The notes under the pieces: model-generated
Database searches by the model: none
What the model saw: the letters and a program-made list of their open reading frames with translations, nothing else
Told to the model about the DNA's origin: nothing
In this document: positions 1-64,000 of the stretch, piece after piece
How positions within the stretch are numbered: the first letter of the stretch is position 1
Layout: each line of letters starts with the position of its first letter
Position numbers and translations under genes: made by a program
Source: an archaeon
GTDB taxonomy: Archaea; B1Sed10-29; WALL01
Assembly (NCBI GenBank): GCA_042584585.1
Contig: JBHOSQ010000005.1
Span: 7,526 to 71,525 of the forward strand
Reading direction: 5' to 3'
DNA: 64,000 bases

Positions 1-183
1 TTTAAGTGCGTAAGGAAGGAATCCCCTGAAGGTGTTCCCATTTACCTCCATAATTGCATCATCATCACAGCCTTCGTAGCCTTTCCCTAAATTATGAATT
101 ACTCTTTTCAGGACCCCCACGAAGTGATTCTTTTCAAATTCCTTGTAGTCCATGTGATTTTCCCCAAATTCTTTGTAATCCAT
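1..183 (-). CDS. hypothetical protein, 5'-partial at window edge (N-terminus MDYKEFGENH/MDYKEFEKNH tandem decapeptide)
   Basis: ATG at 183-181 preceded by an AGGTGA Shine-Dalgarno-like motif 7 nt upstream. Open to the window edge. Lies in ~40% GC DNA, unlike the rest of the window. Absent from the ORF track because no stop codon falls inside the window. Confidence 0.3.
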   Translation of the reverse strand, partial: MDYKEFGENHMDYKEFEKNHFVGVLKRVIHNLGKGYEGCDDDAIMEVNGNTFRGFLPYALK

Positions 184-197
184 ATACTCACCTTTAT

Positions 198-2138
198 CTA
201 AAGTGGTCTTGCCCCAACAACTTCCATGCCATCTGCTTCTAAAACTACCATCATAGGTTTATAGATACCCTTTTTAGTTTTAAAGTAACTAACTTTAACT
301 AGTCTCCCGCCTTGTGCCAAATCAGGCCGGAGCTCGCCTTTTGACGCCGTTTCTATCACCTTAGACTTAAGCACTGATTCACTCCAACCATACCTATCGA
401 AGAAGTCCACCAAGTGTTTTCCAACGATGTGGTACTTGAACGTTCCCTGTTTTAGGTAAACGTCTTTTGTGCCGATATTCATTTTATTGAACTTGCTGCT
501 TCCTGCTTTTGCCGCGGCGTCCATCACTTCAAACGACTTCTTTGCGCCCCAGATTTGCCCGGCAAACTGCGCGGGGTTGTGCCATGCCGTCGTCGCGAGG
601 CCAACAACCAAGTCACTCGCGTAGTACCTGACCTTGTCCGCCGCGTCCTGTTCGAACAAGTTCACGTTCTCGACAATCACGCAGCCCAATGCGTCCCCAG
701 CGTCCGCAACCAGCGACGGAATCGCGCCGCCGAACCCCTGGATGGCTCCACCCGCAAAGCTAGTGGCCGTCCAAAGCTGGTTCGCCGCACTGGTGGTGAG
801 GCTGTTCCATATCCCCTGCACGGGATTCACGTTGGCGTTCAACTGCTTCGCAAGGGTTTGCTGGCCAACGTCAATCGCGTCCTGTTGATAGTCCACACCC
901 GTCAAGTAAGTGCTTGCGTCGGCTCCAGTGTCCACCACGAATTGCCCCGCAGTGCCGAACCAATTCGCCACCCCCCGCGCGAAGTTGCTCGCGGGATTCT
1001 GCTTGGACATCACACGACACCGGTCAGTCGCCGAAAACCCGGCCATGTGCTTCATTTGGTCGTAATATGGCTCGTCACGCATCTTCGAAATCGCGTTTTC
1101 CTTCAAGTCATAAAAACCGCGGGTGACGCGCTCGCACTTGGCTACGCCCCCAACTAATTGGGAAATAGCTTCCGTGTCCATGCGGCTGAACCGCAGGTAA
1201 TTAGAAGGATTAATGTAGTCGTTAAACTCTTTGTTCACAACGCTGCAAGGCGGCCGGATTATGGATTGTTGACCCGAAACCCAAAGGGCGTGGTCTTGCG
1301 TTTCGGCAGAAGACAATGACTCAGCGGCCTCGACTTGTTCGAGGCGCCTCCATAATTCAGTGTCGTCATAGTTCAGCACGGCAACCAAGGCAGAAGCAAC
1401 TCTTCCAGAAAGCGAGTCGCTTATTGAGGCAGAGTCGAAAAGCTCTCCTGCCTCTTGCATAGCAAGGCGCTCCATTTCTTGCTGGTACTCCGCGTTGGCT
1501 GCTGCTGCAGCTTCCTCGTTTTCTTTCATGTGTTGTTCTGCTTTTGCGTTCAGGCCGTGTTGGTAGCTTGTCCATTGTGTTGTTGAAATTGTGTCGCCGC
1601 TTGAGCTTCCGGCGCATTCGCCCCCGAAAAAGTTCCACGAAAGCGGGACGCCCATGCACTTGTATGCGTCGCCGTGGAAGCACCGCAGCCCGCCACTCGG
1701 GGCGCACTGCATTTCCGTGCCTTTGCACGAGCCGTCCTGGAGGAACATCGTGCCTTGCGAAGAGCCAAAGCAGACCCAGCGGACGTTGTTGATGCATTGC
1801 TCTTCACTCGGTGAACACGTTGCGCCGGTCAACGCCAGCGACGCCGGCGCAAAAAAAGTGTTGATGGTGTAAAAGCCGTCGCCGTCAACGGAAAAAGTGC
1901 ACGAGCCGCCGCCAAACACGCCGGTCACACTGCTGCCCGATTGACCCAAACACGAGACGTCTATTGAGGCGCCCTCGTCGCTCCAGACCGCGAGCGTACC
2001 TGCGCCGGGAAAGTCTTTGGTGAAGCAGCCCGGCTCTGTGCCTGTGACACCTGTGCCGGTGAATTGTATGCATTGCGCTGCGGCAACCCCGACAAGAAGC
2101 AGTACTAGCAGTGCCCTCGCGTGATTTCTCCCCCTCAC
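198..2138 (-). CDS. secreted Cys-rich protein of unknown function (646 aa)
   Basis: N-terminal signal peptide ending AAAQC (lipobox-like). About 14 Cys in the first 200 aa, then an Ala/Glu-rich helical middle and an unrecognised C-terminal domain. A TTTAAATA TATA-like element lies ~26 nt upstream of the ATG. Confidence 0.55.
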   Translation of the reverse strand: MRGRNHARALLVLLLVGVAAAQCIQFTGTGVTGTEPGCFTKDFPGAGTLAVWSDEGASIDVSCLGQSGSSVTGVFGGGSCTFSVDGDGFYTINTFFAPASLALTGATCSPSEEQCINNVRWVCFGSSQGTMFLQDGSCKGTEMQCAPSGGLRCFHGDAYKCMGVPLSWNFFGGECAGSSSGDTISTTQWTSYQHGLNAKAEQHMKENEEAAAAANAEYQQEMERLAMQEAGELFDSASISDSLSGRVASALVAVLNYDDTELWRRLEQVEAAESLSSAETQDHALWVSGQQSIIRPPCSVVNKEFNDYINPSNYLRFSRMDTEAISQLVGGVAKCERVTRGFYDLKENAISKMRDEPYYDQMKHMAGFSATDRCRVMSKQNPASNFARGVANWFGTAGQFVVDTGADASTYLTGVDYQQDAIDVGQQTLAKQLNANVNPVQGIWNSLTTSAANQLWTATSFAGGAIQGFGGAIPSLVADAGDALGCVIVENVNLFEQDAADKVRYYASDLVVGLATTAWHNPAQFAGQIWGAKKSFEVMDAAAKAGSSKFNKMNIGTKDVYLKQGTFKYHIVGKHLVDFFDRYGWSESVLKSKVIETASKGELRPDLAQGGRLVKVSYFKTKKGIYKPMMVVLEADGMEVVGARPL

Positions 2139-2199
2139 ACAGTACTAGTGAGTTTTGGTGTATTTAAAACCTGTGCAGAAAACGTTTAAACGTTTTCTG
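2139..2199 (-). terminator. 24-bp perfect palindrome (CAGAAAACGTTTAAACGTTTTCTG) spanning the stop codon, followed by a U-tract and the TATA of the next gene
   Basis: On the minus strand the order is: 12-bp stem hairpin (2176..2199) containing the TAA stop, then GGUUUUAAAU, then the ATG of the 646-aa gene at 2138. Confidence 0.4.
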
Positions 2200-2569
2200 T
2201 GCATTGGTCTTCCCAGCCGTCGTAGTGTCCACCCAGCGCATCACAACAGCTTTCTATGCCCCCATATAAGAGGTTGCAGTTCGCCGGTTCTTTGGAGGCA
2301 TAAACGTCTTCCTTAAGCGCGCTTCTTGCAGCTTCTTCACATCCATAGCGTTTTGAAGAATCATCGATGTCTTTACAAAACGCCGTGCTTTTGTATTGAA
2401 TTGCTTTTTCGAGTTTGCACTCATATGTCTCGCAGAGTTCACCACTTAAGGTTTCTGATTCAGTTCGTTCTTCGATTCCGATGGTTGCGTTTGGACTGCT
2501 AATACAGCCACCAAAAAACAACGTTAGGAGTAATACCCCCATAACTAGATTTTTTGTCCTCTCTCCCAT
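2186..2569 (-). CDS. small secreted Cys-rich (lipo)protein, 127 aa
   Basis: Signal peptide with an FFGGC lipobox-like motif and at least 9 Cys. GGTGA RBS upstream of the ATG. Its stop codon sits inside a 24-bp perfect palindrome. Confidence 0.5.
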   Translation of the reverse strand: MGERTKNLVMGVLLLTLFFGGCISSPNATIGIEERTESETLSGELCETYECKLEKAIQYKSTAFCKDIDDSSKRYGCEEAARSALKEDVYASKEPANCNLLYGGIESCCDALGGHYDGWEDQCTENV

Positions 2570-2626
2570 AAGGTCACCTCACTAAAAATGGGTTAAGGAA
2601 ACTATTTAAAACTTTCATAAAAACGT

Positions 2627-5600
2627 CTAGATATTTGCCACTGGAGCGTCCGCGAATCTAATCTCGTTGTTAGTCAAGTCAATCTCAAGGCCAAAGAACT
2701 GGATGACGTTGTCGTCCTCTTCTTCTTCATCCTCGGGAGTTCCGCTCATCGGCTTGACGCCGAACGACTCGCTGTCTGACTTTGTCTCGTTCGTTGGAGT
2801 GTAAATCATGAAGCCAGTTAGTTGTTGGGTGCTTTCGGAAGAGCACGTAACTTTCCAGCTCATTGAATCGTACCCGGAGTTTCCAGCGATAGGCCCAATG
2901 TGTCTTGGGTTCTGATAAACAGAATCGATAGAACAGTCAGTAGTGAGATTGACTTTGACATCACCGAAGGATACGTTTTCTTCGTTGTAGTTGGTAACGT
3001 ATACTTTAGCCATGAATGGCGTCAGGGTAATCGCGTCCTCTGGCAATATCAAGTCCACCTTGAGGTTCGTGTATATACTCGTTACGTTGACCTGGACTCC
3101 TACTGGAGTGCCGTACATGCTCGTGTTGTCCATTGCGCGGATGTAAAGCGTGCTCACGCCTTCGGGCACGTTCTTGAACTCGTGCTTGTAGCTCGTGCCG
3201 TTATTGGCGCCTGTTACCGCGTCACTCCATTCAACGCCGTCGAACGAGTACTCGAATTCGTCCAAGTCAGCGTCGTCGCTGTGGAACGTCACGTTAACGT
3301 CGTCAATGTCGTACTGCGGCGTGCCAGTCGGCGCCGTGATAAGTGTCGTTGGACCCTGGTTGTTCACATTCGACCAAACCATAGAGACGTTCTCGTTGCC
3401 CGCCCAGTCAACCGCCTTGATGTAAGTGTACCTAACGCCCTCACTCACGTTATAGAACCACGCTGGGCTTCCGCCGGGATCCAGTTCCCACTCGCCGTCA
3501 TCAAGCTTCTGGTAAAACGCCTTCACGTCGCTTGAGCCAGAACTGTAGAGCTCCACCATGGTAGTGGTTCCAGTGTAATTGCTGTTGTTGCCACCACTCA
3601 TGGTCAACCCCGGAGCAACCGTGTCCACTGTGATGTTCACGTTCGCCTCGTCCCCAAGGTTCCCGAGCATGTCATAAGACCGCACGTAAAGCGTGTGGGC
3701 ACCATCCGATAGACTGAACGTGTGCGAGTCGCCGCTCTCGACGCTCCAGCCCCCGCTGTCGGCCTGGACCTCGTAGTAGTCCACGTCTGCCTGGTCGCTG
3801 GCGGAGTACTCAAAAAACCCGCTCGTGACATTTGCACCCTCGTTGGGGTAAGTAATCATAATCGTTGGCCCGCTTTGGTCAATCTCGAAGTCAACCGATA
3901 CCACGTCGCTCCAAAGGACGAAGTCGGTGCACTTCAAGTAAAGCGTGTGCGTTCCCTCAAGCGTTTGGTTGGTTATGGAAGTGACGTTCTGAACGCCGCT
4001 CGTCACGTTGAAGTCGCCGTTCCAAACGCCGGCATCCATTTTGTACTGGCACTTCAGCACGGTCTGCTCCGCGTCCGTTGCAGTGACGTTAATTTCGTCG
4101 ACGAACAAGTGGTACGAATCAACAACTGGCTCGTTTATCACTGCAGTCGGCGGGCTGTTCAGTGCCGACGTGGCGTTTACCCTGACGTGGTCCTCACCGG
4201 TCTCGGTGGAGTCAGACGCCCGTATCCTGAGCGTGCGCACCCCCGAGGGCAAGAGCGTGAAGTTGTAATCGTAATCTGTGTCCGCGCTTATTCCCGTTAT
4301 CCCGGTGTCTTTCCACAAGCCGCCGTCCACGGCGTACTCGAACTTGACGACGTCGTCGTCTGGCGTGGTGAAGTTCACGACCGCCCAGTTGTTCGCAGTA
4401 ACCGTGTCGTTCGCGGGCGAGGTAATGTTAACATCCGGCGCGTGCGAGTCAACGAAAACAGTGACGTTGTCCTCGGCGCCTTTCTTGCCGGCTTCGTCGA
4501 CGTGAAGCACGTGCAGTACGTGCCAGCCCTCTGCCAAGTCCTTGAACGCGGATGGCGACCCATTCGGGTCCTTGCACCACCGCTCGTTCGCGGTGTCGTT
4601 CCAGGTGTTTAGGTAAGGGGTCGGGCAGATTGCGCCGTTGTCCAGCTTGATGAGTGAGTGGTTCACGTCCGTGGCAGTGGTGTTGTAGTACACGCCAATG
4701 TTTGCGTACCCGAAGTGCGTGCTGTTGTCCGGAATGGTTATGAAGATGTCGGGCGGGCCGCTGTCTGGAGTAATTGTTATGTCCGCTGTGGCAGACGCAC
4801 CTGCTAAGTCGTCGTCCTTCACGAGAAGAGACACTTTGAAGGTGCCGGTCAGGTTGAATTTGTGGGTGGTTACCGGGTCGGTCGTGTTCGTGAGCGTGCC
4901 GTCGCCCCACTGCCACTCGTAGAAGGCAATGCTGCCGTCCGAGTCGGTGCTGGCCGAGGCGTTGAACGTGAGTTGGTGCTCTTTTTCACCAGTCAGGGGC
5001 GCGGCAAAGTTCGCGTTCGGTGGAGTGTTGCCGGGCGCGTCCGTGATTGTGACGTAGCTCCAGTCGTTGAAGCACTTGGGCACTTCCACCTTGACGTATT
5101 GGAACGTGGTGTTGTACCCCGGAATGGTGTAGGTGTGGGTCGCCCAAAGCTGGTGGCCGCCGTCGCCCATGCTGGTGTCCAGGCTCTCAAGGCTCTGCAT
5201 CCCCGCCTGCACCCAACTAATGTTGTTGTTTGAAGTGTAAACCGTGACGTTGTCTTTGCAGCTGTGGCTTCCGCCGGACTTGACGTCTACGTTGATGCTG
5301 ACGTTTTGCGTGATGCTGACTTGGAGGTCGTGGACGTGCCACTTCTGGTACCAGTTGCAGCAGTCAACAGTCCCGCAGTGTGAGTCGGCTTGGTTGGGCG
5401 AGTAGCCTATGCCGTTGTTGCAGCCATCGCGCCATAGTGACGTGTACGTCTTCATCGGCTGGGGGCCGCTGCCTACTCCCGTAGTGGGGCTGAATGCCGT
5501 GTAACTCTCGGGGTTGGCCGAGTCAGGCATGTGAATCATGATTTGGGCGATTTTTTCGTCCGTGACGAGCGCGAAGCGCGTTGGAGTGTCGGGGTTGCCG

Positions 5601-6049
5601 ACTCCTTTCTCCGCCACTTTGTGGAAGAATCCGCCTGCCGAAGCGAAGATTTCTACTTTGCTGGTGTCGCCGTGCGGCGTCACCTCGAACTCGAAGCGCG
5701 TGAGGCCGTCGGTCTCGACTTTGAAGATGTGGTTGTTGTCCAGGTTGCCGCATTTCGTGCCGCTGCAGAACACTTCTTCCGCGTCCGACACGTCTGGCCC
5801 TGTATCAATTGGCTCCGGCGTCGGCTCCGGAGTAGCTTCCGGTGTTGGCACTGGCGTTGCTGTTGGCTCGGGAGTGGGTGTTGGTGTCACCTGCTGGATT
5901 TTTACTTGGTTGTTGACCGCGTCAATCTGGATTTGGAGTGTTTGTAGCAGCTGGCTGAAGTCCGGGCCGATGAAAGCAAAGGCTGGGCTTAGTAAAATGA
6001 TAGACATTATCACCGCAACTACGCATCTCCGCATAATTCTCATATGCAA
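2627..6049 (-). CDS. large secreted surface protein with Pro/Thr linker and multiple PKD/Ig-like beta-sandwich repeats (1140 aa)
   Basis: Signal peptide, then TPTPTPEPTATPVPTPEATPEPTPEP linker. An FYEWQWGDGT PKD-type motif and many N-x-T/S sequons. Own TATA (TTTATATA) ~25 nt upstream of the ATG, consistent with a leaderless transcript. Confidence 0.75.
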   Translation of the reverse strand: MHMRIMRRCVVAVIMSIILLSPAFAFIGPDFSQLLQTLQIQIDAVNNQVKIQQVTPTPTPEPTATPVPTPEATPEPTPEPIDTGPDVSDAEEVFCSGTKCGNLDNNHIFKVETDGLTRFEFEVTPHGDTSKVEIFASAGGFFHKVAEKGVGNPDTPTRFALVTDEKIAQIMIHMPDSANPESYTAFSPTTGVGSGPQPMKTYTSLWRDGCNNGIGYSPNQADSHCGTVDCCNWYQKWHVHDLQVSITQNVSINVDVKSGGSHSCKDNVTVYTSNNNISWVQAGMQSLESLDTSMGDGGHQLWATHTYTIPGYNTTFQYVKVEVPKCFNDWSYVTITDAPGNTPPNANFAAPLTGEKEHQLTFNASASTDSDGSIAFYEWQWGDGTLTNTTDPVTTHKFNLTGTFKVSLLVKDDDLAGASATADITITPDSGPPDIFITIPDNSTHFGYANIGVYYNTTATDVNHSLIKLDNGAICPTPYLNTWNDTANERWCKDPNGSPSAFKDLAEGWHVLHVLHVDEAGKKGAEDNVTVFVDSHAPDVNITSPANDTVTANNWAVVNFTTPDDDVVKFEYAVDGGLWKDTGITGISADTDYDYNFTLLPSGVRTLRIRASDSTETGEDHVRVNATSALNSPPTAVINEPVVDSYHLFVDEINVTATDAEQTVLKCQYKMDAGVWNGDFNVTSGVQNVTSITNQTLEGTHTLYLKCTDFVLWSDVVSVDFEIDQSGPTIMITYPNEGANVTSGFFEYSASDQADVDYYEVQADSGGWSVESGDSHTFSLSDGAHTLYVRSYDMLGNLGDEANVNITVDTVAPGLTMSGGNNSNYTGTTTMVELYSSGSSDVKAFYQKLDDGEWELDPGGSPAWFYNVSEGVRYTYIKAVDWAGNENVSMVWSNVNNQGPTTLITAPTGTPQYDIDDVNVTFHSDDADLDEFEYSFDGVEWSDAVTGANNGTSYKHEFKNVPEGVSTLYIRAMDNTSMYGTPVGVQVNVTSIYTNLKVDLILPEDAITLTPFMAKVYVTNYNEENVSFGDVKVNLTTDCSIDSVYQNPRHIGPIAGNSGYDSMSWKVTCSSESTQQLTGFMIYTPTNETKSDSESFGVKPMSGTPEDEEEEDDNVIQFFGLEIDLTNNEIRFADAPVANI

Positions 6050-6126
6050 TAATGTTCTTAATAAGAGAGTATATAAAGCTTACTCTAGACTGGACAATTT
6101 ACCAGTAAAACCGGGTTTTTGCGGCA

Positions 6127-7017
6127 TTATGTAAGGTCTATGTGGGCTGTGAGCGTAGAGCCACTAGCCGGAGAGTGTGTACTGGCTCCTTTCTCGTTGC
6201 ATAGTACTGCCGTACCGCCCCCGGCACTTATTTCTACGAGGTATACGCCGGTATTCGTGCTTATGGCATTCGTTATGCGGGTTGTACTCAAATCAAACTC
6301 TAGTTTATCGTTAGTACCAAGATTTTTACCTGAGCCCTCCGAACTCCATCCAGTAGTGTCAAGCCCAGTAAGGCTGGGAATGAACGTTGTTGAACTATCC
6401 GACGTTACGAAAATGTTTGGAGCTGGATTACTGGTTTGGGATTTCTCAAAGTTCAGGGTGAGAGTTGCCGAGCTTATAGGATTAGTACCTACCTCATTGA
6501 AGTCAAAGAGCAAGTACGCCTTAAGTCCTCCACCAATAATTGTGTCTACACTGCAGACTGGGAATAAACCCGTTTGGGCTTTGTTTTGGTCGTTGTCGCC
6601 GGGATAAAACAGCTCCCACGTCACTTTTTCGGGCGCGCCTTCTCCGTACTGAATCCATCCAGTCTCGGTTTGGAGCCATGCCGTCCGCGACGCAGCGTCG
6701 AACATGAGCGTGTACTGGTCTTGTAGCATGCACGTTTCCACTGCAGCGGTCGAGGGCGCGTCAGTACCCCCCTTCGTCATCTCTCCCGTGTAGTACGTGA
6801 TTGACGATGGGGCAGTCAACGGGTCGTTGCCCAAATACGGGTTGGTGTAGCCCTTCAGGCCAAGGTGGTAGTCCCGGCACTCAATGATGTCGATTTGCAC
6901 GCCCCGCTGCGTCGCCGCAGGCGTCAGCACGGCGTTCAGAATCAACAAAACGCTTGCGATGAACCCCATCACCGCAATTATGATCAATAAGTACTCAACT
7001 GCTCCCTGGCCCTTCAT
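6127..7017 (-). CDS. class III signal peptide (archaeal type IV pilin-like) protein, 296 aa
   Basis: N-terminus MKGQGAVEYLLIIIAVMGFIASVLLIL: a short basic leader, Gly, then Q+1 and Glu followed by a hydrophobic helix. Confidence 0.7.
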   Translation of the reverse strand: MKGQGAVEYLLIIIAVMGFIASVLLILNAVLTPAATQRGVQIDIIECRDYHLGLKGYTNPYLGNDPLTAPSSITYYTGEMTKGGTDAPSTAAVETCMLQDQYTLMFDAASRTAWLQTETGWIQYGEGAPEKVTWELFYPGDNDQNKAQTGLFPVCSVDTIIGGGLKAYLLFDFNEVGTNPISSATLTLNFEKSQTSNPAPNIFVTSDSSTTFIPSLTGLDTTGWSSEGSGKNLGTNDKLEFDLSTTRITNAISTNTGVYLVEISAGGGTAVLCNEKGASTHSPASGSTLTAHIDLT

Positions 7018-7059
7018 AACTGAAAATAAGCACGATAGCTATAAAAACATTCCTTTCGT

Positions 7060-7518
7060 TTGCCTTCAACGATGCGGGGTCAAGTAACCATCGAATACAT
7101 CCTTGTCCTAGTCATAATGCTGGTCATACTCGCAACCGTGTCCATACCAACGATTGAGCAAATCGAGGTCGACGTCACCGACACCGGCAACGCAATCAAC
7201 CTGGCGGCAGTCCAGCAAAGAATCGCGTCAACCGCAAGGGAAATGAGCCTCACGGGATGCGGTTCAACCAAAAACATCACTGTCCACATCCAGCAAGACC
7301 TCTTCACACCACTAACAATCACGTGGGACGGCAACAAAGTCGGGGGCCAACTAAAATTGATGAACGGCACCGACCGCGACCTCAAAGACCTCACGTTCCC
7401 AGACACGATAAAAGTCGAGGCCTCCAACAGCACACAATTCCATTACTGGGACCTTCGCTTCACCAAAGACTGCGGGACGTTCACTTCATCAGGCTGCATA
7501 GGGGACTGCGGCATATGA
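7060..7518 (+). CDS. class III signal peptide pilin-like protein
   Basis: N-terminus MPSTMRGQVTIEYILVLVIMLVILATV. RG|Q cleavage-site-like motif with E at +5. Confidence 0.7.
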   Translation: MPSTMRGQVTIEYILVLVIMLVILATVSIPTIEQIEVDVTDTGNAINLAAVQQRIASTAREMSLTGCGSTKNITVHIQQDLFTPLTITWDGNKVGGQLKLMNGTDRDLKDLTFPDTIKVEASNSTQFHYWDLRFTKDCGTFTSSGCIGDCGI

Positions 7519-7898
7519 AAGGGCAAACCGCGCTCGAAATGGTCCTCCTCGCCGCACTCATAATCGTCGTCGCCGGAATGGTATACGTCTCCTACTCCGG
7601 AGAGTCAGCAGACACCATCGCTGAAACCACCATCCGCACCCAAGCCAACATGATACTCGCCAAAGGCGCACTCACAAACGCCTCCTGCGCCAACGCCCAA
7701 CTAATCTACTTCAACGAAACAACAACCAAACGCCGCTACGAATTAACAATAGTCCCAGACTACTGCGGCCCGTTCCTCTTCACCCAGCCCGCCCGCGACA
7801 ACATCCAGGGAAGAATCAGCGAAGCCCTCGGCTGCCGCTACGAAGACAACGGCACATGCCAAGGCAAGAATTATATAGTCTCGCTCGCAAAGACATAA
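7515..7898 (+). CDS. class III signal peptide pilin-like protein (128 aa)
   Basis: ATG at 7515 overlaps the upstream TGA (ATGA). N-terminus MKGQTALEMVLLAALIIVVAGMV. The ORF track extends it to 7257, but that upstream part lies out of context in GC-rich shadow sequence. Confidence 0.7.
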   Translation: MKGQTALEMVLLAALIIVVAGMVYVSYSGESADTIAETTIRTQANMILAKGALTNASCANAQLIYFNETTTKRRYELTIVPDYCGPFLFTQPARDNIQGRISEALGCRYEDNGTCQGKNYIVSLAKT

Positions 7899-7908
7899 CG
7901 GGGAGAAA

Positions 7909-9042
7909 TTGGAGGGAGAGGCAAAAGCGCTATGCATTGCTGCGGCAGCCATAGGGCTAGCCATCGCGCCGGACGCCTCGCTTGTCCTCGGCTGCCTCGC
8001 CGGAATCGTCACCGGATTAATCCCCGGCCTGCACCCAAACACCTTCCTCCCAATGGCCAGTGGCACTGCATTCATAATCGGCCTCGCCGTCTCCCATTCG
8101 TTCTTCGACTTCCTGCCCGCCATAATGCTCGGCGCACCCGACGAAGCCACCTCACTCTCAGTGCTCCCGGGCCACAAGATGCTGCTCCGAGGAAAAGCGC
8201 TCGAGGCCTTCCGCATCACCATACTCGGCGGGCTCTTTGCCGGAATACTCGCAGCGCTCTTCATCCCGTTCCTCGGGTTCGCAAACCAGCCCATTCTAGT
8301 GCCGATTGTTTTGGTATTCACGCTCGCCACAATGCTCGCCAACGCAAAACACAAGACAAAAACAATTCTGGTGATGATTGCCGCGGCATTCATCGGCCAC
8401 CACGCGCTCGCGGCCAACGCATTGCCTGCCATGCTTGCCGGGTTCTTCGGCACCAGCACAATCATTTTTTCGCTCGCCACCCGGCCGGTGATTCCGCCGC
8501 AGCTCCCGCACGCAAAAGCAAGAATCACCCACCGCGAGGCCGCGTTGGCGGCGGTCGCGGGATGGCTCGCGGGACTTTTTCCCGCGGTCTCGCCGTCAGT
8601 TGCAGCAATGGCTCTTTGCCCAAAGATGAAGCACCGAGAATTCCTCGCGGTGCTCGGCGGAACCAACACGGTTTACGCAATCGCCGCAATACTTGCAATT
8701 AACATTGTCGGCAGGCCGCGGAGCGGAGCCGCCATTGCGGTGGGGCGCCAAGACTTTTTGTTCGTCGCCGGCTCGGCGCTCGCGGCAATCGGGATTTCGG
8801 CGTGGCTCGCGTGGCACTTGTCAAAACCCTTGGTGCAGTGGTTCAACAAAGTCAACCACCGCGCGGCGTCGGGAATTGCGCTGATAATCGTTGTTGGGAT
8901 TGCGGGGCTGGGCGGCACGACCGCACTGGCCTTTCTCGCTGTTTCCACACTGGTTGGCCTGGTGTGCCTCGCGTGGGGAGTGAGGCGCAGCACGTGCATG
9001 GCAAGCCTTTTAATCCCGGTCCTGCTTTACTACTTATTGTGA
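7909..9042 (+). CDS. polytopic membrane protein, DUF112/TctA-like (377 aa)
   Basis: About 10 predicted TM helices. Motif GIVTGLIPGLHP fits the G-x3-G-x2-P-G-x-G-P TctA/DUF112 signature, and a second internally duplicated half is present. See the finding on its alternative reading as an aspartyl peptidase. Confidence 0.5.
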   Translation: MEGEAKALCIAAAAIGLAIAPDASLVLGCLAGIVTGLIPGLHPNTFLPMASGTAFIIGLAVSHSFFDFLPAIMLGAPDEATSLSVLPGHKMLLRGKALEAFRITILGGLFAGILAALFIPFLGFANQPILVPIVLVFTLATMLANAKHKTKTILVMIAAAFIGHHALAANALPAMLAGFFGTSTIIFSLATRPVIPPQLPHAKARITHREAALAAVAGWLAGLFPAVSPSVAAMALCPKMKHREFLAVLGGTNTVYAIAAILAINIVGRPRSGAAIAVGRQDFLFVAGSALAAIGISAWLAWHLSKPLVQWFNKVNHRAASGIALIIVVGIAGLGGTTALAFLAVSTLVGLVCLAWGVRRSTCMASLLIPVLLYYLL

Positions 9043-9395
9043 AAATCAGCCAGACCGCAGTCGAGTTCATTCTTGAAACCGCGAAGAATGCGTACCCCCG
9101 CGAGTTCGTGGGGATGCTCCGCGCCAACGAAGGTGTGATTACCGAAATCTTGATTATTCCGGGGAGCAAGTTCGAAAAGAATTATTCATCAGTCCTCACC
9201 AACATGGTGCCGCTGGACCCCTCGATTGTCGGCTCGGTGCACTCACACCCAGGCCCGGCGAGGCCGTCGCGCGCGGACCTGCGGTTTTTCGAGAGGGGCA
9301 TGGTTAACCTCATCGCTGGCTACCCCTATGAGTTCGGCAACCTCGCGGCTTTTGACGCTCACGGCAGCCCGACAAGCCTAGAAATAGTTAAATAG
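9039..9395 (+). CDS. JAMM/MPN+ family metalloprotease (about 118 aa)
   Basis: Motif VHSHPGPARPSRAD matches H-x-H-x7-S-x2-D, with the conserved Glu (EF) upstream. GTG start at 9039 overlaps the stop of the preceding gene (GTGA). The ORF track start at 8802 is probably an over-extension. Confidence 0.7.
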   Translation: MKISQTAVEFILETAKNAYPREFVGMLRANEGVITEILIIPGSKFEKNYSSVLTNMVPLDPSIVGSVHSHPGPARPSRADLRFFERGMVNLIAGYPYEFGNLAAFDAHGSPTSLEIVK

Positions 9396-9417
9396 CCCCG
9401 GTGCATATTCACAAGCG

Positions 9418-10050
9418 ATGCGGGGCTCTCTTACGCTCGAGTTCATACTCTCGCTAGTCCTGCTCATAGCGACGGCAGGCGGGTTTTTGATGCTGTCGTA
9501 CGGCCAAATCGAGAACAGCGTGATTGCCTCGACGCAGTACAAGGCCGAGGCCATGGCAATGTCCACCGGCTCCGCGCTGACGCACTTTTTCGCGACCGAG
9601 CCCGAGTACGGTTCGTACATGGAAATGGACTTCAGGGGCTTGCCACAAGAGGCGGCCGGCCAGTCCTCGTTCGGCATGCCCGGGTTCGGGGTGTACGCCA
9701 GCGGGCAGGAATGCAACGTGAGCATTGATATCGACAACAGCATGGTCATCGTAAACATACTTGTCTACCGAATCGAGTCCAGCGAGCCGGAACTCGTGAC
9801 GGCAAAGTACCCGTTCGCAAGTGGGGTAAGCGCCGGAGCCTGCAGTGGCGAAATAACTCTTGTCAAGACCGTGGGCTGCGGCAAGGGCATAAGCGTTTCC
9901 ATGCAGGCGGATGGCGGCTACTTGATTAACGAGCTTGGGATTAGGGCGTTTTTGCCTGGCGGGCCGACGGCTTCGCCCCTGCCATTCACCGGTGACAATG
10001 GCGAATCTACACCCATACCAACTCCGCCTGGGGGGTGGCAACTGGCATGA
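9418..10050 (+). CDS. class III signal peptide pilin-like protein (210 aa)
   Basis: N-terminus MRGSLTLEFILSLVLLIATAGG. Confidence 0.7.
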   Translation: MRGSLTLEFILSLVLLIATAGGFLMLSYGQIENSVIASTQYKAEAMAMSTGSALTHFFATEPEYGSYMEMDFRGLPQEAAGQSSFGMPGFGVYASGQECNVSIDIDNSMVIVNILVYRIESSEPELVTAKYPFASGVSAGACSGEITLVKTVGCGKGISVSMQADGGYLINELGIRAFLPGGPTASPLPFTGDNGESTPIPTPPGGWQLA

Positions 10051-10403
10051 AAGGCCAAATCTTTGTCGTGGACTTGATGTTCGCACTCGTAATCATTGTG
10101 CTCGCGATTGGCATAACCACGCAGGCGTTCGATTACCACCTGCAGCAGACTGCGTCAACGGTCGAGCACGCCAAGATGCAGCAGCTCGCGATTGACGCCG
10201 CGGCAGTCACCTACTACAAGGGGGCTGCTTCTTACTATTGGGGGCTCGAAGAAAAGATAGGTCCCTTCTGCGGCGCCCAAGGGGGCGCGGTCAGCATAGG
10301 CTACACGCTGGAAGAGTCTCCCGTGGCCGGCAATACCTGCGTCGGGAGCACGCGCGGCACGGGCGACAACAAAGTGGAGGTGTTCGTCTGCAGAAGGGAG
10401 TAA
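10047..10403 (+). CDS. class III signal peptide pilin-like protein
   Basis: ATG at 10047 overlaps the upstream TGA (ATGA). N-terminus MKGQIFVVDLMFALVIIVLAIG. Confidence 0.7.
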   Translation: MKGQIFVVDLMFALVIIVLAIGITTQAFDYHLQQTASTVEHAKMQQLAIDAAAVTYYKGAASYYWGLEEKIGPFCGAQGGAVSIGYTLEESPVAGNTCVGSTRGTGDNKVEVFVCRRE

Positions 10404-10648
10404 TCTTCACTGCCGAAGCCATCTACGTAATCGTGGTGGTCTTCGCCGCACTCATTGTTTTCTTTGCGTCGCTTCCATCGGTCAATGTCCCGAGCTATGA
10501 CTCGGTCCAGGCCATGAAAGTGATCCACGACATGGGCGAAGAGCAGACCATCAAGCCCCCGCCGGGCTACAACACCACTGGCTGCGAGGGCAAGACCACA
10601 GCCATGCTGGACTACTACAACGAAACCCTGGAGGTGTGCATGACTTGA
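10388..10648 (+). CDS. pilin-like ORF with no canonical start codon (...LQKGVIFTAEAIYVIVVVFAALIVFF...)
   Basis: Pilin-like hydrophobic N-terminal segment in the frame of ORF 10238..10648. There is no in-frame ATG/GTG/TTG between the TTG at 10238 and the KG|V motif. Boundaries are uncertain. Confidence 0.3.
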   Translation: MQKGVIFTAEAIYVIVVVFAALIVFFASLPSVNVPSYDSVQAMKVIHDMGEEQTIKPPPGYNTTGCEGKTTAMLDYYNETLEVCMT

Positions 10649-11331
10649 AGGGATTCATGGGCACCGCGGCCGCAATGCTGTTCGCGTTCTCGCTGGTCAC
10701 CGCAGGGTATTCATTCATGCTCTCGCAATCCGACCTGAGCTATTCGTCAATGGCGGGACCCGTCGTCGAAAGCACGCGCTGGGCCGCCGAGGCAGAGCTG
10801 TTCGAGTGCGCCACAACGGGCGACACGAACTTCAACGGAGACGCGTACAAAGAAGCGATTGGCATGAACCTGGTCGGCGTCAATGGCAATGCCAGCACCA
10901 TAAACAATTACGGGCTTGGCTCAATGAAGCTGTCCGTCCACTTGGAGCGCGACTATTCCCCAACAATCCACTTAAAACCCGGACCTCCCCTGCAGTGGAC
11001 TGTCTGTGACACCGAAGCAGATTCGCTCACCTTCACGCTGTCGGGCGACCTCCCCGCGTCCGCGATGTCCATCCAGAAACTCTTGGGGGCGGGGGTTTAC
11101 TCCTACACTCCTGCTCCTGGAGAGTCCGGCACTTACTGGATTTCTGGCAAGGACTCTACCGGCACGGTATACAGCAACAAAGTAACTGTGACAGCCGCCG
11201 CGGCGCCAACCCCAACGGCAATTCCGACTGCCATCCCGACAGCAATGCCGACTGGGATACCGACTGCGTTCCCAACAGCAATGCCAACCGTGCTGCCGAC
11301 AGCCTTCCCACCATTCGTACCCTTTTTCTAG
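10636..11331 (+). CDS. class III signal peptide pilin-like protein with C-terminal (x-P-T-A)n repeat
   Basis: Start is GTG at 10636 or TTG at 10645, giving MKGFMGTAAAMLFAFSLVTAG. C-terminus is APTPTAIPTAIPTAMPTGIPTAFPTAMPTVLPTAFPPFVPFF, encoded by a 12-nt tandem repeat. Confidence 0.6.
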   Translation: MHDLKGFMGTAAAMLFAFSLVTAGYSFMLSQSDLSYSSMAGPVVESTRWAAEAELFECATTGDTNFNGDAYKEAIGMNLVGVNGNASTINNYGLGSMKLSVHLERDYSPTIHLKPGPPLQWTVCDTEADSLTFTLSGDLPASAMSIQKLLGAGVYSYTPAPGESGTYWISGKDSTGTVYSNKVTVTAAAAPTPTAIPTAIPTAMPTGIPTAFPTAMPTVLPTAFPPFVPFF

Positions 11332-12149
11332 AGTGACTCAAGGAAAGAGTCGACACGCAGCCCCTTTTTCTTGGCGAGAATTCGAATGAACTTGTCCGAG
11401 CGCGAGCCGTACTGCGCCGCCTTTTTCGGCGCGAAAGCGATTTCCTTCGGCAGCCCAAGCTCCACCGCAAGCTCGCGGAACACAATCTTGTTGTTTTCCG
11501 AATCGATTTTTTGTTCCGCCGGAACCGCGAGCGCCTCCTCGACAAACGCCTTGTCCAGGTAAGGGAAAAACGGTTCCTTGTCCCACGCTTTTGACACGCC
11601 GATGTCCCTCGACACGTCACGCTCCCACGCGCCCATCACGCCGTTGAAGCATTCGTCGTCAATCGCGCGGTAGTCCGGCAATAACTTCCGGTGGCGCTCG
11701 TATCCCGCGAACAATTCCTCTGTGCCCATCCCGAAAAACAAGGCCCGCTCCCCAGCGTTTTTGGCGCAGAACCAAAGAGGTAAGGCAACGCCGAGCTTCA
11801 TCACGTTTTTGCTGTTGATGGCCGCGGCGACTTTGGGCAACTCCCGGCGCACGTCCTCGACAGTGAACTCTATGCGGGTCAGTTCCACGCCGAGAATGCC
11901 GGCGCTTTTCTCGGATTGCTCCCAGTCATGCGAGTCACGAGCAGCGGCGCAGTAGCAGTGGAGTGATAATTTGTCCTTGAGCAAAAGTGCAAGCAAAGAA
12001 GAGTCTACTCCGCCAGAAAAAAGCAGCGCCGCCTCGGATAGCCCGGCGGCTCGCCTGTCAACAGAATCAAGAAGAAGTTTCTTCAAGTTTTCCTTGCTGC
12101 CGTTGGGCCTCCGCTCGAGCGACGGGTGTTTCGCCCACTCGCCGTCCAT
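11328..12149 (-). CDS. asparagine synthetase-like PP-loop ATP pyrophosphatase domain protein
   Basis: SGGVDSS PP-loop motif. Similar in size and pattern to the AsnB C-terminal synthetase domain. Confidence 0.55.
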   Translation of the reverse strand: MDGEWAKHPSLERRPNGSKENLKKLLLDSVDRRAAGLSEAALLFSGGVDSSLLALLLKDKLSLHCYCAAARDSHDWEQSEKSAGILGVELTRIEFTVEDVRRELPKVAAAINSKNVMKLGVALPLWFCAKNAGERALFFGMGTEELFAGYERHRKLLPDYRAIDDECFNGVMGAWERDVSRDIGVSKAWDKEPFFPYLDKAFVEEALAVPAEQKIDSENNKIVFRELAVELGLPKEIAFAPKKAAQYGSRSDKFIRILAKKKGLRVDSFLESL

Positions 12150-12155
12150 GCCGAG

Positions 12156-12479
12156 TCACTTCTTTCTCTTGAGCAAGAGCCTGCGCGGCCTCGCGGGGGG
12201 TTCTACCAGTTTGGTTTCCCCGATGGCGGGCGAAGGGGCCACTTCTTTCCCGAGCAGTTGGTCTTCGCTCTTGTTCAGCATGATTACGTCCTCGATTGCC
12301 TCGACGTCCTCGAACTGAATGTTGAGCTGCCCGAGCTTCATCTTCGTGAGCATGCCCTTCGGCATAGCGATGATGTGAGTAATCCTGCCTTTGGTAGTGA
12401 AAACCAGGTCATAAACAAAGCCCACGCGCTCCCCGTGAGAGTCGATTATTTCCTTTCCCTCTAGTTCCTTGAAAAGCAT
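12156..12479 (-). CDS. PRC-barrel domain protein
   Basis: Small (107 aa) and Gly/Glu-rich, with a PRC-barrel-like pattern; such proteins are common in archaea. Confidence 0.45.
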   Translation of the reverse strand: MLFKELEGKEIIDSHGERVGFVYDLVFTTKGRITHIIAMPKGMLTKMKLGQLNIQFEDVEAIEDVIMLNKSEDQLLGKEVAPSPAIGETKLVEPPARPRRLLLKRKK

Positions 12480-12511
12480 AGTTGGGTTTTTGGCGAGGGA
12501 GTATAAAACAG

Positions 12512-14245
12512 TTACTCCAGAGCGTAGTAGTATTCACCAGTCTTTTTCTGCTCAGAGTCCTTCTGTGAGTCTGGCTTGTTGGCACGCGGCCGCCCAGAAT
12601 CAGGGTCGCGGCGGTAAGTGATATCCATTCCCTCAAGGAAACGGTTCATCCCGGAATGCATCGCCTCGGCGGCCATTGCCTTGCCGGTCTTCCCTGGGTC
12701 CCCATCAAAGACCATCAGCCTGTCCGAAACATAGTCCTGGAGAGTGATGTCGTGGTCGATGACCATCGTCGTGATTTCCTGCTTTTCAGTGATTTTTCGG
12801 ATGATGTCCGCGAACCTGATGCGCTGCTCGACGTCCAAAAACGCCGACGGCTCGTCAAGCAGGCAAAGGTCGCAGTCCCGTGCAAGCGCAAGCACGATGC
12901 CAACGCGCTGAAGCTCGCCGCCAGACAGTTCCTTGACCTTCTTGTTGAACAAGTCCTTGATTTCGGGCTTGAGGTAGCTCTCGAACAACTCGCGGTTCAT
13001 CTCTGACTTGCCGACCAGCTGCATTACAGTCCCCTCGAAATCGCTTGAAATGTACTGGGGCTTGTACGAAATCTCGAGCGACCAGTCCAGTTCCGGCTCG
13101 CTCTTTTCCACGCCGGCCAATGCCTTCATGAAAGTAGACTTCCCAATCGCGTTGGGGCCCAGGATGCCGATGACTTCGCCCCTGCGCAAGACACCGCCCT
13201 CGGCCTCGAGCGAAAACGCGTCGTACTTTTTCTTGAACGACGGATACTCCTGGTACTCCCTGCCCTCCCACTCGGTGGCGGGCGGCTTCACCAGGAACTT
13301 GATGCCCTCCTTGCGGAAGCGCATGTTCTCGGCGCGCAGGAACCCGTCGAGGAACTCGTTGATTCCGACGCGAACGCTCTTGAGCGATGACACGATGCCG
13401 TACACCCCCGGCTTTCCGTACAGGACATGCACGTAGTCGCTGAGGTAATCAAGGACAGCAAGGTCGTGCTCAACAACCATCACCCGCTTGGTCTCCGCGA
13501 GCTCGCGGATTAGCTTCGCGACCTTGAGCCGCTGCTTCACGTCGAGGTAAGTGGTGGGCTCGTCAAAGAAGTAGACGTCCGCCTCGCGGGAAATTCCCAC
13601 GGCGATTGCGATTCGCTGGAGCTCTCCGCCGCTGACCTCGTCCAAGTGCCTCTCGGTGAGGTGCGCGATCTCGAACTTCTTCAGGTCGGGCGTCGCGTTT
13701 TCCTTTTCGAGCAATTCGGCGACAGTCCCAGAAAACGCCTTGGGGATCAAGTCGACGTTTTGGGGCTTCATTGAAATGTGAGTCCCGCCCTTGGACAGTG
13801 CCTCGAGGTGCGTCTGGATTTCGTTCCCGCGGTGCATCTCGACGACCTTGTGCCAGTCCTTGTTTTCTCCTCCGAGGTTGGGCACGATTTGGCCGGCAAG
13901 GATGTTGACGAGCGTGCTTTTCCCAGTGGCGTTGCTCCCGACCAAACCCACGACGCCCTGCTTTGGCACCGGCAGCCCGAACACGCGGAAGCCGTTCACG
14001 CCGTACTGGTGCATCGGGTTTCCCAATTCTTCGGGCAGGTTGATTATTGTGATTGCGGTGTACGGGCATTTCTTGACGCAAATGCCACAGCCCGAGCAAA
14101 GCTCTTCCGAGATAACCGGGTACCCGCCATCTTCCTTGAGTATTGTCTCCTGCCCCATTCGCACTCCGGGGCAGAACTTGATGCATTCATAGCTGCAGCT
14201 CTTGCCACGGACACACTTCTTCCTGTCCAGAACAGCTATTCGCAT
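12512..14245 (-). CDS. ABCE1/RLI ribosome-recycling ATPase
   Basis: N-terminal tandem 4Fe-4S ferredoxin Cys clusters (CxxCxxC...CP) followed by two ABC ATPase cassettes with Walker A and the LSGGELQR signature. Confidence 0.9.
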   Translation of the reverse strand: MRIAVLDRKKCVRGKSCSYECIKFCPGVRMGQETILKEDGGYPVISEELCSGCGICVKKCPYTAITIINLPEELGNPMHQYGVNGFRVFGLPVPKQGVVGLVGSNATGKSTLVNILAGQIVPNLGGENKDWHKVVEMHRGNEIQTHLEALSKGGTHISMKPQNVDLIPKAFSGTVAELLEKENATPDLKKFEIAHLTERHLDEVSGGELQRIAIAVGISREADVYFFDEPTTYLDVKQRLKVAKLIRELAETKRVMVVEHDLAVLDYLSDYVHVLYGKPGVYGIVSSLKSVRVGINEFLDGFLRAENMRFRKEGIKFLVKPPATEWEGREYQEYPSFKKKYDAFSLEAEGGVLRRGEVIGILGPNAIGKSTFMKALAGVEKSEPELDWSLEISYKPQYISSDFEGTVMQLVGKSEMNRELFESYLKPEIKDLFNKKVKELSGGELQRVGIVLALARDCDLCLLDEPSAFLDVEQRIRFADIIRKITEKQEITTMVIDHDITLQDYVSDRLMVFDGDPGKTGKAMAAEAMHSGMNRFLEGMDITYRRDPDSGRPRANKPDSQKDSEQKKTGEYYYALE

Positions 14246-14298
14246 TAAGGTGGTTTTTGGAGGCAGGTTTTAAAAGGCTTCGCAAAAAAAGTTAAGTA

Positions 14299-15312
14299 AT
14301 GCGCGTGACAAAGCGGGCGCTTCCGGACATCCGTGTTGTGCCGGAAACGCTTGATGACATATGGCATCTCGAGAAGATTATCGAGAAGGGAGACTTGGTT
14401 ACTGCCAAGAGTGAGCGCAGGTTCAAGACCGAGTCCGGAAAGTCCGAGCGCAAGACGGTCAAGGTAAAAATAACTGTCGAGGGCCTCGAGTACCACCGGG
14501 ACTCGCGGAAGCTACGCCTGCTCGGAACGATTGTGGAGGGGCACCCGCTCGAGTACGTTGTAATCGGCACGCACCACACGATTGAGGTCTTGCCCGGAAT
14601 CATGATCACAGTCACGAAAGAGCACTGGAAGCGCTACCAACTCGAGCGCCTCGACCACGCGGTCAAGGCATCAAAAAAGCCGAAGCTATTGATTGTCGTG
14701 ATGGACGACGAGGAAGCCGAGCTCGCGCTGCTCAGGGACTTTGGATTGGAAAAGAAAGGCACAATCCGCTCCGGAAAAAGCGGCAAAGCCTTTCCCTCGG
14801 ACAAAAAGGACGACTACTTCGACCAAATCGCGGACGCCATCAAAGGCGCTGAAAAAATCGTGGTCGCGGGCCCGGGATTCACCAAGGACAATTTCGCGAA
14901 GTGGCTTGAGGGAAAGCCATTGGCCAAGAAGTGCGTGTTCGCCGACATCGGCGGCACCGGCACGCCCGGCATGCAGGAGCTATTGAAGAAAGGGGTCATC
15001 GAAAAAATCGTGAAGGACGCGCGAGCCGCGCTTGAGGCCTCGCTTGTGGAAGACGTGATGGTGAAAATCCCCACCGACAACTCGACTTATGGCCTAGCGC
15101 AGGTGGAAGAGGCGCTGGACTTCGGCGCCGCGGAAAAATTGCTTCTCGCGGACAGTTATTTCTCGGACAACAGGGACGAGGCAGAAAAGCTCCTCCAAAA
15201 AGCGGAGAAGACGAACTGCGAGGTCCACATAATCAGCACGGAACACGAGCCCGGAGAAAGATTGGAGCACCTCGGCGGCGTCGCTGCCCTGCTAAGGTTC
15301 AAGACGGCTTGA
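14299..15312 (+). CDS. Pelota/Dom34 mRNA surveillance factor
   Basis: N-terminal ...PETLDDIWHLEKIIEKGDLV... is typical of archaeal Pelota. 337 aa, with an eRF1-like domain arrangement. Confidence 0.85.
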   Translation: MRVTKRALPDIRVVPETLDDIWHLEKIIEKGDLVTAKSERRFKTESGKSERKTVKVKITVEGLEYHRDSRKLRLLGTIVEGHPLEYVVIGTHHTIEVLPGIMITVTKEHWKRYQLERLDHAVKASKKPKLLIVVMDDEEAELALLRDFGLEKKGTIRSGKSGKAFPSDKKDDYFDQIADAIKGAEKIVVAGPGFTKDNFAKWLEGKPLAKKCVFADIGGTGTPGMQELLKKGVIEKIVKDARAALEASLVEDVMVKIPTDNSTYGLAQVEEALDFGAAEKLLLADSYFSDNRDEAEKLLQKAEKTNCEVHIISTEHEPGERLEHLGGVAALLRFKTA

Positions 15313-15915
15313 GAACTCGCCCGCAAACCGCTCCCACATGGCAACGTTTTTTTCGAACTTGGAGTTCGCCTGCTCGACGAGCAAAGAACAATAGTTTTTG
15401 TCGACCAAAAGCTCACCATCTTTTTTCACGGGCACCGCCATTCGGTACGTGCCCTCGAACTCGATTTGCACCCGGTTCCCACTAATCGAAAAGATGCCCC
15501 CGCGCTTCATGCCTGCGGAAGCCTTTACCTTCAGCAGTGCGTTCGCCGCATCAATGTCGCGGCAGGACACGTGGAGAATCAGGGGGTCGGCGTTGAGCCA
15601 CACGAATTTTCCTTCCGCGTTTTGCAGCGCATCCCATGCGTCATCAGCACTGACGGGATTGTGCTGCTTCCAAAGAAACTCCGAGTTTTTTTTCGTGGAG
15701 TCCGGGAGGTCGATCAACACTATGCGGCCGTAGCACGAAGAAGAAGTCACGTAGTCCGGATGAGAATTAATCAAGTCGAGGTATTTGTTTACCTCGGAGT
15801 CGACAACGCCTTCGTTCCGCGCGTTGTCCAGCAATTCCAATAGCTCTTTTTTGATGTCGTCAAACTTTGCGTCGCGCGGGCCAGTGTACCCGTGCTTTAC
15901 GTCGGTTACTTTCAC
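15292..15915 (-). CDS. tRNA wybutosine-synthesizing protein 3 (TYW3/Taw3)-like
   Basis: SSSCYGRI motif matches the TYW3 S-x-C-x-G-R signature. Likely GTG start at 15915 overlaps the upstream TGA (GTGA). The ORF track start at 15996 is an over-extension. Confidence 0.5.
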   Translation of the reverse strand: MKVTDVKHGYTGPRDAKFDDIKKELLELLDNARNEGVVDSEVNKYLDLINSHPDYVTSSSCYGRIVLIDLPDSTKKNSEFLWKQHNPVSADDAWDALQNAEGKFVWLNADPLILHVSCRDIDAANALLKVKASAGMKRGGIFSISGNRVQIEFEGTYRMAVPVKKDGELLVDKNYCSLLVEQANSKFEKNVAMWERFAGEFSSRLEP

Positions 15916-16490
15916 AGAATCCCCTTGAGCTCGTCCAAGTAGCGGATGACGTGGTCGGGCTCGAACGAGGTCTCTTCTTCCACCGTTTTCTTCCACACGG
16001 TCTCCATCCCGGCCTTGCCCGCGAGCGCCAATACATTCAGCTTGTCGTCAACGACAACACAGTCGCCGAACTGCTTCTTCGCTTCCTCGTATACCCGGGG
16101 GTTGTTCTTCAGGTAGCCCCACTGCGGCGTGGCGACGACCTGGTCGAACATGACGCGCAAGTTTTTCTTGTCGACAATCAAGTCGAGCCAGTCCTTCGGG
16201 AAGTCACTGAACAGGACAAGGGGGTAGCCCTTGCGGGCCAAATAGGCAATCACTTCGCGGAGCTTTGGGTCAAGCTGGATTCGGTTCAGCATTTCAGCCC
16301 GGCCCTTCACCGGCTCCCAGCCGTGCTTTTCCCAGAATTCGTTCTCGTCGACCCGCCTGAACTTGAGATCGTTGTAGTCCCGCTCCACCTGGACGTCCAG
16401 AGCGCCCTTGCACAATGGCTTCAGGACGTTCCTGTGAAAATGCCCGTCCGGACAAACCACGCCGAACATGTCGAGCAGAACAGTCTTCAC
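15912..16490 (-). CDS. HAD-superfamily hydrolase-like protein
   Basis: N-terminal hhhhDMFGV (degenerate motif I) and VVDDK (motif IV); 192 aa. Confidence 0.45.
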   Translation of the reverse strand: MKTVLLDMFGVVCPDGHFHRNVLKPLCKGALDVQVERDYNDLKFRRVDENEFWEKHGWEPVKGRAEMLNRIQLDPKLREVIAYLARKGYPLVLFSDFPKDWLDLIVDKKNLRVMFDQVVATPQWGYLKNNPRVYEEAKKQFGDCVVVDDKLNVLALAGKAGMETVWKKTVEEETSFEPDHVIRYLDELKGIL

Positions 16491-17449
16491 TTTTTCTCCC
16501 CCATGAGCACGAGCTGCGCCAAAAACGCTTCGAGCTGGATGCGCTCGTTCGCGCCCTCGCTCACGCGGAAGCTTGCCTCTCCAATGCGGTCCACCAAAGC
16601 AACTTTCTGCTTGGAGTCAAAGTCCTCGGACGAAACCACCTCGCGGTGCACCTGCAGCAAAACGTCCTCGGCCGAAAGCGCGTAGTCGTAAAGCAGTGCG
16701 TCAAGCGCCTTCCTCGCCCCCATGAACTCGCCCTTGAGCGCGAGCTCAATCATCTCGCGCACTTCCTCTGGGCGGGCGCGGGCAGACACCTTGTAGACGG
16801 AGTCCGCAGTCACTTTCTTCGACAAAGTGGAGGCGACTTGTAAAATATTGATGGCGCGGCGGAGGTCTCCCTCGGCGACGTACTCCAGCGCGACGTAAGC
16901 CTTGTCGTCCACGTCCAGTTTTTCTTTCTTGGCGACGTGCTCCAACCGCTTGCGGATGTCCTTGTCGGTCAACGGAGTGAAGCGGAACATCGCGCACCTG
17001 GATTGGATGGGCTCGATTAGCTTGGACGAGTAGTTGCACGACAAAATGAACCGGCAGGTCCTGGAATACTTTTCCATGGTGCGGCGCAACGCGTTTTGGG
17101 CGTCGCGGGTCAATGAGTCGCTCTCGTCCAGGAAAATGATTTTGAACGGCACGTTGCCGATTGCAAGCGTGGCGGCGAAGTCCTTGATTTTGCCGCGGAT
17201 GACGTCGATGCCTCTTTCGTCAGACGCGTTTAATTCCAAGATGTTCCTGCCCTCCCCATCGTACATCTCGTTCGCGAGGGCAAGTGCACATGCGGTCTTG
17301 CCTATGCCAGCCCGCCCGGAAAACATTAGGTGGGGAAAGTCCTTCTCCTTGGCGTATGCCTCCAGCCGCTCGACCACTGCCCTTTGGCCGACTACTTCAT
17401 TGAGCTGTTTGGGCCTGTATTTTTCCACCCATGGCAAAGCTAGCTCCAT
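16487..17449 (-). CDS. rfcS: replication factor C small subunit
   Basis: WVEKYRPKQLNEVVGQ..., Walker A GRAGIGKT, and the SRC motif in ...QSRCAMFRF. Confidence 0.9.
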   Translation of the reverse strand: MELALPWVEKYRPKQLNEVVGQRAVVERLEAYAKEKDFPHLMFSGRAGIGKTACALALANEMYDGEGRNILELNASDERGIDVIRGKIKDFAATLAIGNVPFKIIFLDESDSLTRDAQNALRRTMEKYSRTCRFILSCNYSSKLIEPIQSRCAMFRFTPLTDKDIRKRLEHVAKKEKLDVDDKAYVALEYVAEGDLRRAINILQVASTLSKKVTADSVYKVSARARPEEVREMIELALKGEFMGARKALDALLYDYALSAEDVLLQVHREVVSSEDFDSKQKVALVDRIGEASFRVSEGANERIQLEAFLAQLVLMGEKK

Positions 17450-17521
17450 GTATACACCTCGAACTGTTATTAATGATAAGATATATAAAAGGTGGCTGCC
17501 ACTACCTAAACAGGTGATTCC

Positions 17522-17893
17522 ATGCCAAAGAAAAAAGACTGGAAAGTAATCGAAAAAGAGCTTGAGGGGATTATTGTCACCACTTCCGACAGCGTTCCCG
17601 GGAGAGAATCGACCAAGTACATGGGATACGTCTGGGGAACTTCGGTGCAGTCAAAATTCTTCGGCCACGACATACTCGCGGTCCTCCGCGGGTTCATGGG
17701 CGGCGAAATCACGCAGTACACATCAATGATTAACGACGCCAAGCATGAGGTCATCCAGCGGATTGTCGCCAACGCGAGGGCGCTCGGCGCCGACGCGGTA
17801 GTTGGCGTTCGCATGGGCTCAGGCCAGGTTTCGCCAGGAATGATTGAGATATTCGCCTACGGCACCGCCGTAAAACTAAAGAAAACGAAGTGA
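17522..17893 (+). CDS. YbjQ/UPF0145 family protein
   Basis: 123 aa with a conserved ...GADAVVGVR... C-terminal pattern. Confidence 0.6.
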   Translation: MPKKKDWKVIEKELEGIIVTTSDSVPGRESTKYMGYVWGTSVQSKFFGHDILAVLRGFMGGEITQYTSMINDAKHEVIQRIVANARALGADAVVGVRMGSGQVSPGMIEIFAYGTAVKLKKTK

Positions 17894-18291
17894 TTGCAAT
17901 GATTAGGTACGCAACTCTTTTGATAAGCGCCGTGCTGATGCTTTTCGCATTGTCCATGATGGACGCGCTAATCATCCCGCTGGCGTCGATTGTGCTCGGA
18001 TTCCTTCTGCTGGGCTACGCGTTCCCGGAACTGCTCGAGAACCTGACACCGTACAGCAAGACCGTATGGCTGCCAGTTGGGTTCGCTGTCTCCGCTTTGA
18101 TCGCGATGTTCTTACTGTTCAAGGAAAACACGCTTGACGTCGTCATGGGCGCGCAGTGGTGTGCCGTTGCGCCGTGTGTCCCCATCGGGCTGGTAGTCCT
18201 GTCGTTCATGGTGGGCTCCTTCGCAAGGTTCGGGACCATGAAGCTCGCCGGCGAAAAGCTTGACTTGTTCGGCGAGAAAATCGAGGACTGA
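17890..18291 (+). CDS. hypothetical membrane protein
   Basis: GTG start in a GTGA overlap; four predicted TM helices. Confidence 0.35.
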   Translation: MIAMIRYATLLISAVLMLFALSMMDALIIPLASIVLGFLLLGYAFPELLENLTPYSKTVWLPVGFAVSALIAMFLLFKENTLDVVMGAQWCAVAPCVPIGLVVLSFMVGSFARFGTMKLAGEKLDLFGEKIED

Positions 18292-18297
18292 CGCTCC

Positions 18298-19554
18298 ATG
18301 ACCTGCTTTAAAGTATACCTCGAGTCCTACGGCTGCGCCCACAACGAAAGCGACGCCAGAATAATCAAGGCCCTTCTGGCAAAAGAGGGGTTGGGAGTGG
18401 CTGCCGCGCCAGACAACGCGGACTACATTTTCATCAACACGTGCGGTGTCAAACTAATAAGCGAACAGCGCATGCTCTCCCGCATCAAAGAGCTCGCCAA
18501 GCATTCCGCCAAGCTCGTGGTCTGCGGCTGCCTCCCCAAAATCAACGAATCCGCAATCAGAAGGACCGCCCCCAACGCGGTTTTGCTGGACACCGACTCA
18601 TTAAGCAAGATCCCCGAACTGCTGAAGAACCCACGGGACTTTTTCTCCGAGGGAAGGGAAAACAAGTTATTGCTCGCGCAGCCAGCGCACGGCATCACGG
18701 CCGTCATCGGCATAGGTGAGGGGTGTACAGGCAAATGCGCTTACTGTGGCGCAAGGCACGCCCGTGGCGCACTCCACAGCTATCCCACGAAAGACGTGGT
18801 TTCGGCTGTTGGGAGTGCGGTAGAAAATGGCGCGAGAGAAGTTTGCCTAACGTCAGAGGACACCGGGTGCTATGGCCTGGACATCGGCTCGTCCCTGCTT
18901 GAGCTGGTCAACGAAATCACCAGCCTGCCGGGGGCATTCCGCGTGCGCATCGGGATGATGAATCCCAACCACGCGAAGCGGTTCCTTCCCAAGCTAATCT
19001 CGGCGTACCAAAGCGACAAGGTCTACAAGTTCGTGCATCTGCCCGTCCAGTCCGGCAGCGACAAAGTCCTATCGGAAATGAACCGCCAGTACACGGTCGC
19101 GGAGTTTGAGGGTATGGTTTCCCAACTGCGGAAAGGCGTTCCTGGAATCTGCATCAGCACCGACGTAATCATTGGCTTTCCCACCGAGACAGCCGAGGAC
19201 TTCGAACAAACTCTCGCGCTGCTCGACCGCGTGAAGCCCGACGTGACAAACGTGTCCCGGTTTGGGGTGCGCCCAGGCACTCCTGCCGCACAGATGAAGC
19301 AGCTCTCAACAGAAGTAATCAAGGAACGGAGCGTCAAGGCATCGAAACTGGCGCGCGAGATGGCGTTGGCGGCAAGCCAAAAGCTCGTCGGGAAAGAATA
19401 CACTGTGATTGCATTGGCACCCGGCAGCAAAGGCGGCGTTGTCGGGAGGACACCCAACTACAAGCAGCTCATCTTCGAGGGCGAGCTGGGCAAAGAATAC
19501 AAGGTAAAGGTCGTGGAAGCCTTCTCCACTTACCTAGCAGCGGAAGCCATTTAA
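18298..19554 (+). CDS. radical SAM methylthiotransferase, MiaB/MtaB family
   Basis: N-terminal MTTase Cys triad (C..C..C), a radical SAM CTGKCAYC motif, and a TRAM-like C-terminus. Confidence 0.8.
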   Translation: MTCFKVYLESYGCAHNESDARIIKALLAKEGLGVAAAPDNADYIFINTCGVKLISEQRMLSRIKELAKHSAKLVVCGCLPKINESAIRRTAPNAVLLDTDSLSKIPELLKNPRDFFSEGRENKLLLAQPAHGITAVIGIGEGCTGKCAYCGARHARGALHSYPTKDVVSAVGSAVENGAREVCLTSEDTGCYGLDIGSSLLELVNEITSLPGAFRVRIGMMNPNHAKRFLPKLISAYQSDKVYKFVHLPVQSGSDKVLSEMNRQYTVAEFEGMVSQLRKGVPGICISTDVIIGFPTETAEDFEQTLALLDRVKPDVTNVSRFGVRPGTPAAQMKQLSTEVIKERSVKASKLAREMALAASQKLVGKEYTVIALAPGSKGGVVGRTPNYKQLIFEGELGKEYKVKVVEAFSTYLAAEAI

Positions 19555-19580
19555 CCGAGTTCGAACATAACCTAGCTCCA

Positions 19581-20789
19581 ATGCTCAACCTAGTCGCGAA
19601 AAAAGAGGGCCTTCCGGTTTCAACAATCAAGAAAAGAGTGAGCGACGGCACCGTTGTCGTCCTCGCGAGCAGCACGCGCAAGAACGCAGTCCCCGTGGGC
19701 GTTGGCAAGGGCCTCCGCACCAAAATCAACGTTAACGTCGGCACGTCTTCCGACATCGCGCGCCCGGCCGACGAGGTCCGCAAAGCAAAAATCGCGGTCA
19801 AGTACGGAGCCGACGCAGTCATGGACTTGAGCACCTGCCTCACGTCAAAGACAAGGAAAAAAATACTCGCGTCTGTCGCCGCGCCGGTCGGCACGGTTCC
19901 AATCTACGAGGCGCTATTCGGAAAAACCATCCACGACCTAACCGAAGACGATTTCCTCAACGCGATTGAGTCACACCTCAACGACGGCGTTGACTTCGTG
20001 ACCATTCACTCTGGCGTCACGCGCAAAGGCGTCGCCAAGACCCGGAAGCGGACCACTGGGATAGTGAGCCGCGGCGGCGCAATCCTGTCGGCGTGGATGG
20101 AGCTGAACAAAAAAGAAAACCCGCTGTACACAAACTTCGACTCAATCCTGGGACTGCTGAAGAAGCACAACGCCACAATCAGCCTTGGCGACGGCCTGCG
20201 GCCAGGCAGCATTGCCGACGCGACCGACGCCGCACAAATCACCGAGCTAAAAACCCTCGGGAAGCTCGTCCTCCGTGCCAGGGACGCAGGCGTCCAGGCA
20301 ATGGTCGAGGGGCCCGGGCACATCCCTGTCCACCAAATAATCAAGAACGTGGAGCTGGAGAAAAAGTATTGCCACGGCGCGCCTTTCTACGTCCTTGGTC
20401 CGCTCGTGACGGACATTGCGCCGGGCTACGACCACATCACCGCAGCAATCGGAGGCGCCATCGCGGGAGCCTACGGCGCAGACTTCTTGTGCGACGTTAC
20501 GCCTTCCGAGCACTTGTGCCTCCCGGACGACGACGACATCAAAGAAGCGACAATAACAGCGAAAATCGCGGCGCACGCGGCGGACGTGGCAAAGGGCATT
20601 GACGCCGACGTCGACAAAAAGATGTCTGAGGCCAGGCATGCCCTGGACTGGGACAAGCAGCTTGGGTATGCAATCGACAAGGAAAAGCCCAAGAGGTACC
20701 TGAAGCGCCGGCCCGCCACCAAGAAAAAGAAGTGCACAATGTGCGGAGAGCTTTGTGCCATGCGGCTTTTCGACGACTACGTGGCGTGA
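19581..20789 (+). CDS. thiC: phosphomethylpyrimidine synthase ThiC
   Basis: ThiC core motifs and a C-terminal CTMCGELCAMR Fe-S cluster motif. Confidence 0.85.
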   Translation: MLNLVAKKEGLPVSTIKKRVSDGTVVVLASSTRKNAVPVGVGKGLRTKINVNVGTSSDIARPADEVRKAKIAVKYGADAVMDLSTCLTSKTRKKILASVAAPVGTVPIYEALFGKTIHDLTEDDFLNAIESHLNDGVDFVTIHSGVTRKGVAKTRKRTTGIVSRGGAILSAWMELNKKENPLYTNFDSILGLLKKHNATISLGDGLRPGSIADATDAAQITELKTLGKLVLRARDAGVQAMVEGPGHIPVHQIIKNVELEKKYCHGAPFYVLGPLVTDIAPGYDHITAAIGGAIAGAYGADFLCDVTPSEHLCLPDDDDIKEATITAKIAAHAADVAKGIDADVDKKMSEARHALDWDKQLGYAIDKEKPKRYLKRRPATKKKKCTMCGELCAMRLFDDYVA

Positions 20790-20828
20790 TTGCAAAAGCT
20801 TAAATAATTCCTACGAGCCAAATATGCC

Positions 20829-21575
20829 ATGCGGTTGCTTACTGACTCCCTAGAGGCCTATGTTGAGTCATTGTCCCTCATCTCGGTTTTTGGGTTTTTG
20901 GTGTTCGCAGTCATGCTCTTGCTTCTCGGGATGTTCACCTACGTAGTCGTGGGCGCGGGGTTCGTCCGGTACGCTGACGTTCTCGCGGGCGCAATCCCCA
21001 TCGCGGACGCACTCATCCTAATCATCGTTGGAATCGTCAGCCTGTTCTCGGTTTCGTTCCTATCCACGGCGGTAACTCTCATTGTGAAGCTGCGCCGCTC
21101 GATGGACGACCTCCACTTCACAAAGCTCTTGGTAAAGTTCCCGAGGTACGTGCTCCGCCTCATGATCGCGTGGGGCATAATCGGTGTGGTCACGTTCTTA
21201 ATCGGCCTTGTGTTCAACGCAGTCGGCCTGCCCCCGTTCACGACGGCGCTCGCCATGCTCGTGCTGTGGGCGCCATTCATCTTCCTGCCGCAGTCCATGA
21301 TCCTGCACGACAAGGAGTTCGTGGACGCGCTGAAGGACTGCGTGAAATACTGCCTAAGAAAGCCGCTTGGAGTCGTGGTGTATTACATCCTAACCACCTT
21401 CCTGCTGGCGTTCCTGCTCGTGATTGACGTCGGCCTCGGCCAGACCGGAATCTTTTGGCTGCCGGTGCTCGTCGACACGCTGCTCCTGTTCCTGTTTGTA
21501 ATCCCGTACCTTGAGGTCCTGAAGGCCAACCTCTACCTCACACAGTACCGGCTTTTGTTGAGTGGATTAAAATGA
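20829..21575 (+). CDS. hypothetical polytopic membrane protein
   Basis: Six or more predicted TM helices; no recognisable family. Confidence 0.35.
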   Translation: MRLLTDSLEAYVESLSLISVFGFLVFAVMLLLLGMFTYVVVGAGFVRYADVLAGAIPIADALILIIVGIVSLFSVSFLSTAVTLIVKLRRSMDDLHFTKLLVKFPRYVLRLMIAWGIIGVVTFLIGLVFNAVGLPPFTTALAMLVLWAPFIFLPQSMILHDKEFVDALKDCVKYCLRKPLGVVVYYILTTFLLAFLLVIDVGLGQTGIFWLPVLVDTLLLFLFVIPYLEVLKANLYLTQYRLLLSGLK

Positions 21576-23158
21576 AGTTTATTGTTGTTACCGGCGGAGT
21601 GCTGAGCGGATTGGGGAAGGGCATCGTCACCAGCTCAATCGGCAAGATATTGGAGTCACGTGGCTACAAAGTCATGCCAGTCAAGTTTGACGGCTACCTG
21701 AACGTCGACGCTGGCACCATGAACCCATACCGCCACGGCGAAGTCTTTGTCCTCGACGACGGCACCGAGTGCGACATGGACCTCGGGAACTACGAGCGAT
21801 TCCTCAACATCACAGCGGTCCGCGCCAACAACCCGACGGGCGGAAAAATATTCGAGAAAGTCCTTGCCAAGGAGCGCAAGGGCGAATACTTGGGCGTGGA
21901 CGTCCAGTTCATCCCCCACGTCACAGGCGAAATCAAGGACTGGGTGCGCGGCGTCGGCAAGGACACGGGCGCCGACGTAATCGTCATCGAGGTCGGCGGC
22001 ACGGTCGGCGACATCGAAAACTCGTATTTCATTGAAGCAATGCGTGAACTCCACCAGGAAGAAGGGCACGAAAACGTCGTGTTCTGCCACGTCACCCTCG
22101 TGCCCAAGCTGAAGGTAGTCGGCGAGCAGAAGACCAAGCCCACACAGCAAAGCATAAAACAATTGTTGGGAATGGGTGTGCAGCCCGACTTCGTGCTGTG
22201 CAGGTGCGACGAGCCACTCGACGACAGCCCACGCGAAAAAATCGCGCTGTTCGGGAACGTTAAACCCGAAAACGTCATTTCGGACCACGACTGCGACACA
22301 ATCTACGAAGTGCCGTTCGTCCTCGAGAGTGATGACTTGGGCGACAAGCTGCTGAAGCGCCTGGAGATGGAGGTCAGGCCACCGTCGCTTTTGGACTGGC
22401 GCGCCATGGTCGACAACATCAAAAACCCGGAGAAAGAAATCACGGTCGCAATCACCGGAAAGTACACTGCGCTCAAGGACTCGTACGTCTCGATAATGGA
22501 GGCGCTCACCCACGCGGGCGCGCACCACCACACCAAAATAAACCTGGTATGGGTCGAGACCACCAACATCGAGGACAAAAAGATAACCGTTGAAAAAGCA
22601 CTGGAGGGAGTGGACGGAATCATCGTGCCCGGTGGCTTCGGGAGCAGGGGCACGGAAGGAAAAATCGCGTGCGTCAAGTACTGCCGCGAGAACAACATTC
22701 CTTACCTTGGCTTGTGCTACGGATTCCAAATGGCGGTCATTGACGCGGCGAGGAACATGTGCGGCCTCGAGGGCGCGAACTCGACAGAGGCAGACCCCAA
22801 GAGCCCCCACCCCGTAATCACAATCCTCCCGGACTCCGCCGGAGACCTCGGCGGGACCATGCGGCTCGGCGCGTACGAGGCGCTTCTGAAGAAGGGCTCG
22901 CGTGTCGCCGAACTGTACGGCAAGACAAAAGTAAGCGAGCGCCACCGCCACCGCTATGAAGTCAACCCGGACTACATCGAAAAAATCGAGGCGGGCGGGC
23001 TCGTGTTTTCCGGCCGTTCCGAGGACGGGCGGCTCATGGAGTTCCTTGAGCTTCCGGACCACAAGTTCTTCATTGGGACACAGGCGCACCCCGAGTTCAA
23101 GACGCACCTCGAGGAGCCGGCGCCGCTGTTCTATGGATTCGTCGGTGCCTGTTTATGA
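21572..23158 (+). CDS. pyrG: CTP synthase
   Basis: MKFIVVTGGVLSGLGKGI... N-terminus and a C-terminal glutamine amidotransferase domain (GLCYGFQ). Confidence 0.95.
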   Translation: MKFIVVTGGVLSGLGKGIVTSSIGKILESRGYKVMPVKFDGYLNVDAGTMNPYRHGEVFVLDDGTECDMDLGNYERFLNITAVRANNPTGGKIFEKVLAKERKGEYLGVDVQFIPHVTGEIKDWVRGVGKDTGADVIVIEVGGTVGDIENSYFIEAMRELHQEEGHENVVFCHVTLVPKLKVVGEQKTKPTQQSIKQLLGMGVQPDFVLCRCDEPLDDSPREKIALFGNVKPENVISDHDCDTIYEVPFVLESDDLGDKLLKRLEMEVRPPSLLDWRAMVDNIKNPEKEITVAITGKYTALKDSYVSIMEALTHAGAHHHTKINLVWVETTNIEDKKITVEKALEGVDGIIVPGGFGSRGTEGKIACVKYCRENNIPYLGLCYGFQMAVIDAARNMCGLEGANSTEADPKSPHPVITILPDSAGDLGGTMRLGAYEALLKKGSRVAELYGKTKVSERHRHRYEVNPDYIEKIEAGGLVFSGRSEDGRLMEFLELPDHKFFIGTQAHPEFKTHLEEPAPLFYGFVGACL

Positions 23159-25191
23159 GAATCATCGTGGCAGAAAAAGCGATTGCGGCGAAGCGTATCG
23201 CCGAAATACTTGGGTCGAAGGCACCCAAGCCAATCCGCGAGGGAAGGACCACGGTCTACGACATCGGGAACGACACAGTTGTAATCGCGATGAGTGGCCA
23301 CGTGCTGAACGTGGACTATCCCAAGGCCTACAACAACTGGCGCGCGGTGAACCTGCGCCAGCTCGTGAACGCGCCGCTGCGTTACGAGGCGTCCATGCCG
23401 TCCATCGTGACTGCACTGAAAAAGTACGGCAAAAACGCTGACCTAATCACGATTGCCACGGACTACGACACAGAGGGCGAGTCCATCGGCCGCGAGGCAT
23501 TGACGATAATCAACAAGAAAACAATCAAGGTCAACCGCGCCCACTTTTCTGCCATCACTCCTGAAGAGGTCCGCCACGCGTTTGACAATCTTGTCCCGCT
23601 CGACTACAACTTGGCGGACTCTGCGGACTGCCGCAGGGAAGTCGACTTGATTTGGGGCGCTGTACTGACGCGCTACGTTTCATTGGCCGCCGCGCGCCTG
23701 GGCAAAGACTTCTTGTCCGTGGGCCGGGTGCAGACCCCGACCCTCGCATTAATCGTTGACCGCGAGAAAGAGCGCCGCGCCTTCAAGGCAACGCCTTACT
23801 GGGAAATGCTGGCGGTCTTCAACAAGGGCAAGGACTTCGAGGCGTCGCATTCCACTGGCCGCTTCACTGCCGAGCCCAAGGAGCTTTTCGAGCGCCTCAA
23901 AAAAGAAAAAGAGGGCACGGTCAAGGACGTCAGCAAGAAAAAGAAGAACTTGTTCCCGCCAACGCCGTTCAACACGACGGAATTCCTTCGTTCCGCCAGC
24001 TCAATAGGCGTCGACCCGTCGAGGGCAATGGTTATCGCCGAGTCGCTTTACACGTCCGGGTTCATCAGCTATCCCCGAACCGACAACACTGTTTTCCCGG
24101 AGTCAATCCAGCTCAAGAAAATCACCGAATCGTTTCTGGGTGGAGAGTTCGACAAGGACGCGAAGCTCGTGCTTGCCCAAAAGAAGCTTGTCCCAACGAA
24201 AGGCAAGAAAAAGACGACCGACCACCCGCCTATCCACCCGGTGGCTCCCGCTTCAAGCAAAGTGCTTCCCTCGGACCAGTGGAAGGTCTACGAATTAATC
24301 GTCCGCAGGTTCTTTTCGACGATGCTCCCGAAATGCGAGCTGGACACCGTGCGCGCTCTCATTGAAGTTACGGGCGAGGACTTCGTGGCGAACGGCCAGA
24401 CCATCCGCTCGCCCGGCTGGAAAGCAGTTTACACTTATTCCAAGACGAAGGAAGTCGAGCTCCCGCCTTTGGCGAAGGGTGACGTGGTGAAGCTGAAGGA
24501 CTTGAGTTTGCTTGCAAAGGAGACCCAGCCACCGAAGCTTTACACTCCGTCCGCGCTCATCAAGGCGCTGGAGGACAAAAACCTCGGCACCAAGTCGACG
24601 AGGCCCGAGATAATCCGCAAGCTCGTGAGCAGGAACTATATCCGTGGCACCAAGAACTACGAGCCGACTGAAGTCGCGTTCGCAGTAATCAGTGTCCTTG
24701 AGAAAGTGGCCTCGGACATCACGAGCCCGAAAATGACTTCTAAGCTGGAAAAAGAGATGGAACTCATCGGTGCTGGCGAGAAAAAGAAGCCTGATGTGGT
24801 TGATGCCTCGCGGAAGATGCTTGACACCATCATGGATGAGCTGACGCGCGGCCACGACGAAATCAGCAAGTCGCTGCGTGGCGCGGTCGCGGACGTGAAC
24901 ACAGTTGGAAAGTGTGAGTGCAGTGGTGACTTGCGCATCATTACTTCCCGGGCGTCCGGAAAGCGCTTTGTGGGGTGCTCGCGATACAGCGAGGGATGCC
25001 GTGTGTCGTACCCGTTGCCGCAAAAAGGAAAAGTGATTCCATTGGGCACGGTGTGCGAGCCGTGTGGCACTCCGAGGATAAAGGTCTTGAACGGGCGCCG
25101 CAGTTACGAGATGTGCATCGACATGAACTGCGAGACCAAGAAGGACTGGGGAAAGAAAAAAGAAAAGAAGAAAGAAACGAAGGCTAAATGA
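23155..25191 (+). CDS. topA: DNA topoisomerase, type IA (TopA/Topo III-like)
   Basis: Toprim N-terminus (MRIIVAEK...), the catalytic SYPRTD motif (FISYPRTD), and C-terminal Cys4 zinc ribbons. Confidence 0.85.
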   Translation: MRIIVAEKAIAAKRIAEILGSKAPKPIREGRTTVYDIGNDTVVIAMSGHVLNVDYPKAYNNWRAVNLRQLVNAPLRYEASMPSIVTALKKYGKNADLITIATDYDTEGESIGREALTIINKKTIKVNRAHFSAITPEEVRHAFDNLVPLDYNLADSADCRREVDLIWGAVLTRYVSLAAARLGKDFLSVGRVQTPTLALIVDREKERRAFKATPYWEMLAVFNKGKDFEASHSTGRFTAEPKELFERLKKEKEGTVKDVSKKKKNLFPPTPFNTTEFLRSASSIGVDPSRAMVIAESLYTSGFISYPRTDNTVFPESIQLKKITESFLGGEFDKDAKLVLAQKKLVPTKGKKKTTDHPPIHPVAPASSKVLPSDQWKVYELIVRRFFSTMLPKCELDTVRALIEVTGEDFVANGQTIRSPGWKAVYTYSKTKEVELPPLAKGDVVKLKDLSLLAKETQPPKLYTPSALIKALEDKNLGTKSTRPEIIRKLVSRNYIRGTKNYEPTEVAFAVISVLEKVASDITSPKMTSKLEKEMELIGAGEKKKPDVVDASRKMLDTIMDELTRGHDEISKSLRGAVADVNTVGKCECSGDLRIITSRASGKRFVGCSRYSEGCRVSYPLPQKGKVIPLGTVCEPCGTPRIKVLNGRRSYEMCIDMNCETKKDWGKKKEKKKETKAK

Positions 25192-25660
25192 CTTTTATTT
25201 TGTGCGTTTCTTTTAGCGTTTTGAATCCAACCATTCCGAGCCCACGGCCGTTTCCTTCGCCAAGGGCTTTCGCGACTTTTTTTATTACATGTGTGTACTC
25301 GTCTCGGTCCTTCACGCGGAACTTTATCAAGTAGTCCCATTCGCCAGAGATGAAGAACACTTCGAGCACTTCAGGAATTGCAGCCAGCAGTTTGGGGATG
25401 TCCTCGACAAGATCCAGGTCTTTTCTGAGTGGCACACGGCCAAGGGTAAACGCCACAAACCCTCTGCCTGTTTTCTCTGGGTCAACGGTTGCGCTAAGCC
25501 CAGTAACATATCCTTCACGCACGAGCTTGTCTATCTTTGTCTTCACTGTTGAAGTCGGCAGCCCAAGCTTGTGCGCCAACATTGTGACCCTTGGGACACA
25601 TGCATCGTCTTTCTGCAGCAGGTTCAAAAGCTTCTTGTCCTCTGCTTTAAGCGCCTTCAT
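25184..25660 (-). CDS. Lrp/AsnC family transcriptional regulator
   Basis: HTH N-terminus and a RAM/AsnC C-terminal domain; 158 aa. Confidence 0.85.
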   Translation of the reverse strand: MKALKAEDKKLLNLLQKDDACVPRVTMLAHKLGLPTSTVKTKIDKLVREGYVTGLSATVDPEKTGRGFVAFTLGRVPLRKDLDLVEDIPKLLAAIPEVLEVFFISGEWDYLIKFRVKDRDEYTHVIKKVAKALGEGNGRGLGMVGFKTLKETHKIKVI

Positions 25661-25755
25661 TACGTATGGTATGCGGTTTTTTGCATATAAACCCGTATGT
25701 TTTACGTATATGGTTCGGGAATCTTCTTTTAAAACCCTTGCAATAACTATTCAGG
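25661..25755. promoter_or_regulatory. back-to-back promoters of lrp and the ThrRS-ED-like operon, with repeated (T)ACGTAT half-sites
   Basis: TTTATATG (lrp) and TTTTAAAA (plus-strand operon) boxes sit ~26 nt from their starts. TACGTATGG / CCGTATG / TTACGTATATGG repeats flank the lrp TATA. Confidence 0.35.
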
Positions 25756-26196
25756 ATGCGGGGCGTTATACTTGGCTGCAGAAAGTTCAAGTACACAGAT
25801 ACCCGCAAGTCCACTTGGCCGAAAGGGATTTTTCCCACTGCGTTTGGAAGCGGCGAGTTCCGTGATGCCATTGTGGTCTTGTCCTGCATAGAGAAAGGGG
25901 ATAACATGGAGTACATTGAGTCTGCGGTGCAAAGGGTAGTGGAGCTGAACAATGCGTTCCACCGAAAGAAGAAAGTGGTAATCCTGCCTTTCGCGCACTT
26001 GTCGAACAAACTGGAGCACCCGCGCAAGGCTCTTCCGTTGTTGGTCCATTTCCAGGAGCGCCTTCAGGAAGAAGGGTTTTCGGTTGGCTCGGCGAGTTTC
26101 GGCACGGACAAGGACGCGTTGTTCGACATTCTTGGTCACCGCGCGAGTGTTTCGTACTTTGAATTTCCTTACAATGGAAAGCAGGAAGTGGAATGA
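25756..26196 (+). CDS. free-standing threonyl-tRNA synthetase editing-domain-like (DTD2/ThrRS-ED fold) protein
   Basis: Motifs ...ILPFAHLSNKLEHP... and GFSVGSASFG resemble the archaeal ThrRS N-terminal editing domain. Only 146 aa, with no synthetase core. Confidence 0.4.
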   Translation: MRGVILGCRKFKYTDTRKSTWPKGIFPTAFGSGEFRDAIVVLSCIEKGDNMEYIESAVQRVVELNNAFHRKKKVVILPFAHLSNKLEHPRKALPLLVHFQERLQEEGFSVGSASFGTDKDALFDILGHRASVSYFEFPYNGKQEVE

Positions 26197-27203
26197 TGGA
26201 CGCACCCGTCTTGAAAGGATACATGTTCAGCAAGGAAGACATAGACCTGGCAGTGAGGGAGCAACACTTGTTGATGCTCCTCCTCGCATTCAATACCGAA
26301 TGTAATCTGGCGTGTCCTTTTTGTTTTACATCCCAAGGAAAAAAGAGTGCTGTTGAGCTAGCGGGTAAGGGCATTGGAGCTCAGCTTGTAGACCTTGCTC
26401 TTTTGAAGCAGTTGATTGACCAGGGGGGCGAACTGGGTGTTAAGTCGGTTTGCATTTGGGGCGAGGGCGAGCCGATGCTTGACAAGAAAACCGTGTTCGA
26501 GCTCGTCGACTACGCCAACAGTAAGGGCATGACACCAGTGGTTTTCACGAACGGAACCTTTGTCGACGAACATACTGCAAAGCAACTCTTTGAAAAGAAT
26601 GTGTCTGTCGTCGGCAAGCTTTACAGCTTTGACCCGGCAGTGAACGAGGAGCTTACGGGCGGCAAGAGGCGTTACAGCTACGTCGAATTCGCTGGCAGAA
26701 AAGTACCGTCCCATATAATGGCTTTGCTGGAGGCCGGCTTCGCAGGTACTAATCGTTTCGCGCTCCACACCGTGGTGACCACAAAAAACATTGGTGAACT
26801 CTCTACAGTGTGGAGGTGGGAACGGGAGCAAGGCATAATCCCGTTCATGGACTTCTTGTACATGCCTAACCCTAGCCTGGACCTGGGAGTCGAAGAGCGG
26901 GTGAAGCTACAGAAACAAATCTGGGAACTTGACAAGGGGTTGGGCTTTGACTATGGCCTCACCATAGGGCCCGCACTTGGCCCAAGGAAGTGTGACACGC
27001 GGGCATCCCTCTTTGTTGGCGCGCATGGGATAGCGCGCGTCTGTGGAGCAACTTACAGGTTTCTGGGCGACACGCGGACCACGCCACTAAAGCAGATAAT
27101 CCAACGGAAGCAGGAGGTTGACGCGGGTCTTTGCAGGGGGACAGAAAAAGGCTGCGTCTTCTGTGACTGCTACTTATATAATCAAGAGAAGGTGAAAAAA
27201 TGA
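26193..27203 (+). CDS. radical SAM protein with C-terminal Cys-rich (SPASM/twitch-like) region
   Basis: CNLACPFC (CxxxCxxC) motif, a GEGEP SAM-binding motif, and C-terminal Cys clusters (C-x16-C ... CRGTEKGCVFCDC). Confidence 0.7.
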   Translation: MMDAPVLKGYMFSKEDIDLAVREQHLLMLLLAFNTECNLACPFCFTSQGKKSAVELAGKGIGAQLVDLALLKQLIDQGGELGVKSVCIWGEGEPMLDKKTVFELVDYANSKGMTPVVFTNGTFVDEHTAKQLFEKNVSVVGKLYSFDPAVNEELTGGKRRYSYVEFAGRKVPSHIMALLEAGFAGTNRFALHTVVTTKNIGELSTVWRWEREQGIIPFMDFLYMPNPSLDLGVEERVKLQKQIWELDKGLGFDYGLTIGPALGPRKCDTRASLFVGAHGIARVCGATYRFLGDTRTTPLKQIIQRKQEVDAGLCRGTEKGCVFCDCYLYNQEKVKK

Positions 27204-27598
27204 AAATTCCTGAAGAAGCAAAAAAACTTTTTGATGCCCAGGACATTGTGGCGTTCGGCACTGCCGACGCGAATGGCGTGCCCAACGTGTGCGCTGTGTT
27301 CTGGAAGACCGTAACTGCTGAGGACACTATCCTGATATTGGACAATTTTTTCAAGCAGACGAAGCAAAACCTCGCGGAAAACAGTGAAGTATGTATCTCT
27401 TTTTGGGACACTTCAACAGAAGAGGGGTACAAACTCAAAGGCACTGCAACTTACCACACTAAAGGCCAGGTGTTCGAGCAAGGACAGGCGTGGATGCAGT
27501 CCAAAAAGCCCGGGCGCGTTCCACGGGGTGTTGTCGAAGTAAAAGTCAACCAGGTCTTTGTCATCACTCCGGGCGAACACGCAGGCGAGCTGTTATAA
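27200..27598 (+). CDS. pyridoxamine 5'-phosphate oxidase-like FMN-binding split-barrel protein
   Basis: 132 aa with a PNPOx-like pattern; ATGA overlap with the upstream gene. Confidence 0.55.
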   Translation: MKIPEEAKKLFDAQDIVAFGTADANGVPNVCAVFWKTVTAEDTILILDNFFKQTKQNLAENSEVCISFWDTSTEEGYKLKGTATYHTKGQVFEQGQAWMQSKKPGRVPRGVVEVKVNQVFVITPGEHAGELL

Positions 27599-27640
27599 CT
27601 TTTTATACTGCCCCGCGAATAACTCCGTTGATGGAAATCG

Positions 27641-28356
27641 AGCTGGACTTGAAGAAGTCCTTGCACGAGAACGCGGGCGACTACTACGACCGCGCGAAGA
27701 AGCTGAAGAAAAAAGCCGCGGGCGCGCGCGAAGCGCTCGAGGCAAGCAAGCGCGAGCTGGAGAAAGCCCAAGAAACCGAAAAGCCCACCACGCTCGAGAA
27801 AAAGCGAAAGCGCGACTGGTTCGAAAAATACCACTGGCTCAAGACCACCAACGGCTTTTTGGTTGTCGCTGGCCGCGACGCCAAAAGCAACGAAGCTGTC
27901 GTCAAGCGCCAAATGAAAAAAGACGACTTGTTCTTCCATGCCGACATACAAGGCGCGGCAGTCACAATCCTAATCGACGGGCAAAAAGCCAAGAAACAAG
28001 ACCGCGAGGACGCAGCAAAACTAGCCGCAGTCTTTTCAAAGGCATGGGGTGCGGGCGTCGGCTCAATCAACGTCTACTCAGTCAAGCCAGACCAAGTCAA
28101 GACCGCAGCCAAAGCAGGCGAATCTTTGGCAAAGGGCTCTTTTGTCATGGAAGGCAAGCGCGAGTGGTTCAAGAGCGTCCCACTAGAAATCTTCGCTGTT
28201 TTTGACGGGTTTCCAGCGGTTTCCGCGACCCAAGGCATCCGCATCACCCCCGGAAAAACCAAGAAAAGCGACCTAGCCAAAAAGCTCAGGGCAAAGTTCG
28301 GCGGCACACTCGACGACTGGATGCTCGTCCTCCCCAGCGGGGGTGACATGAAGTGA
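27641..28356 (+). CDS. NFACT-R (DUF814) domain protein with N-terminal coiled coil
   Basis: ...WLKTTNGFLVVAGRDAKSNEAVVKRQMKKDDLFFHADIQGAAV... is typical of the NFACT-R domain. The ORF track start at 27490 is an over-extension. Confidence 0.55.
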
Positions 28357-28526
28357 AATCATTCACAGAACTCGTAAGGGACCCAAACTTCACCATCGCA
28401 CTCGCAGCAGCCTTTATTCTCGCGGGGTGGAACCTCGCGTACGGCTCGTGGTGGATAGGCGTGGTATTTCTCGTTCTTATAATGGGCTCGATAGCCCTAA
28501 ACGTGTGGAAAACCCGCAAAGCTTAA
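28353..28526 (+). CDS. small predicted membrane protein (57 aa)
   Basis: GTG start in a GTGA overlap with the NFACT-R gene; two predicted hydrophobic helices. Below the ORF-track size cutoff. Confidence 0.25.
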   Translation: MKSFTELVRDPNFTIALAAAFILAGWNLAYGSWWIGVVFLVLIMGSIALNVWKTRKA

Positions 28527-28534
28527 AATAGGTC

Positions 28535-29128
28535 GTGTGCGTTACCTCAACCGTGGCCATAGAAAACACAATTCAGATTCCACTCCTAAACGCAGTCCTT
28601 TCCCTAATCCTCACGGTCTTTTTCCTGCAGCGCTCGCGCTTCAAGGACTATCGCAAGCTCATGCTCGTCGGCTTGTTCGCGTTCACGGCCATAGCCTCAA
28701 TACTCAACATGTTCTTCGGGGCACCCTTCGCTGTTTTGGTGCCGGTCGTTGGGCTATTGCTTGTTTCGCTAACGTTCGCCGACTGGTTCGAAGACAAATG
28801 GCTAAAGCCACTGTGCCTAAGCTACTTCGCAATAGTCGCCCTCTCACTCATCGGGGCGTTCTTCATTGGCTTCTCGGCCTACGCCTACCTCTACGCCTAC
28901 CTTGGGGAGCTAAGGGGATTCGTCGCACTCGTCCTCGCACTAATAACCATCGGAATGTTCGGACAGGCATACGTCCGCACGCGCAGCACCAAACTACTGA
29001 TATTCTTCGTGTCAGTCTTGTTCTTCAGCGGGGCCGCGCTCTTGAACGTTGCCGCGCTTGACGCCGCCGCGGAATATGCACGGCTCGCCGCCTACGTAAT
29101 GTTTGCGTTTCCGTTCATCATGGAATAA
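28535..29128 (+). CDS. hypothetical polytopic membrane protein
   Basis: Six predicted TM helices; no recognisable family. Confidence 0.35.
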   Translation: MCVTSTVAIENTIQIPLLNAVLSLILTVFFLQRSRFKDYRKLMLVGLFAFTAIASILNMFFGAPFAVLVPVVGLLLVSLTFADWFEDKWLKPLCLSYFAIVALSLIGAFFIGFSAYAYLYAYLGELRGFVALVLALITIGMFGQAYVRTRSTKLLIFFVSVLFFSGAALLNVAALDAAAEYARLAAYVMFAFPFIME

Positions 29129-29412
29129 AAAAAAGTCGGAGCATGCCCCAGAAACGTGTAGGGGCATTGCTCCGGTAGGGCTCTCTATGCGAGGTGGGAG
29201 AGATGCGTTAGTGTTGCGTGGAGTTCCCGGGCAATCCGCCGATTGCCACAGGTTTTTTCGAGCGTCACCAGTAATGCACAAGCATAATCATTTGTTTCAT
29301 TTTTGGACAAGCTCTTTATTTGGTTCCCAAGTAATACCTTCACGCCATCACCGACAATAGCTTCACTGTTTTCATATATATACTCAGAAGCATTAGCGGC
29401 TTGCCGAGAAAA

Positions 29413-29477
29413 AGTGCTTCCCACTGGAAACGAGCTCCCAACACCGGTTTCCACCGGAAATGGCTTGTTGCCGAGAA
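29413..29477 (-). terminator. stem-loops with a U5 tract immediately 3' of radB
   Basis: Minus-strand RNA: stop - UUCUCGGCAACAAGCC - CCGGUGGAAACCGG / GGAAAC...GUUUCC alternative helices - GGGAAGCAC - UUUUU. Confidence 0.3.
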
Positions 29478-30188
29478 TCAGATTACGCCTTTGCCGACTA
29501 TCTTGAAGTTTGCCCGCTGGCCTTCTTTCATGAACGGGTGCTTGACCAACCGGGCGTACCGGTCGGACGCATGCGACAGTTCAACAATCGCTTTTGACGA
29601 GTACTTCATGGTGTCGCCGCCGGCCGGCTCGATGCCACCACGGTCCAGGTTGCTGTAAACTTGGTTCGTCACGAGCACAGGAATATTTTTCTTCCTCGCG
29701 ATGTCCAGAAGCGCAGCCATCTGCAAGCCAAGTTCCCTGTTCGCCTTGTGCGGCTCTTCCCTGTCGAGCTCAAGCCTGAAGTGATAGATGATGCTGTCCA
29801 CGACAACCAAGGCCAATCCCTCAATCTCCCACGCCGCGTCGATGGCGGCGCCCTGCTCGCTCATGCTCGCAGGCTCACGCAAAACAATCGACTTCAATGC
29901 TTCCTTGCTTGGCTGCATCTGCTCGAGGCGCTTCAAATTGAACGAGCCCTCGGGGTCGACGAACAAAACCTTGCCCCCCATGCGCGTCGCGTTGATTGAG
30001 GCCTGCAGCGCCAGGTTGCTCTTGCCGCTTCCAGCCGGACCATAGACTTGCGTGATAATCCGCGACGGAAGGCCGCCGCCCAGCAAATCGTCTATAGGAC
30101 AATTGAGGGGTATGTTTTCAATCATATCAAGGGTTCCCGCGTATGTTTTATGTGGTCCCGGGCGTGGTTTAGTATCCTTTCCTTGCAA
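29478..30188 (-). CDS. radB: RadB-like RecA-superfamily ATPase
   Basis: Walker A GPAGSGKS. About 230 aa, lacking the N-terminal HhH domain of RadA. Confidence 0.7.
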   Translation of the reverse strand: MQGKDTKPRPGPHKTYAGTLDMIENIPLNCPIDDLLGGGLPSRIITQVYGPAGSGKSNLALQASINATRMGGKVLFVDPEGSFNLKRLEQMQPSKEALKSIVLREPASMSEQGAAIDAAWEIEGLALVVVDSIIYHFRLELDREEPHKANRELGLQMAALLDIARKKNIPVLVTNQVYSNLDRGGIEPAGGDTMKYSSKAIVELSHASDRYARLVKHPFMKEGQRANFKIVGKGVI

Positions 30189-30709
30189 GTTCCACAGTAA
30201 TCCTTCTTGCCCACGTCTTCAGTGGTCATGTGGTCGCCCATGACGCAGTCCTCGTCCTCGCAGTGCGTGCCTTTTGCTGTTGTCTTGGTCTTGTACCTGC
30301 CATGCGGGACAGAGTCAAGCGCTTCGCCGAGCCCGTGCTTCCCGACTTTTTTCAAGGCAGGCAGTACATTCTCCTTGCCAACCGCGTCCTCGACCGCCGG
30401 GATGGAGCAAACGAGCGTCTGGCCAGACTTGTGGCCCCAGGGGGACTCCACGTCTTCCACATGCACCTTCTTGCCCGTCAAGTGAATCCGTAAGTTAAAT
30501 TCGCTGTTCAAATGCTCTGCCAGCGTCTTCGCGTCTATGCGCTCTTCCCCCGCCACTAATTTAGTTGCGTGCTCTTTTTCATCCTGCTCCACAGGCCAGG
30601 CCTTCAGGTCCAGCCCAAGCTCGTCAGCGGCTTCCTTCAGCCCGTCCAAAACAGCTTGAATCTGCGCCTTAGACACCTTGGGGGCATGACTCACATACGC
30701 CGTTATCAT
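30122..30709 (-). CDS. hypothetical protein with C-terminal zinc-ribbon-like Cys pairs
   Basis: Probable start at the internal MITAYV (30709). C-terminal ...CEDEDC...CGTC. The upstream part of the ORF-track ORF overlaps the cdc48 start region. Confidence 0.35.
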
Positions 30710-30779
30710 AATCCTCTGCCTCGCTCGATTATTTATACCCCCTTCAACTAATATACCTAACTCCCGCAGAGTGATTTCT
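30710..30779. promoter_or_regulatory. divergent promoter region (two TATA-like boxes) between the hypothetical Zn-ribbon gene and cdc48
   Basis: ATTATTTATACCC and CTAATATACC AT-rich boxes sit ~25-30 nt from each start, inside a 70-nt intergenic spacer. Confidence 0.35.
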
Positions 30780-32942
30780 ATGGCTGACATAAAGCTTAAG
30801 GTCCAGGAAGCGATGCAGAACGACGTAGGCCGCGGAATAGTGCGCATCGACACCGAGACACGCGAGGCACTCGGGCTCACGTCCGGAGACATAGTCCAGG
30901 TCAAGGGCACCACCGACACCGTCGGCGTCGTCTGGCAGTGCTACCCACAGGACGAAGGCCTCAAAATCATCCGCATGGACGGCCTCATTCGCCAAAACTC
31001 CGGAGTCGGCATCGGCGACTACGTCAAAATCGAGAAGACCGAGCTAAAGCCAGCCACAAAAATAACTCTCGCGCCATCAAAGCCCGTGAGGTTCTCACCA
31101 GGCTTCGAGTCATACGTCCAAAAGCGACTAATCGGCAGGCCCCTAATCAAAGGCGACCGCATACTCATTGGTGTGTTCGGCACAAGCCTCGTCATGATAG
31201 CAACCAAAACCACTCCAAAAGGCTTCGTGCAAATCACGCAGGACACTCAAATCGAGCTCAAGACCGAGCCAATCAAAGAAATAGTCGGAGTCCCCCAAGT
31301 CACTTACGAAGACATCGGCGGAGTCAAGGACGAAGTCCACAAAGTCCGCGAAATGATTGAAATCCCACTCAAGCACCCCGAACTGTTCGAGCGCCTCGGA
31401 ATCGAGCCCCCGAAAGGCGTCCTCCTCCACGGCCCGCCGGGCACAGGCAAGACACTTTTGGCAAAGGCAGTGGCAAACGAAAGTGACGCCAACTTTATTT
31501 CCATCCAGGGCCCAGAAATTATTTCCAAGTTCGTGGGCGAAGCCGAGGAAAGGCTCCGCCAAATCTTCAAGCAAGCAGAAGAAAACGCGCCAACAATAAT
31601 CTTCATCGACGAAATCGACGCCATCGCGCCAAAGCGCGGCGAAGTCACCGGCGAAGTAGAGAAGCGTGTCGTCGCCCAACTATTGGCCTCAATGGATGGG
31701 CTGCAGACCCGCGGCAACGTAGTCGTAATCGCGGCCACCAACCGAGTCAACGCAATCGACGAAGCGCTGCGCCGCCCAGGGAGGTTCGACCGAGAAATTG
31801 AGCTCGGCGTCCCCGACCGCAAGGGCCGCAAGGAAATCCTGCAAATTCACACGCGCAACATGCCGCTTGAAGGGGTTGACCTGGACAGGATGGCAGACAT
31901 CACCCACGGCTACGTTGGCGCCGATGTCCAAGCCCTTGCCAAGGAAGCGGCCATGAAAACACTGCGCCGCCTAATCCCCAAAATGAACCTTGAGGGCGAG
32001 GACGGCATCCCCACCGAAGTCCTGGAAAACCTTAAGGTCACCAAGGACGACTTCATGGACGCGTTCAGGGAAGTCCAGCCCAGCGCCATGCGCGAAGTCC
32101 TCGTAGAAGTCCCGAACGTGAAGTGGAAGGACATCGGCGGCCTCGACGACGTCAAGAAGCGGCTCAAGGAAGCCATTGAATGGCCAATCAAAAACCCCAA
32201 GATGTTCACGCGACTCGGAATCCGCCCGCCGAAAGGAATTTTCCTGTTCGGCCCGCCCGGCAGCGGCAAAACCATGCTCGCCAAAGCAGTGGCAACCGAG
32301 AGCGAGACAAACTTCATCGTGGTCAAAGGCCCGGAACTCCTGTCCAAGTGGGTTGGCGAGTCCGAGCGTGGCGTGCGAGAAATCTTCCGCAAGGCCCGCC
32401 TTGCCGCACCCGTAGTAATCCTGTTCGACGAAATCGACGCGCTCGCGCCAAAGCGCGGCATGCATGCGGGCTCAGCAGCTACGGAAACAGTGGTCAACCA
32501 ACTGCTGACCGAATTGGACGGCGTTGAAGAATTGAAGGACGTGGTAATCTTAGCAACGTCAAACCGCCCGGACATCGTCGACCCAAGCCTCTTGAGGCCG
32601 GGCAGGTTCGACAGAATGATCTTCGTTCCGGCTCCGGACGCAAAGTCGCGCCTCGCAATCTTTGAGGTGCACACCAAAAAGATGCCTCTCGCCAAAACAG
32701 TGAAGCTTGAGACGCTCGCGTCTTCCACAGACGGGTTCTCGGGCGCAGACATAGAGGGCGTGTGCCGCGAGGCAGCGATGAACGCGCTGCGCCACAACAA
32801 GAAAGCCAAAGAAGTAACGGAAAAGGACTTCGAGAAAGCGATGAAGGCGGCGAGGCCGTCCATCCAGGAAGATGACTTGAAGCGCTACCACGGGTTCATG
32901 AAAGAGCACAAGTCAATAGACACGGCGAGCTACATCGGCTAG
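30780..32942 (+). CDS. Cdc48/VCP-like AAA+ ATPase (double AAA domains)
   Basis: N-terminal double-psi barrel, then two AAA modules (GPPGTGKT; GPPGSGKT) with second-region-of-homology motifs. Confidence 0.9.
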
Positions 32943-33520
32943 AGGAACGGCAGCAGCAGGTAAGCCGCGGCCGCGAGCGTGAGGAACCACACAACCGGGT
33001 TCCACTGCAGTACTTTGTTCCCGTCCAGCGGCGGGAATGGAATCAGGTTGAAAGCTGCCAAGAAAAAGTTTATGTACGCGCCCCAGTTCCCGATGACCGC
33101 GAGCAAAGTGGTTGAGGAATAGCTGAGTGCGAGGAACCCAACGCCGACACTGAGGTTAACCAACGGGCCAGTCACCGCAATCAATCCCTGTTCCCGGAGC
33201 GTGAGGCGCTTGCCTCCAATCATCACCGCGCCCGGCGCAGCAAAAATCAGGCGCCCCCCAGTCATTATCGCCATGGCCAGTGCCAACGCAAGGCCTTGCC
33301 ACCACATCCTGAAGAACGCGATGCACCCGAACTTCTTGGCAACCCACCTGTGGCCCATTTCGTGGAAGACAAACCCGGTCCCGAGCGTCAGGAGTATAAT
33401 CGGGAAGCTCGTGGTCAATGCGGGCAGCAGGCCGTGTGAGTACACCGACGCCATGGAAAACGCTAGGCTAAGAGTGACCCACGAAATGAGTATGTGCATA
33501 AGCTCCTGGTTTTCCATCAA
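32939..33520 (-). CDS. M50 (site-2 protease) family membrane metalloprotease
   Basis: HEMGH HExxH motif within a TM helix, plus an LDG motif; 193 aa polytopic. Confidence 0.7.
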
Positions 33521-33573
33521 AGTTAAATACGAGTTAATCCAATAAATACATTACTAAAGGGGAGTGGGAGAGA

Positions 33574-33750
33574 ATGAGTAAAGACCTTTGGAAAGATAGC
33601 GCTGCACAGCTGTCCATGGAGCTAATCCTGGTGCTGGCAGCAGTTCTCGCCGTCGCACTGCTGGCTGTTTCGTCCCTACGGGGCACGGCAGTGGACGCCG
33701 AGAAAGTAGGCGGGAGGACCGCCAAAAAAATCCTGAAGGAGCTGAAATGA
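33574..33750 (+). CDS. small pilin-like protein (58 aa), class III/Flp-like
   Basis: MSKDLWKDSAAQLSMELILVLAAVLAVALLAV. Below the ORF-track size cutoff. Its TGA overlaps the next ATG. Confidence 0.5.
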   Translation: MSKDLWKDSAAQLSMELILVLAAVLAVALLAVSSLRGTAVDAEKVGGRTAKKILKELK

Positions 33751-33935
33751 TGGGGAGATTGATTGATGACGACCGCGGACAAGTCTCTGCAGAGCTCATC
33801 GTGGTCATCGCCGCGCTTCTTGCGGTGGCGATGTTCTTCGTGAGCAGCCTGAACGACACGGTGACACAGGCTGGCGACAAGATGCAGGACAAGACCGGCG
33901 ACGTCTTGAAACAGATAGACGGCATTGGGAAGTGA
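33747..33935 (+). CDS. small class III signal peptide pilin-like protein (62 aa)
   Basis: MMGRLIDDDRGQVSAELIVVIAALLAVAMFF: RG|Q with E at +5. Confidence 0.6.
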   Translation: MMGRLIDDDRGQVSAELIVVIAALLAVAMFFVSSLNDTVTQAGDKMQDKTGDVLKQIDGIGK

Positions 33936-34312
33936 TTTCCGTGCGCGGCCAGGTCTCGCTTGAGTTCATGGTAGTGCTAGCCGTATTCCTCGCCGCCATG
34001 GCGCTTTGGCTCACCGGGGTAAACCAGGCCAGCGGCGCAATCACCGTGGCGCTTGGCGCGAAGCAGTCCGTGCTCGCGGCCGAGCGCCTGGCGTCAACAA
34101 TCAACGCGGTGTGCGTCATGGGCAGCGGCAACTCGCTCGACACCGAGGCCTATGTCGCCGGCAACGCAAGCGTCATTTACGACAGCGCGTTGGTGCTGGA
34201 CACAACCGAAAAAACAGTTTACTGCGAGTTCAACGACTTCACTGTTTCAGGCAAGCAAGAGTTCACCGCCACAAACACCGATGGATTCGTCGAAGTCACA
34301 CGCAAAGAGTGA
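33932..34312 (+). CDS. class III signal peptide pilin-like protein (126 aa)
   Basis: MISVRGQVSLEFMVVLAVFLAAMALW. Confidence 0.65.
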   Translation: MISVRGQVSLEFMVVLAVFLAAMALWLTGVNQASGAITVALGAKQSVLAAERLASTINAVCVMGSGNSLDTEAYVAGNASVIYDSALVLDTTEKTVYCEFNDFTVSGKQEFTATNTDGFVEVTRKE

Positions 34313-34631
34313 ACGACACGGGCTCGTAATCGAGCTCGGGGGTCACGGCGGTGCGCTCGACAGTGGCACACTTATCCCCGTCGCCGCTGTGGCCAATTAG
34401 TTCCCGCAATCCCTCAAGGCAATCTTCGTCGTGCTCGCACTTCTGCTTCATCGCGATTTGGGCGTAGTCGCCCGCCTGCTTGTAGAGCACAACGTCGCTG
34501 TAGTCTTCCGCGGCAACCGAAGACAGCGCCGCGATGAACGCGACGAAGCAAAGCAACGCGACCATCGCCTCAAGGCTGAACACAAACCCTTTACCAGACA
34601 GAAAGCGCAACAGCTTCACCCCCCTCCTCAT
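34296..34631 (-). CDS. class III signal peptide pilin-like protein (111 aa)
   Basis: ...SGKGFVFSLEAMVALLCFVAFIAAL. Confidence 0.6.
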   Translation of the reverse strand: MRRGVKLLRFLSGKGFVFSLEAMVALLCFVAFIAALSSVAAEDYSDVVLYKQAGDYAQIAMKQKCEHDEDCLEGLRELIGHSGDGDKCATVERTAVTPELDYEPVSFTLCV

Positions 34632-34956
34632 CTAAAAACACGAGCCGCTTGATTCCGTCGCCATTAATGGAGTAATTGTGGTGGCAGTACGTGGCTTCTT
34701 TCCCAATCTGAGCAGAGTCAATGGTCTGCGGCACCACCCTGCCAACGCTCTGGTCGACTTTGGCGAGGCACTTCGGGTCGTTAATCAGGCGGTCGCTCGC
34801 CGCAATCAATTCTTTCTGTTTTTCGGCGGTGAAGTGCATTGCCGCCGCCTCCCCTGTGACGAGCTGCGTCCATAAGAGGCACAGCTGCACGAGGACTAGC
34901 ACGAGCACGAACGCGATGCTGGCGTCAATCATCCAAACTTGGCCTTTTTCCAACAT
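34591..34956 (-). CDS. class III signal peptide pilin-like protein
   Basis: Internal start MLEKGQVWMIDASIAFVLVLVLV. Confidence 0.55.
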   Translation of the reverse strand: MLEKGQVWMIDASIAFVLVLVLVQLCLLWTQLVTGEAAAMHFTAEKQKELIAASDRLINDPKCLAKVDQSVGRVVPQTIDSAQIGKEATYCHHNYSINGDGIKRLVFLDEEGGEAVALSVW

Positions 34957-35158
34957 ACCACCTCGCGTATGACCCGTTGCCGCGGGACTCGCCGAGCGCA
35001 ATCACTGCTTTTTGCTTGCCGGCTTCCTGCGACGCCGTGATTATCCCGAGCAATTCTTCGTCGCCGAGCGCTTCGGCTGCTCGGGAGTGCGCGTTCATCA
35101 CCACGGAGACGAGGGCAATCATCATCATGACTGCGAGCATTGCCTCAAGAGTGTTCAT
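34925..35158 (-). CDS. pilin-like small protein (77 aa) lacking the K/R-G leader
   Basis: MNTLEAMLAVMMMIALVSVV has a type IV pilin-like Glu at +5, but no basic-Gly leader and no upstream in-frame start. Confidence 0.4.
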   Translation of the reverse strand: MNTLEAMLAVMMMIALVSVVMNAHSRAAEALGDEELLGIITASQEAGKQKAVIALGESRGNGSYARWYVGKRPSLDD

Positions 35159-35609
35159 ACCAGCACCCCATCGGAATCAAGTAAACGCCTTTGCTGTTCC
35201 CAACAGTTATCGTGGCGCCAATCGCGTCGTACCTGCCCCCCATAACAGCAGTGATGTTGCTTGGCAACCGCTCCACCCTAATTTCGCTGTTGGGAGCCGA
35301 CTCCAGCAGCCTTGAATACCCGGGCCCACCGGTGTCGCCGTACCACACGTCGATTCCTTGCGCACGCATTTCTTTTTTCCAGTCCGCTAGTGCCGCATCC
35401 AATTCCGTTTGGCTCCCGGAATATTCCACGGCGCGCCAAAACGTTTCCTCGAAGTCCTGCTCTTTGACCGTGATCGCCTGGTGCTCAAGAAAAAGCTGGC
35501 GCGTCTCGCGTATGCCGTTGGCTTCGGTTTGGTAAATCGAGAGCGCGTGGAACGCCGTGGGCACGAAAGACAAAAGTACTAAGAATGCTACTACTCCTCT
35601 CCCCATACC
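35145..35609 (-). CDS. signal-anchored hypothetical protein
   Basis: Probable start at the internal MGRGVVAFLVLLSFVPTAFHA (signal/TM segment) followed by a soluble domain. Confidence 0.4.
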   Translation of the reverse strand, partial: GMGRGVVAFLVLLSFVPTAFHALSIYQTEANGIRETRQLFLEHQAITVKEQDFEETFWRAVEYSGSQTELDAALADWKKEMRAQGIDVWYGDTGGPGYSRLLESAPNSEIRVERLPSNITAVMGGRYDAIGATITVGNSKGVYLIPMGCWYEHS

Positions 35610-35647
35610 GTTGGTTAGGGACGAGCAAACTTTTATCGCTTTCGGTC

Positions 35648-35995
35648 CTAGGAGTACTGCTCTGCCAGGTCTCCGGCGATTGGGAGCTTGTACTTCTTGC
35701 CCTGGTACGCCTTTACCATCAGCACTATCACTAGGATAAACCAAACGAGGGACAGTGGCCCGGCGGCTATCCAGCCGATGACAGGAACGACTATGAACAA
35801 GTTAAGCAGGCCGAACACGATGATGGACTGCACTGCGTGGAACCTAACAAACTTGTCGTCGTCCTTCAAAAGGTAGACCAGTAGCCCACTAACCCAACCC
35901 AGTAGATAGGCCAGCGCAGCTATGCTGTTGCTGTCGACTGTTGCCTTGGATTTTGCAGGGGCTTTTTTTGTTGCCTTGGCCTTTTTCGTTGCCAT
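35648..35995 (-). CDS. DUF4870-like small membrane protein (paralog 1)
   Basis: Lys-rich N-terminus (MATKKAKATKKAPAKSKA), then ...FVRFHAVQSI... and TM helices. Confidence 0.45.
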   Translation of the reverse strand: MATKKAKATKKAPAKSKATVDSNSIAALAYLLGWVSGLLVYLLKDDDKFVRFHAVQSIIVFGLLNLFIVVPVIGWIAAGPLSLVWFILVIVLMVKAYQGKKYKLPIAGDLAEQYS

Positions 35996-36021
35996 AAGCG
36001 CCAATAACCCGTTCTGTGTAT

Positions 36022-36345
36022 TTAAGCATTGTGGGGCACGCTGTGCCTTTCGGCGACGCCGCCCGCCCACGGAAGCCCGAACCTTTCGCCTTGCGCGGCC
36101 TTGACGATCAGCACCGCCCACAGCACGACGCCCAGCAGCCACACCACCGGAAGCAGCAGTATCCCGAGCACACTGGCTATCAAGACCGTCTGCACGAGCG
36201 TCAGCAGCCCAAACACGGCGATTGACTGCATGGCGTGGAACCGGGCGTACTCGTCGTTTCGGCTGAACAAGTACACGAGGCCCCCGCTAAACCAGAAAAA
36301 GGTGTAGGCCAGCATGGCCATGGCGCGAGAATCAGTGTTTGGCAT
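36022..36345 (-). CDS. DUF4870-like small membrane protein (paralog 2)
   Basis: ...YARFHAMQSIAVFGLL... motif shared with the downstream paralog. Confidence 0.45.
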   Translation of the reverse strand: MPNTDSRAMAMLAYTFFWFSGGLVYLFSRNDEYARFHAMQSIAVFGLLTLVQTVLIASVLGILLLPVVWLLGVVLWAVLIVKAAQGERFGLPWAGGVAERHSVPHNA

Positions 36346-36450
36346 GCATGGAACAACCCGTTTTAGCTATAAAAGGCTTTTCAAACCCCCGAAAACCTTT
36401 TTAAACAGAGGCTTTCATAATAGCCCCCACAACCCAAGCAACCGCTTATT

Positions 36451-37272
36451 TTGTGGATTTACATGGAGCTTGAACATCTAAAGCAAGAACGGGACAAGCT
36501 TAACACCGAGACCCAGAAGCTGCGCAGCGAGTCCCAAGAAACGACTGGCCGCGTGAAGCGCCTACGGGTCTCGCTGAAAGACGCCAAGTCCAAGCGCGAC
36601 CAGGAAAACAAGCTCGTCAAGGAATTCAAGGACAAGCGCGACGAAGTCAACAAAAAAATCAAGTCCCGCATCTCAGAGCTCAACAAATTCCAGGAAGACC
36701 TGGCCAAGCTCAAGACCACTTCCGGCCCGATGCACCAGACCCGCAAGGAACTGGAGCGCCTGGAGTGGAAGGTCCAGACCGAAGTCCTCAACGTCAAGCA
36801 AGAAGAAAAACTTGCGAAGCGCATCGCAGAACTCGAGGAAGCGTGCGCGGCGAGCGACGAGTTCAACGAAAAAAGGAAGAAGCTGCGCAAAATCACTGGC
36901 GAGCTCGACGAGCTCCGCAAGGAAGCGCAGGCGTATCACGAAGTAATGCTCCAACACGCTCGGGACTCCGAGCACTACCACGAAGAAGTCAAGAAAGCGT
37001 ACGACCAAATCAAGAAAATCGAGCCCGAATTCAAGGAAGCCCAGCAAAAAGTCTCGCAGGCAAAGCGAGAGGCCGACGAGGCGCACAAGACCTACGTCGA
37101 AAAATACAAGAAGACCAAGGGCGCCGCAAGGGTCGAGCAGGATAAGGTCGTGAAGAAAAAGGTCAGGGCCATGAAGGCCGAGGCCGACGACTTGATGAAG
37201 GCATTCAAGACAGGCAAGAAGCTCACGACCGAAGAGATCATGATTATCCAGGGGTACGGTGGCAAGGAATGA
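36451..37272 (+). CDS. archaeal coiled-coil protein (COG1340-like)
   Basis: K/E-rich heptad-repeat sequence throughout. TATA (AGCTATAAAAGG) upstream. Confidence 0.5.
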   Translation: MWIYMELEHLKQERDKLNTETQKLRSESQETTGRVKRLRVSLKDAKSKRDQENKLVKEFKDKRDEVNKKIKSRISELNKFQEDLAKLKTTSGPMHQTRKELERLEWKVQTEVLNVKQEEKLAKRIAELEEACAASDEFNEKRKKLRKITGELDELRKEAQAYHEVMLQHARDSEHYHEEVKKAYDQIKKIEPEFKEAQQKVSQAKREADEAHKTYVEKYKKTKGAARVEQDKVVKKKVRAMKAEADDLMKAFKTGKKLTTEEIMIIQGYGGKE

Positions 37273-37490
37273 ACACCTACCTCACCTTGTGGTACAGCAG
37301 CGAGGGCGACAGCCCCGTCGAGGTCGCGAAGAAGCTGGGCTCCCTTGGCTTCGTGCACCAGCAGGGCAACTATGACTTCTCTTACGCATGGGACGCCAAC
37401 CCGGAGGTGGACGACCTACTGCGCCTCGGAAACACCGTCCAGACAAAGCTCAACGGCTCGAAAGCCGTCTTCAAGATGGAAACCGTATAG
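37269..37490 (+). CDS. small hypothetical protein (73 aa)
   Basis: ATGA overlap with the coiled-coil gene suggests it is co-translated. Confidence 0.3.
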   Translation: MNTYLTLWYSSEGDSPVEVAKKLGSLGFVHQQGNYDFSYAWDANPEVDDLLRLGNTVQTKLNGSKAVFKMETV

Positions 37491-38031
37491 TTCCCTTGAT
37501 TTTTTCAAGAAGCAACTCAAATTCAGTGTAGCCCGCGGCCGCATTAAAATGGCCCGCGTTTTTTACGACAACCAACTCGCCGCCCACGTGCTCCGCCAAC
37601 TCCTCGGCCTTTTCCATTGCCACGTACGGGTCGTTGTCCGAGTGGAAGAGAAAGAACTTTTTGCAGTGCGCCTTGATTTTGTCCCAGTCAAACTCTCTCT
37701 GGGAAATTGTTTTCATATTATCGTCATATTCGTGGCCAATCGTCCCCGTAAACCCTGCCACAAAAAACGCGGACCCAACAGTATTCTGCTCAATCACGCT
37801 TAAGGCAAAAGGCGTGCCCAGGCTATGGCAAACAAAAACAGTCTCCTCGTTTATGAGCTCTTTGTGCTCGTCCAAAACCCTTGACCAATTCTCCAGTGTC
37901 TGGCCCTCAAGAGTGGGGAACCGTGGCACGACCACGTTGCACCCCAGCTTTTCCAGTTCTTGCCTCAGCCAATCAAACCAATTCTCTTGGGGGTGCCCCA
38001 GCACCCCATGAAAAATGAAAACAGTTACCAC
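37471..38031 (-). CDS. alpha/beta hydrolase (YdeN/RBBP9-like serine hydrolase)
   Basis: Nucleophile elbow CHSLG, 186 aa, with an FHSDNDPYV acid motif. Confidence 0.6.
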   Translation of the reverse strand: MVTVFIFHGVLGHPQENWFDWLRQELEKLGCNVVVPRFPTLEGQTLENWSRVLDEHKELINEETVFVCHSLGTPFALSVIEQNTVGSAFFVAGFTGTIGHEYDDNMKTISQREFDWDKIKAHCKKFFLFHSDNDPYVAMEKAEELAEHVGGELVVVKNAGHFNAAAGYTEFELLLEKIKGTIRFPS

Positions 38032-38032
38032 G

Positions 38033-38644
38033 TCAAACCAGTTCCTTCATCTCTATCGCCGCTTCCCTCGACTCGGCCACCAGCGTGTACCTCTCCGGCA
38101 GGGCCGCGGCCAGCTTTTCCAAGTCAATCGACATATCAAAGTGAATGTACGGATTCTTTAGGCTCCCAAGCACGCCGAAGTCCATCTCTCCCTCCCTCTC
38201 AATCACGGCTGGCACGTTAATCACGGGCACCACCCCAATCTCCGCAATTTTCAGCACTTCTTTCAGCGACCCGAACTGTGCCCGTCGGGGCTGCGTCTCT
38301 ATGCCAAGCGGAACACTAAGCTTCTTCATTACCTCGCGGCAGTTCTTGGCCAGCACTTCCATGGCTTCTTCCGGCTCCCGCTTCGAGTAAAATCCCGCCC
38401 GCGTCACGACTATGTCCGCGTTCAATTTCCGTGCGACCTCGCCAGCCTCAACAATCCGGTTAATCGCGTCGTCGACCTTCTGCAGCTTCGGGCTGGTCAG
38501 GCTGACGTAGTATGGTGCGTGTATGCCGAACCTCGGGCCGCTGTACTTCCAATCCAGGTTATAGCTAACGCTTTTTTCGAACTGGATTTCGACGAATTCC
38601 CATTCCGACCTGTAGTCCTCCGGCCTTAGGCACACCCCTAACAT
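38033..38644 (-). CDS. short xylose-isomerase-like TIM-barrel / AP endonuclease family 2-like protein
   Basis: GIHAPYYVSL resembles the Nfo HAPYLINL motif, but the protein is only 203 aa. Confidence 0.35.
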   Translation of the reverse strand: MLGVCLRPEDYRSEWEFVEIQFEKSVSYNLDWKYSGPRFGIHAPYYVSLTSPKLQKVDDAINRIVEAGEVARKLNADIVVTRAGFYSKREPEEAMEVLAKNCREVMKKLSVPLGIETQPRRAQFGSLKEVLKIAEIGVVPVINVPAVIEREGEMDFGVLGSLKNPYIHFDMSIDLEKLAAALPERYTLVAESREAAIEMKELV

Positions 38645-38685
38645 CAGTTATCCTATCGGAGGAAAAGTTTATAAGCTGCGGGGGA

Positions 38686-38979
38686 GTGTATTGCGCTATG
38701 CAGGACGATGAGCTGGCTTTGAAGCTTGTGGAGCTTTACGTCGTAGAAGTGTCAAAAGGGCATGAAAAACGGCAGATGGGGTTAGACACTTTGCTGAACG
38801 CTTATTTCTATGCATTGCTCCGCATCACGCGCAAGAACAAGGAGACCGCGGCACTCCACAAGGCGGTCGAGCGCGAAGAAGAAGTGCTCGAGGAAGAGTA
38901 CAAGCCCGAGGTCCCGACCGAAGGCGGAAAAGAGCCCTACAAGGAAAAAGAGGGAAGCGAAGACTTCAAGTTCGACTAG
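38686..38979 (+). CDS. small acidic hypothetical protein
   Basis: ORF with a Glu-rich C-terminus; weak support. Confidence 0.25.
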   Translation: MYCAMQDDELALKLVELYVVEVSKGHEKRQMGLDTLLNAYFYALLRITRKNKETAALHKAVEREEEVLEEEYKPEVPTEGGKEPYKEKEGSEDFKFD

Positions 38980-39002
38980 CTCCCACACCCTGGGGCGATA
39001 AA

Positions 39003-39902
39003 TTGAAAGTTTGTGTTTTCGGCGCAGGCGCCATCGGCAGCTTATTCGCAGCACTCCTTTCCAAACAAAATGATGTTTTCGTCGTCTGCCGCGAGGCACA
39101 CGCCAACGCAATAAACTCCAGCGGCCTAGCCGTAAGCGGCATCGAAGAATTCAATTCAAAAATTCCCGCATACACCACCGCGCCCAACCAACAAGTTGAC
39201 TTGCTCGTGATGGCCACGAAGTCTTACGACACCGAAGCCGCAATCAAGCAAGCCACCCCACTCATCTCCAGCAACACCCATGCCCTTTCATTGCAAAACG
39301 GCTACGGCAACCCCGAGCTCATCCACAAACAATTCCCCGGCACCTCCGTTGTCACCGGAGTAACAACCTACGCGGCGCAGCTCCGGGAGCCCGGAAAAGT
39401 GGAATGGACCGGGAAAGGCCAAACCCTGCTCGGGCCCCCAAGCGCCTTCACGCAAGAGCTCGCGGAAAACCTTGTGTCATGCGGCATAAGCGCCGAAGTC
39501 TCCGAGGACATTGAAAAAGAGGCCTGGAAAAAGCTTGTCATCAACGCAGCGATAAACCCAGCCGGGGCAATCTTCGGCCTAACAAACGGAGAATTACTCG
39601 GCTCCTCCGAAGCAATGAAACTAATGCAAGGGATTGTTGGCGAGGCAGAACAAGTCCTGAAACTAAACAATACCCCCGTCCTGAATTCTTTCCAGCGAGT
39701 GAAAGAAGTCGCATTACAAACCCGTGCCAACCGCAACTCAATGCTCCGCGACCTGGACCGCGGCAAGCAAACAGAAGTGGACTACATCAACGGAGTGATT
39801 TGCGGGCTCGGGAAAAAGCTTGGCGTGCCCACGCCCCTGAACGAGTTCGCAGTAAAAAAAATCAAGGAGCTGGAAGCATCTTCTTCTGCCCGTGCCACGT
39901 GA
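39003..39902 (+). CDS. panE: 2-dehydropantoate 2-reductase (ketopantoate reductase)
   Basis: MKVCVFGAGAIGS Rossmann N-terminus with an ApbA/PanE-like C-terminal domain. Confidence 0.7.
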   Translation: MKVCVFGAGAIGSLFAALLSKQNDVFVVCREAHANAINSSGLAVSGIEEFNSKIPAYTTAPNQQVDLLVMATKSYDTEAAIKQATPLISSNTHALSLQNGYGNPELIHKQFPGTSVVTGVTTYAAQLREPGKVEWTGKGQTLLGPPSAFTQELAENLVSCGISAEVSEDIEKEAWKKLVINAAINPAGAIFGLTNGELLGSSEAMKLMQGIVGEAEQVLKLNNTPVLNSFQRVKEVALQTRANRNSMLRDLDRGKQTEVDYINGVICGLGKKLGVPTPLNEFAVKKIKELEASSSARAT

Positions 39903-40696
39903 CCGCAGCCTTCAAGGTTGTCAAGGCCGAAAGCGCCCTTGCCACCGGCTCGCTCGGCTACGGCTTTTGCCTTGACAAAGGCGTCACGACTTCCGCCGAA
40001 AAAGGCGCACTGAAAACCATTGTCAACGGCAAGGAGTGCGACGCGGGCGTCACGAAACGCGTGTGCGAATTGCTTGGGGTCGAGGCAGTAATCCGCCAGA
40101 CCGCAGACTTGCCGAGCGGAAGCGGATTCGGGGTCAGCGCCGCAGCCGCGTTTTCCACTGCCCTTGAGCTGAACGAGCTTTTTGGCTTGGGGCTGTCAAC
40201 CGAAAAATGCGGCCAAACCGCCCACACGGCTGAAGTAGAATTGCTCGCGGGGTTGGGCGATGTTATCGCCGCTTTCCACGGCGGGTTTGACCTCAGGGAA
40301 AAGCCTGGCGCCCCTGGAATCGGCGTGGTCAAAACACAGGACATCGCTGCCGACAATGTAGTGGTCGGGACAGCCGGCAGAATCGCGACCAAAACCGTGT
40401 TGGGCAGTGACTTGGAGAGGCTAAACGAGTTCGCGGACAGGCACATCACCGGCTTCAGGCCAACCACCGAGTACTTGTGCGACTCTTCACTTGAATTTGC
40501 CCACGAAATCGGGATTGTCGACAAAGAGCTTCAGGCAAAAATCGATTCCATAACCGGCACCGGCGTCAAGGTCGGCGTGGCCATGCTTGGGAAAACACTT
40601 TTTTCTTTTGATGACGCGGAAGCTGCGTTCAAAAAGAGCTTAAGCAACGTCACGTCTTGCGGAATAAACCGTGGCGGCCCAAAGAATTATTCGTAG
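39899..40696 (+). CDS. GHMP-kinase family protein, probable archaeal pantoate kinase
   Basis: GHMP motif PSGSGFGVSAAAA. GTG start at 39899 in a GTGA overlap with panE. Sits in a panB/panE neighbourhood. Confidence 0.6.
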   Translation: MTAAFKVVKAESALATGSLGYGFCLDKGVTTSAEKGALKTIVNGKECDAGVTKRVCELLGVEAVIRQTADLPSGSGFGVSAAAAFSTALELNELFGLGLSTEKCGQTAHTAEVELLAGLGDVIAAFHGGFDLREKPGAPGIGVVKTQDIAADNVVVGTAGRIATKTVLGSDLERLNEFADRHITGFRPTTEYLCDSSLEFAHEIGIVDKELQAKIDSITGTGVKVGVAMLGKTLFSFDDAEAAFKKSLSNVTSCGINRGGPKNYS

Positions 40697-41454
40697 CTGT
40701 GTTCCAGGTCGGGGTAACTTCCTTTTTTCACTTCGTTGTTGTATTCCTGGAAGGCTTTTTTCATTTCTTCGCGAATGTTGGCGTACTTTTTCACGAACTT
40801 GGGCTCGAAGTCGTTAAAAATCCCGAGCATGTCGTGCGAGACCATTACTTGGCCGTCGCAGTGGGGCCCGGCACCAATCCCGATGGTCGGTATCTTGAGT
40901 GATTCAGTGATTGTCTTGGCGAGCGCGACTGGAATGCATTCCAGCACGATTGAGTAACAGCCGCTTTTTTCCAGGGACAGTGCGCCGTCAACTATTTTTT
41001 TTGCCGACTCTTCGTCCCGTCCCTGCACCCTGAACTTGGTTATTGTTTGTGGCGTCAGGCCAACGTGCCCCATGACCTGAATGTCTTCGGCGATAAGCGC
41101 TTCAACGACGTCGGGGAGGTCGCCCTCGACTTTCACGGACTGTGCCCCCGCTTCCACCAAAAGCCTGGCGTTTTTCACGGCTTCGCTGGGCGTGTCGAAG
41201 CTCTTGTACGGCATGTCCCCAATCACGTGCGCGTTTTTTGCGCCGCGGGCCACTGGCCTCACGTGCTCCAGCATGTCGTGCATCGTCACTGCCTGTGTGT
41301 TCGTGTACCCAAGCATGACCATTCCCAGAGAGTCGCCAACCAGAATCGCGTCAATCCCCGCCTCGTCCATTATACTGGCCGAAGGCATGTCGTAGGCAGT
41401 GAGGACACTAATCTTTTCCCCACGCTCCTTCATCTCCAGAAACCGCTTGACCAT
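40687..41454 (-). CDS. panB: 3-methyl-2-oxobutanoate hydroxymethyltransferase
   Basis: ...EKISVLTAYDMPSASIMDEAGIDAILVGDSLGMVMLGY... Probable start at the internal MVKRF; the ORF-track N-terminus is an over-extension. Confidence 0.8.
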   Translation of the reverse strand: MVKRFLEMKERGEKISVLTAYDMPSASIMDEAGIDAILVGDSLGMVMLGYTNTQAVTMHDMLEHVRPVARGAKNAHVIGDMPYKSFDTPSEAVKNARLLVEAGAQSVKVEGDLPDVVEALIAEDIQVMGHVGLTPQTITKFRVQGRDEESAKKIVDGALSLEKSGCYSIVLECIPVALAKTITESLKIPTIGIGAGPHCDGQVMVSHDMLGIFNDFEPKFVKKYANIREEMKKAFQEYNNEVKKGSYPDLEHSYE

Positions 41455-41559
41455 GAGACTGGTGTTGTGCCCCCGCCCAAATAAAACCATTCCCCCTGCA
41501 ATTGACGATGATTGGGCTCGACCAGTGGCTTTATGAATCATCCTCGCCATAATTAGCTT

Positions 41560-42054
41560 ATGCCCAGCGGCAAACCCGACCAAATCAACGTGCGCTTCGT
41601 CTTGGTAAACCAAGACAATATTGGCGAGTGGGAAGAAGCAATCAAGGAAGTGCGCGTCCACAAGGTGAAATTCAGGGAGCTAATCCACTCCATCAAAGAC
41701 GGGTCTGCCACAACCGTCCTTGGCCTGCTGGAGGGAACGAAAGAGCCCATCGCGGAATACAGCTCGTTTTTTTATCCCGGCGGCGACATCAAGACCGGCT
41801 ACCTCCGCGTCAGAGAAAAATACAGGGGGTACGACCTCGGTTACCACTTGATTGACGTGCGGGACAAGCACTTTCACCCCGATGCCGACAAAACCGTTAT
41901 GGTCTCGCGCCCCAAGGAAAGCTTGGTGCCCGGCATAATGGAGCGGCACGACTACAAGCCAATCCCACAAGGCAACTGGCTAAAGCTTGGCACCGACAAA
42001 GCACCCAGCACAAAGCCGGTCGTGCGCACGCTCAAAAGAAAAGAGTTTGCCTAG
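41560..42054 (+). CDS. hypothetical protein (164 aa), divergent from panB
   Basis: No motif recognised. Conserved-looking ...YPGGDIKTGYLRVRE...HLIDVRDKHFHPDADK... Confidence 0.35.
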   Translation: MPSGKPDQINVRFVLVNQDNIGEWEEAIKEVRVHKVKFRELIHSIKDGSATTVLGLLEGTKEPIAEYSSFFYPGGDIKTGYLRVREKYRGYDLGYHLIDVRDKHFHPDADKTVMVSRPKESLVPGIMERHDYKPIPQGNWLKLGTDKAPSTKPVVRTLKRKEFA

Positions 42055-43199
42055 ACCAAAATCCTAATCACGTCGCCGTCCTTCAGCTCGTAGTCCTTGC
42101 CAACGCGCTTTTTCGTCCTGGCGTCGACAGCCCCAATAAACTTCTCCCCAATGTCAGTGTGAACCTTGTACGCCAAGTCCAGCGCCGTCGAGCCCTTCGG
42201 CACCAGGTACGCGTCCGGCAGCACGCGCCCCTTCTTGTCCGTCAGCTTGTTCTCGTCCTCCACGGGATAAACCACGATTAAGTCAAGCAACTTGTACGCC
42301 GCCTCATCAATCGCCTGCTGCACCCCGGTGTTCCCGAACTTCGCGAGCAAAGACTTGATGAAATCAAGCGCCTTCCCCTGCTTCTCCGGGACCTCACTCC
42401 CAACCTCAAAACCATTGTCACCCGGCGAATACGCAACCAGCCCGTGCTCACTCGCCCTCCGCAGCGCCAATTCCGCCTCCGCGCAACAAGCCACCGGGCT
42501 GGGGGACGCCGACTCCGTCGACGTCAACTCGCGCAACTTTTTAATGTTCTCTTCGGACTCCGGAAGGTCCATCTTGTTCGCCGCGACAAGAATCGGCTTC
42601 CGCACCCGCTTCACGAGTTCCAGCAAATCACTTTCGCTCGCAGTGTTATCAATACCCAACTCCTTGACGGCCTTCTTCACCTCGTCTTCCCGCACCTTCA
42701 GCCCCGTAAGCGGTTGCTGGATTGCCTGCCACGGCTTCACGGTTTTCATCTCAATCTTCCGCTTCAGCGCGTCCCACTTGTCCATGAGTATTCCGAGCAT
42801 CCATTGCTCAATTTCTTCTTCCAAAAACGCGACGTCCGCAACCGGGTCGCCACTGCCCTGGTTCCCCTCCGCGTCGCTGCGCCCGCTCGCGTCAACAACG
42901 TGGATTAATGCATCAGCGTCAGCCAGATCGGCCAAGAACTGGTTGCCCATTCCCTTGCCCTCGTGGGCTCCAGGCACAAGCCCGGCCACGTCCACCATGG
43001 CAATCGGCACCAACCGCTTGCCGTCGCAGTGCTTTACCCCCAAGTCCACACACGGGCACTTCGCCCGCACGACCGCGGTCCCGCGGTTAGGCTTAATCGT
43101 CGTAAACGGATAAGCGGCCATCTCCGCCTCTGTCAGGCACGCAGCGTTCAAAAACGTGGTTTTGCCTGAAGAAGGTTTGCCCACAACACCGATTTTCAT
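42051..43199 (-). CDS. Obg-family GTPase (YchF/Ygr210-like) with C-terminal TGS domain
   Basis: G1 GKPSSGKTT, G2 YPFTTIKPNRG, DxxG, and a C-terminal TGS-like ...LKDGDVIRILV. Confidence 0.65.
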   Translation of the reverse strand: MKIGVVGKPSSGKTTFLNAACLTEAEMAAYPFTTIKPNRGTAVVRAKCPCVDLGVKHCDGKRLVPIAMVDVAGLVPGAHEGKGMGNQFLADLADADALIHVVDASGRSDAEGNQGSGDPVADVAFLEEEIEQWMLGILMDKWDALKRKIEMKTVKPWQAIQQPLTGLKVREDEVKKAVKELGIDNTASESDLLELVKRVRKPILVAANKMDLPESEENIKKLRELTSTESASPSPVACCAEAELALRRASEHGLVAYSPGDNGFEVGSEVPEKQGKALDFIKSLLAKFGNTGVQQAIDEAAYKLLDLIVVYPVEDENKLTDKKGRVLPDAYLVPKGSTALDLAYKVHTDIGEKFIGAVDARTKKRVGKDYELKDGDVIRILV

Positions 43200-43220
43200 G
43201 CGGTTTTATTCTGCAGCTGA

Positions 43221-44465
43221 ATGTTTTTAAACATGGCTATGCAGTATCTACGCATGGCCTGGGCAGAAGAGTTCGCCCCATCCACACTGTCGGAAGTCGC
43301 CGGCAACCCCAGCGCAGTCGAAGACATCGAGCACTGGGCCAAGCACCCAAAAGGCGCCTTATTGCTCGTCGGCCCGCCGGGCTGCGGAAAAACATCTGCG
43401 GCATTGGCCCTTGCCAACGACAAAACATGGGACGTGCTTGAGCTAAACGCGAGCGACCTGCGCAGCAAAAAAAACCTGGAGCGCGTCGCCGGCCTTGCTG
43501 CCGTGTCCACCACTTTTTCCGGAAACCAGCGAATGATTCTATTCGACGAAATCGACGGTCTGTTCCGAGCCGACTACGGCGGCGCGGGCGCGGTGCTAAA
43601 CATCATCCGCAACGCCGAGTGCCCCATTGTCTTGACGGCGAACGACCAGTACGCCAAAAACATTTCTTCCATCCGCAAGGCATGCACGACCGTAAAATTC
43701 AAAAAAGTCCACTACGCCACAATCAAGCACACACTCGAAAGAATTTCCAAGGAAAAGAAAATCGACTGCGACGCCGCTGCCCTGGAAACCATCGCGAAGG
43801 CAAACCACGGCGACCTGAAGGCAGCAATCAACGACCTTCAGGCATTGACCATCGGCAAGAAAAAGCTCCACGAGGGCGACGTGCTTTTGCCAGAGAGAGA
43901 CCGCGAGGGCAGCATCTTCAACGCAATGCTCACGGTCTTCAAAACTACACACTACGAAAAAGCCAAGGCGGCTTTTGACTCGGTCCAGGAGGACCCGGAC
44001 CTGTTCATGAAGTGGGTGGACGAAAACATTCCCCGGGAGTACAGAAAGCCCGAGGACCTTGCCGCGGCGTTCCAGGCATTGTCCCGCGCCGACTTCTACA
44101 ACGGCGCCATATATCGCCGCCAGAACTGGTCCCTCATGAAGTTCCAGATAGCCATGATGACCGCTGGAGTGGCAATGGCCAAGAAAGAAAAGTACCACGG
44201 CTTCACGGCTTACCAGTATCCGTCGTTCATCCGCAAGCTCTTCGCCACGAAGGCAAAGCGCGACGCCCGGAAAAGCGCGGCAAAGAAGATTGGCAGCGAA
44301 ATCCACGCAAGCCCCCACGAGGTCATAGTGGACCACTGGCCTTACTTGCGCCTCCTCGCGAAGGAGGACCCGGTGGGCTACGCGCACACGTTTGACCTCA
44401 ACGAAAAAGAGCTGGAGTCCCTCGGCGTGACTGCCGCAAAGGCAAAAAAGGCGTTAGCTTTATAA
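43221..44465 (+). CDS. rfcL: replication factor C large subunit
   Basis: Walker A GPPGCGKTS, ...LELNASD..., and a C-terminal basic tail. Confidence 0.8.
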   Translation: MFLNMAMQYLRMAWAEEFAPSTLSEVAGNPSAVEDIEHWAKHPKGALLLVGPPGCGKTSAALALANDKTWDVLELNASDLRSKKNLERVAGLAAVSTTFSGNQRMILFDEIDGLFRADYGGAGAVLNIIRNAECPIVLTANDQYAKNISSIRKACTTVKFKKVHYATIKHTLERISKEKKIDCDAAALETIAKANHGDLKAAINDLQALTIGKKKLHEGDVLLPERDREGSIFNAMLTVFKTTHYEKAKAAFDSVQEDPDLFMKWVDENIPREYRKPEDLAAAFQALSRADFYNGAIYRRQNWSLMKFQIAMMTAGVAMAKKEKYHGFTAYQYPSFIRKLFATKAKRDARKSAAKKIGSEIHASPHEVIVDHWPYLRLLAKEDPVGYAHTFDLNEKELESLGVTAAKAKKALAL

Positions 44466-44491
44466 GCCGCCCTTGTTTTTAGTGGGTTGAG

Positions 44492-45214
44492 GTGAACTCA
44501 TATATGGTATTAGACCTCTCTATCCTTGCTTTGCAAGGTATGTTATTGAATATAGTTATAAGTTTGGTTATTGGCCTTGCACTGCTAGTCGTCGGTTACG
44601 GCGTCGCAGTGGTGCTAGAAACGATCCTGAAGCGCGCTTTTGAGCGCTCCAAGATAGAAGAAAAGCTGAAGCAACACGGTATGAGCGGCGCGCTCATGGG
44701 CTTCTCGCTCAGCGGCATCATCACTGGACTAATCAAGTGGATTGTGTTCCTGTGGTTCATGGTGTCCGCAATCAGCGTTATTGAAAACGCGTTCCTTGTG
44801 TTCAAGGAAGGAGCGGCATCGCCTGTGCTTACGAACTTCCTCGTGTCGTTCGTGAACTTCTTGCCCGCGCTCCTGCAGGGAATCGTCATCTTGATTGTCG
44901 GTTTCTTGGTGGCTGACTACTTGGCCTCCGCAATCAGGACCGGCATGAAGACCCAGGCAAACGTCGTCGCGGCAGCCGTGAAAGTTATCGTGATTTACTT
45001 CACGGTGACCATTGCCCTTAGCAACCCCGCCTACGGAATCAACGTCGGCATCATCACGGAAATCTTTAACTTCCTAGTGATGGCGGTCTCGATTGGCATC
45101 GGCGGCGGAATTGCTATAGCGATGGGCCTCGGCTTAAAAGACTCTGTCTCAAGAATCGCAAAGAAACACGAGAACAGTACCGAACGCGCTTTGCTCGGAA
45201 CCATCAAGAAATAA
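44492..45214 (+). CDS. hypothetical membrane protein with repeated conserved-TM-helix (MscS N-terminal-like) segments
   Basis: Four or five TM helices with internal repeats. Confidence 0.35.
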   Translation: MNSYMVLDLSILALQGMLLNIVISLVIGLALLVVGYGVAVVLETILKRAFERSKIEEKLKQHGMSGALMGFSLSGIITGLIKWIVFLWFMVSAISVIENAFLVFKEGAASPVLTNFLVSFVNFLPALLQGIVILIVGFLVADYLASAIRTGMKTQANVVAAAVKVIVIYFTVTIALSNPAYGINVGIITEIFNFLVMAVSIGIGGGIAIAMGLGLKDSVSRIAKKHENSTERALLGTIKK

Positions 45215-46811
45215 GCGCTTCAAGGCTGATTTCAAACGCAGCAACCGGCAAGTCCATCCCGAAGTTCGTGAGGGCCTCGGGGTGGATTTCGCCGACAACC
45301 CCTATTTCTTTTTTATTCACGACGACAGCAGCAGCCCTGCCATTCAGGAAAGATGGGTTCTTCACCGGCTTGAACTTCGGCTCGTACCCAAGCGACACGA
45401 GCAATGACTCCACCAGTGACTTCGCCTCGGTAAAGTCCGCCCTCGCGTTGCACGAAACCGCGGCAAGCCTCTGCTCCTCGTGCAAAGTCTTCCGGTCCTC
45501 GACCACTCTCCCAATATCGAAGAGCCTCTGCGGGTACTCATAGTGCTTGTTTTCCGACAGGATTTGCAGAAGCCCGGGCAACAGCGAATTCCGAATCGCA
45601 TTATAGTTAACATTAACCGGGTTCTTTGCCATAACCAACTCTGCCTTCTGCCGCATCCTCTTCGGCATTTCCGAGCTGGTCAAGTGATAAGTATTGCACT
45701 CCAGGAACCCGAACCCCGCGAACGCCTCCGCGACCTTCCTCTCCATAATCGCCTCACGATCCTCGCCGCCGATAGTGGAAATCCCGGGAATAATCGCCTC
45801 GAAGTTCTCGTAGCCATACGCAATGGCCACGTCCTCCACAAGGTCAATGGGGTGCAGCACGTCAGTTCGGTAAGCAGGCACAAGCACTTCCTCGCCGTCC
45901 ACGCCGTAGCGCATCTTCTCCAGTAATTTCTTGGCCTGTTTCCAGTTCAACGCCAGCCCAAGCAATGAATTACAATAGTTAAGGTCCAGCCTCATCCGCC
46001 GCGGCTCCATGTTGGGCGTCGCCGACCCACTGAACTTCACCAGGTACGCCTCTCCGCCAGTGTCCGCGAGCTGCGCCACGATAATGTGCAGCGCCTGTTC
46101 CACAACACGCTTGTTCAATCCAGTGACGTCAATGAAAACCCCTTTCGTGTCCGGAGTGACCGCGGTCGCCGCGCTGTTGATAATCGGCGGCAGCGAAAGC
46201 ACTTGTTTCTTGGCGTCAATCCACAGCGGGTACAAGTTCGTCCCGTGCAGCAAGTGCGCGTAGTCCTTTCCTTTGGGGTGCTCCCGAAGGATTTCGGTGA
46301 CCGTCATCTCGCGCCGGTACTCGAGCGGCACGAACTTGAAGTCGCCGCGCACAGTGGTGTACTTCACGGGGAACTCAATCGTGTCCAAATCGTAAACTCC
46401 AATCGACGCCAGTTTCCTGTTTCTGGAATGCGTGGTGTGCAGCTTTTCCTGCATCTGCATCAGCGAGACCAACGCCTCTTCGTCAATCGAAACGCCCTTG
46501 ACGACCGCGGCAACTACGTGCTCGCGCACCTTTGCGACTGACTTATCCACGATTGCGGTGTAGCCACCGTCTTTTGTATTGTACTTCGCGAGCCCCGTCT
46601 CGATGCCCAAAAAACCACGCAGCGCGCGGGCCAGCCCCTCCTCGCTCAGCAAGTCGGGCCGGTTCGGGAACGCCTCGATGACCCACGTGTCGCCCTCCGA
46701 CTTCTCGACCACGGCGCCCATCATTGCGATGCGGTCGGCCAGCTTGTCGTCACTAATCGGCTTGCCGATTCTCTTCACGAGCTTGTCCTTGCTGACCTCG
46801 AAAGTTGGCAT
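45204..46811 (-). CDS. pheT: phenylalanine--tRNA ligase beta subunit (archaeal type)
   Basis: 535 aa with an archaeal PheT-like B3/4 domain and B5 region; adjacent to pheS. Confidence 0.85.
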   Translation of the reverse strand: MPTFEVSKDKLVKRIGKPISDDKLADRIAMMGAVVEKSEGDTWVIEAFPNRPDLLSEEGLARALRGFLGIETGLAKYNTKDGGYTAIVDKSVAKVREHVVAAVVKGVSIDEEALVSLMQMQEKLHTTHSRNRKLASIGVYDLDTIEFPVKYTTVRGDFKFVPLEYRREMTVTEILREHPKGKDYAHLLHGTNLYPLWIDAKKQVLSLPPIINSAATAVTPDTKGVFIDVTGLNKRVVEQALHIIVAQLADTGGEAYLVKFSGSATPNMEPRRMRLDLNYCNSLLGLALNWKQAKKLLEKMRYGVDGEEVLVPAYRTDVLHPIDLVEDVAIAYGYENFEAIIPGISTIGGEDREAIMERKVAEAFAGFGFLECNTYHLTSSEMPKRMRQKAELVMAKNPVNVNYNAIRNSLLPGLLQILSENKHYEYPQRLFDIGRVVEDRKTLHEEQRLAAVSCNARADFTEAKSLVESLLVSLGYEPKFKPVKNPSFLNGRAAAVVVNKKEIGVVGEIHPEALTNFGMDLPVAAFEISLEALIS

Positions 46812-46812
46812 T

Positions 46813-48300
46813 TTACCCTCGCATCCAGTGCTTCATTGTCCGCAGCTGCTGCACGTCGTTCTTGTACAGGTCGCGGATGTCGTGAATCGCGTAATAGTCC
46901 ATGATTATCCTGTCGAATCCCGGCCCCCATGCCAGCACGGGGACGTCAAGGCCGAGCAACGGCTCGACTACCTCGGGCCTGAAGATTCCTGCGCCACCCA
47001 ATTCAATCCATTCACCCCTTCCCGGGTGCAGCACGTCAATCTCAATGCTCATCTCGGTGTAAGGGAAGTACGCCGGCCTGAACCGGGCCTTCTCGAAACC
47101 AAGTTTTCCAAAGAACTGTTTCAAATAACCAAGCAAGTGCTTGAAGTTCACGTCCGGGTCCACCACAATGCCCTCGACCTGGTTGAACTCGAATAAGTGC
47201 GACCAGTCAAGCGCCTCGTTCCTGAAGCACCTGCCCACGGAAAAATACTTTGCCGGGAAATCCTCTTTCTTCAGCGCCGCAATCGTCCGAGCGCTCAAGA
47301 CTGTGGTGTGCGTCCGCAGCACCCGCTTCTTCGCGACCTCGGGGTCCCACGCGTAGTCCCATCCGATGGAGTCGCGCGTCCCGATTTCGTGTGCCTTCTT
47401 CACCCGCTCCACAACCGCAGAGTCCGGCAGCTTGCCGCTCTCGGGGTCCACGAAAAACGTGTCCTGCATCTCGCGCACGGGATGCTCCTGCGAAGTGAAC
47501 AATGCGTCAAAGTTCCAGAACGAAGTGTTAATCAACGAGCCCTCCATCTCCTGGAAGCCCATCTCCAGCCACACCTTGCGGACGTAATCAGTCGCCTGCC
47601 TCACGAAGTGCCGCCTTCCCGGGTAAATCCGCGGCACGACAGCCTCAACCTCGTACGGCCTGAACTTGGTCTTTTCCCACGAGCCGTCCCTCAGCATCTT
47701 CGGCGTCAACAGGTTCGCGGCCGCAGTCAAGTCCAGCCCTTTCTTCACGAGCTTTTTCCCTTCCGCGGTCAATTGCACGGTCCTCTTGACATCATCAGTC
47801 GCATTGATTAGTCCACCGCGGGACTTCAACAGCTTCACCGCACTCCCCGGAACTTTTTTCCCGGAAGAAATCGCGTCCAGTGCCTCTTCGTCAGAAGTTT
47901 TTTTCTTCAGCGCCTTCTTGCCGTATTCAGTAAGAACCAAGTCCCCCTTGTCCGCCGTGGCAAGCCTTTTTTTCATGAGCCACGTCATGGCAATCCCGAA
48001 CTTTTTCGGGCCCAGCTTTTTCTTGAGCTCCGCCATGCCTGCGCTGCCCTTGCCCATGAGCTTCAGGGCCTGCCGCTCGGGCAACCCCTCCGCCAAATAC
48101 TCTTTGCCTTCCTTTCCCAGCGAGATTTTTTCGGTGCGCTCCTCGTCCATTTTCACGAGGCCTTTCGACACGAGCCACAGCGACGCGTGCGCCACGCTGT
48201 CGGGCTTTAGGCCAGAGGCCACCGCCAGCGCTTGCTGGTCCATTGGCTTCTTCAAAGCCACTAAAATGGCTTTCTCGTGCTCGTGCAGCGAGTAATTCAT
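46813..48300 (-). CDS. pheS: phenylalanine--tRNA ligase alpha subunit
   Basis: Class II aaRS motifs (...FRPAYFPYTEMSIEIDV..., GGAGIFRPEV) and a long N-terminal extension typical of archaea. Confidence 0.9.
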   Translation of the reverse strand: MNYSLHEHEKAILVALKKPMDQQALAVASGLKPDSVAHASLWLVSKGLVKMDEERTEKISLGKEGKEYLAEGLPERQALKLMGKGSAGMAELKKKLGPKKFGIAMTWLMKKRLATADKGDLVLTEYGKKALKKKTSDEEALDAISSGKKVPGSAVKLLKSRGGLINATDDVKRTVQLTAEGKKLVKKGLDLTAAANLLTPKMLRDGSWEKTKFRPYEVEAVVPRIYPGRRHFVRQATDYVRKVWLEMGFQEMEGSLINTSFWNFDALFTSQEHPVREMQDTFFVDPESGKLPDSAVVERVKKAHEIGTRDSIGWDYAWDPEVAKKRVLRTHTTVLSARTIAALKKEDFPAKYFSVGRCFRNEALDWSHLFEFNQVEGIVVDPDVNFKHLLGYLKQFFGKLGFEKARFRPAYFPYTEMSIEIDVLHPGRGEWIELGGAGIFRPEVVEPLLGLDVPVLAWGPGFDRIIMDYYAIHDIRDLYKNDVQQLRTMKHWMRG

Positions 48301-48338
48301 AAGTCAGGTTCTTATATCGGCGTGCATTAATATGCTTT

Positions 48339-48677
48339 ATGCCGGTGCTTGACGCTGCAGCAATCATCAACGCCGCGCTCGCGGAAGGCGTTACGGTGCC
48401 CGAAGTCCTCGGCGAGCTCAAGGACTTTGAGTCCCGCGAGCTCGCGCAAGCCAGGGTGTCCGAGGGCCTTCTGATTGTCAAGTCCCCTTCTCCCGAATCA
48501 GTGGCTGCAGTCAAGCCCAAGGCATCCCCACGGTTGTCCAAAACAGACCTGCAAGTCCTCGCGCTAGCGTTCGAGCTAAAACAAGAAATAATCACGGACG
48601 ACTATTCGCTCCAGGCCTCGGCCAAGCGGCTCGGCATAAAATTCAGGCCGGTCATTTTCCCCGGCATTACTCATTGA
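48339..48677 (+). CDS. PIN-domain-like protein
   Basis: N-terminal VLDAAAIIN (acidic-residue PIN motif) and a downstream TDDY motif; 112 aa. Confidence 0.4.
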   Translation: MPVLDAAAIINAALAEGVTVPEVLGELKDFESRELAQARVSEGLLIVKSPSPESVAAVKPKASPRLSKTDLQVLALAFELKQEIITDDYSLQASAKRLGIKFRPVIFPGITH

Positions 48678-49446
48678 TTTCTTCGAGCGTCGGCTCGCCG
48701 GTGAACGACTCGCTCAGCAGGAGGCCGAGTTCTTTGCGGTACCAAATAACCATCACCAGCACGACCAGCCCCGCAATCATGTAGACCGGGTCGCCGTACT
48801 TCTCGCGCATTTCCTCGGTTATCTTGCTGAGTGACAGCTGGCTCTGCAGCGTGATTTCCTGCTCGTAAAGCACTTCGAACTTGCTGCTCGTGAACGGCTT
48901 CCGGTAGTTCCACTCGTAGTAAGTGACTTTTTGGCCCGTCGCGTCAATGCCCTCGGTCGTGGAATAGGCCGGCGGCGTCACTTCCCTCGCGAGCCGCAGC
49001 GTAATTGGCATCGCAATCGTGAGCGTCGTCGGCGGGTCGTACGGCAGCGAAATGGTGTTGCCGTCAAAGAAAATGAACGCGTTCTCGGTGATTCCAGTGA
49101 GCTCCTGCTTGCCAATCTTTTCTACTGGCTCGACGATTTCAGGAACGGTGTACTGCAGTATCACGACGCCGAAGTCGGACTGCGTCAATTCCATCACGAC
49201 GTTCCTGTCTCCCGCCTCGTAAGTAATGACTTTGGATATGCCGTACGGCGTGAGCTCTTCGAAGCTAGCGCCCCGCGCAATCAATGCCTCGAACGAGGTT
49301 TTTTCGTGGCTCGCGAGGCGAACAAGATACTCTTCCTCGACGTAGGCGGAGCCGTCCTCGTGCAGGCCAATGCTGATGTCGTGCCCGATTACCTGCGTGG
49401 CTAGACAAGTCGAAATCAAAACCAGCAACACGAGCAAGCGCTTCAT
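48667..49446 (-). CDS. secreted protein with C-terminal TM anchor, unknown function
   Basis: Start at MKRLLVLLVLIST (signal peptide). C-terminal hydrophobic helix (...MIAGLVVLVMVIWY). Confidence 0.4.
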   Translation of the reverse strand: MKRLLVLLVLISTCLATQVIGHDISIGLHEDGSAYVEEEYLVRLASHEKTSFEALIARGASFEELTPYGISKVITYEAGDRNVVMELTQSDFGVVILQYTVPEIVEPVEKIGKQELTGITENAFIFFDGNTISLPYDPPTTLTIAMPITLRLAREVTPPAYSTTEGIDATGQKVTYYEWNYRKPFTSSKFEVLYEQEITLQSQLSLSKITEEMREKYGDPVYMIAGLVVLVMVIWYRKELGLLLSESFTGEPTLEEINE

Positions 49447-49470
49447 CACTATACCTCTGTCCATTCTTCC

Positions 49471-50244
49471 TTATATCTCTATCTTCATGAATTCATGAAT
49501 TGCCCTTGCCGCCTTGGCCAAAGTTTCTTCGTAGTCTTCTTGCGTGAGGCGAGTATAATCCCCTTTTTCCTCACTCCCTTTTTCCTTCACGTAAGCAAGC
49601 GTGACACTCGGCACCTTTATGAGGTTGGCTGATGCCACGAGGCACGCGGTCTCATAGTCCCCAAAAACATTTGGCCCCTCATTCTCTGCGAACGAGTCCC
49701 ACAGCTCATCCCACAGCTCATAGGGATGCTCCTTGAACTTTCCTGGCTTAAGCCCGTAGCGGCTGTAGACCTCGCCGTCATGAACCTTCAAGCCCATACC
49801 CTCTGTCACTCGCTTCATTTTTTCACGAAGCTCTTCGTTGAACAATTCCGGATTGCCCGGCACGTTGTTGTCCCTGCAAATTCCGCAAAGCTCTATGAAG
49901 CTCGGGTCGTCTGAATACGCCCTTGATGGCACCACGAAGTCTCCCGGTTCTGCGTCCGAGTTGCACGTGGCCTGATAGCATCCCAAGTACACGATGAACG
50001 GCTTTTCATCAAACTCCAGCAAGTCACCATAAAACAATGAAACTCCAAGGGCTTGGTTATACCCATAGCCCCCAAAAAGCGCGAACAGCTTCTTCCCATT
50101 CATTTCAGTTTCGTAAAACAAGTCAGCAAAATTCTTGTGCTCGAATTTTTCCGCCATCGCCGGTGATGGGGGCCCAAAGTCGAATTCTTTCCTTAATGTT
50201 TCCACCGCCAGCTTATCAGTCCTGGCGGTCATTATAACAGGCAT
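49471..50244 (-). CDS. nucleoside phosphorylase (PNP/UDP/MTAN) superfamily-like protein
   Basis: ...ALFGGYG... N-terminus and ...ETACLVASANL... resemble the PNP_UDP_1 fold. Assignment is weak. Confidence 0.3.
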   Translation of the reverse strand: MPVIMTARTDKLAVETLRKEFDFGPPSPAMAEKFEHKNFADLFYETEMNGKKLFALFGGYGYNQALGVSLFYGDLLEFDEKPFIVYLGCYQATCNSDAEPGDFVVPSRAYSDDPSFIELCGICRDNNVPGNPELFNEELREKMKRVTEGMGLKVHDGEVYSRYGLKPGKFKEHPYELWDELWDSFAENEGPNVFGDYETACLVASANLIKVPSVTLAYVKEKGSEEKGDYTRLTQEDYEETLAKAARAIHEFMKIEI

Positions 50245-50248
50245 ATAA

Positions 50249-51151
50249 TCAAATCTCTATCTTCATGAAGTCCTTCGCGAGTATAACGTTGTCGAACTCT
50301 TTCTGGGCGTCCTGCAAGAGCTTGTCCAGCTCCTCGTCCTTGTACCGCGTCGAAAAGTGCGTGAGCACCAACTGCTTTACGTTCGCCTGCCGCGCGATTT
50401 CCCCCGCCTCCTTGGCGGTCGAGTGGTTCGTCTCCCTAGCGCGGTCGGTCGCGTCCTGCGCAAAGCTCGCCTCGTGCACAAGCAGGTCCGCGCCATCCGC
50501 GGCCTTGACTGTCGCGTCAATCGGCTCGGTGTCGCCCGAATAAACAAACTTAATGCCCTTCTCGCCCGTAACGTAATTCGTGGGCTTCAGCTTCTTGCCC
50601 TTCCACTCCACGGTCTTTCCGGCCTTCAAATCGGCATACATCGGGCACGGGTCTAGCCCAAGCTTCCGCAGCTTTTCCTCGTCCACGTGCAGCCGCTCTT
50701 TTTCCTGGAAGACGTAGCCCACGCCGGGGCCCGAGTGCTTGGTCTCGAACGCGGACACCGTGTAATCCTCTTCCTGGATTTCCCAGCCGCCCTTGACTTC
50801 CTTGACAATGATTTCGAACGTGTTCTTCCCGGGCTCGACCAGCCTCATCACGTCCCCCACAATCTTTTTCACGCCCTTCGGGCCATAGATATACAATGGC
50901 TCCGCCCGCTCGCGCCAGTAGCATGACTGGATGAACCCAATGAGGCCATAATAATGGTCCCCGTGGAAGTGCGTCAGGAAAATCCTGCTGATTTTCATGG
51001 GGCTGAGCTTCGCGATGGCGAGCTGGCGCTGTGTGTTTTCCCCGCAGTCGAACAAGAACCGGTGCTCGTTGTAGCGAAAGTAAATCGCGGCGTGGTTCCG
51101 CTCTGGGGCGGGTATTCCGCAGCTGGTGCCAAGGAACACAATTTCTGCCAT
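50249..51151 (-). CDS. rnz: ribonuclease Z (tRNase Z)
   Basis: Metallo-beta-lactamase HFHGDH motif; N-terminus and size match the short-form RNase Z. Confidence 0.85.
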   Translation of the reverse strand: MAEIVFLGTSCGIPAPERNHAAIYFRYNEHRFLFDCGENTQRQLAIAKLSPMKISRIFLTHFHGDHYYGLIGFIQSCYWRERAEPLYIYGPKGVKKIVGDVMRLVEPGKNTFEIIVKEVKGGWEIQEEDYTVSAFETKHSGPGVGYVFQEKERLHVDEEKLRKLGLDPCPMYADLKAGKTVEWKGKKLKPTNYVTGEKGIKFVYSGDTEPIDATVKAADGADLLVHEASFAQDATDRARETNHSTAKEAGEIARQANVKQLVLTHFSTRYKDEELDKLLQDAQKEFDNVILAKDFMKIEI

Positions 51152-51190
51152 GCGATAGCTATTTATTGCTTGTCTATTTAACTATGCAGC

Positions 51191-52478
51191 ATGAAACCGG
51201 ATTGGCTCGCGAAGAAGATTGTCAACTACACGCTCGGCATCGGCCAGAAAGAAAACACCGATGGAATCAAAAAAGCCGAGCGCAAGTACGGGAAAAGAGT
51301 CCTCCCACTGCTCAAGAAGAAAAAAGTCGCGGCCACCAAAAAGAACACCAAGATGCTCGACGACTTGTGCGGCGTGGACTACGGCCCGCTCTTCGTCAAG
51401 AAAGGCAAAGGCTACGTCCCGAAAACAAAGGTCGGCCACTCCGTAATAATCACGTTCAACGCAGCCAACAAAAAAGTTGCAGAGGGAATCCGCCGCGAGT
51501 GCATCCTCAAGGGCGCTCACACCCTGATGCTCGAGCGAAGCACCAAGGCAATCAGGGAGGCATACGCCCTTTCCCCAACCGACACAGTGCGCGAGCTCTC
51601 GCCAATCAGCACAGCACTCCACAGCACTGCAGACTATTACATAAACCTCGAGGCAATCGAGAACGAGTTCTGGAAAAAAGGCATCAGCCCAAACAAGTTC
51701 AAGGCGTCCGCACCCTCCAACATGAAGCTGCACGAAATCCGCGACAAGCGGCTGCAGCGATGGTGCTACGTCGGCTGGCCGCACCCAAAAATCGCCAAGG
51801 AGCTGAAGCTCCCCCCCCGGAAAGTTCAAGCGCATTGTCAACGGCTCGCTCGAAGAGTCGTTCAGCCCCCGCATGAAGCGCCTAGTAGACGGCTACTACC
51901 ACGCGCTCAAGGGCACGGACAAAATCCGTATCGTGCACGACGACGGCACCGACCTATCGTTTTCGGTCAAGGGCCGCCGCTTCATGCGCGACGACGCAAT
52001 CCTTGACGAAGAAGACATCCGCAACAAGGACGTCGGCATGAACCTCCCCGCAGGAGAAATATTCACGGCGCCGCGCGAGTACAGCGCCAACGGCATCCTC
52101 AAAATCCCGAAGAACATCATCCCCGGCCACGGCATCGCCGAAGAAATCGAATTCCTCTTCGAGAAAGGAAAAGTCGTCGACTACGGCGCGAAAAAGCACC
52201 GCGACTACCTGACAAAGTTCTTCGCCGAAAACACCGGCGAGTGCCGCCGCATCGCCGAGCTCGGGATAGGCTGCAACTCCAAGGCCGAGTTCACCGACGG
52301 GTACATAATCGTAGACGAAAAAATCAAGGGCACGCTCCACATCGCAATCGGGTGGAACATCGGCTACGGCGGAAAAAACAACGCGTCGTCGCACCTTGAC
52401 TTCATCAAGCCCATGTACAACGGCAGCCTTTACGCAGACGGCGCGCTCGTAATGCACAAGGGCAAGCTGGTGGCCTGA
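51191..52478 (+). pseudogene. M29 (AmpS/aminopeptidase T) family aminopeptidase, interrupted by a frameshift in a C8 homopolymer
   Basis: ORF 51191.. carries the N-terminal half and ORF 51873..52478 the C-terminal half (...GTDLSF...NLPAGEIFTAP...) in another frame. Removing one C from the C8 run at 51811-51818 restores a continuous protein of about 429 aa. Confidence 0.6.
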
Positions 52479-53824
52479 TGATTGACTCCATGAAGAAGGC
52501 AATCGCTTCCCAACCCGATTTTGTCGAGGTCCGGGGCTCAACCGGGAGCATGACCCGCGTGCGCCTCCGCGAAAAAGACATAGAGACTGCGTCTTCGGGC
52601 TCGTCAAGCGGGTTCAGTGCCCGCACCCTCCACAAGGGCGCGTGGGGCTTTGCCTACACTTCTGACGAGACAAAGCTGCCGGAAATAGTCAAGGAGGCGG
52701 CGCGCCTCGCCAAAGCGGCTTCCCGCAAGTCCCTGGACGCCAGCCTCGCCGGCAAAAGCACTGCCGAGGCCAGCATAACACTCAAGCCGAAGAGGCACCC
52801 TGCGGACTTGGGGCTCGACGAAAAAGTCTCGCTGTGCAAAGAGCTTCTCGCGCAAAAGCCGGAGGGCATTGTCACGCACGACCTTGACTATGCCGACGCG
52901 TGGGGCAAGTCGTACTACGTGAACAGCGAGGGCGCGGCAATCGAGTACGTTCCCGTGCGCTCGTTCCTCGCCTTCTCGGCCTACTCAAAAAAGAACGGAG
53001 AATTGCTCAGCGCGCATGACGCAGTCGCCGGCCTCAAGGGCGTGGAGCTCCTCGACAACCAAGCGCCCCTAATCACAAGCGTATTCGAAAAGGCCTTGCT
53101 GATGCAGGAGGCGCAGCTGCCGCCCAAAGGGAAGATGCCGGTAATCATCGACCCCAAGATGGCGGGAGTGTTCGCGCACGAAATGGTGGGGCACGCCGGG
53201 GAAGGCGACACGGTCGCAAACGGCAAAAGCATTTTGCTCGGCAAGCTCGGGCGCCTGCTCGGCTCAAGCCACGTCAACATTGTTGACGACCCCACGCTCC
53301 CAGAGCTATTCGGCTCTTATCCCTACGACGCCGAGGGCACCAAGACACGGCGCACACAACTGTTCAAGGCAGGCCGCATCATGGAGTTCCTGCAGTCACG
53401 CGAGTCAGCCGCACGGCTCAACGCCGAACCCACCGGAAACTCCAGGGCAGAGTCGACGGCCAACTTCCCAATCGTGAGAATGAGCAACACTTTCTTCGAG
53501 GCTGGCGATCACACGGACGAAGAATTGTTCGATGGCGCCAATGGCGTCTACGCAATCGGCACCAAGGGCGGCGTGACCGAACCGAACACCGGCTACTTCC
53601 AGTTCGCCGCGGAGTACGGCTGGCTCGTCGAGAACGGGGAGAAGACAAAGCCCCTCCGGGACGTCACACTTGTGGGCAACCTATTAGAAACCCTGCGCAA
53701 CGTCGACGCGTGCGGCAAGACCATAAAGCTCGGCAGCCCCGGATTCTGCGGCAAGGCCGGGCAGTCCGTGGCTGTGAGTGACGGCGGGCCGCACATAAAA
53801 ATCAAGGAGGTGCTCGTGGGATGA
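52478..53824 (+). CDS. TldD family metallopeptidase
   Basis: TldD/PmbA fold pattern with an HEMVGH HExxxH motif; paired with a PmbA-like gene. Confidence 0.8.
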   Translation: MIDSMKKAIASQPDFVEVRGSTGSMTRVRLREKDIETASSGSSSGFSARTLHKGAWGFAYTSDETKLPEIVKEAARLAKAASRKSLDASLAGKSTAEASITLKPKRHPADLGLDEKVSLCKELLAQKPEGIVTHDLDYADAWGKSYYVNSEGAAIEYVPVRSFLAFSAYSKKNGELLSAHDAVAGLKGVELLDNQAPLITSVFEKALLMQEAQLPPKGKMPVIIDPKMAGVFAHEMVGHAGEGDTVANGKSILLGKLGRLLGSSHVNIVDDPTLPELFGSYPYDAEGTKTRRTQLFKAGRIMEFLQSRESAARLNAEPTGNSRAESTANFPIVRMSNTFFEAGDHTDEELFDGANGVYAIGTKGGVTEPNTGYFQFAAEYGWLVENGEKTKPLRDVTLVGNLLETLRNVDACGKTIKLGSPGFCGKAGQSVAVSDGGPHIKIKEVLVG

Positions 53825-55056
53825 ACGGCATTCTCGCAAAGGCCGCGAAGAAGTGTGACCAGGCAGAGCTTTACTCCGAGTCATCTAGCTCGCTTTTGGC
53901 CCGCAGCTCGCTCGACAGAATCGAGGCCTGTAAGTCCACCGAAGACCATGGCTTCGGCCTTCGCGTGGTGTACGGCGGCCGCATCGGCCACGCCTTCTTC
54001 ACCCGGGAGCAGGACGCGGACCGCGCAATCGACGAAGCGCTTCGCTCGGCAAAGCTTTCCCACGCGGAAAGCTATTCCCTTCCCCCCGCGGCGAGCTACA
54101 AAACACCGAAGTGCTTTGACCCCCGGCTCACGAAGCTGTCCGAGGAAGAGCTCGTGGACCTTTTGCTAGAGTCCATGCAAGCGACTTCCGAGAATGCGGA
54201 CCCAATTCAGGCCGAGTTCGATGCTGAGTCCTCGACCGTGCACATCACCAGTACCGAGGGCGTGGACGCGGAAGCCACGGAGTCACTCTTTTCCGCTTAC
54301 TGTGTCGGGAAGAAAAAGGAGAGCATGGGCCATGACTCGTTTTCGTCGCGCAGGCTCACCGACTGCGCGGAAAAAGTCGGGCGCTCTGCCGGAGAACTGG
54401 CTGCCAGCGGAGCCGGCGCGTCACCCATCGACTACACTGGCACTGTCACGCTCCACCAGGACGTGGTCTCTTCGTTTTTCGGGCAGTCCGTCATCCGAAA
54501 CCTTAACGGCGAGTTCTCGCGGCGCGGAAAGTCACGGTGGGGCGGCAAGCTCAACGAAAAAGTCACTAGCGACTTCACGCTCGTCGACGACCCGACGGTG
54601 GACTGGGGCATCGGCAGCAACGCGTTCGACGACGAGGGAGTCCCAACACAAAAAAATACCATGATACAAAACGGCGTGCTCAAGAAATTGTATTACGACA
54701 CGCGCACTGCGAACTTGTCGGGCGCGGAAAGCACGGGCAGCGGCTTCAGGGCAAGCCACGCGGGCCTGCCATCCATCAGCGTGGCCAACGTGACCGTCGA
54801 CGCCCCGTCCCATGGGGCTGAAGGGGAACTGTTCGTGCGTGACCTTATGGGCTACCACAACATGAACCCCGTGACGGGCGACTTCTCGCTCGACATTGTC
54901 CTCGCATTGCTCGACGGCAAGCCGGTGCGCGGCTGCGTGCTGACCGGAAACGTCTTCAAAATGCTTGAGGAAGGCGAGTGGACCGGAAAGCCCGAGACCA
55001 GGGACTGGTTCACTTCACCCATGTTTTCTTTTGAGGGGGAGGTGGTCGGGAAATGA
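53821..55056 (+). CDS. PmbA/TldE family protein (TldD partner)
   Basis: ATGA overlap with tldD; similar fold pattern to the TldD gene but lacking the HExxxH motif. Confidence 0.75.
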   Translation: MNGILAKAAKKCDQAELYSESSSSLLARSSLDRIEACKSTEDHGFGLRVVYGGRIGHAFFTREQDADRAIDEALRSAKLSHAESYSLPPAASYKTPKCFDPRLTKLSEEELVDLLLESMQATSENADPIQAEFDAESSTVHITSTEGVDAEATESLFSAYCVGKKKESMGHDSFSSRRLTDCAEKVGRSAGELAASGAGASPIDYTGTVTLHQDVVSSFFGQSVIRNLNGEFSRRGKSRWGGKLNEKVTSDFTLVDDPTVDWGIGSNAFDDEGVPTQKNTMIQNGVLKKLYYDTRTANLSGAESTGSGFRASHAGLPSISVANVTVDAPSHGAEGELFVRDLMGYHNMNPVTGDFSLDIVLALLDGKPVRGCVLTGNVFKMLEEGEWTGKPETRDWFTSPMFSFEGEVVGK

Positions 55057-55427
55057 AGTGGGAAAAAGACCCCGTGGTCCAGGAGATGATGGAGCGGCTT
55101 GCCGCGGCAGAAGAATTCGCACACGTCCGCGCCGACCGCGTGTTCTGCGTGCGCGGCGAAGGGTCCAAAAGCCGTGCGGTCGCACGCATCTGGTCATTGC
55201 CCCGCGTGTTCCAGCAGTGCCTGGAAATCGACGCCGCCTACATCATTGAGGTAATGGACAAAAAGTGGGACAAGCTGTCGGACGAGGAAAAACAAAAGAC
55301 AATGATCCACGAACTTCTGCACATCCCAAAAACATTTTCGGGCGCACTGGTCCCGCACAGCTGCTTCGGAAAAAGGGTTGTCGGCTCAAGGCAAGTCGAC
55401 AAAATCTGGAACAACCTCATGCGCTAG
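55053..55427 (+). CDS. small HExxH zinc metallopeptidase-like protein (SprT/WLM-like)
   Basis: HELLHIP motif; 124 aa; ATGA overlap with the pmbA-like gene. Confidence 0.45.
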   Translation: MKWEKDPVVQEMMERLAAAEEFAHVRADRVFCVRGEGSKSRAVARIWSLPRVFQQCLEIDAAYIIEVMDKKWDKLSDEEKQKTMIHELLHIPKTFSGALVPHSCFGKRVVGSRQVDKIWNNLMR

Positions 55428-56343
55428 CGACGTGGATGTAGCGCCGCATGCTTTTGTGAACGTACATTTCGAACCACTGCGTGGTCTTCCACCCCGCTTT
55501 TTTCAGCAGCGGCTTCAAGTCGCTGTGCGCCATCACGACCAGCTTCTTGGAATGTGTTTTCATTTTCTTGAATGCGTCAAGGTAAAGCTCGTCACGGTTT
55601 TTCCCGAACAGGCCCGAGCTTTTTCCGTACGGCAGGTCACTAACGATTGCGTCGAACTTTCCGCCCTTCCACTCGAGGAAATCGCTTTGGTCGACCTGGA
55701 CCTTTTTTTCCATCCTGTAGAACCACGCGTTTTCCCGTGCACCTTCCGCGTATTCTTCACTAATCTCAATGCCCTGTGCCGCGAGCCCAAAGTCCGCGGC
55801 CTCCAAAAGGATTCCGCCGACGCCACAGAACGGGTCAAGCACTTTTCCTTTCTTCACGCCAGTGAGGTTGACGAGCAGCCGCCCGTACTTTGGCTGCAGG
55901 CTCGTCGGGTGGAACACCATTCGCGCGTTGACGTCGCGCTCGGCAAAACTCTTCGGAGAGTACTCGTACAGCTGTTCCGTGACCCAGTACTTTTTGCCGT
56001 CGGTGAAAAGGCGGATTACAGCATTTGGCGTCTCCAGGTCCACTTTTCCCTTGACCTGCCCGGCCACGGCATTGATTATTTCCGAGCTGCTTTCCTTGCC
56101 TGCCACGCGGCTCACGCGGACAGCAAAGGATTTATAAGCAGGAAGCCGTAATCCTTTGCAGGTGTTTGTTTCAGTCAATAGCTTCCCAGCGAACCGCGTC
56201 ATCACGAGGCGGCTGAGCAGCTTGGCGTCGCCCTCAACGAGCAAGAGCTCGCCGTGCAGCGCCGTGGCTTTCGGGAAAAGCGATTCCGCCTCCGCCTTTG
56301 CGAGCGCGGGGTCCTGGCGCGACAGCTGGAGCACCAACTTCAT
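55417..56343 (-). CDS. tRNA (guanine10-N2)-methyltransferase Trm11/TrmG10-like (THUMP + class I MTase)
   Basis: Probable start at the internal MKLVLQL. SAM motif LDPFCGVGGILLEA and catalytic DLPYG. Confidence 0.7.
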   Translation of the reverse strand: MKLVLQLSRQDPALAKAEAESLFPKATALHGELLLVEGDAKLLSRLVMTRFAGKLLTETNTCKGLRLPAYKSFAVRVSRVAGKESSSEIINAVAGQVKGKVDLETPNAVIRLFTDGKKYWVTEQLYEYSPKSFAERDVNARMVFHPTSLQPKYGRLLVNLTGVKKGKVLDPFCGVGGILLEAADFGLAAQGIEISEEYAEGARENAWFYRMEKKVQVDQSDFLEWKGGKFDAIVSDLPYGKSSGLFGKNRDELYLDAFKKMKTHSKKLVVMAHSDLKPLLKKAGWKTTQWFEMYVHKSMRRYIHVASA

Positions 56344-56375
56344 TGGACAAATATTGCCCACCGGAGTATTAAAGC

Positions 56376-58325
56376 ATGCCGAAGAAAAAGCGCAGCAAGC
56401 CGTCCGGCAGACCGTCTTCGACGAAGTCAAAGACAAAGGCTAAGCCAAAGGCATCCACAAAATCCTTGCTGCCGCTCAGCATAAAGTCGACCGCCAGCAT
56501 CAAGATCCCTGCGAAGACCGTGGACCAGGTCCTTGGCCAGGAGAAAGGAGTCGAGATAATAAAGAAGGCGGCCAGCCAGCGGCGCAACGTATTCCTGCTC
56601 GGCGACCCGGGCACGGGCAAGTCCATGCTCGGCCTCGCAATGGCGGAGCTGTTGCCGGTGAGCAAGCTCCAGGACATTCTCGTCTACCAGAACCCGGCAG
56701 ACGCCAACCAGCCCACTATCGAGGCCGTGAAGGCGGGCAAGGGCTCCAAGGTCATGGAGGAAGAGACCAAAAAATCCATGGCGGGCGGCAGCTCCAAGCA
56801 GATGGTGGGGTTCATCGCGTTTTTGTTTTTGCTTTCAATTCCGTGGGTATTGCTTTGGCTCGGCTGGCTCAGTGAGCTCATGGCCGGCGCGTCACTCATT
56901 GTCGCTGGCATGCTCGGAATCGGCGTCGTCATCGGCATGCAGATGCGGCCGCGCAGCGACATCAGTGTCCCAAAATTGTTGGTTGACAACAAAAACCAAA
57001 AGCACGCCCCGTTCATTGAGGCGACTGGCGCGAAGGCCGGCGCACTCCTCGGCGACGTCAAGCACGACCCACTGCAGTCCGGGGGCCTCGGCACTCCCGC
57101 GCACTTGCGTGTGATATCCGGAATGATTCACCGCGCGCACCTAGGGGTATTGTTCATCGACGAAATCGGCACGCTTTCACCAAAGTCACAGCAGGAACTG
57201 CTGACCGCGATGCAGGAAAAAAAGTTTTCAATCACTGGCCAGAGCGAGCTTAGCTCCGGCGCAATGGTGCACACTTCGCCCGTCCCGTGCAACTTCGTTC
57301 TTGTCGCCGCGGGAAACCTGCTGGACCTGAAGAACATGCACCCCGCGCTCCGCAGCAGAATCAGGGGCTACGGCTACGAGGTCTACCTCAACAACAAGAT
57401 GCCGGACACTCCCGAAAACCGCATCAAGCTCGCGCAGTTCGTGGCGCAGGAGGTCCGGAAGGACGGGCAAATCCCGCACTTTTCGAGGGAAGCGGTGGAA
57501 GACATAATCCGCGAGGCCCGCAAGCGCGCCGGAAGAAAAGGAAAGCTGACGGTGAAGCTGCGTGAGCTCGGTGGGCTTGTGCGTGCGGCCGGCGACATTG
57601 CGCAGGGCGAGGGCGCGAAGCTCGTGCAGCCGAAGCACATCACGCAAGCCAAGAAACTGGCACGCACGATGGAGCAGCAGCTCGCGGACCAGTACATTTC
57701 ACAGAAAAAAGAGTACGAAGTGTTTTCGACGAGCGGAAAAAAAGTCGGAAAAGTAAACGGCCTTGCCATCATGGGTGATGGCGGAATCATTCTCCCAATC
57801 GAGGCAGAGATTGCCCCGGCGCACTCCAAGAGCGAGGGCAAATTAATCGCGACTGGCAAGCTTGGGGAAATCGCGCGTGAGGCTGTGATGAACGTCTCGG
57901 CGATTATCAAGAAGTACAAGGGCACTGACATTTCCCGCCGCGACATCCACGTGCAGTTTCTCCAGACCTATGAAGGGGTCGAGGGGGACTCCGCGTCCGT
58001 CTCGGTCGCCACTGCGTTGATAAGCGCGCTTGAGGACTTGCCGGTGGACCAGAGCATCGCCATGACCGGCTCGCTGAGCGTGCGGGGCGAAGTCCTCCCT
58101 GTTGGGGGCATAACTCCGAAGGTCGAGGCGGCGATTGGCGCCGGAATGAAGACCGTGGTGATTCCTGAGGCGAACAAGGACGACATCCTGCTTTCCCCCG
58201 CGAACCTAAAGAAAATCAAGGTGGTGACGGCGGCGAACCTGTATCAAGTGCTTGACGCGGTTTTGGTTCATTCCAGCAAGAAGCCGGCGCTCCTGAAGAA
58301 GATTAAGCGCATTGTGAGCCGATAG
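56376..58325 (+). CDS. lonB: archaeal membrane-anchored Lon protease (LonB)
   Basis: GDPGTGKS Walker A, two TM helices inserted in the AAA domain, and a C-terminal Lon protease domain (...[16 protein letters not shown]...K...). The true start may be the TTG near 56466. Confidence 0.9.
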
Positions 58326-58357
58326 CCTTTTTATTCTAGCCTGTATAACATATACGC

Positions 58358-58555
58358 ATGTACGACGAGTTCGTTAACTTGTTCCAATCCAACTTGATGG
58401 GCAAGCTTGGCTTCACCATGATGCTGCTCAGCCCGTTCTCGATGGCAGTGGCATTGGTCTACCGGGACTTCCTGCTGCTGGGCACGGCTTTTGTCATGCT
58501 GGTGCTTGGCGGGGCTAACCTGGTTTACTTGACCAAGAAGCAGATTAGGCAATAA
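58358..58555 (+). CDS. small hypothetical membrane protein
   Basis: 65 aa with two predicted TM helices. Confidence 0.3.
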   Translation: MYDEFVNLFQSNLMGKLGFTMMLLSPFSMAVALVYRDFLLLGTAFVMLVLGGANLVYLTKKQIRQ

Positions 58556-59831
58556 TTGCTGTGCTGTCCCTCACCATCAGGACTTTGTTGAAGCTAGCGG
58601 GAGTCTTCTCTCCGCGCAGGGTGTAGTAAAAGTAGTTGTTCTTGTAGTCAATGAAGCTAATTTTCCCGAGCTCGTCGCCTTCCGCGTCCTTGACCGCGAT
58701 TCCCTTTTGTATCCGCGGCTTGACATACCTCTTCATGTAAATGTATTTTATGACGACGAATCCCACGAGCGTAATCATGAAGCTTGTGCCCACCGCAACG
58801 AACAAGTCAGCGAACGTCGGGCCGATTGGAATCGCGTCTGTCCAGAACAGCGCGAACTTTCCGACTGCCTCGGTAATAACGTAAAGCGCAATCATTGACA
58901 CGATGCTGCGGGCGTACTTCCGTATCCGGTAGTACTCACCCTTGTAGTACATGTCCCCGATCCTCCCGGCCAGGAACAGCACCGCAGACAGCACGGCCAA
59001 CCCAATAAACCCAATCAGGAAACCGGCTATGTTAACTATGTTGACATAGCTTTGCTTGATTATGATTCCTGCGGGCACCGCGTCCCAAACGAACGAAATG
59101 TTGTCCACGCCCGCCCAAAGCGAAAGCAAAAGCAACAGCGCAGCGCCCATGTAGAGCGGGAAGCTGGCGCGCTCGATGCTCGTGGTCTTCCGGAACATTG
59201 TGAACGCGCCGACAAGCGAGTCCTCAATCCCGAATCCCTTGAGTATCAGGTAAAACCCAATCAGGGCCAGGAACACGTTAAGCGAAATCTGCTGGATGCC
59301 CAGCAAGTGCACCGCGCCGTAAAGCGCCAATGCAATCCCCGGCAACCCAAAGATGAGCCGAGCGAAGTGGGGGTCGCGCAACACTTCCTTAATCACGTAA
59401 TAGCTCTTCTCCAATTCCTTGGCCTGCTTGACTATGACTGTTTTGACGCTGAGCACTTTGGTCCGCGACTGGATGAGCGGGAGCACCTGCTCGTCGTCCG
59501 CGCCATCACTTATAACGATTATTCCCTTGACGTCGCCCTTCTTCAGGATTCTCTCGAGCTGCTTGACGATTTCCTTGTCCGCCTTGTAGTCCCGGTCCCT
59601 GTGGCCGCACACGGTCACGACCTCGACCGCTTCCCCGTCTTTCTTCAGCTGCCGATAAGTCTTCACTGCCGCATACACTGCGTTGATGTCCGACTCGCTC
59701 GGGTCCTTTAGCGCCAAAGCCTGCGCTGCCTCCAGGTTTGCCTTTTCACCGACTATGGGGCTCTTAACGCCTGCTTTCTTCCCGTAGTCGTCATCCCGGT
59801 CTACGCACAGCACAATAGTCCTTTTCTTCAT
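58545..59831 (-). CDS. DUF373-like archaeal membrane protein
   Basis: Soluble N-terminal domain (IVLCVDRDDD...) followed by a polytopic C-terminus. Confidence 0.45.
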   Translation of the reverse strand: MKKRTIVLCVDRDDDYGKKAGVKSPIVGEKANLEAAQALALKDPSESDINAVYAAVKTYRQLKKDGEAVEVVTVCGHRDRDYKADKEIVKQLERILKKGDVKGIIVISDGADDEQVLPLIQSRTKVLSVKTVIVKQAKELEKSYYVIKEVLRDPHFARLIFGLPGIALALYGAVHLLGIQQISLNVFLALIGFYLILKGFGIEDSLVGAFTMFRKTTSIERASFPLYMGAALLLLLSLWAGVDNISFVWDAVPAGIIIKQSYVNIVNIAGFLIGFIGLAVLSAVLFLAGRIGDMYYKGEYYRIRKYARSIVSMIALYVITEAVGKFALFWTDAIPIGPTFADLFVAVGTSFMITLVGFVVIKYIYMKRYVKPRIQKGIAVKDAEGDELGKISFIDYKNNYFYYTLRGEKTPASFNKVLMVRDSTAIIA

Positions 59832-59886
59832 CTTCCAGTACCTTATCCCTTTATATATTCTGTTCTAATTTAAATTAATCGGTTGT

Positions 59887-60927
59887 ATGCCCAAATTTGA
59901 GGATATAACGGCGATTCGGCCGGCCGGAAAGAAGCCCCGTGGCAAGGAAGTCGGCAGCTTCCTGCTTATCCTTGTCCTTGCAGTACTCGGCATTTTCGTG
60001 CTCTACGCACTCGGCGTCATCACCGAATTGATTCTTCTCGCTGGATTACTCGTAGTCCTCTTCTACATATACAGCAACACGCCCCCGTTCCTCATTGAAC
60101 TGGAGCAATACGAGCGCGCCGTAATCCTGCGCTACGGAAAATTCCTTCGCGTCGCTGGCCCGGGATGGGTCTTTCTTGCCCCGTTCATCGACGACGCGCG
60201 CATTGTGGACCAGCGTGTTGTGGTCGTGGACATAGAGCCACAAGAAGTATTGTCAAAGGACAACATCAAGCTCCACATCGACGGCATCATCTACATGAGC
60301 GTCAAGGACGCCGAGGCCGCGGTCATCAACATCAAGAACCCCGTCGAGGCAGCGACTACTTACGTCCGCGCACACTTGCGTGACATCATCGGCAAGATGG
60401 AGCTCGAGGCGGTAATCAGCGACATCCACGTCATCAACGAATTGCTCCGGGCAGGCCTGGCCAAAATGTCCAAGGAGTGGGGCGTCGACGTCGCAAAAGT
60501 AGAAATCCAGAGCATCGAACTGCCCGACGTTGTCATGGACGCAATGCACGACCGCAAGGCCGCGGAACAAAAGAAGTACGCGACCGAAGAGCTTGCCAAG
60601 GCACAGGCAATCAAAATCGACGCCATCCGCAAGGCTGCGGGCCAACTCAACGATCCCGCAATCCAGTACCTCTACCTCCAGGCACTCGAAAAAGTCGCGG
60701 AAGGCAAGTCATCCAAAATCATTTTCCCACTCGAGCTCACCCACCTCGCGTCACGCTTGTCCGGCAACATGAACCCCAACCAGCGGGCAAAGTTCCAGGA
60801 CGACATGGTGGACAACTACAACGAGTTTATGCTTGAGGAAACGCGCGACGGTGTGCCGATTTCCAGAACGGACATCCTCAATACCCTGAAGCGCAAGGCC
60901 CGAAGAAAACTGAAGAAGGAGAAGTGA
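59887..60927 (+). CDS. SPFH/Band 7 (stomatin/prohibitin-like) protein
   Basis: N-terminal TM, then an ...ERAVILRYGKF...VDQRVVVVDIEPQEVLSKDNI... SPFH core, and a coiled-coil C-terminus. Confidence 0.85.
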   Translation: MPKFEDITAIRPAGKKPRGKEVGSFLLILVLAVLGIFVLYALGVITELILLAGLLVVLFYIYSNTPPFLIELEQYERAVILRYGKFLRVAGPGWVFLAPFIDDARIVDQRVVVVDIEPQEVLSKDNIKLHIDGIIYMSVKDAEAAVINIKNPVEAATTYVRAHLRDIIGKMELEAVISDIHVINELLRAGLAKMSKEWGVDVAKVEIQSIELPDVVMDAMHDRKAAEQKKYATEELAKAQAIKIDAIRKAAGQLNDPAIQYLYLQALEKVAEGKSSKIIFPLELTHLASRLSGNMNPNQRAKFQDDMVDNYNEFMLEETRDGVPISRTDILNTLKRKARRKLKKEK

Positions 60928-60931
60928 TCGA

Positions 60932-61372
60932 ATGGCCTGGCTCGAAATCCTTTTGCTCGTGCTAACGCCCGGCATAGAGCTCCGCGGAGCAATCCCTTAC
61001 GGCATAGCAATCGGCATGGACCCATTGGCCGTTGCGTTGTTCGCCACCGTAGCCAACATGGCACTAGTCTTTCCACTTTTCATCTTCCTTGACAACGTCT
61101 TTCCCTTTTTCGAGAAATGGGGCTTAACCCAAAAAATTATTTCCCGAACCCAGAAAGCCGCAAAGCCATACTTAGACCAATACGGCCTCATCGGCCTTGC
61201 CTTGTTCGTGGCCATTCCCCTCCCCGGCTCCGGCGTCTACACCGGAGCGCTCGCGGCCTACCTGTTCGGCGTCCCCAAAAAGGTTTCCACTCCCGCAATA
61301 GCCCTCGGCGCTGCCGTGGCTGGCATACTGGTAACATGTATTTCGGCCGGCTTCATCCCACTGCTTCTTTAG
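60932..61372 (+). CDS. small membrane protein, COG2426/'small multidrug export'-like
   Basis: ...TPGIELRGAIPYG... signature; four predicted TM helices. Confidence 0.45.
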   Translation: MAWLEILLLVLTPGIELRGAIPYGIAIGMDPLAVALFATVANMALVFPLFIFLDNVFPFFEKWGLTQKIISRTQKAAKPYLDQYGLIGLALFVAIPLPGSGVYTGALAAYLFGVPKKVSTPAIALGAAVAGILVTCISAGFIPLLL

Positions 61373-62208
61373 CCCGCCGCCGCAGCCTCAATCAGCGCAC
61401 CAATCACCACAAACACTACCGCGAGGATGAGTACGATGAAAATGTCTTTCATCACAACATGGTTCTTGAAGTCCCTGCGCAGCATTGCCGCGGAAAGCAT
61501 TCCCGCCCCAAGGCCACCGAGGAAGTACGCGCCAATCTCAAAAATCCCGTGCGGAAACAATGATATCAACGAGTAAGGCAGCGCAGTCAAATAAGAAGCA
61601 ATCAATGACCCGCCGGTTTGGGCAGCGTGCTGCCTGGCAAGCATCCCAATCAATACCCCGACTATGCTAGCGTTCCATGTGATTATGTATACGGCTCCCG
61701 CCCCGAACACGAACGAGAACAAAAGCACCAGCGCCAAGACCCCGAGGTTGTTCCACACGAGGCACGTGAAGCCACACGCCTTCGCGACGTGGCCCGTGCT
61801 ACGCAAAGACTCAATCGCGCTTAGCTCACTGACCTGGCTCGAGAACACGCCTTCCATTGTCTCCAACGGAAACACCGTGAAAAACAGCGAAGTGATGATG
61901 ATGAACCCCAGAAAGTAGCATCCGTACACCGCGAACATATCGCCGTGCCGCACTAGAAGGCCAATGTTGCTCTTGGACAGCCAGGGCTCGGCGTCGTCGT
62001 GTTCCTCAATCTGGATGACCCGAACCATCAATGGCGCTGCGGCAATGCATGCGAACGCCACCACGAGATGCCCGCTTTCCTGCCCTGTGCCAATCACTGC
62101 AGTAAGCGCGATGGCCACGGCGCCAATCGCCATGGCGAGAAAAATCATTTTCCACGGAGCCTTCTCCGCTTTTTCTGCCTCAAGCAACGACTCAAGCATA
62201 AATAACAC
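61369..62208 (-). CDS. SpoIIM/DUF95-like membrane protein
   Basis: Six predicted TM helices with a COG1300-like pattern. Confidence 0.4.
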   Translation of the reverse strand: MLFMLESLLEAEKAEKAPWKMIFLAMAIGAVAIALTAVIGTGQESGHLVVAFACIAAAPLMVRVIQIEEHDDAEPWLSKSNIGLLVRHGDMFAVYGCYFLGFIIITSLFFTVFPLETMEGVFSSQVSELSAIESLRSTGHVAKACGFTCLVWNNLGVLALVLLFSFVFGAGAVYIITWNASIVGVLIGMLARQHAAQTGGSLIASYLTALPYSLISLFPHGIFEIGAYFLGGLGAGMLSAAMLRRDFKNHVVMKDIFIVLILAVVFVVIGALIEAAAAG

Positions 62209-62238
62209 TTAGTGTCCCGAGTTTAAATCTTTTTCCAC

Positions 62239-63246
62239 TCACAGCCCCGTTTTTTCGAACACCCACGGCACTGCGGACGGGTACTCCACGACCTTGAACG
62301 CCTTATACCTATTAGCTAACCGCCTTGCTTTTTCGACACTTGTCCGTGCCTCTCCGCCAACCCAGTCCAATCCCAATCGCTTCGCGGTTGCCTTGTCAAC
62401 ATCCACAACCCCCCGGACCAAGTAACCATACTGGTTCACTTTTTCGTATTGGCATTTGATTGTTTCCGCCCTTCGCTTCATGCGCTTCACGAGCTGCCCG
62501 GAGTACTTGTAGTGCACCGAACAAAAATGCGCGCGGCCACCAATTTCTTTTGCGTACCCAACGGCTTTCTCGCCGAGCTCTCGGCTCCCTTCCGCGGCGA
62601 ACCCGTCGCCCCGCTGCCTGAACCCGTGCTCATCCATCCCCTCTTCGTTGGTGTCCGAGTACTCGAACTCGTTAAGGTTCAGAAACAAATTGTTGTCATT
62701 AGCGAATCCAACCACGGCCTTAAGCCGCTTCCAGTCCCCTGGGATGCACGGCACTTCAACGCCCACGCTCATCCCGCTGCCCATCGCAGGCCCAAGCCGT
62801 TCAAACCCCCCGAGCGCGTGGAAGCGGATTTCGTCCAGCCCCGCTTTTTCGAGCAAAGAAATGTTTTTTTTGGTGGCCAAGTCCCCAAACGTATACAAGT
62901 GCACGTGATAGCCATCAAAGTTTTGCTTGGCCAGCTTGATGTAATCACATACCTTGTTTACTTCGCACAACGGGTCCCCGCCCGTGACGCCCATCCCCGT
63001 GGCGCGCATTTCCCTGGACTCCACCAAAAAATCCTTGTTCTTGTGGATTGGGCGCTCGTTTGCCCACGGCTGCCTCTTGCCTTTACGCAAATCCGAGATT
63101 GGGCAGTAAAAACAGTGCTGGCTACACAGCCCGGTGGCAAAGAAAACCATTTTCTCGCCTTTCCAGCAGCGTTTGCAGCCTTCCGCGAGTTCTCCTACCC
63201 TAAAAGAGTTGTACCACACGGTCCATTTATAAACCCCCCCTCTCAT
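62239..63246 (-). CDS. radical SAM protein, COG2108 (PFL-activase-related) family
   Basis: CSQHCFYC (CxxxCxxC) motif and ...GVTGGDPL... Likely start at MRGGVYKW. Confidence 0.6.
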   Translation of the reverse strand: MRGGVYKWTVWYNSFRVGELAEGCKRCWKGEKMVFFATGLCSQHCFYCPISDLRKGKRQPWANERPIHKNKDFLVESREMRATGMGVTGGDPLCEVNKVCDYIKLAKQNFDGYHVHLYTFGDLATKKNISLLEKAGLDEIRFHALGGFERLGPAMGSGMSVGVEVPCIPGDWKRLKAVVGFANDNNLFLNLNEFEYSDTNEEGMDEHGFRQRGDGFAAEGSRELGEKAVGYAKEIGGRAHFCSVHYKYSGQLVKRMKRRAETIKCQYEKVNQYGYLVRGVVDVDKATAKRLGLDWVGGEARTSVEKARRLANRYKAFKVVEYPSAVPWVFEKTGL

Positions 63247-63275
63247 AAAACTACCGATTTTGAGGAGATGAAACA

Positions 63276-63845
63276 ATGTCAGAGGAATTACTGTTTCCTG
63301 GCGATTTTATTGCAAACGCCGAGGAATTTTTGCCCGGAGAGGGCACATATGTTGAAGACGGAAAGATTTTTTCTTCCGTGACCGGAGTAGCCGATAAAAA
63401 CCTTGACCAGCGCGAAGTATCCGTTGGCTGCAAGGGCTGCAAGCTCCCTGTGCTACAGCACTCAGGGCTTGAAGTAATCGGAATCGTGGCCAGGACCAGC
63501 GAAAAAGCCGGCTTCGTCGACTTAATGCCGCTGGAGGACGCAACCCACCGCTACTTTCCGATCCCAGCGTCGACCGTGCTCCGCGTGAACAACATTCGCC
63601 GCGGGTTCGTCAAGAGCCTCGCCGAAGAGTTCAAGATTGGAGACGTCGTGCGCGTCAAGATACTCGAAGCAGACCCGGAAAACGTCGTGGTCAGCACCGA
63701 TGGCCCAAACCTCGGTGTAATCAAGGCGTACTGCGTCAAGTGCCGCACCCCCCTGGACAAGGACGCAAAAGGCCTCACCTGCCCAGAATGCGGGTGGAGA
63801 GACCACAGGCACTTGGCTGCTGACTACCGCGAAGCGAAGGTGTAA
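63276..63845 (+). CDS. csl4: exosome complex RNA-binding protein Csl4
   Basis: N-terminal beta domain, an S1 domain, and a C-terminal CVKC...CPEC zinc ribbon. GAGGAG RBS upstream. Confidence 0.75.
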   Translation: MSEELLFPGDFIANAEEFLPGEGTYVEDGKIFSSVTGVADKNLDQREVSVGCKGCKLPVLQHSGLEVIGIVARTSEKAGFVDLMPLEDATHRYFPIPASTVLRVNNIRRGFVKSLAEEFKIGDVVRVKILEADPENVVVSTDGPNLGVIKAYCVKCRTPLDKDAKGLTCPECGWRDHRHLAADYREAKV

Positions 63846-63846
63846 A

Positions 63847-64000
63847 TATGGAACTGGTTTTTCTCGAGAACAGGAAAGACTCGATGGTCGTCGACCTTAA
63901 GGGCGAGGCACACACGTTCCCAAGCCTCTTGTGCTGGGCCCTTTTGAAGGACCCTAAGGTTCAAGTCGCAGTCTATGACGTGCCCCACCCACTAATCGGC
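63847..64000 (+). CDS. rpoL: DNA-directed RNA polymerase subunit L (Rpo11), 3'-partial
   Basis: ...FPSLLCWALLKDPKVQVAVYDVPHPL... is the canonical RpoL motif. Truncated by the window end. Confidence 0.7.

Follow-up and report, generated by a model that had tools for sequence, protein, structure and literature searches.

Positions 33574–35606 of the 64-kb stretch of DNA that we analysed (the window) hold seven small genes, g1 to g7, whose proteins probably make up an adhesive surface fibre. We consider it reasonably likely that the products of this locus, termed cluster B, are the subunits from which an Epd/Tad-like type IV filament is built (i.e. of the archaeal TFF 'system 1' type) in a DPANN archaeon. 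That the seven genes are real and form two convergent operons (g1–g3 and g7-g6-g5-g4) was confirmed; they are listed with their neighbours in Table 1. Beyond this, we infer filament assembly, a division into major and minor subunits, a role at the tip and processing by a peptidase. A first-pass annotation of the same DNA had counted 'six or seven' pilin-like genes. The number is seven, as the 'signal-anchored protein' that it listed separately is g7, which itself starts with a class III-like MGRG/VVAFLVLL.

Table 1. Genes of cluster B and their neighbours. Positions are those of the window; a slash marks the putative cleavage site.
Feature	Position	Strand	Size	Description	N-terminus or Pfam match
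g1	33574–33750	+	58 aa	headless pilin	MSKDLWKDSAA/QLSMELILVLAAV...
g2	33747–33935	+	62 aa	headless pilin	MMGRLIDDDRG/QVSAELIVVIAAL...
g3	33941–34312	+	123 aa (126 aa from the GTG at 33932)		MRG/QVSLEFMVVLAVFLAA...
g4	34296–34631	-	111 aa		MRRGVKLLRFLSGKG/FVFSLEAMVALL...
g5	34591–34956	-	121 aa		MLEKG/QVWMIDASIAFVLVL...
g6	34925–35158	-	77 aa	leaderless pilin derivative	M1-N-T-L-E5-AMLAVMMMIAL...
g7	35145–35606	-	153 aa	first gene of the minus-strand operon	MGRG/VVAFLVLLSFVPTAF...
M50 metalloprotease	32939–33520	-		small, site-2 protease type, divergent from g1	PF02163
DUF4870 (two tandem paralogs)	36022–36345, 35648–35995	-		membrane proteins	PF09685

The open reading frames and N-termini quoted in the first-pass annotation are present in the sequence as written. 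Two 4-nt overlaps had been described on the plus strand: g1 and g2 are indeed joined by an ATGA overlap, but the one between g2 and g3 is doubtful, as it requires the GTG at 33932 as the g3 start. A start at the GTG at 33941, separated from g2 by 5 nt, is favoured by a Shine–Dalgarno-like site (ggaagtga), by the 123-aa NCBI model and by the orthologs (MRGQVS/MKGQVS). The convergent 3′ ends of g3 and g4 do overlap by 17 nt (34296–34312), and similar overlaps occur in related DPANN (Iainarchaeota-type) contigs, which we labelled L001, L003, L004, L006, L009, L011, L012, L013 and L016 (17 nt in L001, 37 nt in L006 and 18 nt in L013). Upstream of g1 there are a GGGGAG Shine–Dalgarno-like site and an AT-rich box, and a GATAAAAG box lies ∼30 nt 5′ of the g7 ATG. 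Scans for bacterial-type promoters and terminators gave background levels only, and Rfam produced no match across the whole window. Window proteins looked up by exact sequence gave no match in an index that does not include this contig; the NCBI models ACFLQ2_02445, _02455 and _02465 were among the homology-search matches.

Comparison with the related contigs showed that the genes are real and conserved as a unit. Gene order is kept across at least eight of them, with identity falling to ∼30%; the convergent 3 + 4 arrangement is seen in L001, L003/4, L006, L009, L011 and L013, and the short contig L012 shows the minus-strand operon. For all seven genes, dN/dS against the relatives was 0.13–0.55 and pN was lower than pS.

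All seven families conserve a class III pattern at the N-terminus. In g1–g5 and g7, every lineage examined has a short basic leader ending in Gly or Ala directly before a hydrophobic segment of ∼20 residues. The first-pass annotation had made its pilin-like reading depend on such conservation, and the leader/acid pattern is indeed retained in the orthologs. The pattern is not due to chance. We searched all six frames of the window for [KRA][GA] and, directly after it, 22 residues that are uncharged and for the most part hydrophobic, an acid being permitted only at +5 or +6. There were 22 occurrences in the 64 kb. Those at the start of an ORF with [KR]G (or the AA of g1) were confined to two clusters: 6127–11331 (cluster A), with seven genes, and 33574–35606, with five genes plus g6. 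The g6 match is due solely to untranslated GAG codons 5′ of its ATG, and g7 does not pass the filter.

The three plus-strand genes encode Epd/DUF361-type pilins carrying the PF04021 motif. Among 18 g1–g3 orthologs from six lineages, Q+1, S+3 and E+5 are invariant, and g1–g3 of the window have the same residues after a Gly/Ala cleavage site, together with the hydrophobic helix (PF04021 motif QXSXEXXXL); all three have V instead of L at +9. The PF04021 (Class_IIIsignal) profile matched 13 of the 18 orthologs at E ≤ 0.01 (best E 3.8e-7), and in both L006 and L009 the g2 ortholog has a weak precomputed PF04021 mark. For the window's own proteins, the scores were 15.5 (g1), 20.4 (g2) and 18.5 bits (g3), all below the gathering cut-off of 23.7 bits. 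The profile did not match g4–g7. Flp1_like (PF16982) weakly matched five orthologs (best E 9e-5), and g2 itself gave E 0.002 and 18 bits, not reaching the cut-off of 33.5 bits. Weak matches of g2 to ArlG and Arch_flagellin (E 0.02–0.035) cover the N-terminal helix only.

The g1 and g2 proteins are paralogs (BLASTP E 2e-9). With 88% identity in L001 and a dN/dS of 0.13, g1 is the best conserved of the seven; its mature form is ∼47 aa, and it has Ala-Ala, not [KR]-Gly, ahead of Q+1. It is our candidate for the major subunit, the major/minor split being drawn by size and conservation only. In the filament, g1, and perhaps g2, would be headless Flp-sized major pilins, essentially one hydrophobic-then-amphipathic helix, and g3 would be a DUF361-type pilin bearing a small globular head. 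The C-terminal domain of g3 is ∼95 aa with a conserved Cys pair. This protein is 99% identical to the 123-aa NCBI model and 60–63% identical to its orthologs, with weak similarity to the cluster A gene at 7069–7518 (E 2.6e-6). PDB sequence searches with g2 and g3 gave no match.

These data make it highly improbable that the N-termini are ordinary Sec signal peptides or transmembrane anchors and the cluster a set of unrelated small membrane or secreted proteins. Short hydrophobic ORFs are easily over-interpreted, and the PF04021 scores of the window's proteins lie below threshold, but the invariant Q+1/S+3/E+5 and the profile matches of the g1–g3 orthologs point the other way, as does the restriction of such N-termini to two clusters of the window. 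An invariant charged residue inside a hydrophobic region is, moreover, atypical of Sec signals.

The g4, g5 and g7 proteins belong to small lineage-specific families, each keeping a [KR][GA] leader directly before the hydrophobic helix. Searches of Pfam, NCBIfam and PDB sequences gave no match to g4–g7. In g4 and g5 the acid is at +6, not +5. The g4 motif, [KR][GA]/[FI]VF[ST]xEA, is present in the window, L001, L003, L006, L009, L011 and L013, and L012 has the variant KG/FLMSYEA with a TTG start. A leaderless g4 in L012 was considered and rejected, as this upstream TTG gives back MKSSKG/FLMSYEA. The four Cys residues of g4 are mostly conserved (L006 is without the first pair), its dN/dS is 0.22 and it is weakly similar to the cluster A ORF at 10388–10648 (E 0.002).

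The g5 family, which extends to ∼27% identity, has a [KR]G/Q leader with Q at +1, a conserved SDRLINDP-C-LA motif and a Cys pair; across 17 members, the sole invariant column is the Asp six residues past [KR]G. There were 14 homologs among 5.8 billion proteins and 15 representatives among 1.84 billion. The AF2 model of g5 has a helix at residues 4–58 and then strands, at low confidence (pLDDT 60). The conserved Cys pairs of g3, g4 and g5 are consistent with exposure outside the cytoplasm.

Orthologs of g7 keep [KR]G/[FIV][VF]xF[LV]L. Its AF2 model (pLDDT 81) predicts helices at 3–61 (α1, ∼58 residues) and 66–82, followed by five to six strands (85–151); a Foldseek search of this model against the PDB gave no match at E ≤ 0.001. 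The protein is identical to an NCBI 153-aa model and has only 10 homologs; it was seen in two GTDB species. In scans with the g7 profile, genome_contigs and metagenome_contigs yielded no more than two loci apiece. The families are narrow. Neither g5 nor g7 profiles found a PDB sequence match, and their hhalign comparisons with the QxSxE family were not significant (probabilities of 7% and 0.5%, respectively), so common descent of g4–g7 with g1–g3 is unproven.

The first-pass annotation had called the MNTLEAM protein (g6) unprocessed or pseudopilin-like, a view that the orthologs support and sharpen. In the window's clade the protein begins M1-N-T-L-E5, and in the window, L001, L006 and L016 a stop lies six codons upstream. 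No ATG, GTG, TTG or near-cognate start lies between that stop and g6 in the window, L001, L003, L006 or L016, and a GGGGTG Shine–Dalgarno-like site precedes the gene. Distant orthologs have the canonical leader (MKYKG/QITMEAIIAI in L013 and MNTEG/QSSIELLIAV in L012). E5, A9, R66 and W67 are invariant among the orthologs, the C-terminus has a conserved Y-x-R-W-[YF] and dN/dS is 0.28–0.42. Pfam searches of the leadered g6 orthologs and of the cluster A proteins returned no pilin family. This sequence comparison shows that g6 is a pilin derivative whose leader was lost within the window's clade.

It is possible, though doubtful, that g6 is a 'pre-cleaved' type IV pilin, in which a deletion of ∼5 codons took out the G/Q site and left Met at +1 with Glu still at +5. 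Asn2 would be expected to block removal of the Met. To our knowledge, this Met is not formylated in archaea, so g6 could join the filament or tip complex without prepilin peptidase, as a peptidase-independent cap or primer. If true, g6 would be a natural experiment on the purpose of the leader peptide. Whatever its role, the leaderless g6 is a small, concrete oddity that would make the roles of the leader and E5 directly testable.

The absence of the g6 leader in the window's clade shows that at least one member can do without cleavage, and it also bears on an unlikely alternative, in which only g1–g3 are pilins. The g4–g7 proteins would then be bitopic membrane proteins with a class III-type or signal-anchor N-terminus that are not filament subunits: either assembly/alignment factors, or surface-anchored proteins like the Sulfolobus bindosome or ArlF/ArlG. 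This would agree with the lack of detected homology between g4–g7 and any pilin family, with the short, charged, poorly conserved and Cys-free C-terminal part of g6, and with the lack of a fold match for g7. However, [KR][GA] abuts the helix with an invariant acid 5–6 residues on in g4, g5 and ancestral g6, and the Glu of g6 remains exactly at position 5 despite loss of the leader. The secondary structure of the g7 model is also pilin-like, and in relatives the operon is shared with Pilin_N adhesin-like proteins.

These last proteins lie in the slot directly 3′ of g4, where L003 has a class III/Pilin_N protein of 191 aa, L009 one of 328 aa with a Hint domain, and L011 a 978-aa PQQ β-propeller with the N-terminus MRGISPIVA. 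A Fer4_5 polytopic membrane protein also sits within the operon of L003 and L009. The Fer4_5 protein, the many minor-type subunits relative to the major ones and a four-gene module that resembles GspH-K logic (by analogy only) would suit a short pseudopilus, belonging to an uptake machine or to one resembling type II secretion, rather than an external adhesive fibre. We regard this as quite unlikely: we know of no secretion substrate or outer structure for DPANN, and the large pilin-fused β-propeller of L011 suggests external display. Headless Flp-sized pilins like g1 and g2 are, in addition, the main subunit of Epd/Tad fibres (PMC3875500).

For the filament that we favour, the pre-proteins would be inserted N-in/C-out into the membrane, an EppA/PibD-type A24 peptidase would cleave after [KR][GA], and ATPase and platform proteins would polymerise the subunits. 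For g6 no cleavage would be required, as its initiator Met is already at +1. The four non-canonical pilin-like proteins of the g7-g6-g5-g4 operon would form a priming/tip complex, by analogy with EpdA-D and with the minor pilins of bacterial T4P/T2SS, and in some relatives this complex may display the pilin-fused adhesin encoded directly downstream. As the first-pass annotation had stated, the window is without biogenesis genes: there is no A24 peptidase GxGD motif in the 64 kb, a secretion-ATPase-type Walker A occurs solely in CDC48, and no biogenesis gene turned up in Pfam searches of large ORFs and of candidate membrane ORFs. Peptidase, ATPase and platform genes were likewise not found in the relatives' 20-kb flanks; they would be located elsewhere in the genome, as in Methanococcus maripaludis. 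Pilin genes lying apart from their machinery are a known situation in that organism (PMC3875500).

The flanking genes were identified as described, with PF02163 matching the M50 protease (E 5.6e-12; 45.9 bits, cut-off 27.2) and PF09685 the two DUF4870 paralogs (E 4e-8 and 6e-7; 33.5 and 29.9 bits, cut-off 25). The Lys-rich stretch that had been described as a tail lies at the N-terminus of the second paralog (MATKKAKATKK...). The M50 translation has FHEMGHRW (HExxH) and an NxxPxxxxDG region, and the gene adjoins g1 in L001, L003, L006, L009, L011 and L013, within a block that is generally syntenic. A role for it as a dedicated pilin-processing enzyme was set aside, the whole housekeeping neighbourhood (CDC48, RadB-like, NFACT, PheRS) being conserved as well. 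DUF4870 was rejected as a component of the system because its presence varies among relatives: L006 and L011 have a single copy, whereas L001, L003 and L013 lack it. The synteny comparison gave no evidence of a functional partnership of M50 or DUF4870 with the pilins.

Leaderless g6 apart, specialists would expect a gene set of this kind, with pilin loci dispersed as they are in Methanococcus. DPANN archaea are presumed to be host-attached, type IV filaments are an obvious attachment tool, and DPANN pilins are mostly unannotated 'dark matter'. The locus described here is a cleanly delimited, syntenic seven-gene pilin module in an Iainarchaeota-type lineage, comprising a candidate major pilin (g1), a putative four-gene minor-pilin set and a variable downstream slot with adhesin-like cargo in relatives.

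The closest comparison is with the Epd pili of M. maripaludis, in which EpdE/MMP1685 (arCOG06620) is the major pilin and EpdA-D are the minor ones, with a DUF361/PF04021 class III signal and the peptidase EppA. Epd pilins are 67–76 aa with +1 Q and +5 E, are processed by EppA and need four minor pilins; their genes are spread over at least four loci, none of them shared with the ATPase and platform (PMC3875500; PMC4858521). Cluster B shares with them the G/Q-x-S-x-E N-terminus, headless pilins of very small size (58 and 62 aa in cluster B) beside others of 120–150 aa, several minor pilins, and scattered pilin loci without ATPase, platform or peptidase genes (PMC3875500; PMC4858521). Unlike in Epd, g1 has AA instead of KG before Q, the acid of g4 and g5 is at +6 and g6 is leaderless; sequence similarity stops at the N-terminal motif, with the cluster B proteins below the PF04021 cut-off. 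TFF system 1, whose main pilin has no globular domain, has been reported in some DPANN (bioRxiv 10.64898/2026.04.22.720090).

Bacterial Tad/Flp pilins (Flp1_like, PF16982) are similarly headless single helices with mature lengths of ∼45–50 aa and, in some, Q+1, but the g2 match is far under the cut-off, the Flp motif with Tyr at +6 is missing and the host is archaeal. The bacterial T4aP and T2SS minor-pilin tips (FimU-PilVWX-PilY1; GspH-K) resemble cluster B in having a dedicated four-gene operon of small pilin-like proteins with atypical N-termini; in L011 a large β-propeller protein comes after the operon. There is no homology, however, and the L011 propeller is a PQQ-type repeat with its own Pilin_N signal; the tip/priming role is drawn by analogy only. 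Cluster B of the window has no Pilin_N protein (PF07790, 'MRGISPIVA') and no PF07790 match, but in L003, L009 and L011 such pilins or pilin-fused adhesins occupy the same slot of the operon, demonstrating that a single locus can hold two types of class III motif. Finally, the weak ArlG and Arch_flagellin matches of g2 are limited to the N-terminal helix, an archaellum locus is absent and g6 is far smaller than ArlF/ArlG, but these archaellin-like proteins with an uncleaved N-terminal helix provide a precedent for pilin-superfamily function without leader cleavage.

The pilin-like genes that the first-pass annotation had placed in two convergent operons are borne out, and they number seven (cluster B, g1–g7; listed in the table with their flanking genes). 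On the minus strand the order is g7, g6, g5, g4, with successive overlaps of 14, 32 and 41 nt. Shine-Dalgarno-like GGAG/GGTG sequences lie upstream of g1, g2, g3 (33941 start), g5 and g6, and there are TATA-like AT-rich boxes ∼30 nt 5′ of the first gene in each operon.

Features of the window in and around the pilin-like clusters A and B (slash, predicted class III cleavage site; +1 is the first residue after it)
Feature	Position	Strand	Length (aa)	N-terminus or remark
Two proteins adjoining cluster A	198-6049	-	1140 and 646	Sec-type signal peptides
Cluster A	6127-11331			
Two non-pilin genes	7909-9395			mid cluster A, between A2-A3 and A4-A7
Pilin-like ORF of cluster A	10376-10648			...QKG/VIFTAEAIYVIVVV
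PT-repeat protein of cluster A	10636-11331			MHDLKG/FMGTAAAMLFAF
CDC48	30771-32942		723	intein-free
M50 protease	32939-33520	-		divergent; flanks cluster B on one side
Cluster B	33574-35606			
g1	33574-33750	+	58	MSKDLWKDSAA/QLSMELILV
g2	33747-33935	+	62	MMGRLIDDDRG/QVSAELIVV
g3	33941 (or 33932)-34312	+	123 (126)	MRG/QVSLEFMVV
g4	34296-34631	-	111	...SGKG/FVFSLEAMVALL
g5	34591-34956	-	121	MLEKG/QVWMIDASIAF
g6	34925-35158	-	77	MNTLEAMLAV, without leader
g7	35145-35606	-	153	MGRG/VVAFLVLLSF
Two DUF4870 genes	35648-36345	-		flank cluster B on the other side
Coiled-coil protein	36451-37272		273	Lys/Glu-rich; beyond far side of cluster B

The three-plus-four convergent set is conserved, in the same order beside the M50 and CDC48 genes, in contigs of related DPANN (Iainarchaeota-type) archaea: in L001 and L007 (∼60% identity), in L006 and L011, in L003, L004 and L009 (∼46–50% identity), and in L013 (GC 39%), where g5 is ∼34% identical. 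On the short contig L012 the minus-strand operon is present, its order unchanged. For all seven sequences pN is lower than pS (against L001 and L006), with dN/dS values of 0.13–0.55 and the strongest constraint on g1; g1–g7 are genes. The 17-nt overlap of the convergent 3′ ends of g3 and g4 at 34296–34312 was likewise confirmed and has counterparts in L001 (10353–10369, 17 nt), L006 (2285–2321, 37 nt) and L013 (10734–10751, 18 nt). It is retained in all lineages without inserted cargo genes, and therefore both transcripts must overlap in antisense at their 3′ ends.

The evidence for the pilin nature of g1–g3 is direct. Across 18 orthologs from six lineages, Q+1, S+3, E+5 and two alanines are invariant; 13 of the 18 match PF04021 (Class_IIIsignal/DUF361) at E ≤ 0.01 (best E 3.8e-7) and five match Flp1_like, with the window's own g1–g3 scoring just below the curated PF04021 cut-off. 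The Q+1/S+3/E+5 motif is that of the EppA-processed Methanococcus pilins, and g1 and g2 match the headless major pilin EpdE/MMP1685 in size (PMC3875500; bioRxiv 10.64898/2026.04.22.720090).

The minus-strand proteins g4–g7 have no match in Pfam, NCBIfam or PDB sequences, no link to g1–g3 was found by profile–profile comparison, and their families are very small, at 10 to 15 members out of billions of proteins. The pilin-like reading is supported here by [KR][GA] directly ahead of the hydrophobic helix, which is kept in each of the g4 ([KR][GA]/[FI]VF[ST]xEA), g5 ([KR]G/Q-x-x-x-x-D) and g7 (M[GRK][RK]G/[FIV][VF]xF[LV]L) families. The Asp is the sole invariant column among 17 members of the g5 family, down to ∼27% identity. 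For g7, the predicted structure (pLDDT 81) begins with an N-terminal helix of 58 residues, followed by another helix and a 5–6-stranded sheet, which as modelled is the layout of a pilin; Foldseek found no significant neighbour for it in the PDB. The g5 prediction is weak. The Cys pairs conserved in g3, g4 and g5 are consistent with proteins located outside the cell. Taken as a set, the cluster B products are very probably class III signal pilin-like proteins.

The remaining protein, g6, had been described as lacking a leader and as either unprocessed or pseudopilin-like. A stop codon lies six codons 5′ of its ATG in the window, L001, L006 and L016, and in none of these does a canonical or near-cognate start codon separate the two; L003 has no upstream start either. 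The N-terminus is thus M-N-T-[LI]-E. The g6 orthologs of the two most distant loci, identified by operon position and a C-terminal Y/S-R-W-F, carry canonical class III signals (MKYKG/QITMEAIIAI in L013; MNTEG/QSSIELLIAV in L012). In the alignment, five residues across the cleavage site are missing in the window's clade, Glu remains at position 5 counted from the new N-terminus, and E5, A9, R66 and W67 are invariant. The leadered distant orthologs, the five-residue loss and the retained E5 together indicate, at the level of sequence, that g6 is a pilin derivative for which leader cleavage would be no longer needed or no longer possible. Our literature search, limited in extent, found no description of a leaderless pilin of this kind.

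Cluster A contains seven class III-like ORFs, bringing the pilin-like candidates to 14, in line with the first-pass count of 13 or more. Paralogy between the clusters is weak (A2 against g3, E 2.6e-6; the cluster A ORF at ∼10388–10648 against g4, E 0.002), and A5 (KG/QIFVVD) shares the Q...D+6 pattern of g5. In the 25 codons ahead of the ORF beginning ...QKG there is no ATG, GTG or TTG; a CTG at 10388, 5 nt after a strong GGAGGTG site (10376–10382), would as a start yield the leader M-Q-K-G, and the mature N-terminus starts exactly at the preceding gene's stop codon (10401–10403). The PT-repeat protein, which gives weak PT and Big_9 matches, ends in PTAIPTAIPTAMPTGIPTAFPTAMPTVLPTAFPPFVPFF, possibly a C-terminal signal for anchoring or sorting. 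Of the two non-pilin genes, one codes for a polytopic membrane protein of the TctA family (PF01970, E 3e-24) and the other for a metalloprotease of the JAB/MPN type (Prok-JAB, E 3e-9). Of the pair beside the cluster, the 1140-aa protein is a possible adhesin, having a linker rich in Pro, Thr and Glu and numerous NVT/NIT repeat segments of Ig-like appearance; Pfam gave no match for the 646-aa protein.

The meeting point of the two operons is a variable slot among relatives. In L003 and L009 it holds genes for Fer4_5 and Pilin_N (MRGISPIVA) proteins and for a third product of ∼160–170 aa. The Fer4_5 (PF12801) gene (L003 11290–12255; L009 949–1851) separates the g4 ortholog from the Pilin_N gene; its product is a polytopic membrane protein whose Cys-rich motifs are of the 4Fe-4S type. 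The L009 Pilin_N protein (1876–2862), within the pilin operon, has a C-terminal Hint/intein-like domain (CFPAGTMV...HNKI), an unusual joining of a pilin to an autoprocessing domain. Immediately 3′ of the g4 ortholog in L011 (2964–5900) a candidate tip adhesin of 978 aa is encoded, in which a Pilin_N class III signal is fused to PQQ-type beta-propeller repeats. An operon of four pilin-like genes with a pilin-anchored propeller after it resembles bacterial minor-pilin/PilY1 operons, by analogy and not homology.

The window has archaeal content (CDC48, RFC, PheRS, ABCE1, LonB). Its proteins best match NCBI models ACFLQ2_02445, _02455 and _02465 from an archaeon MAG, then Candidatus Diapherotrites/Iainarchaeum MAGs. 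The L001 CDC48 ortholog (5473–9003, 1176 aa) contains an intein (Intein_splicing, LAGLIDADG_3), and the L013 copy has a weak intein match. Synteny with L001 and L011 identifies the coiled-coil protein, a conserved neighbour, as DUF7121; no link to pilins was seen.

Biogenesis genes had been reported as missing, and no A24 (EppA/PibD-type prepilin peptidase) motif was found in the window. CDC48 accounts for the single secretion-ATPase-type Walker A match there; the candidate membrane ORFs either match TctA, MscS-like, SpoIIM or Band 7 proteins or have no match. No A24 peptidase or secretion ATPase was found in the relatives' flanks either. Pilin genes without adjoining machinery are common to cluster B and M. 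maripaludis, where they occupy at least four loci apart from the ATPase and platform genes (PMC3875500). On balance we favour, with some reserve, a reading in which cluster B supplies the subunits of a type IV filament resembling Epd and Tad pili, with g1 and g2 as major and g3–g7 as minor or tip subunits. DPANN 'dark matter' pilin islands were predicted earlier (PMC6393860), and cluster B is a locus of that kind; the leaderless g6 is its sole feature that goes past this expectation.
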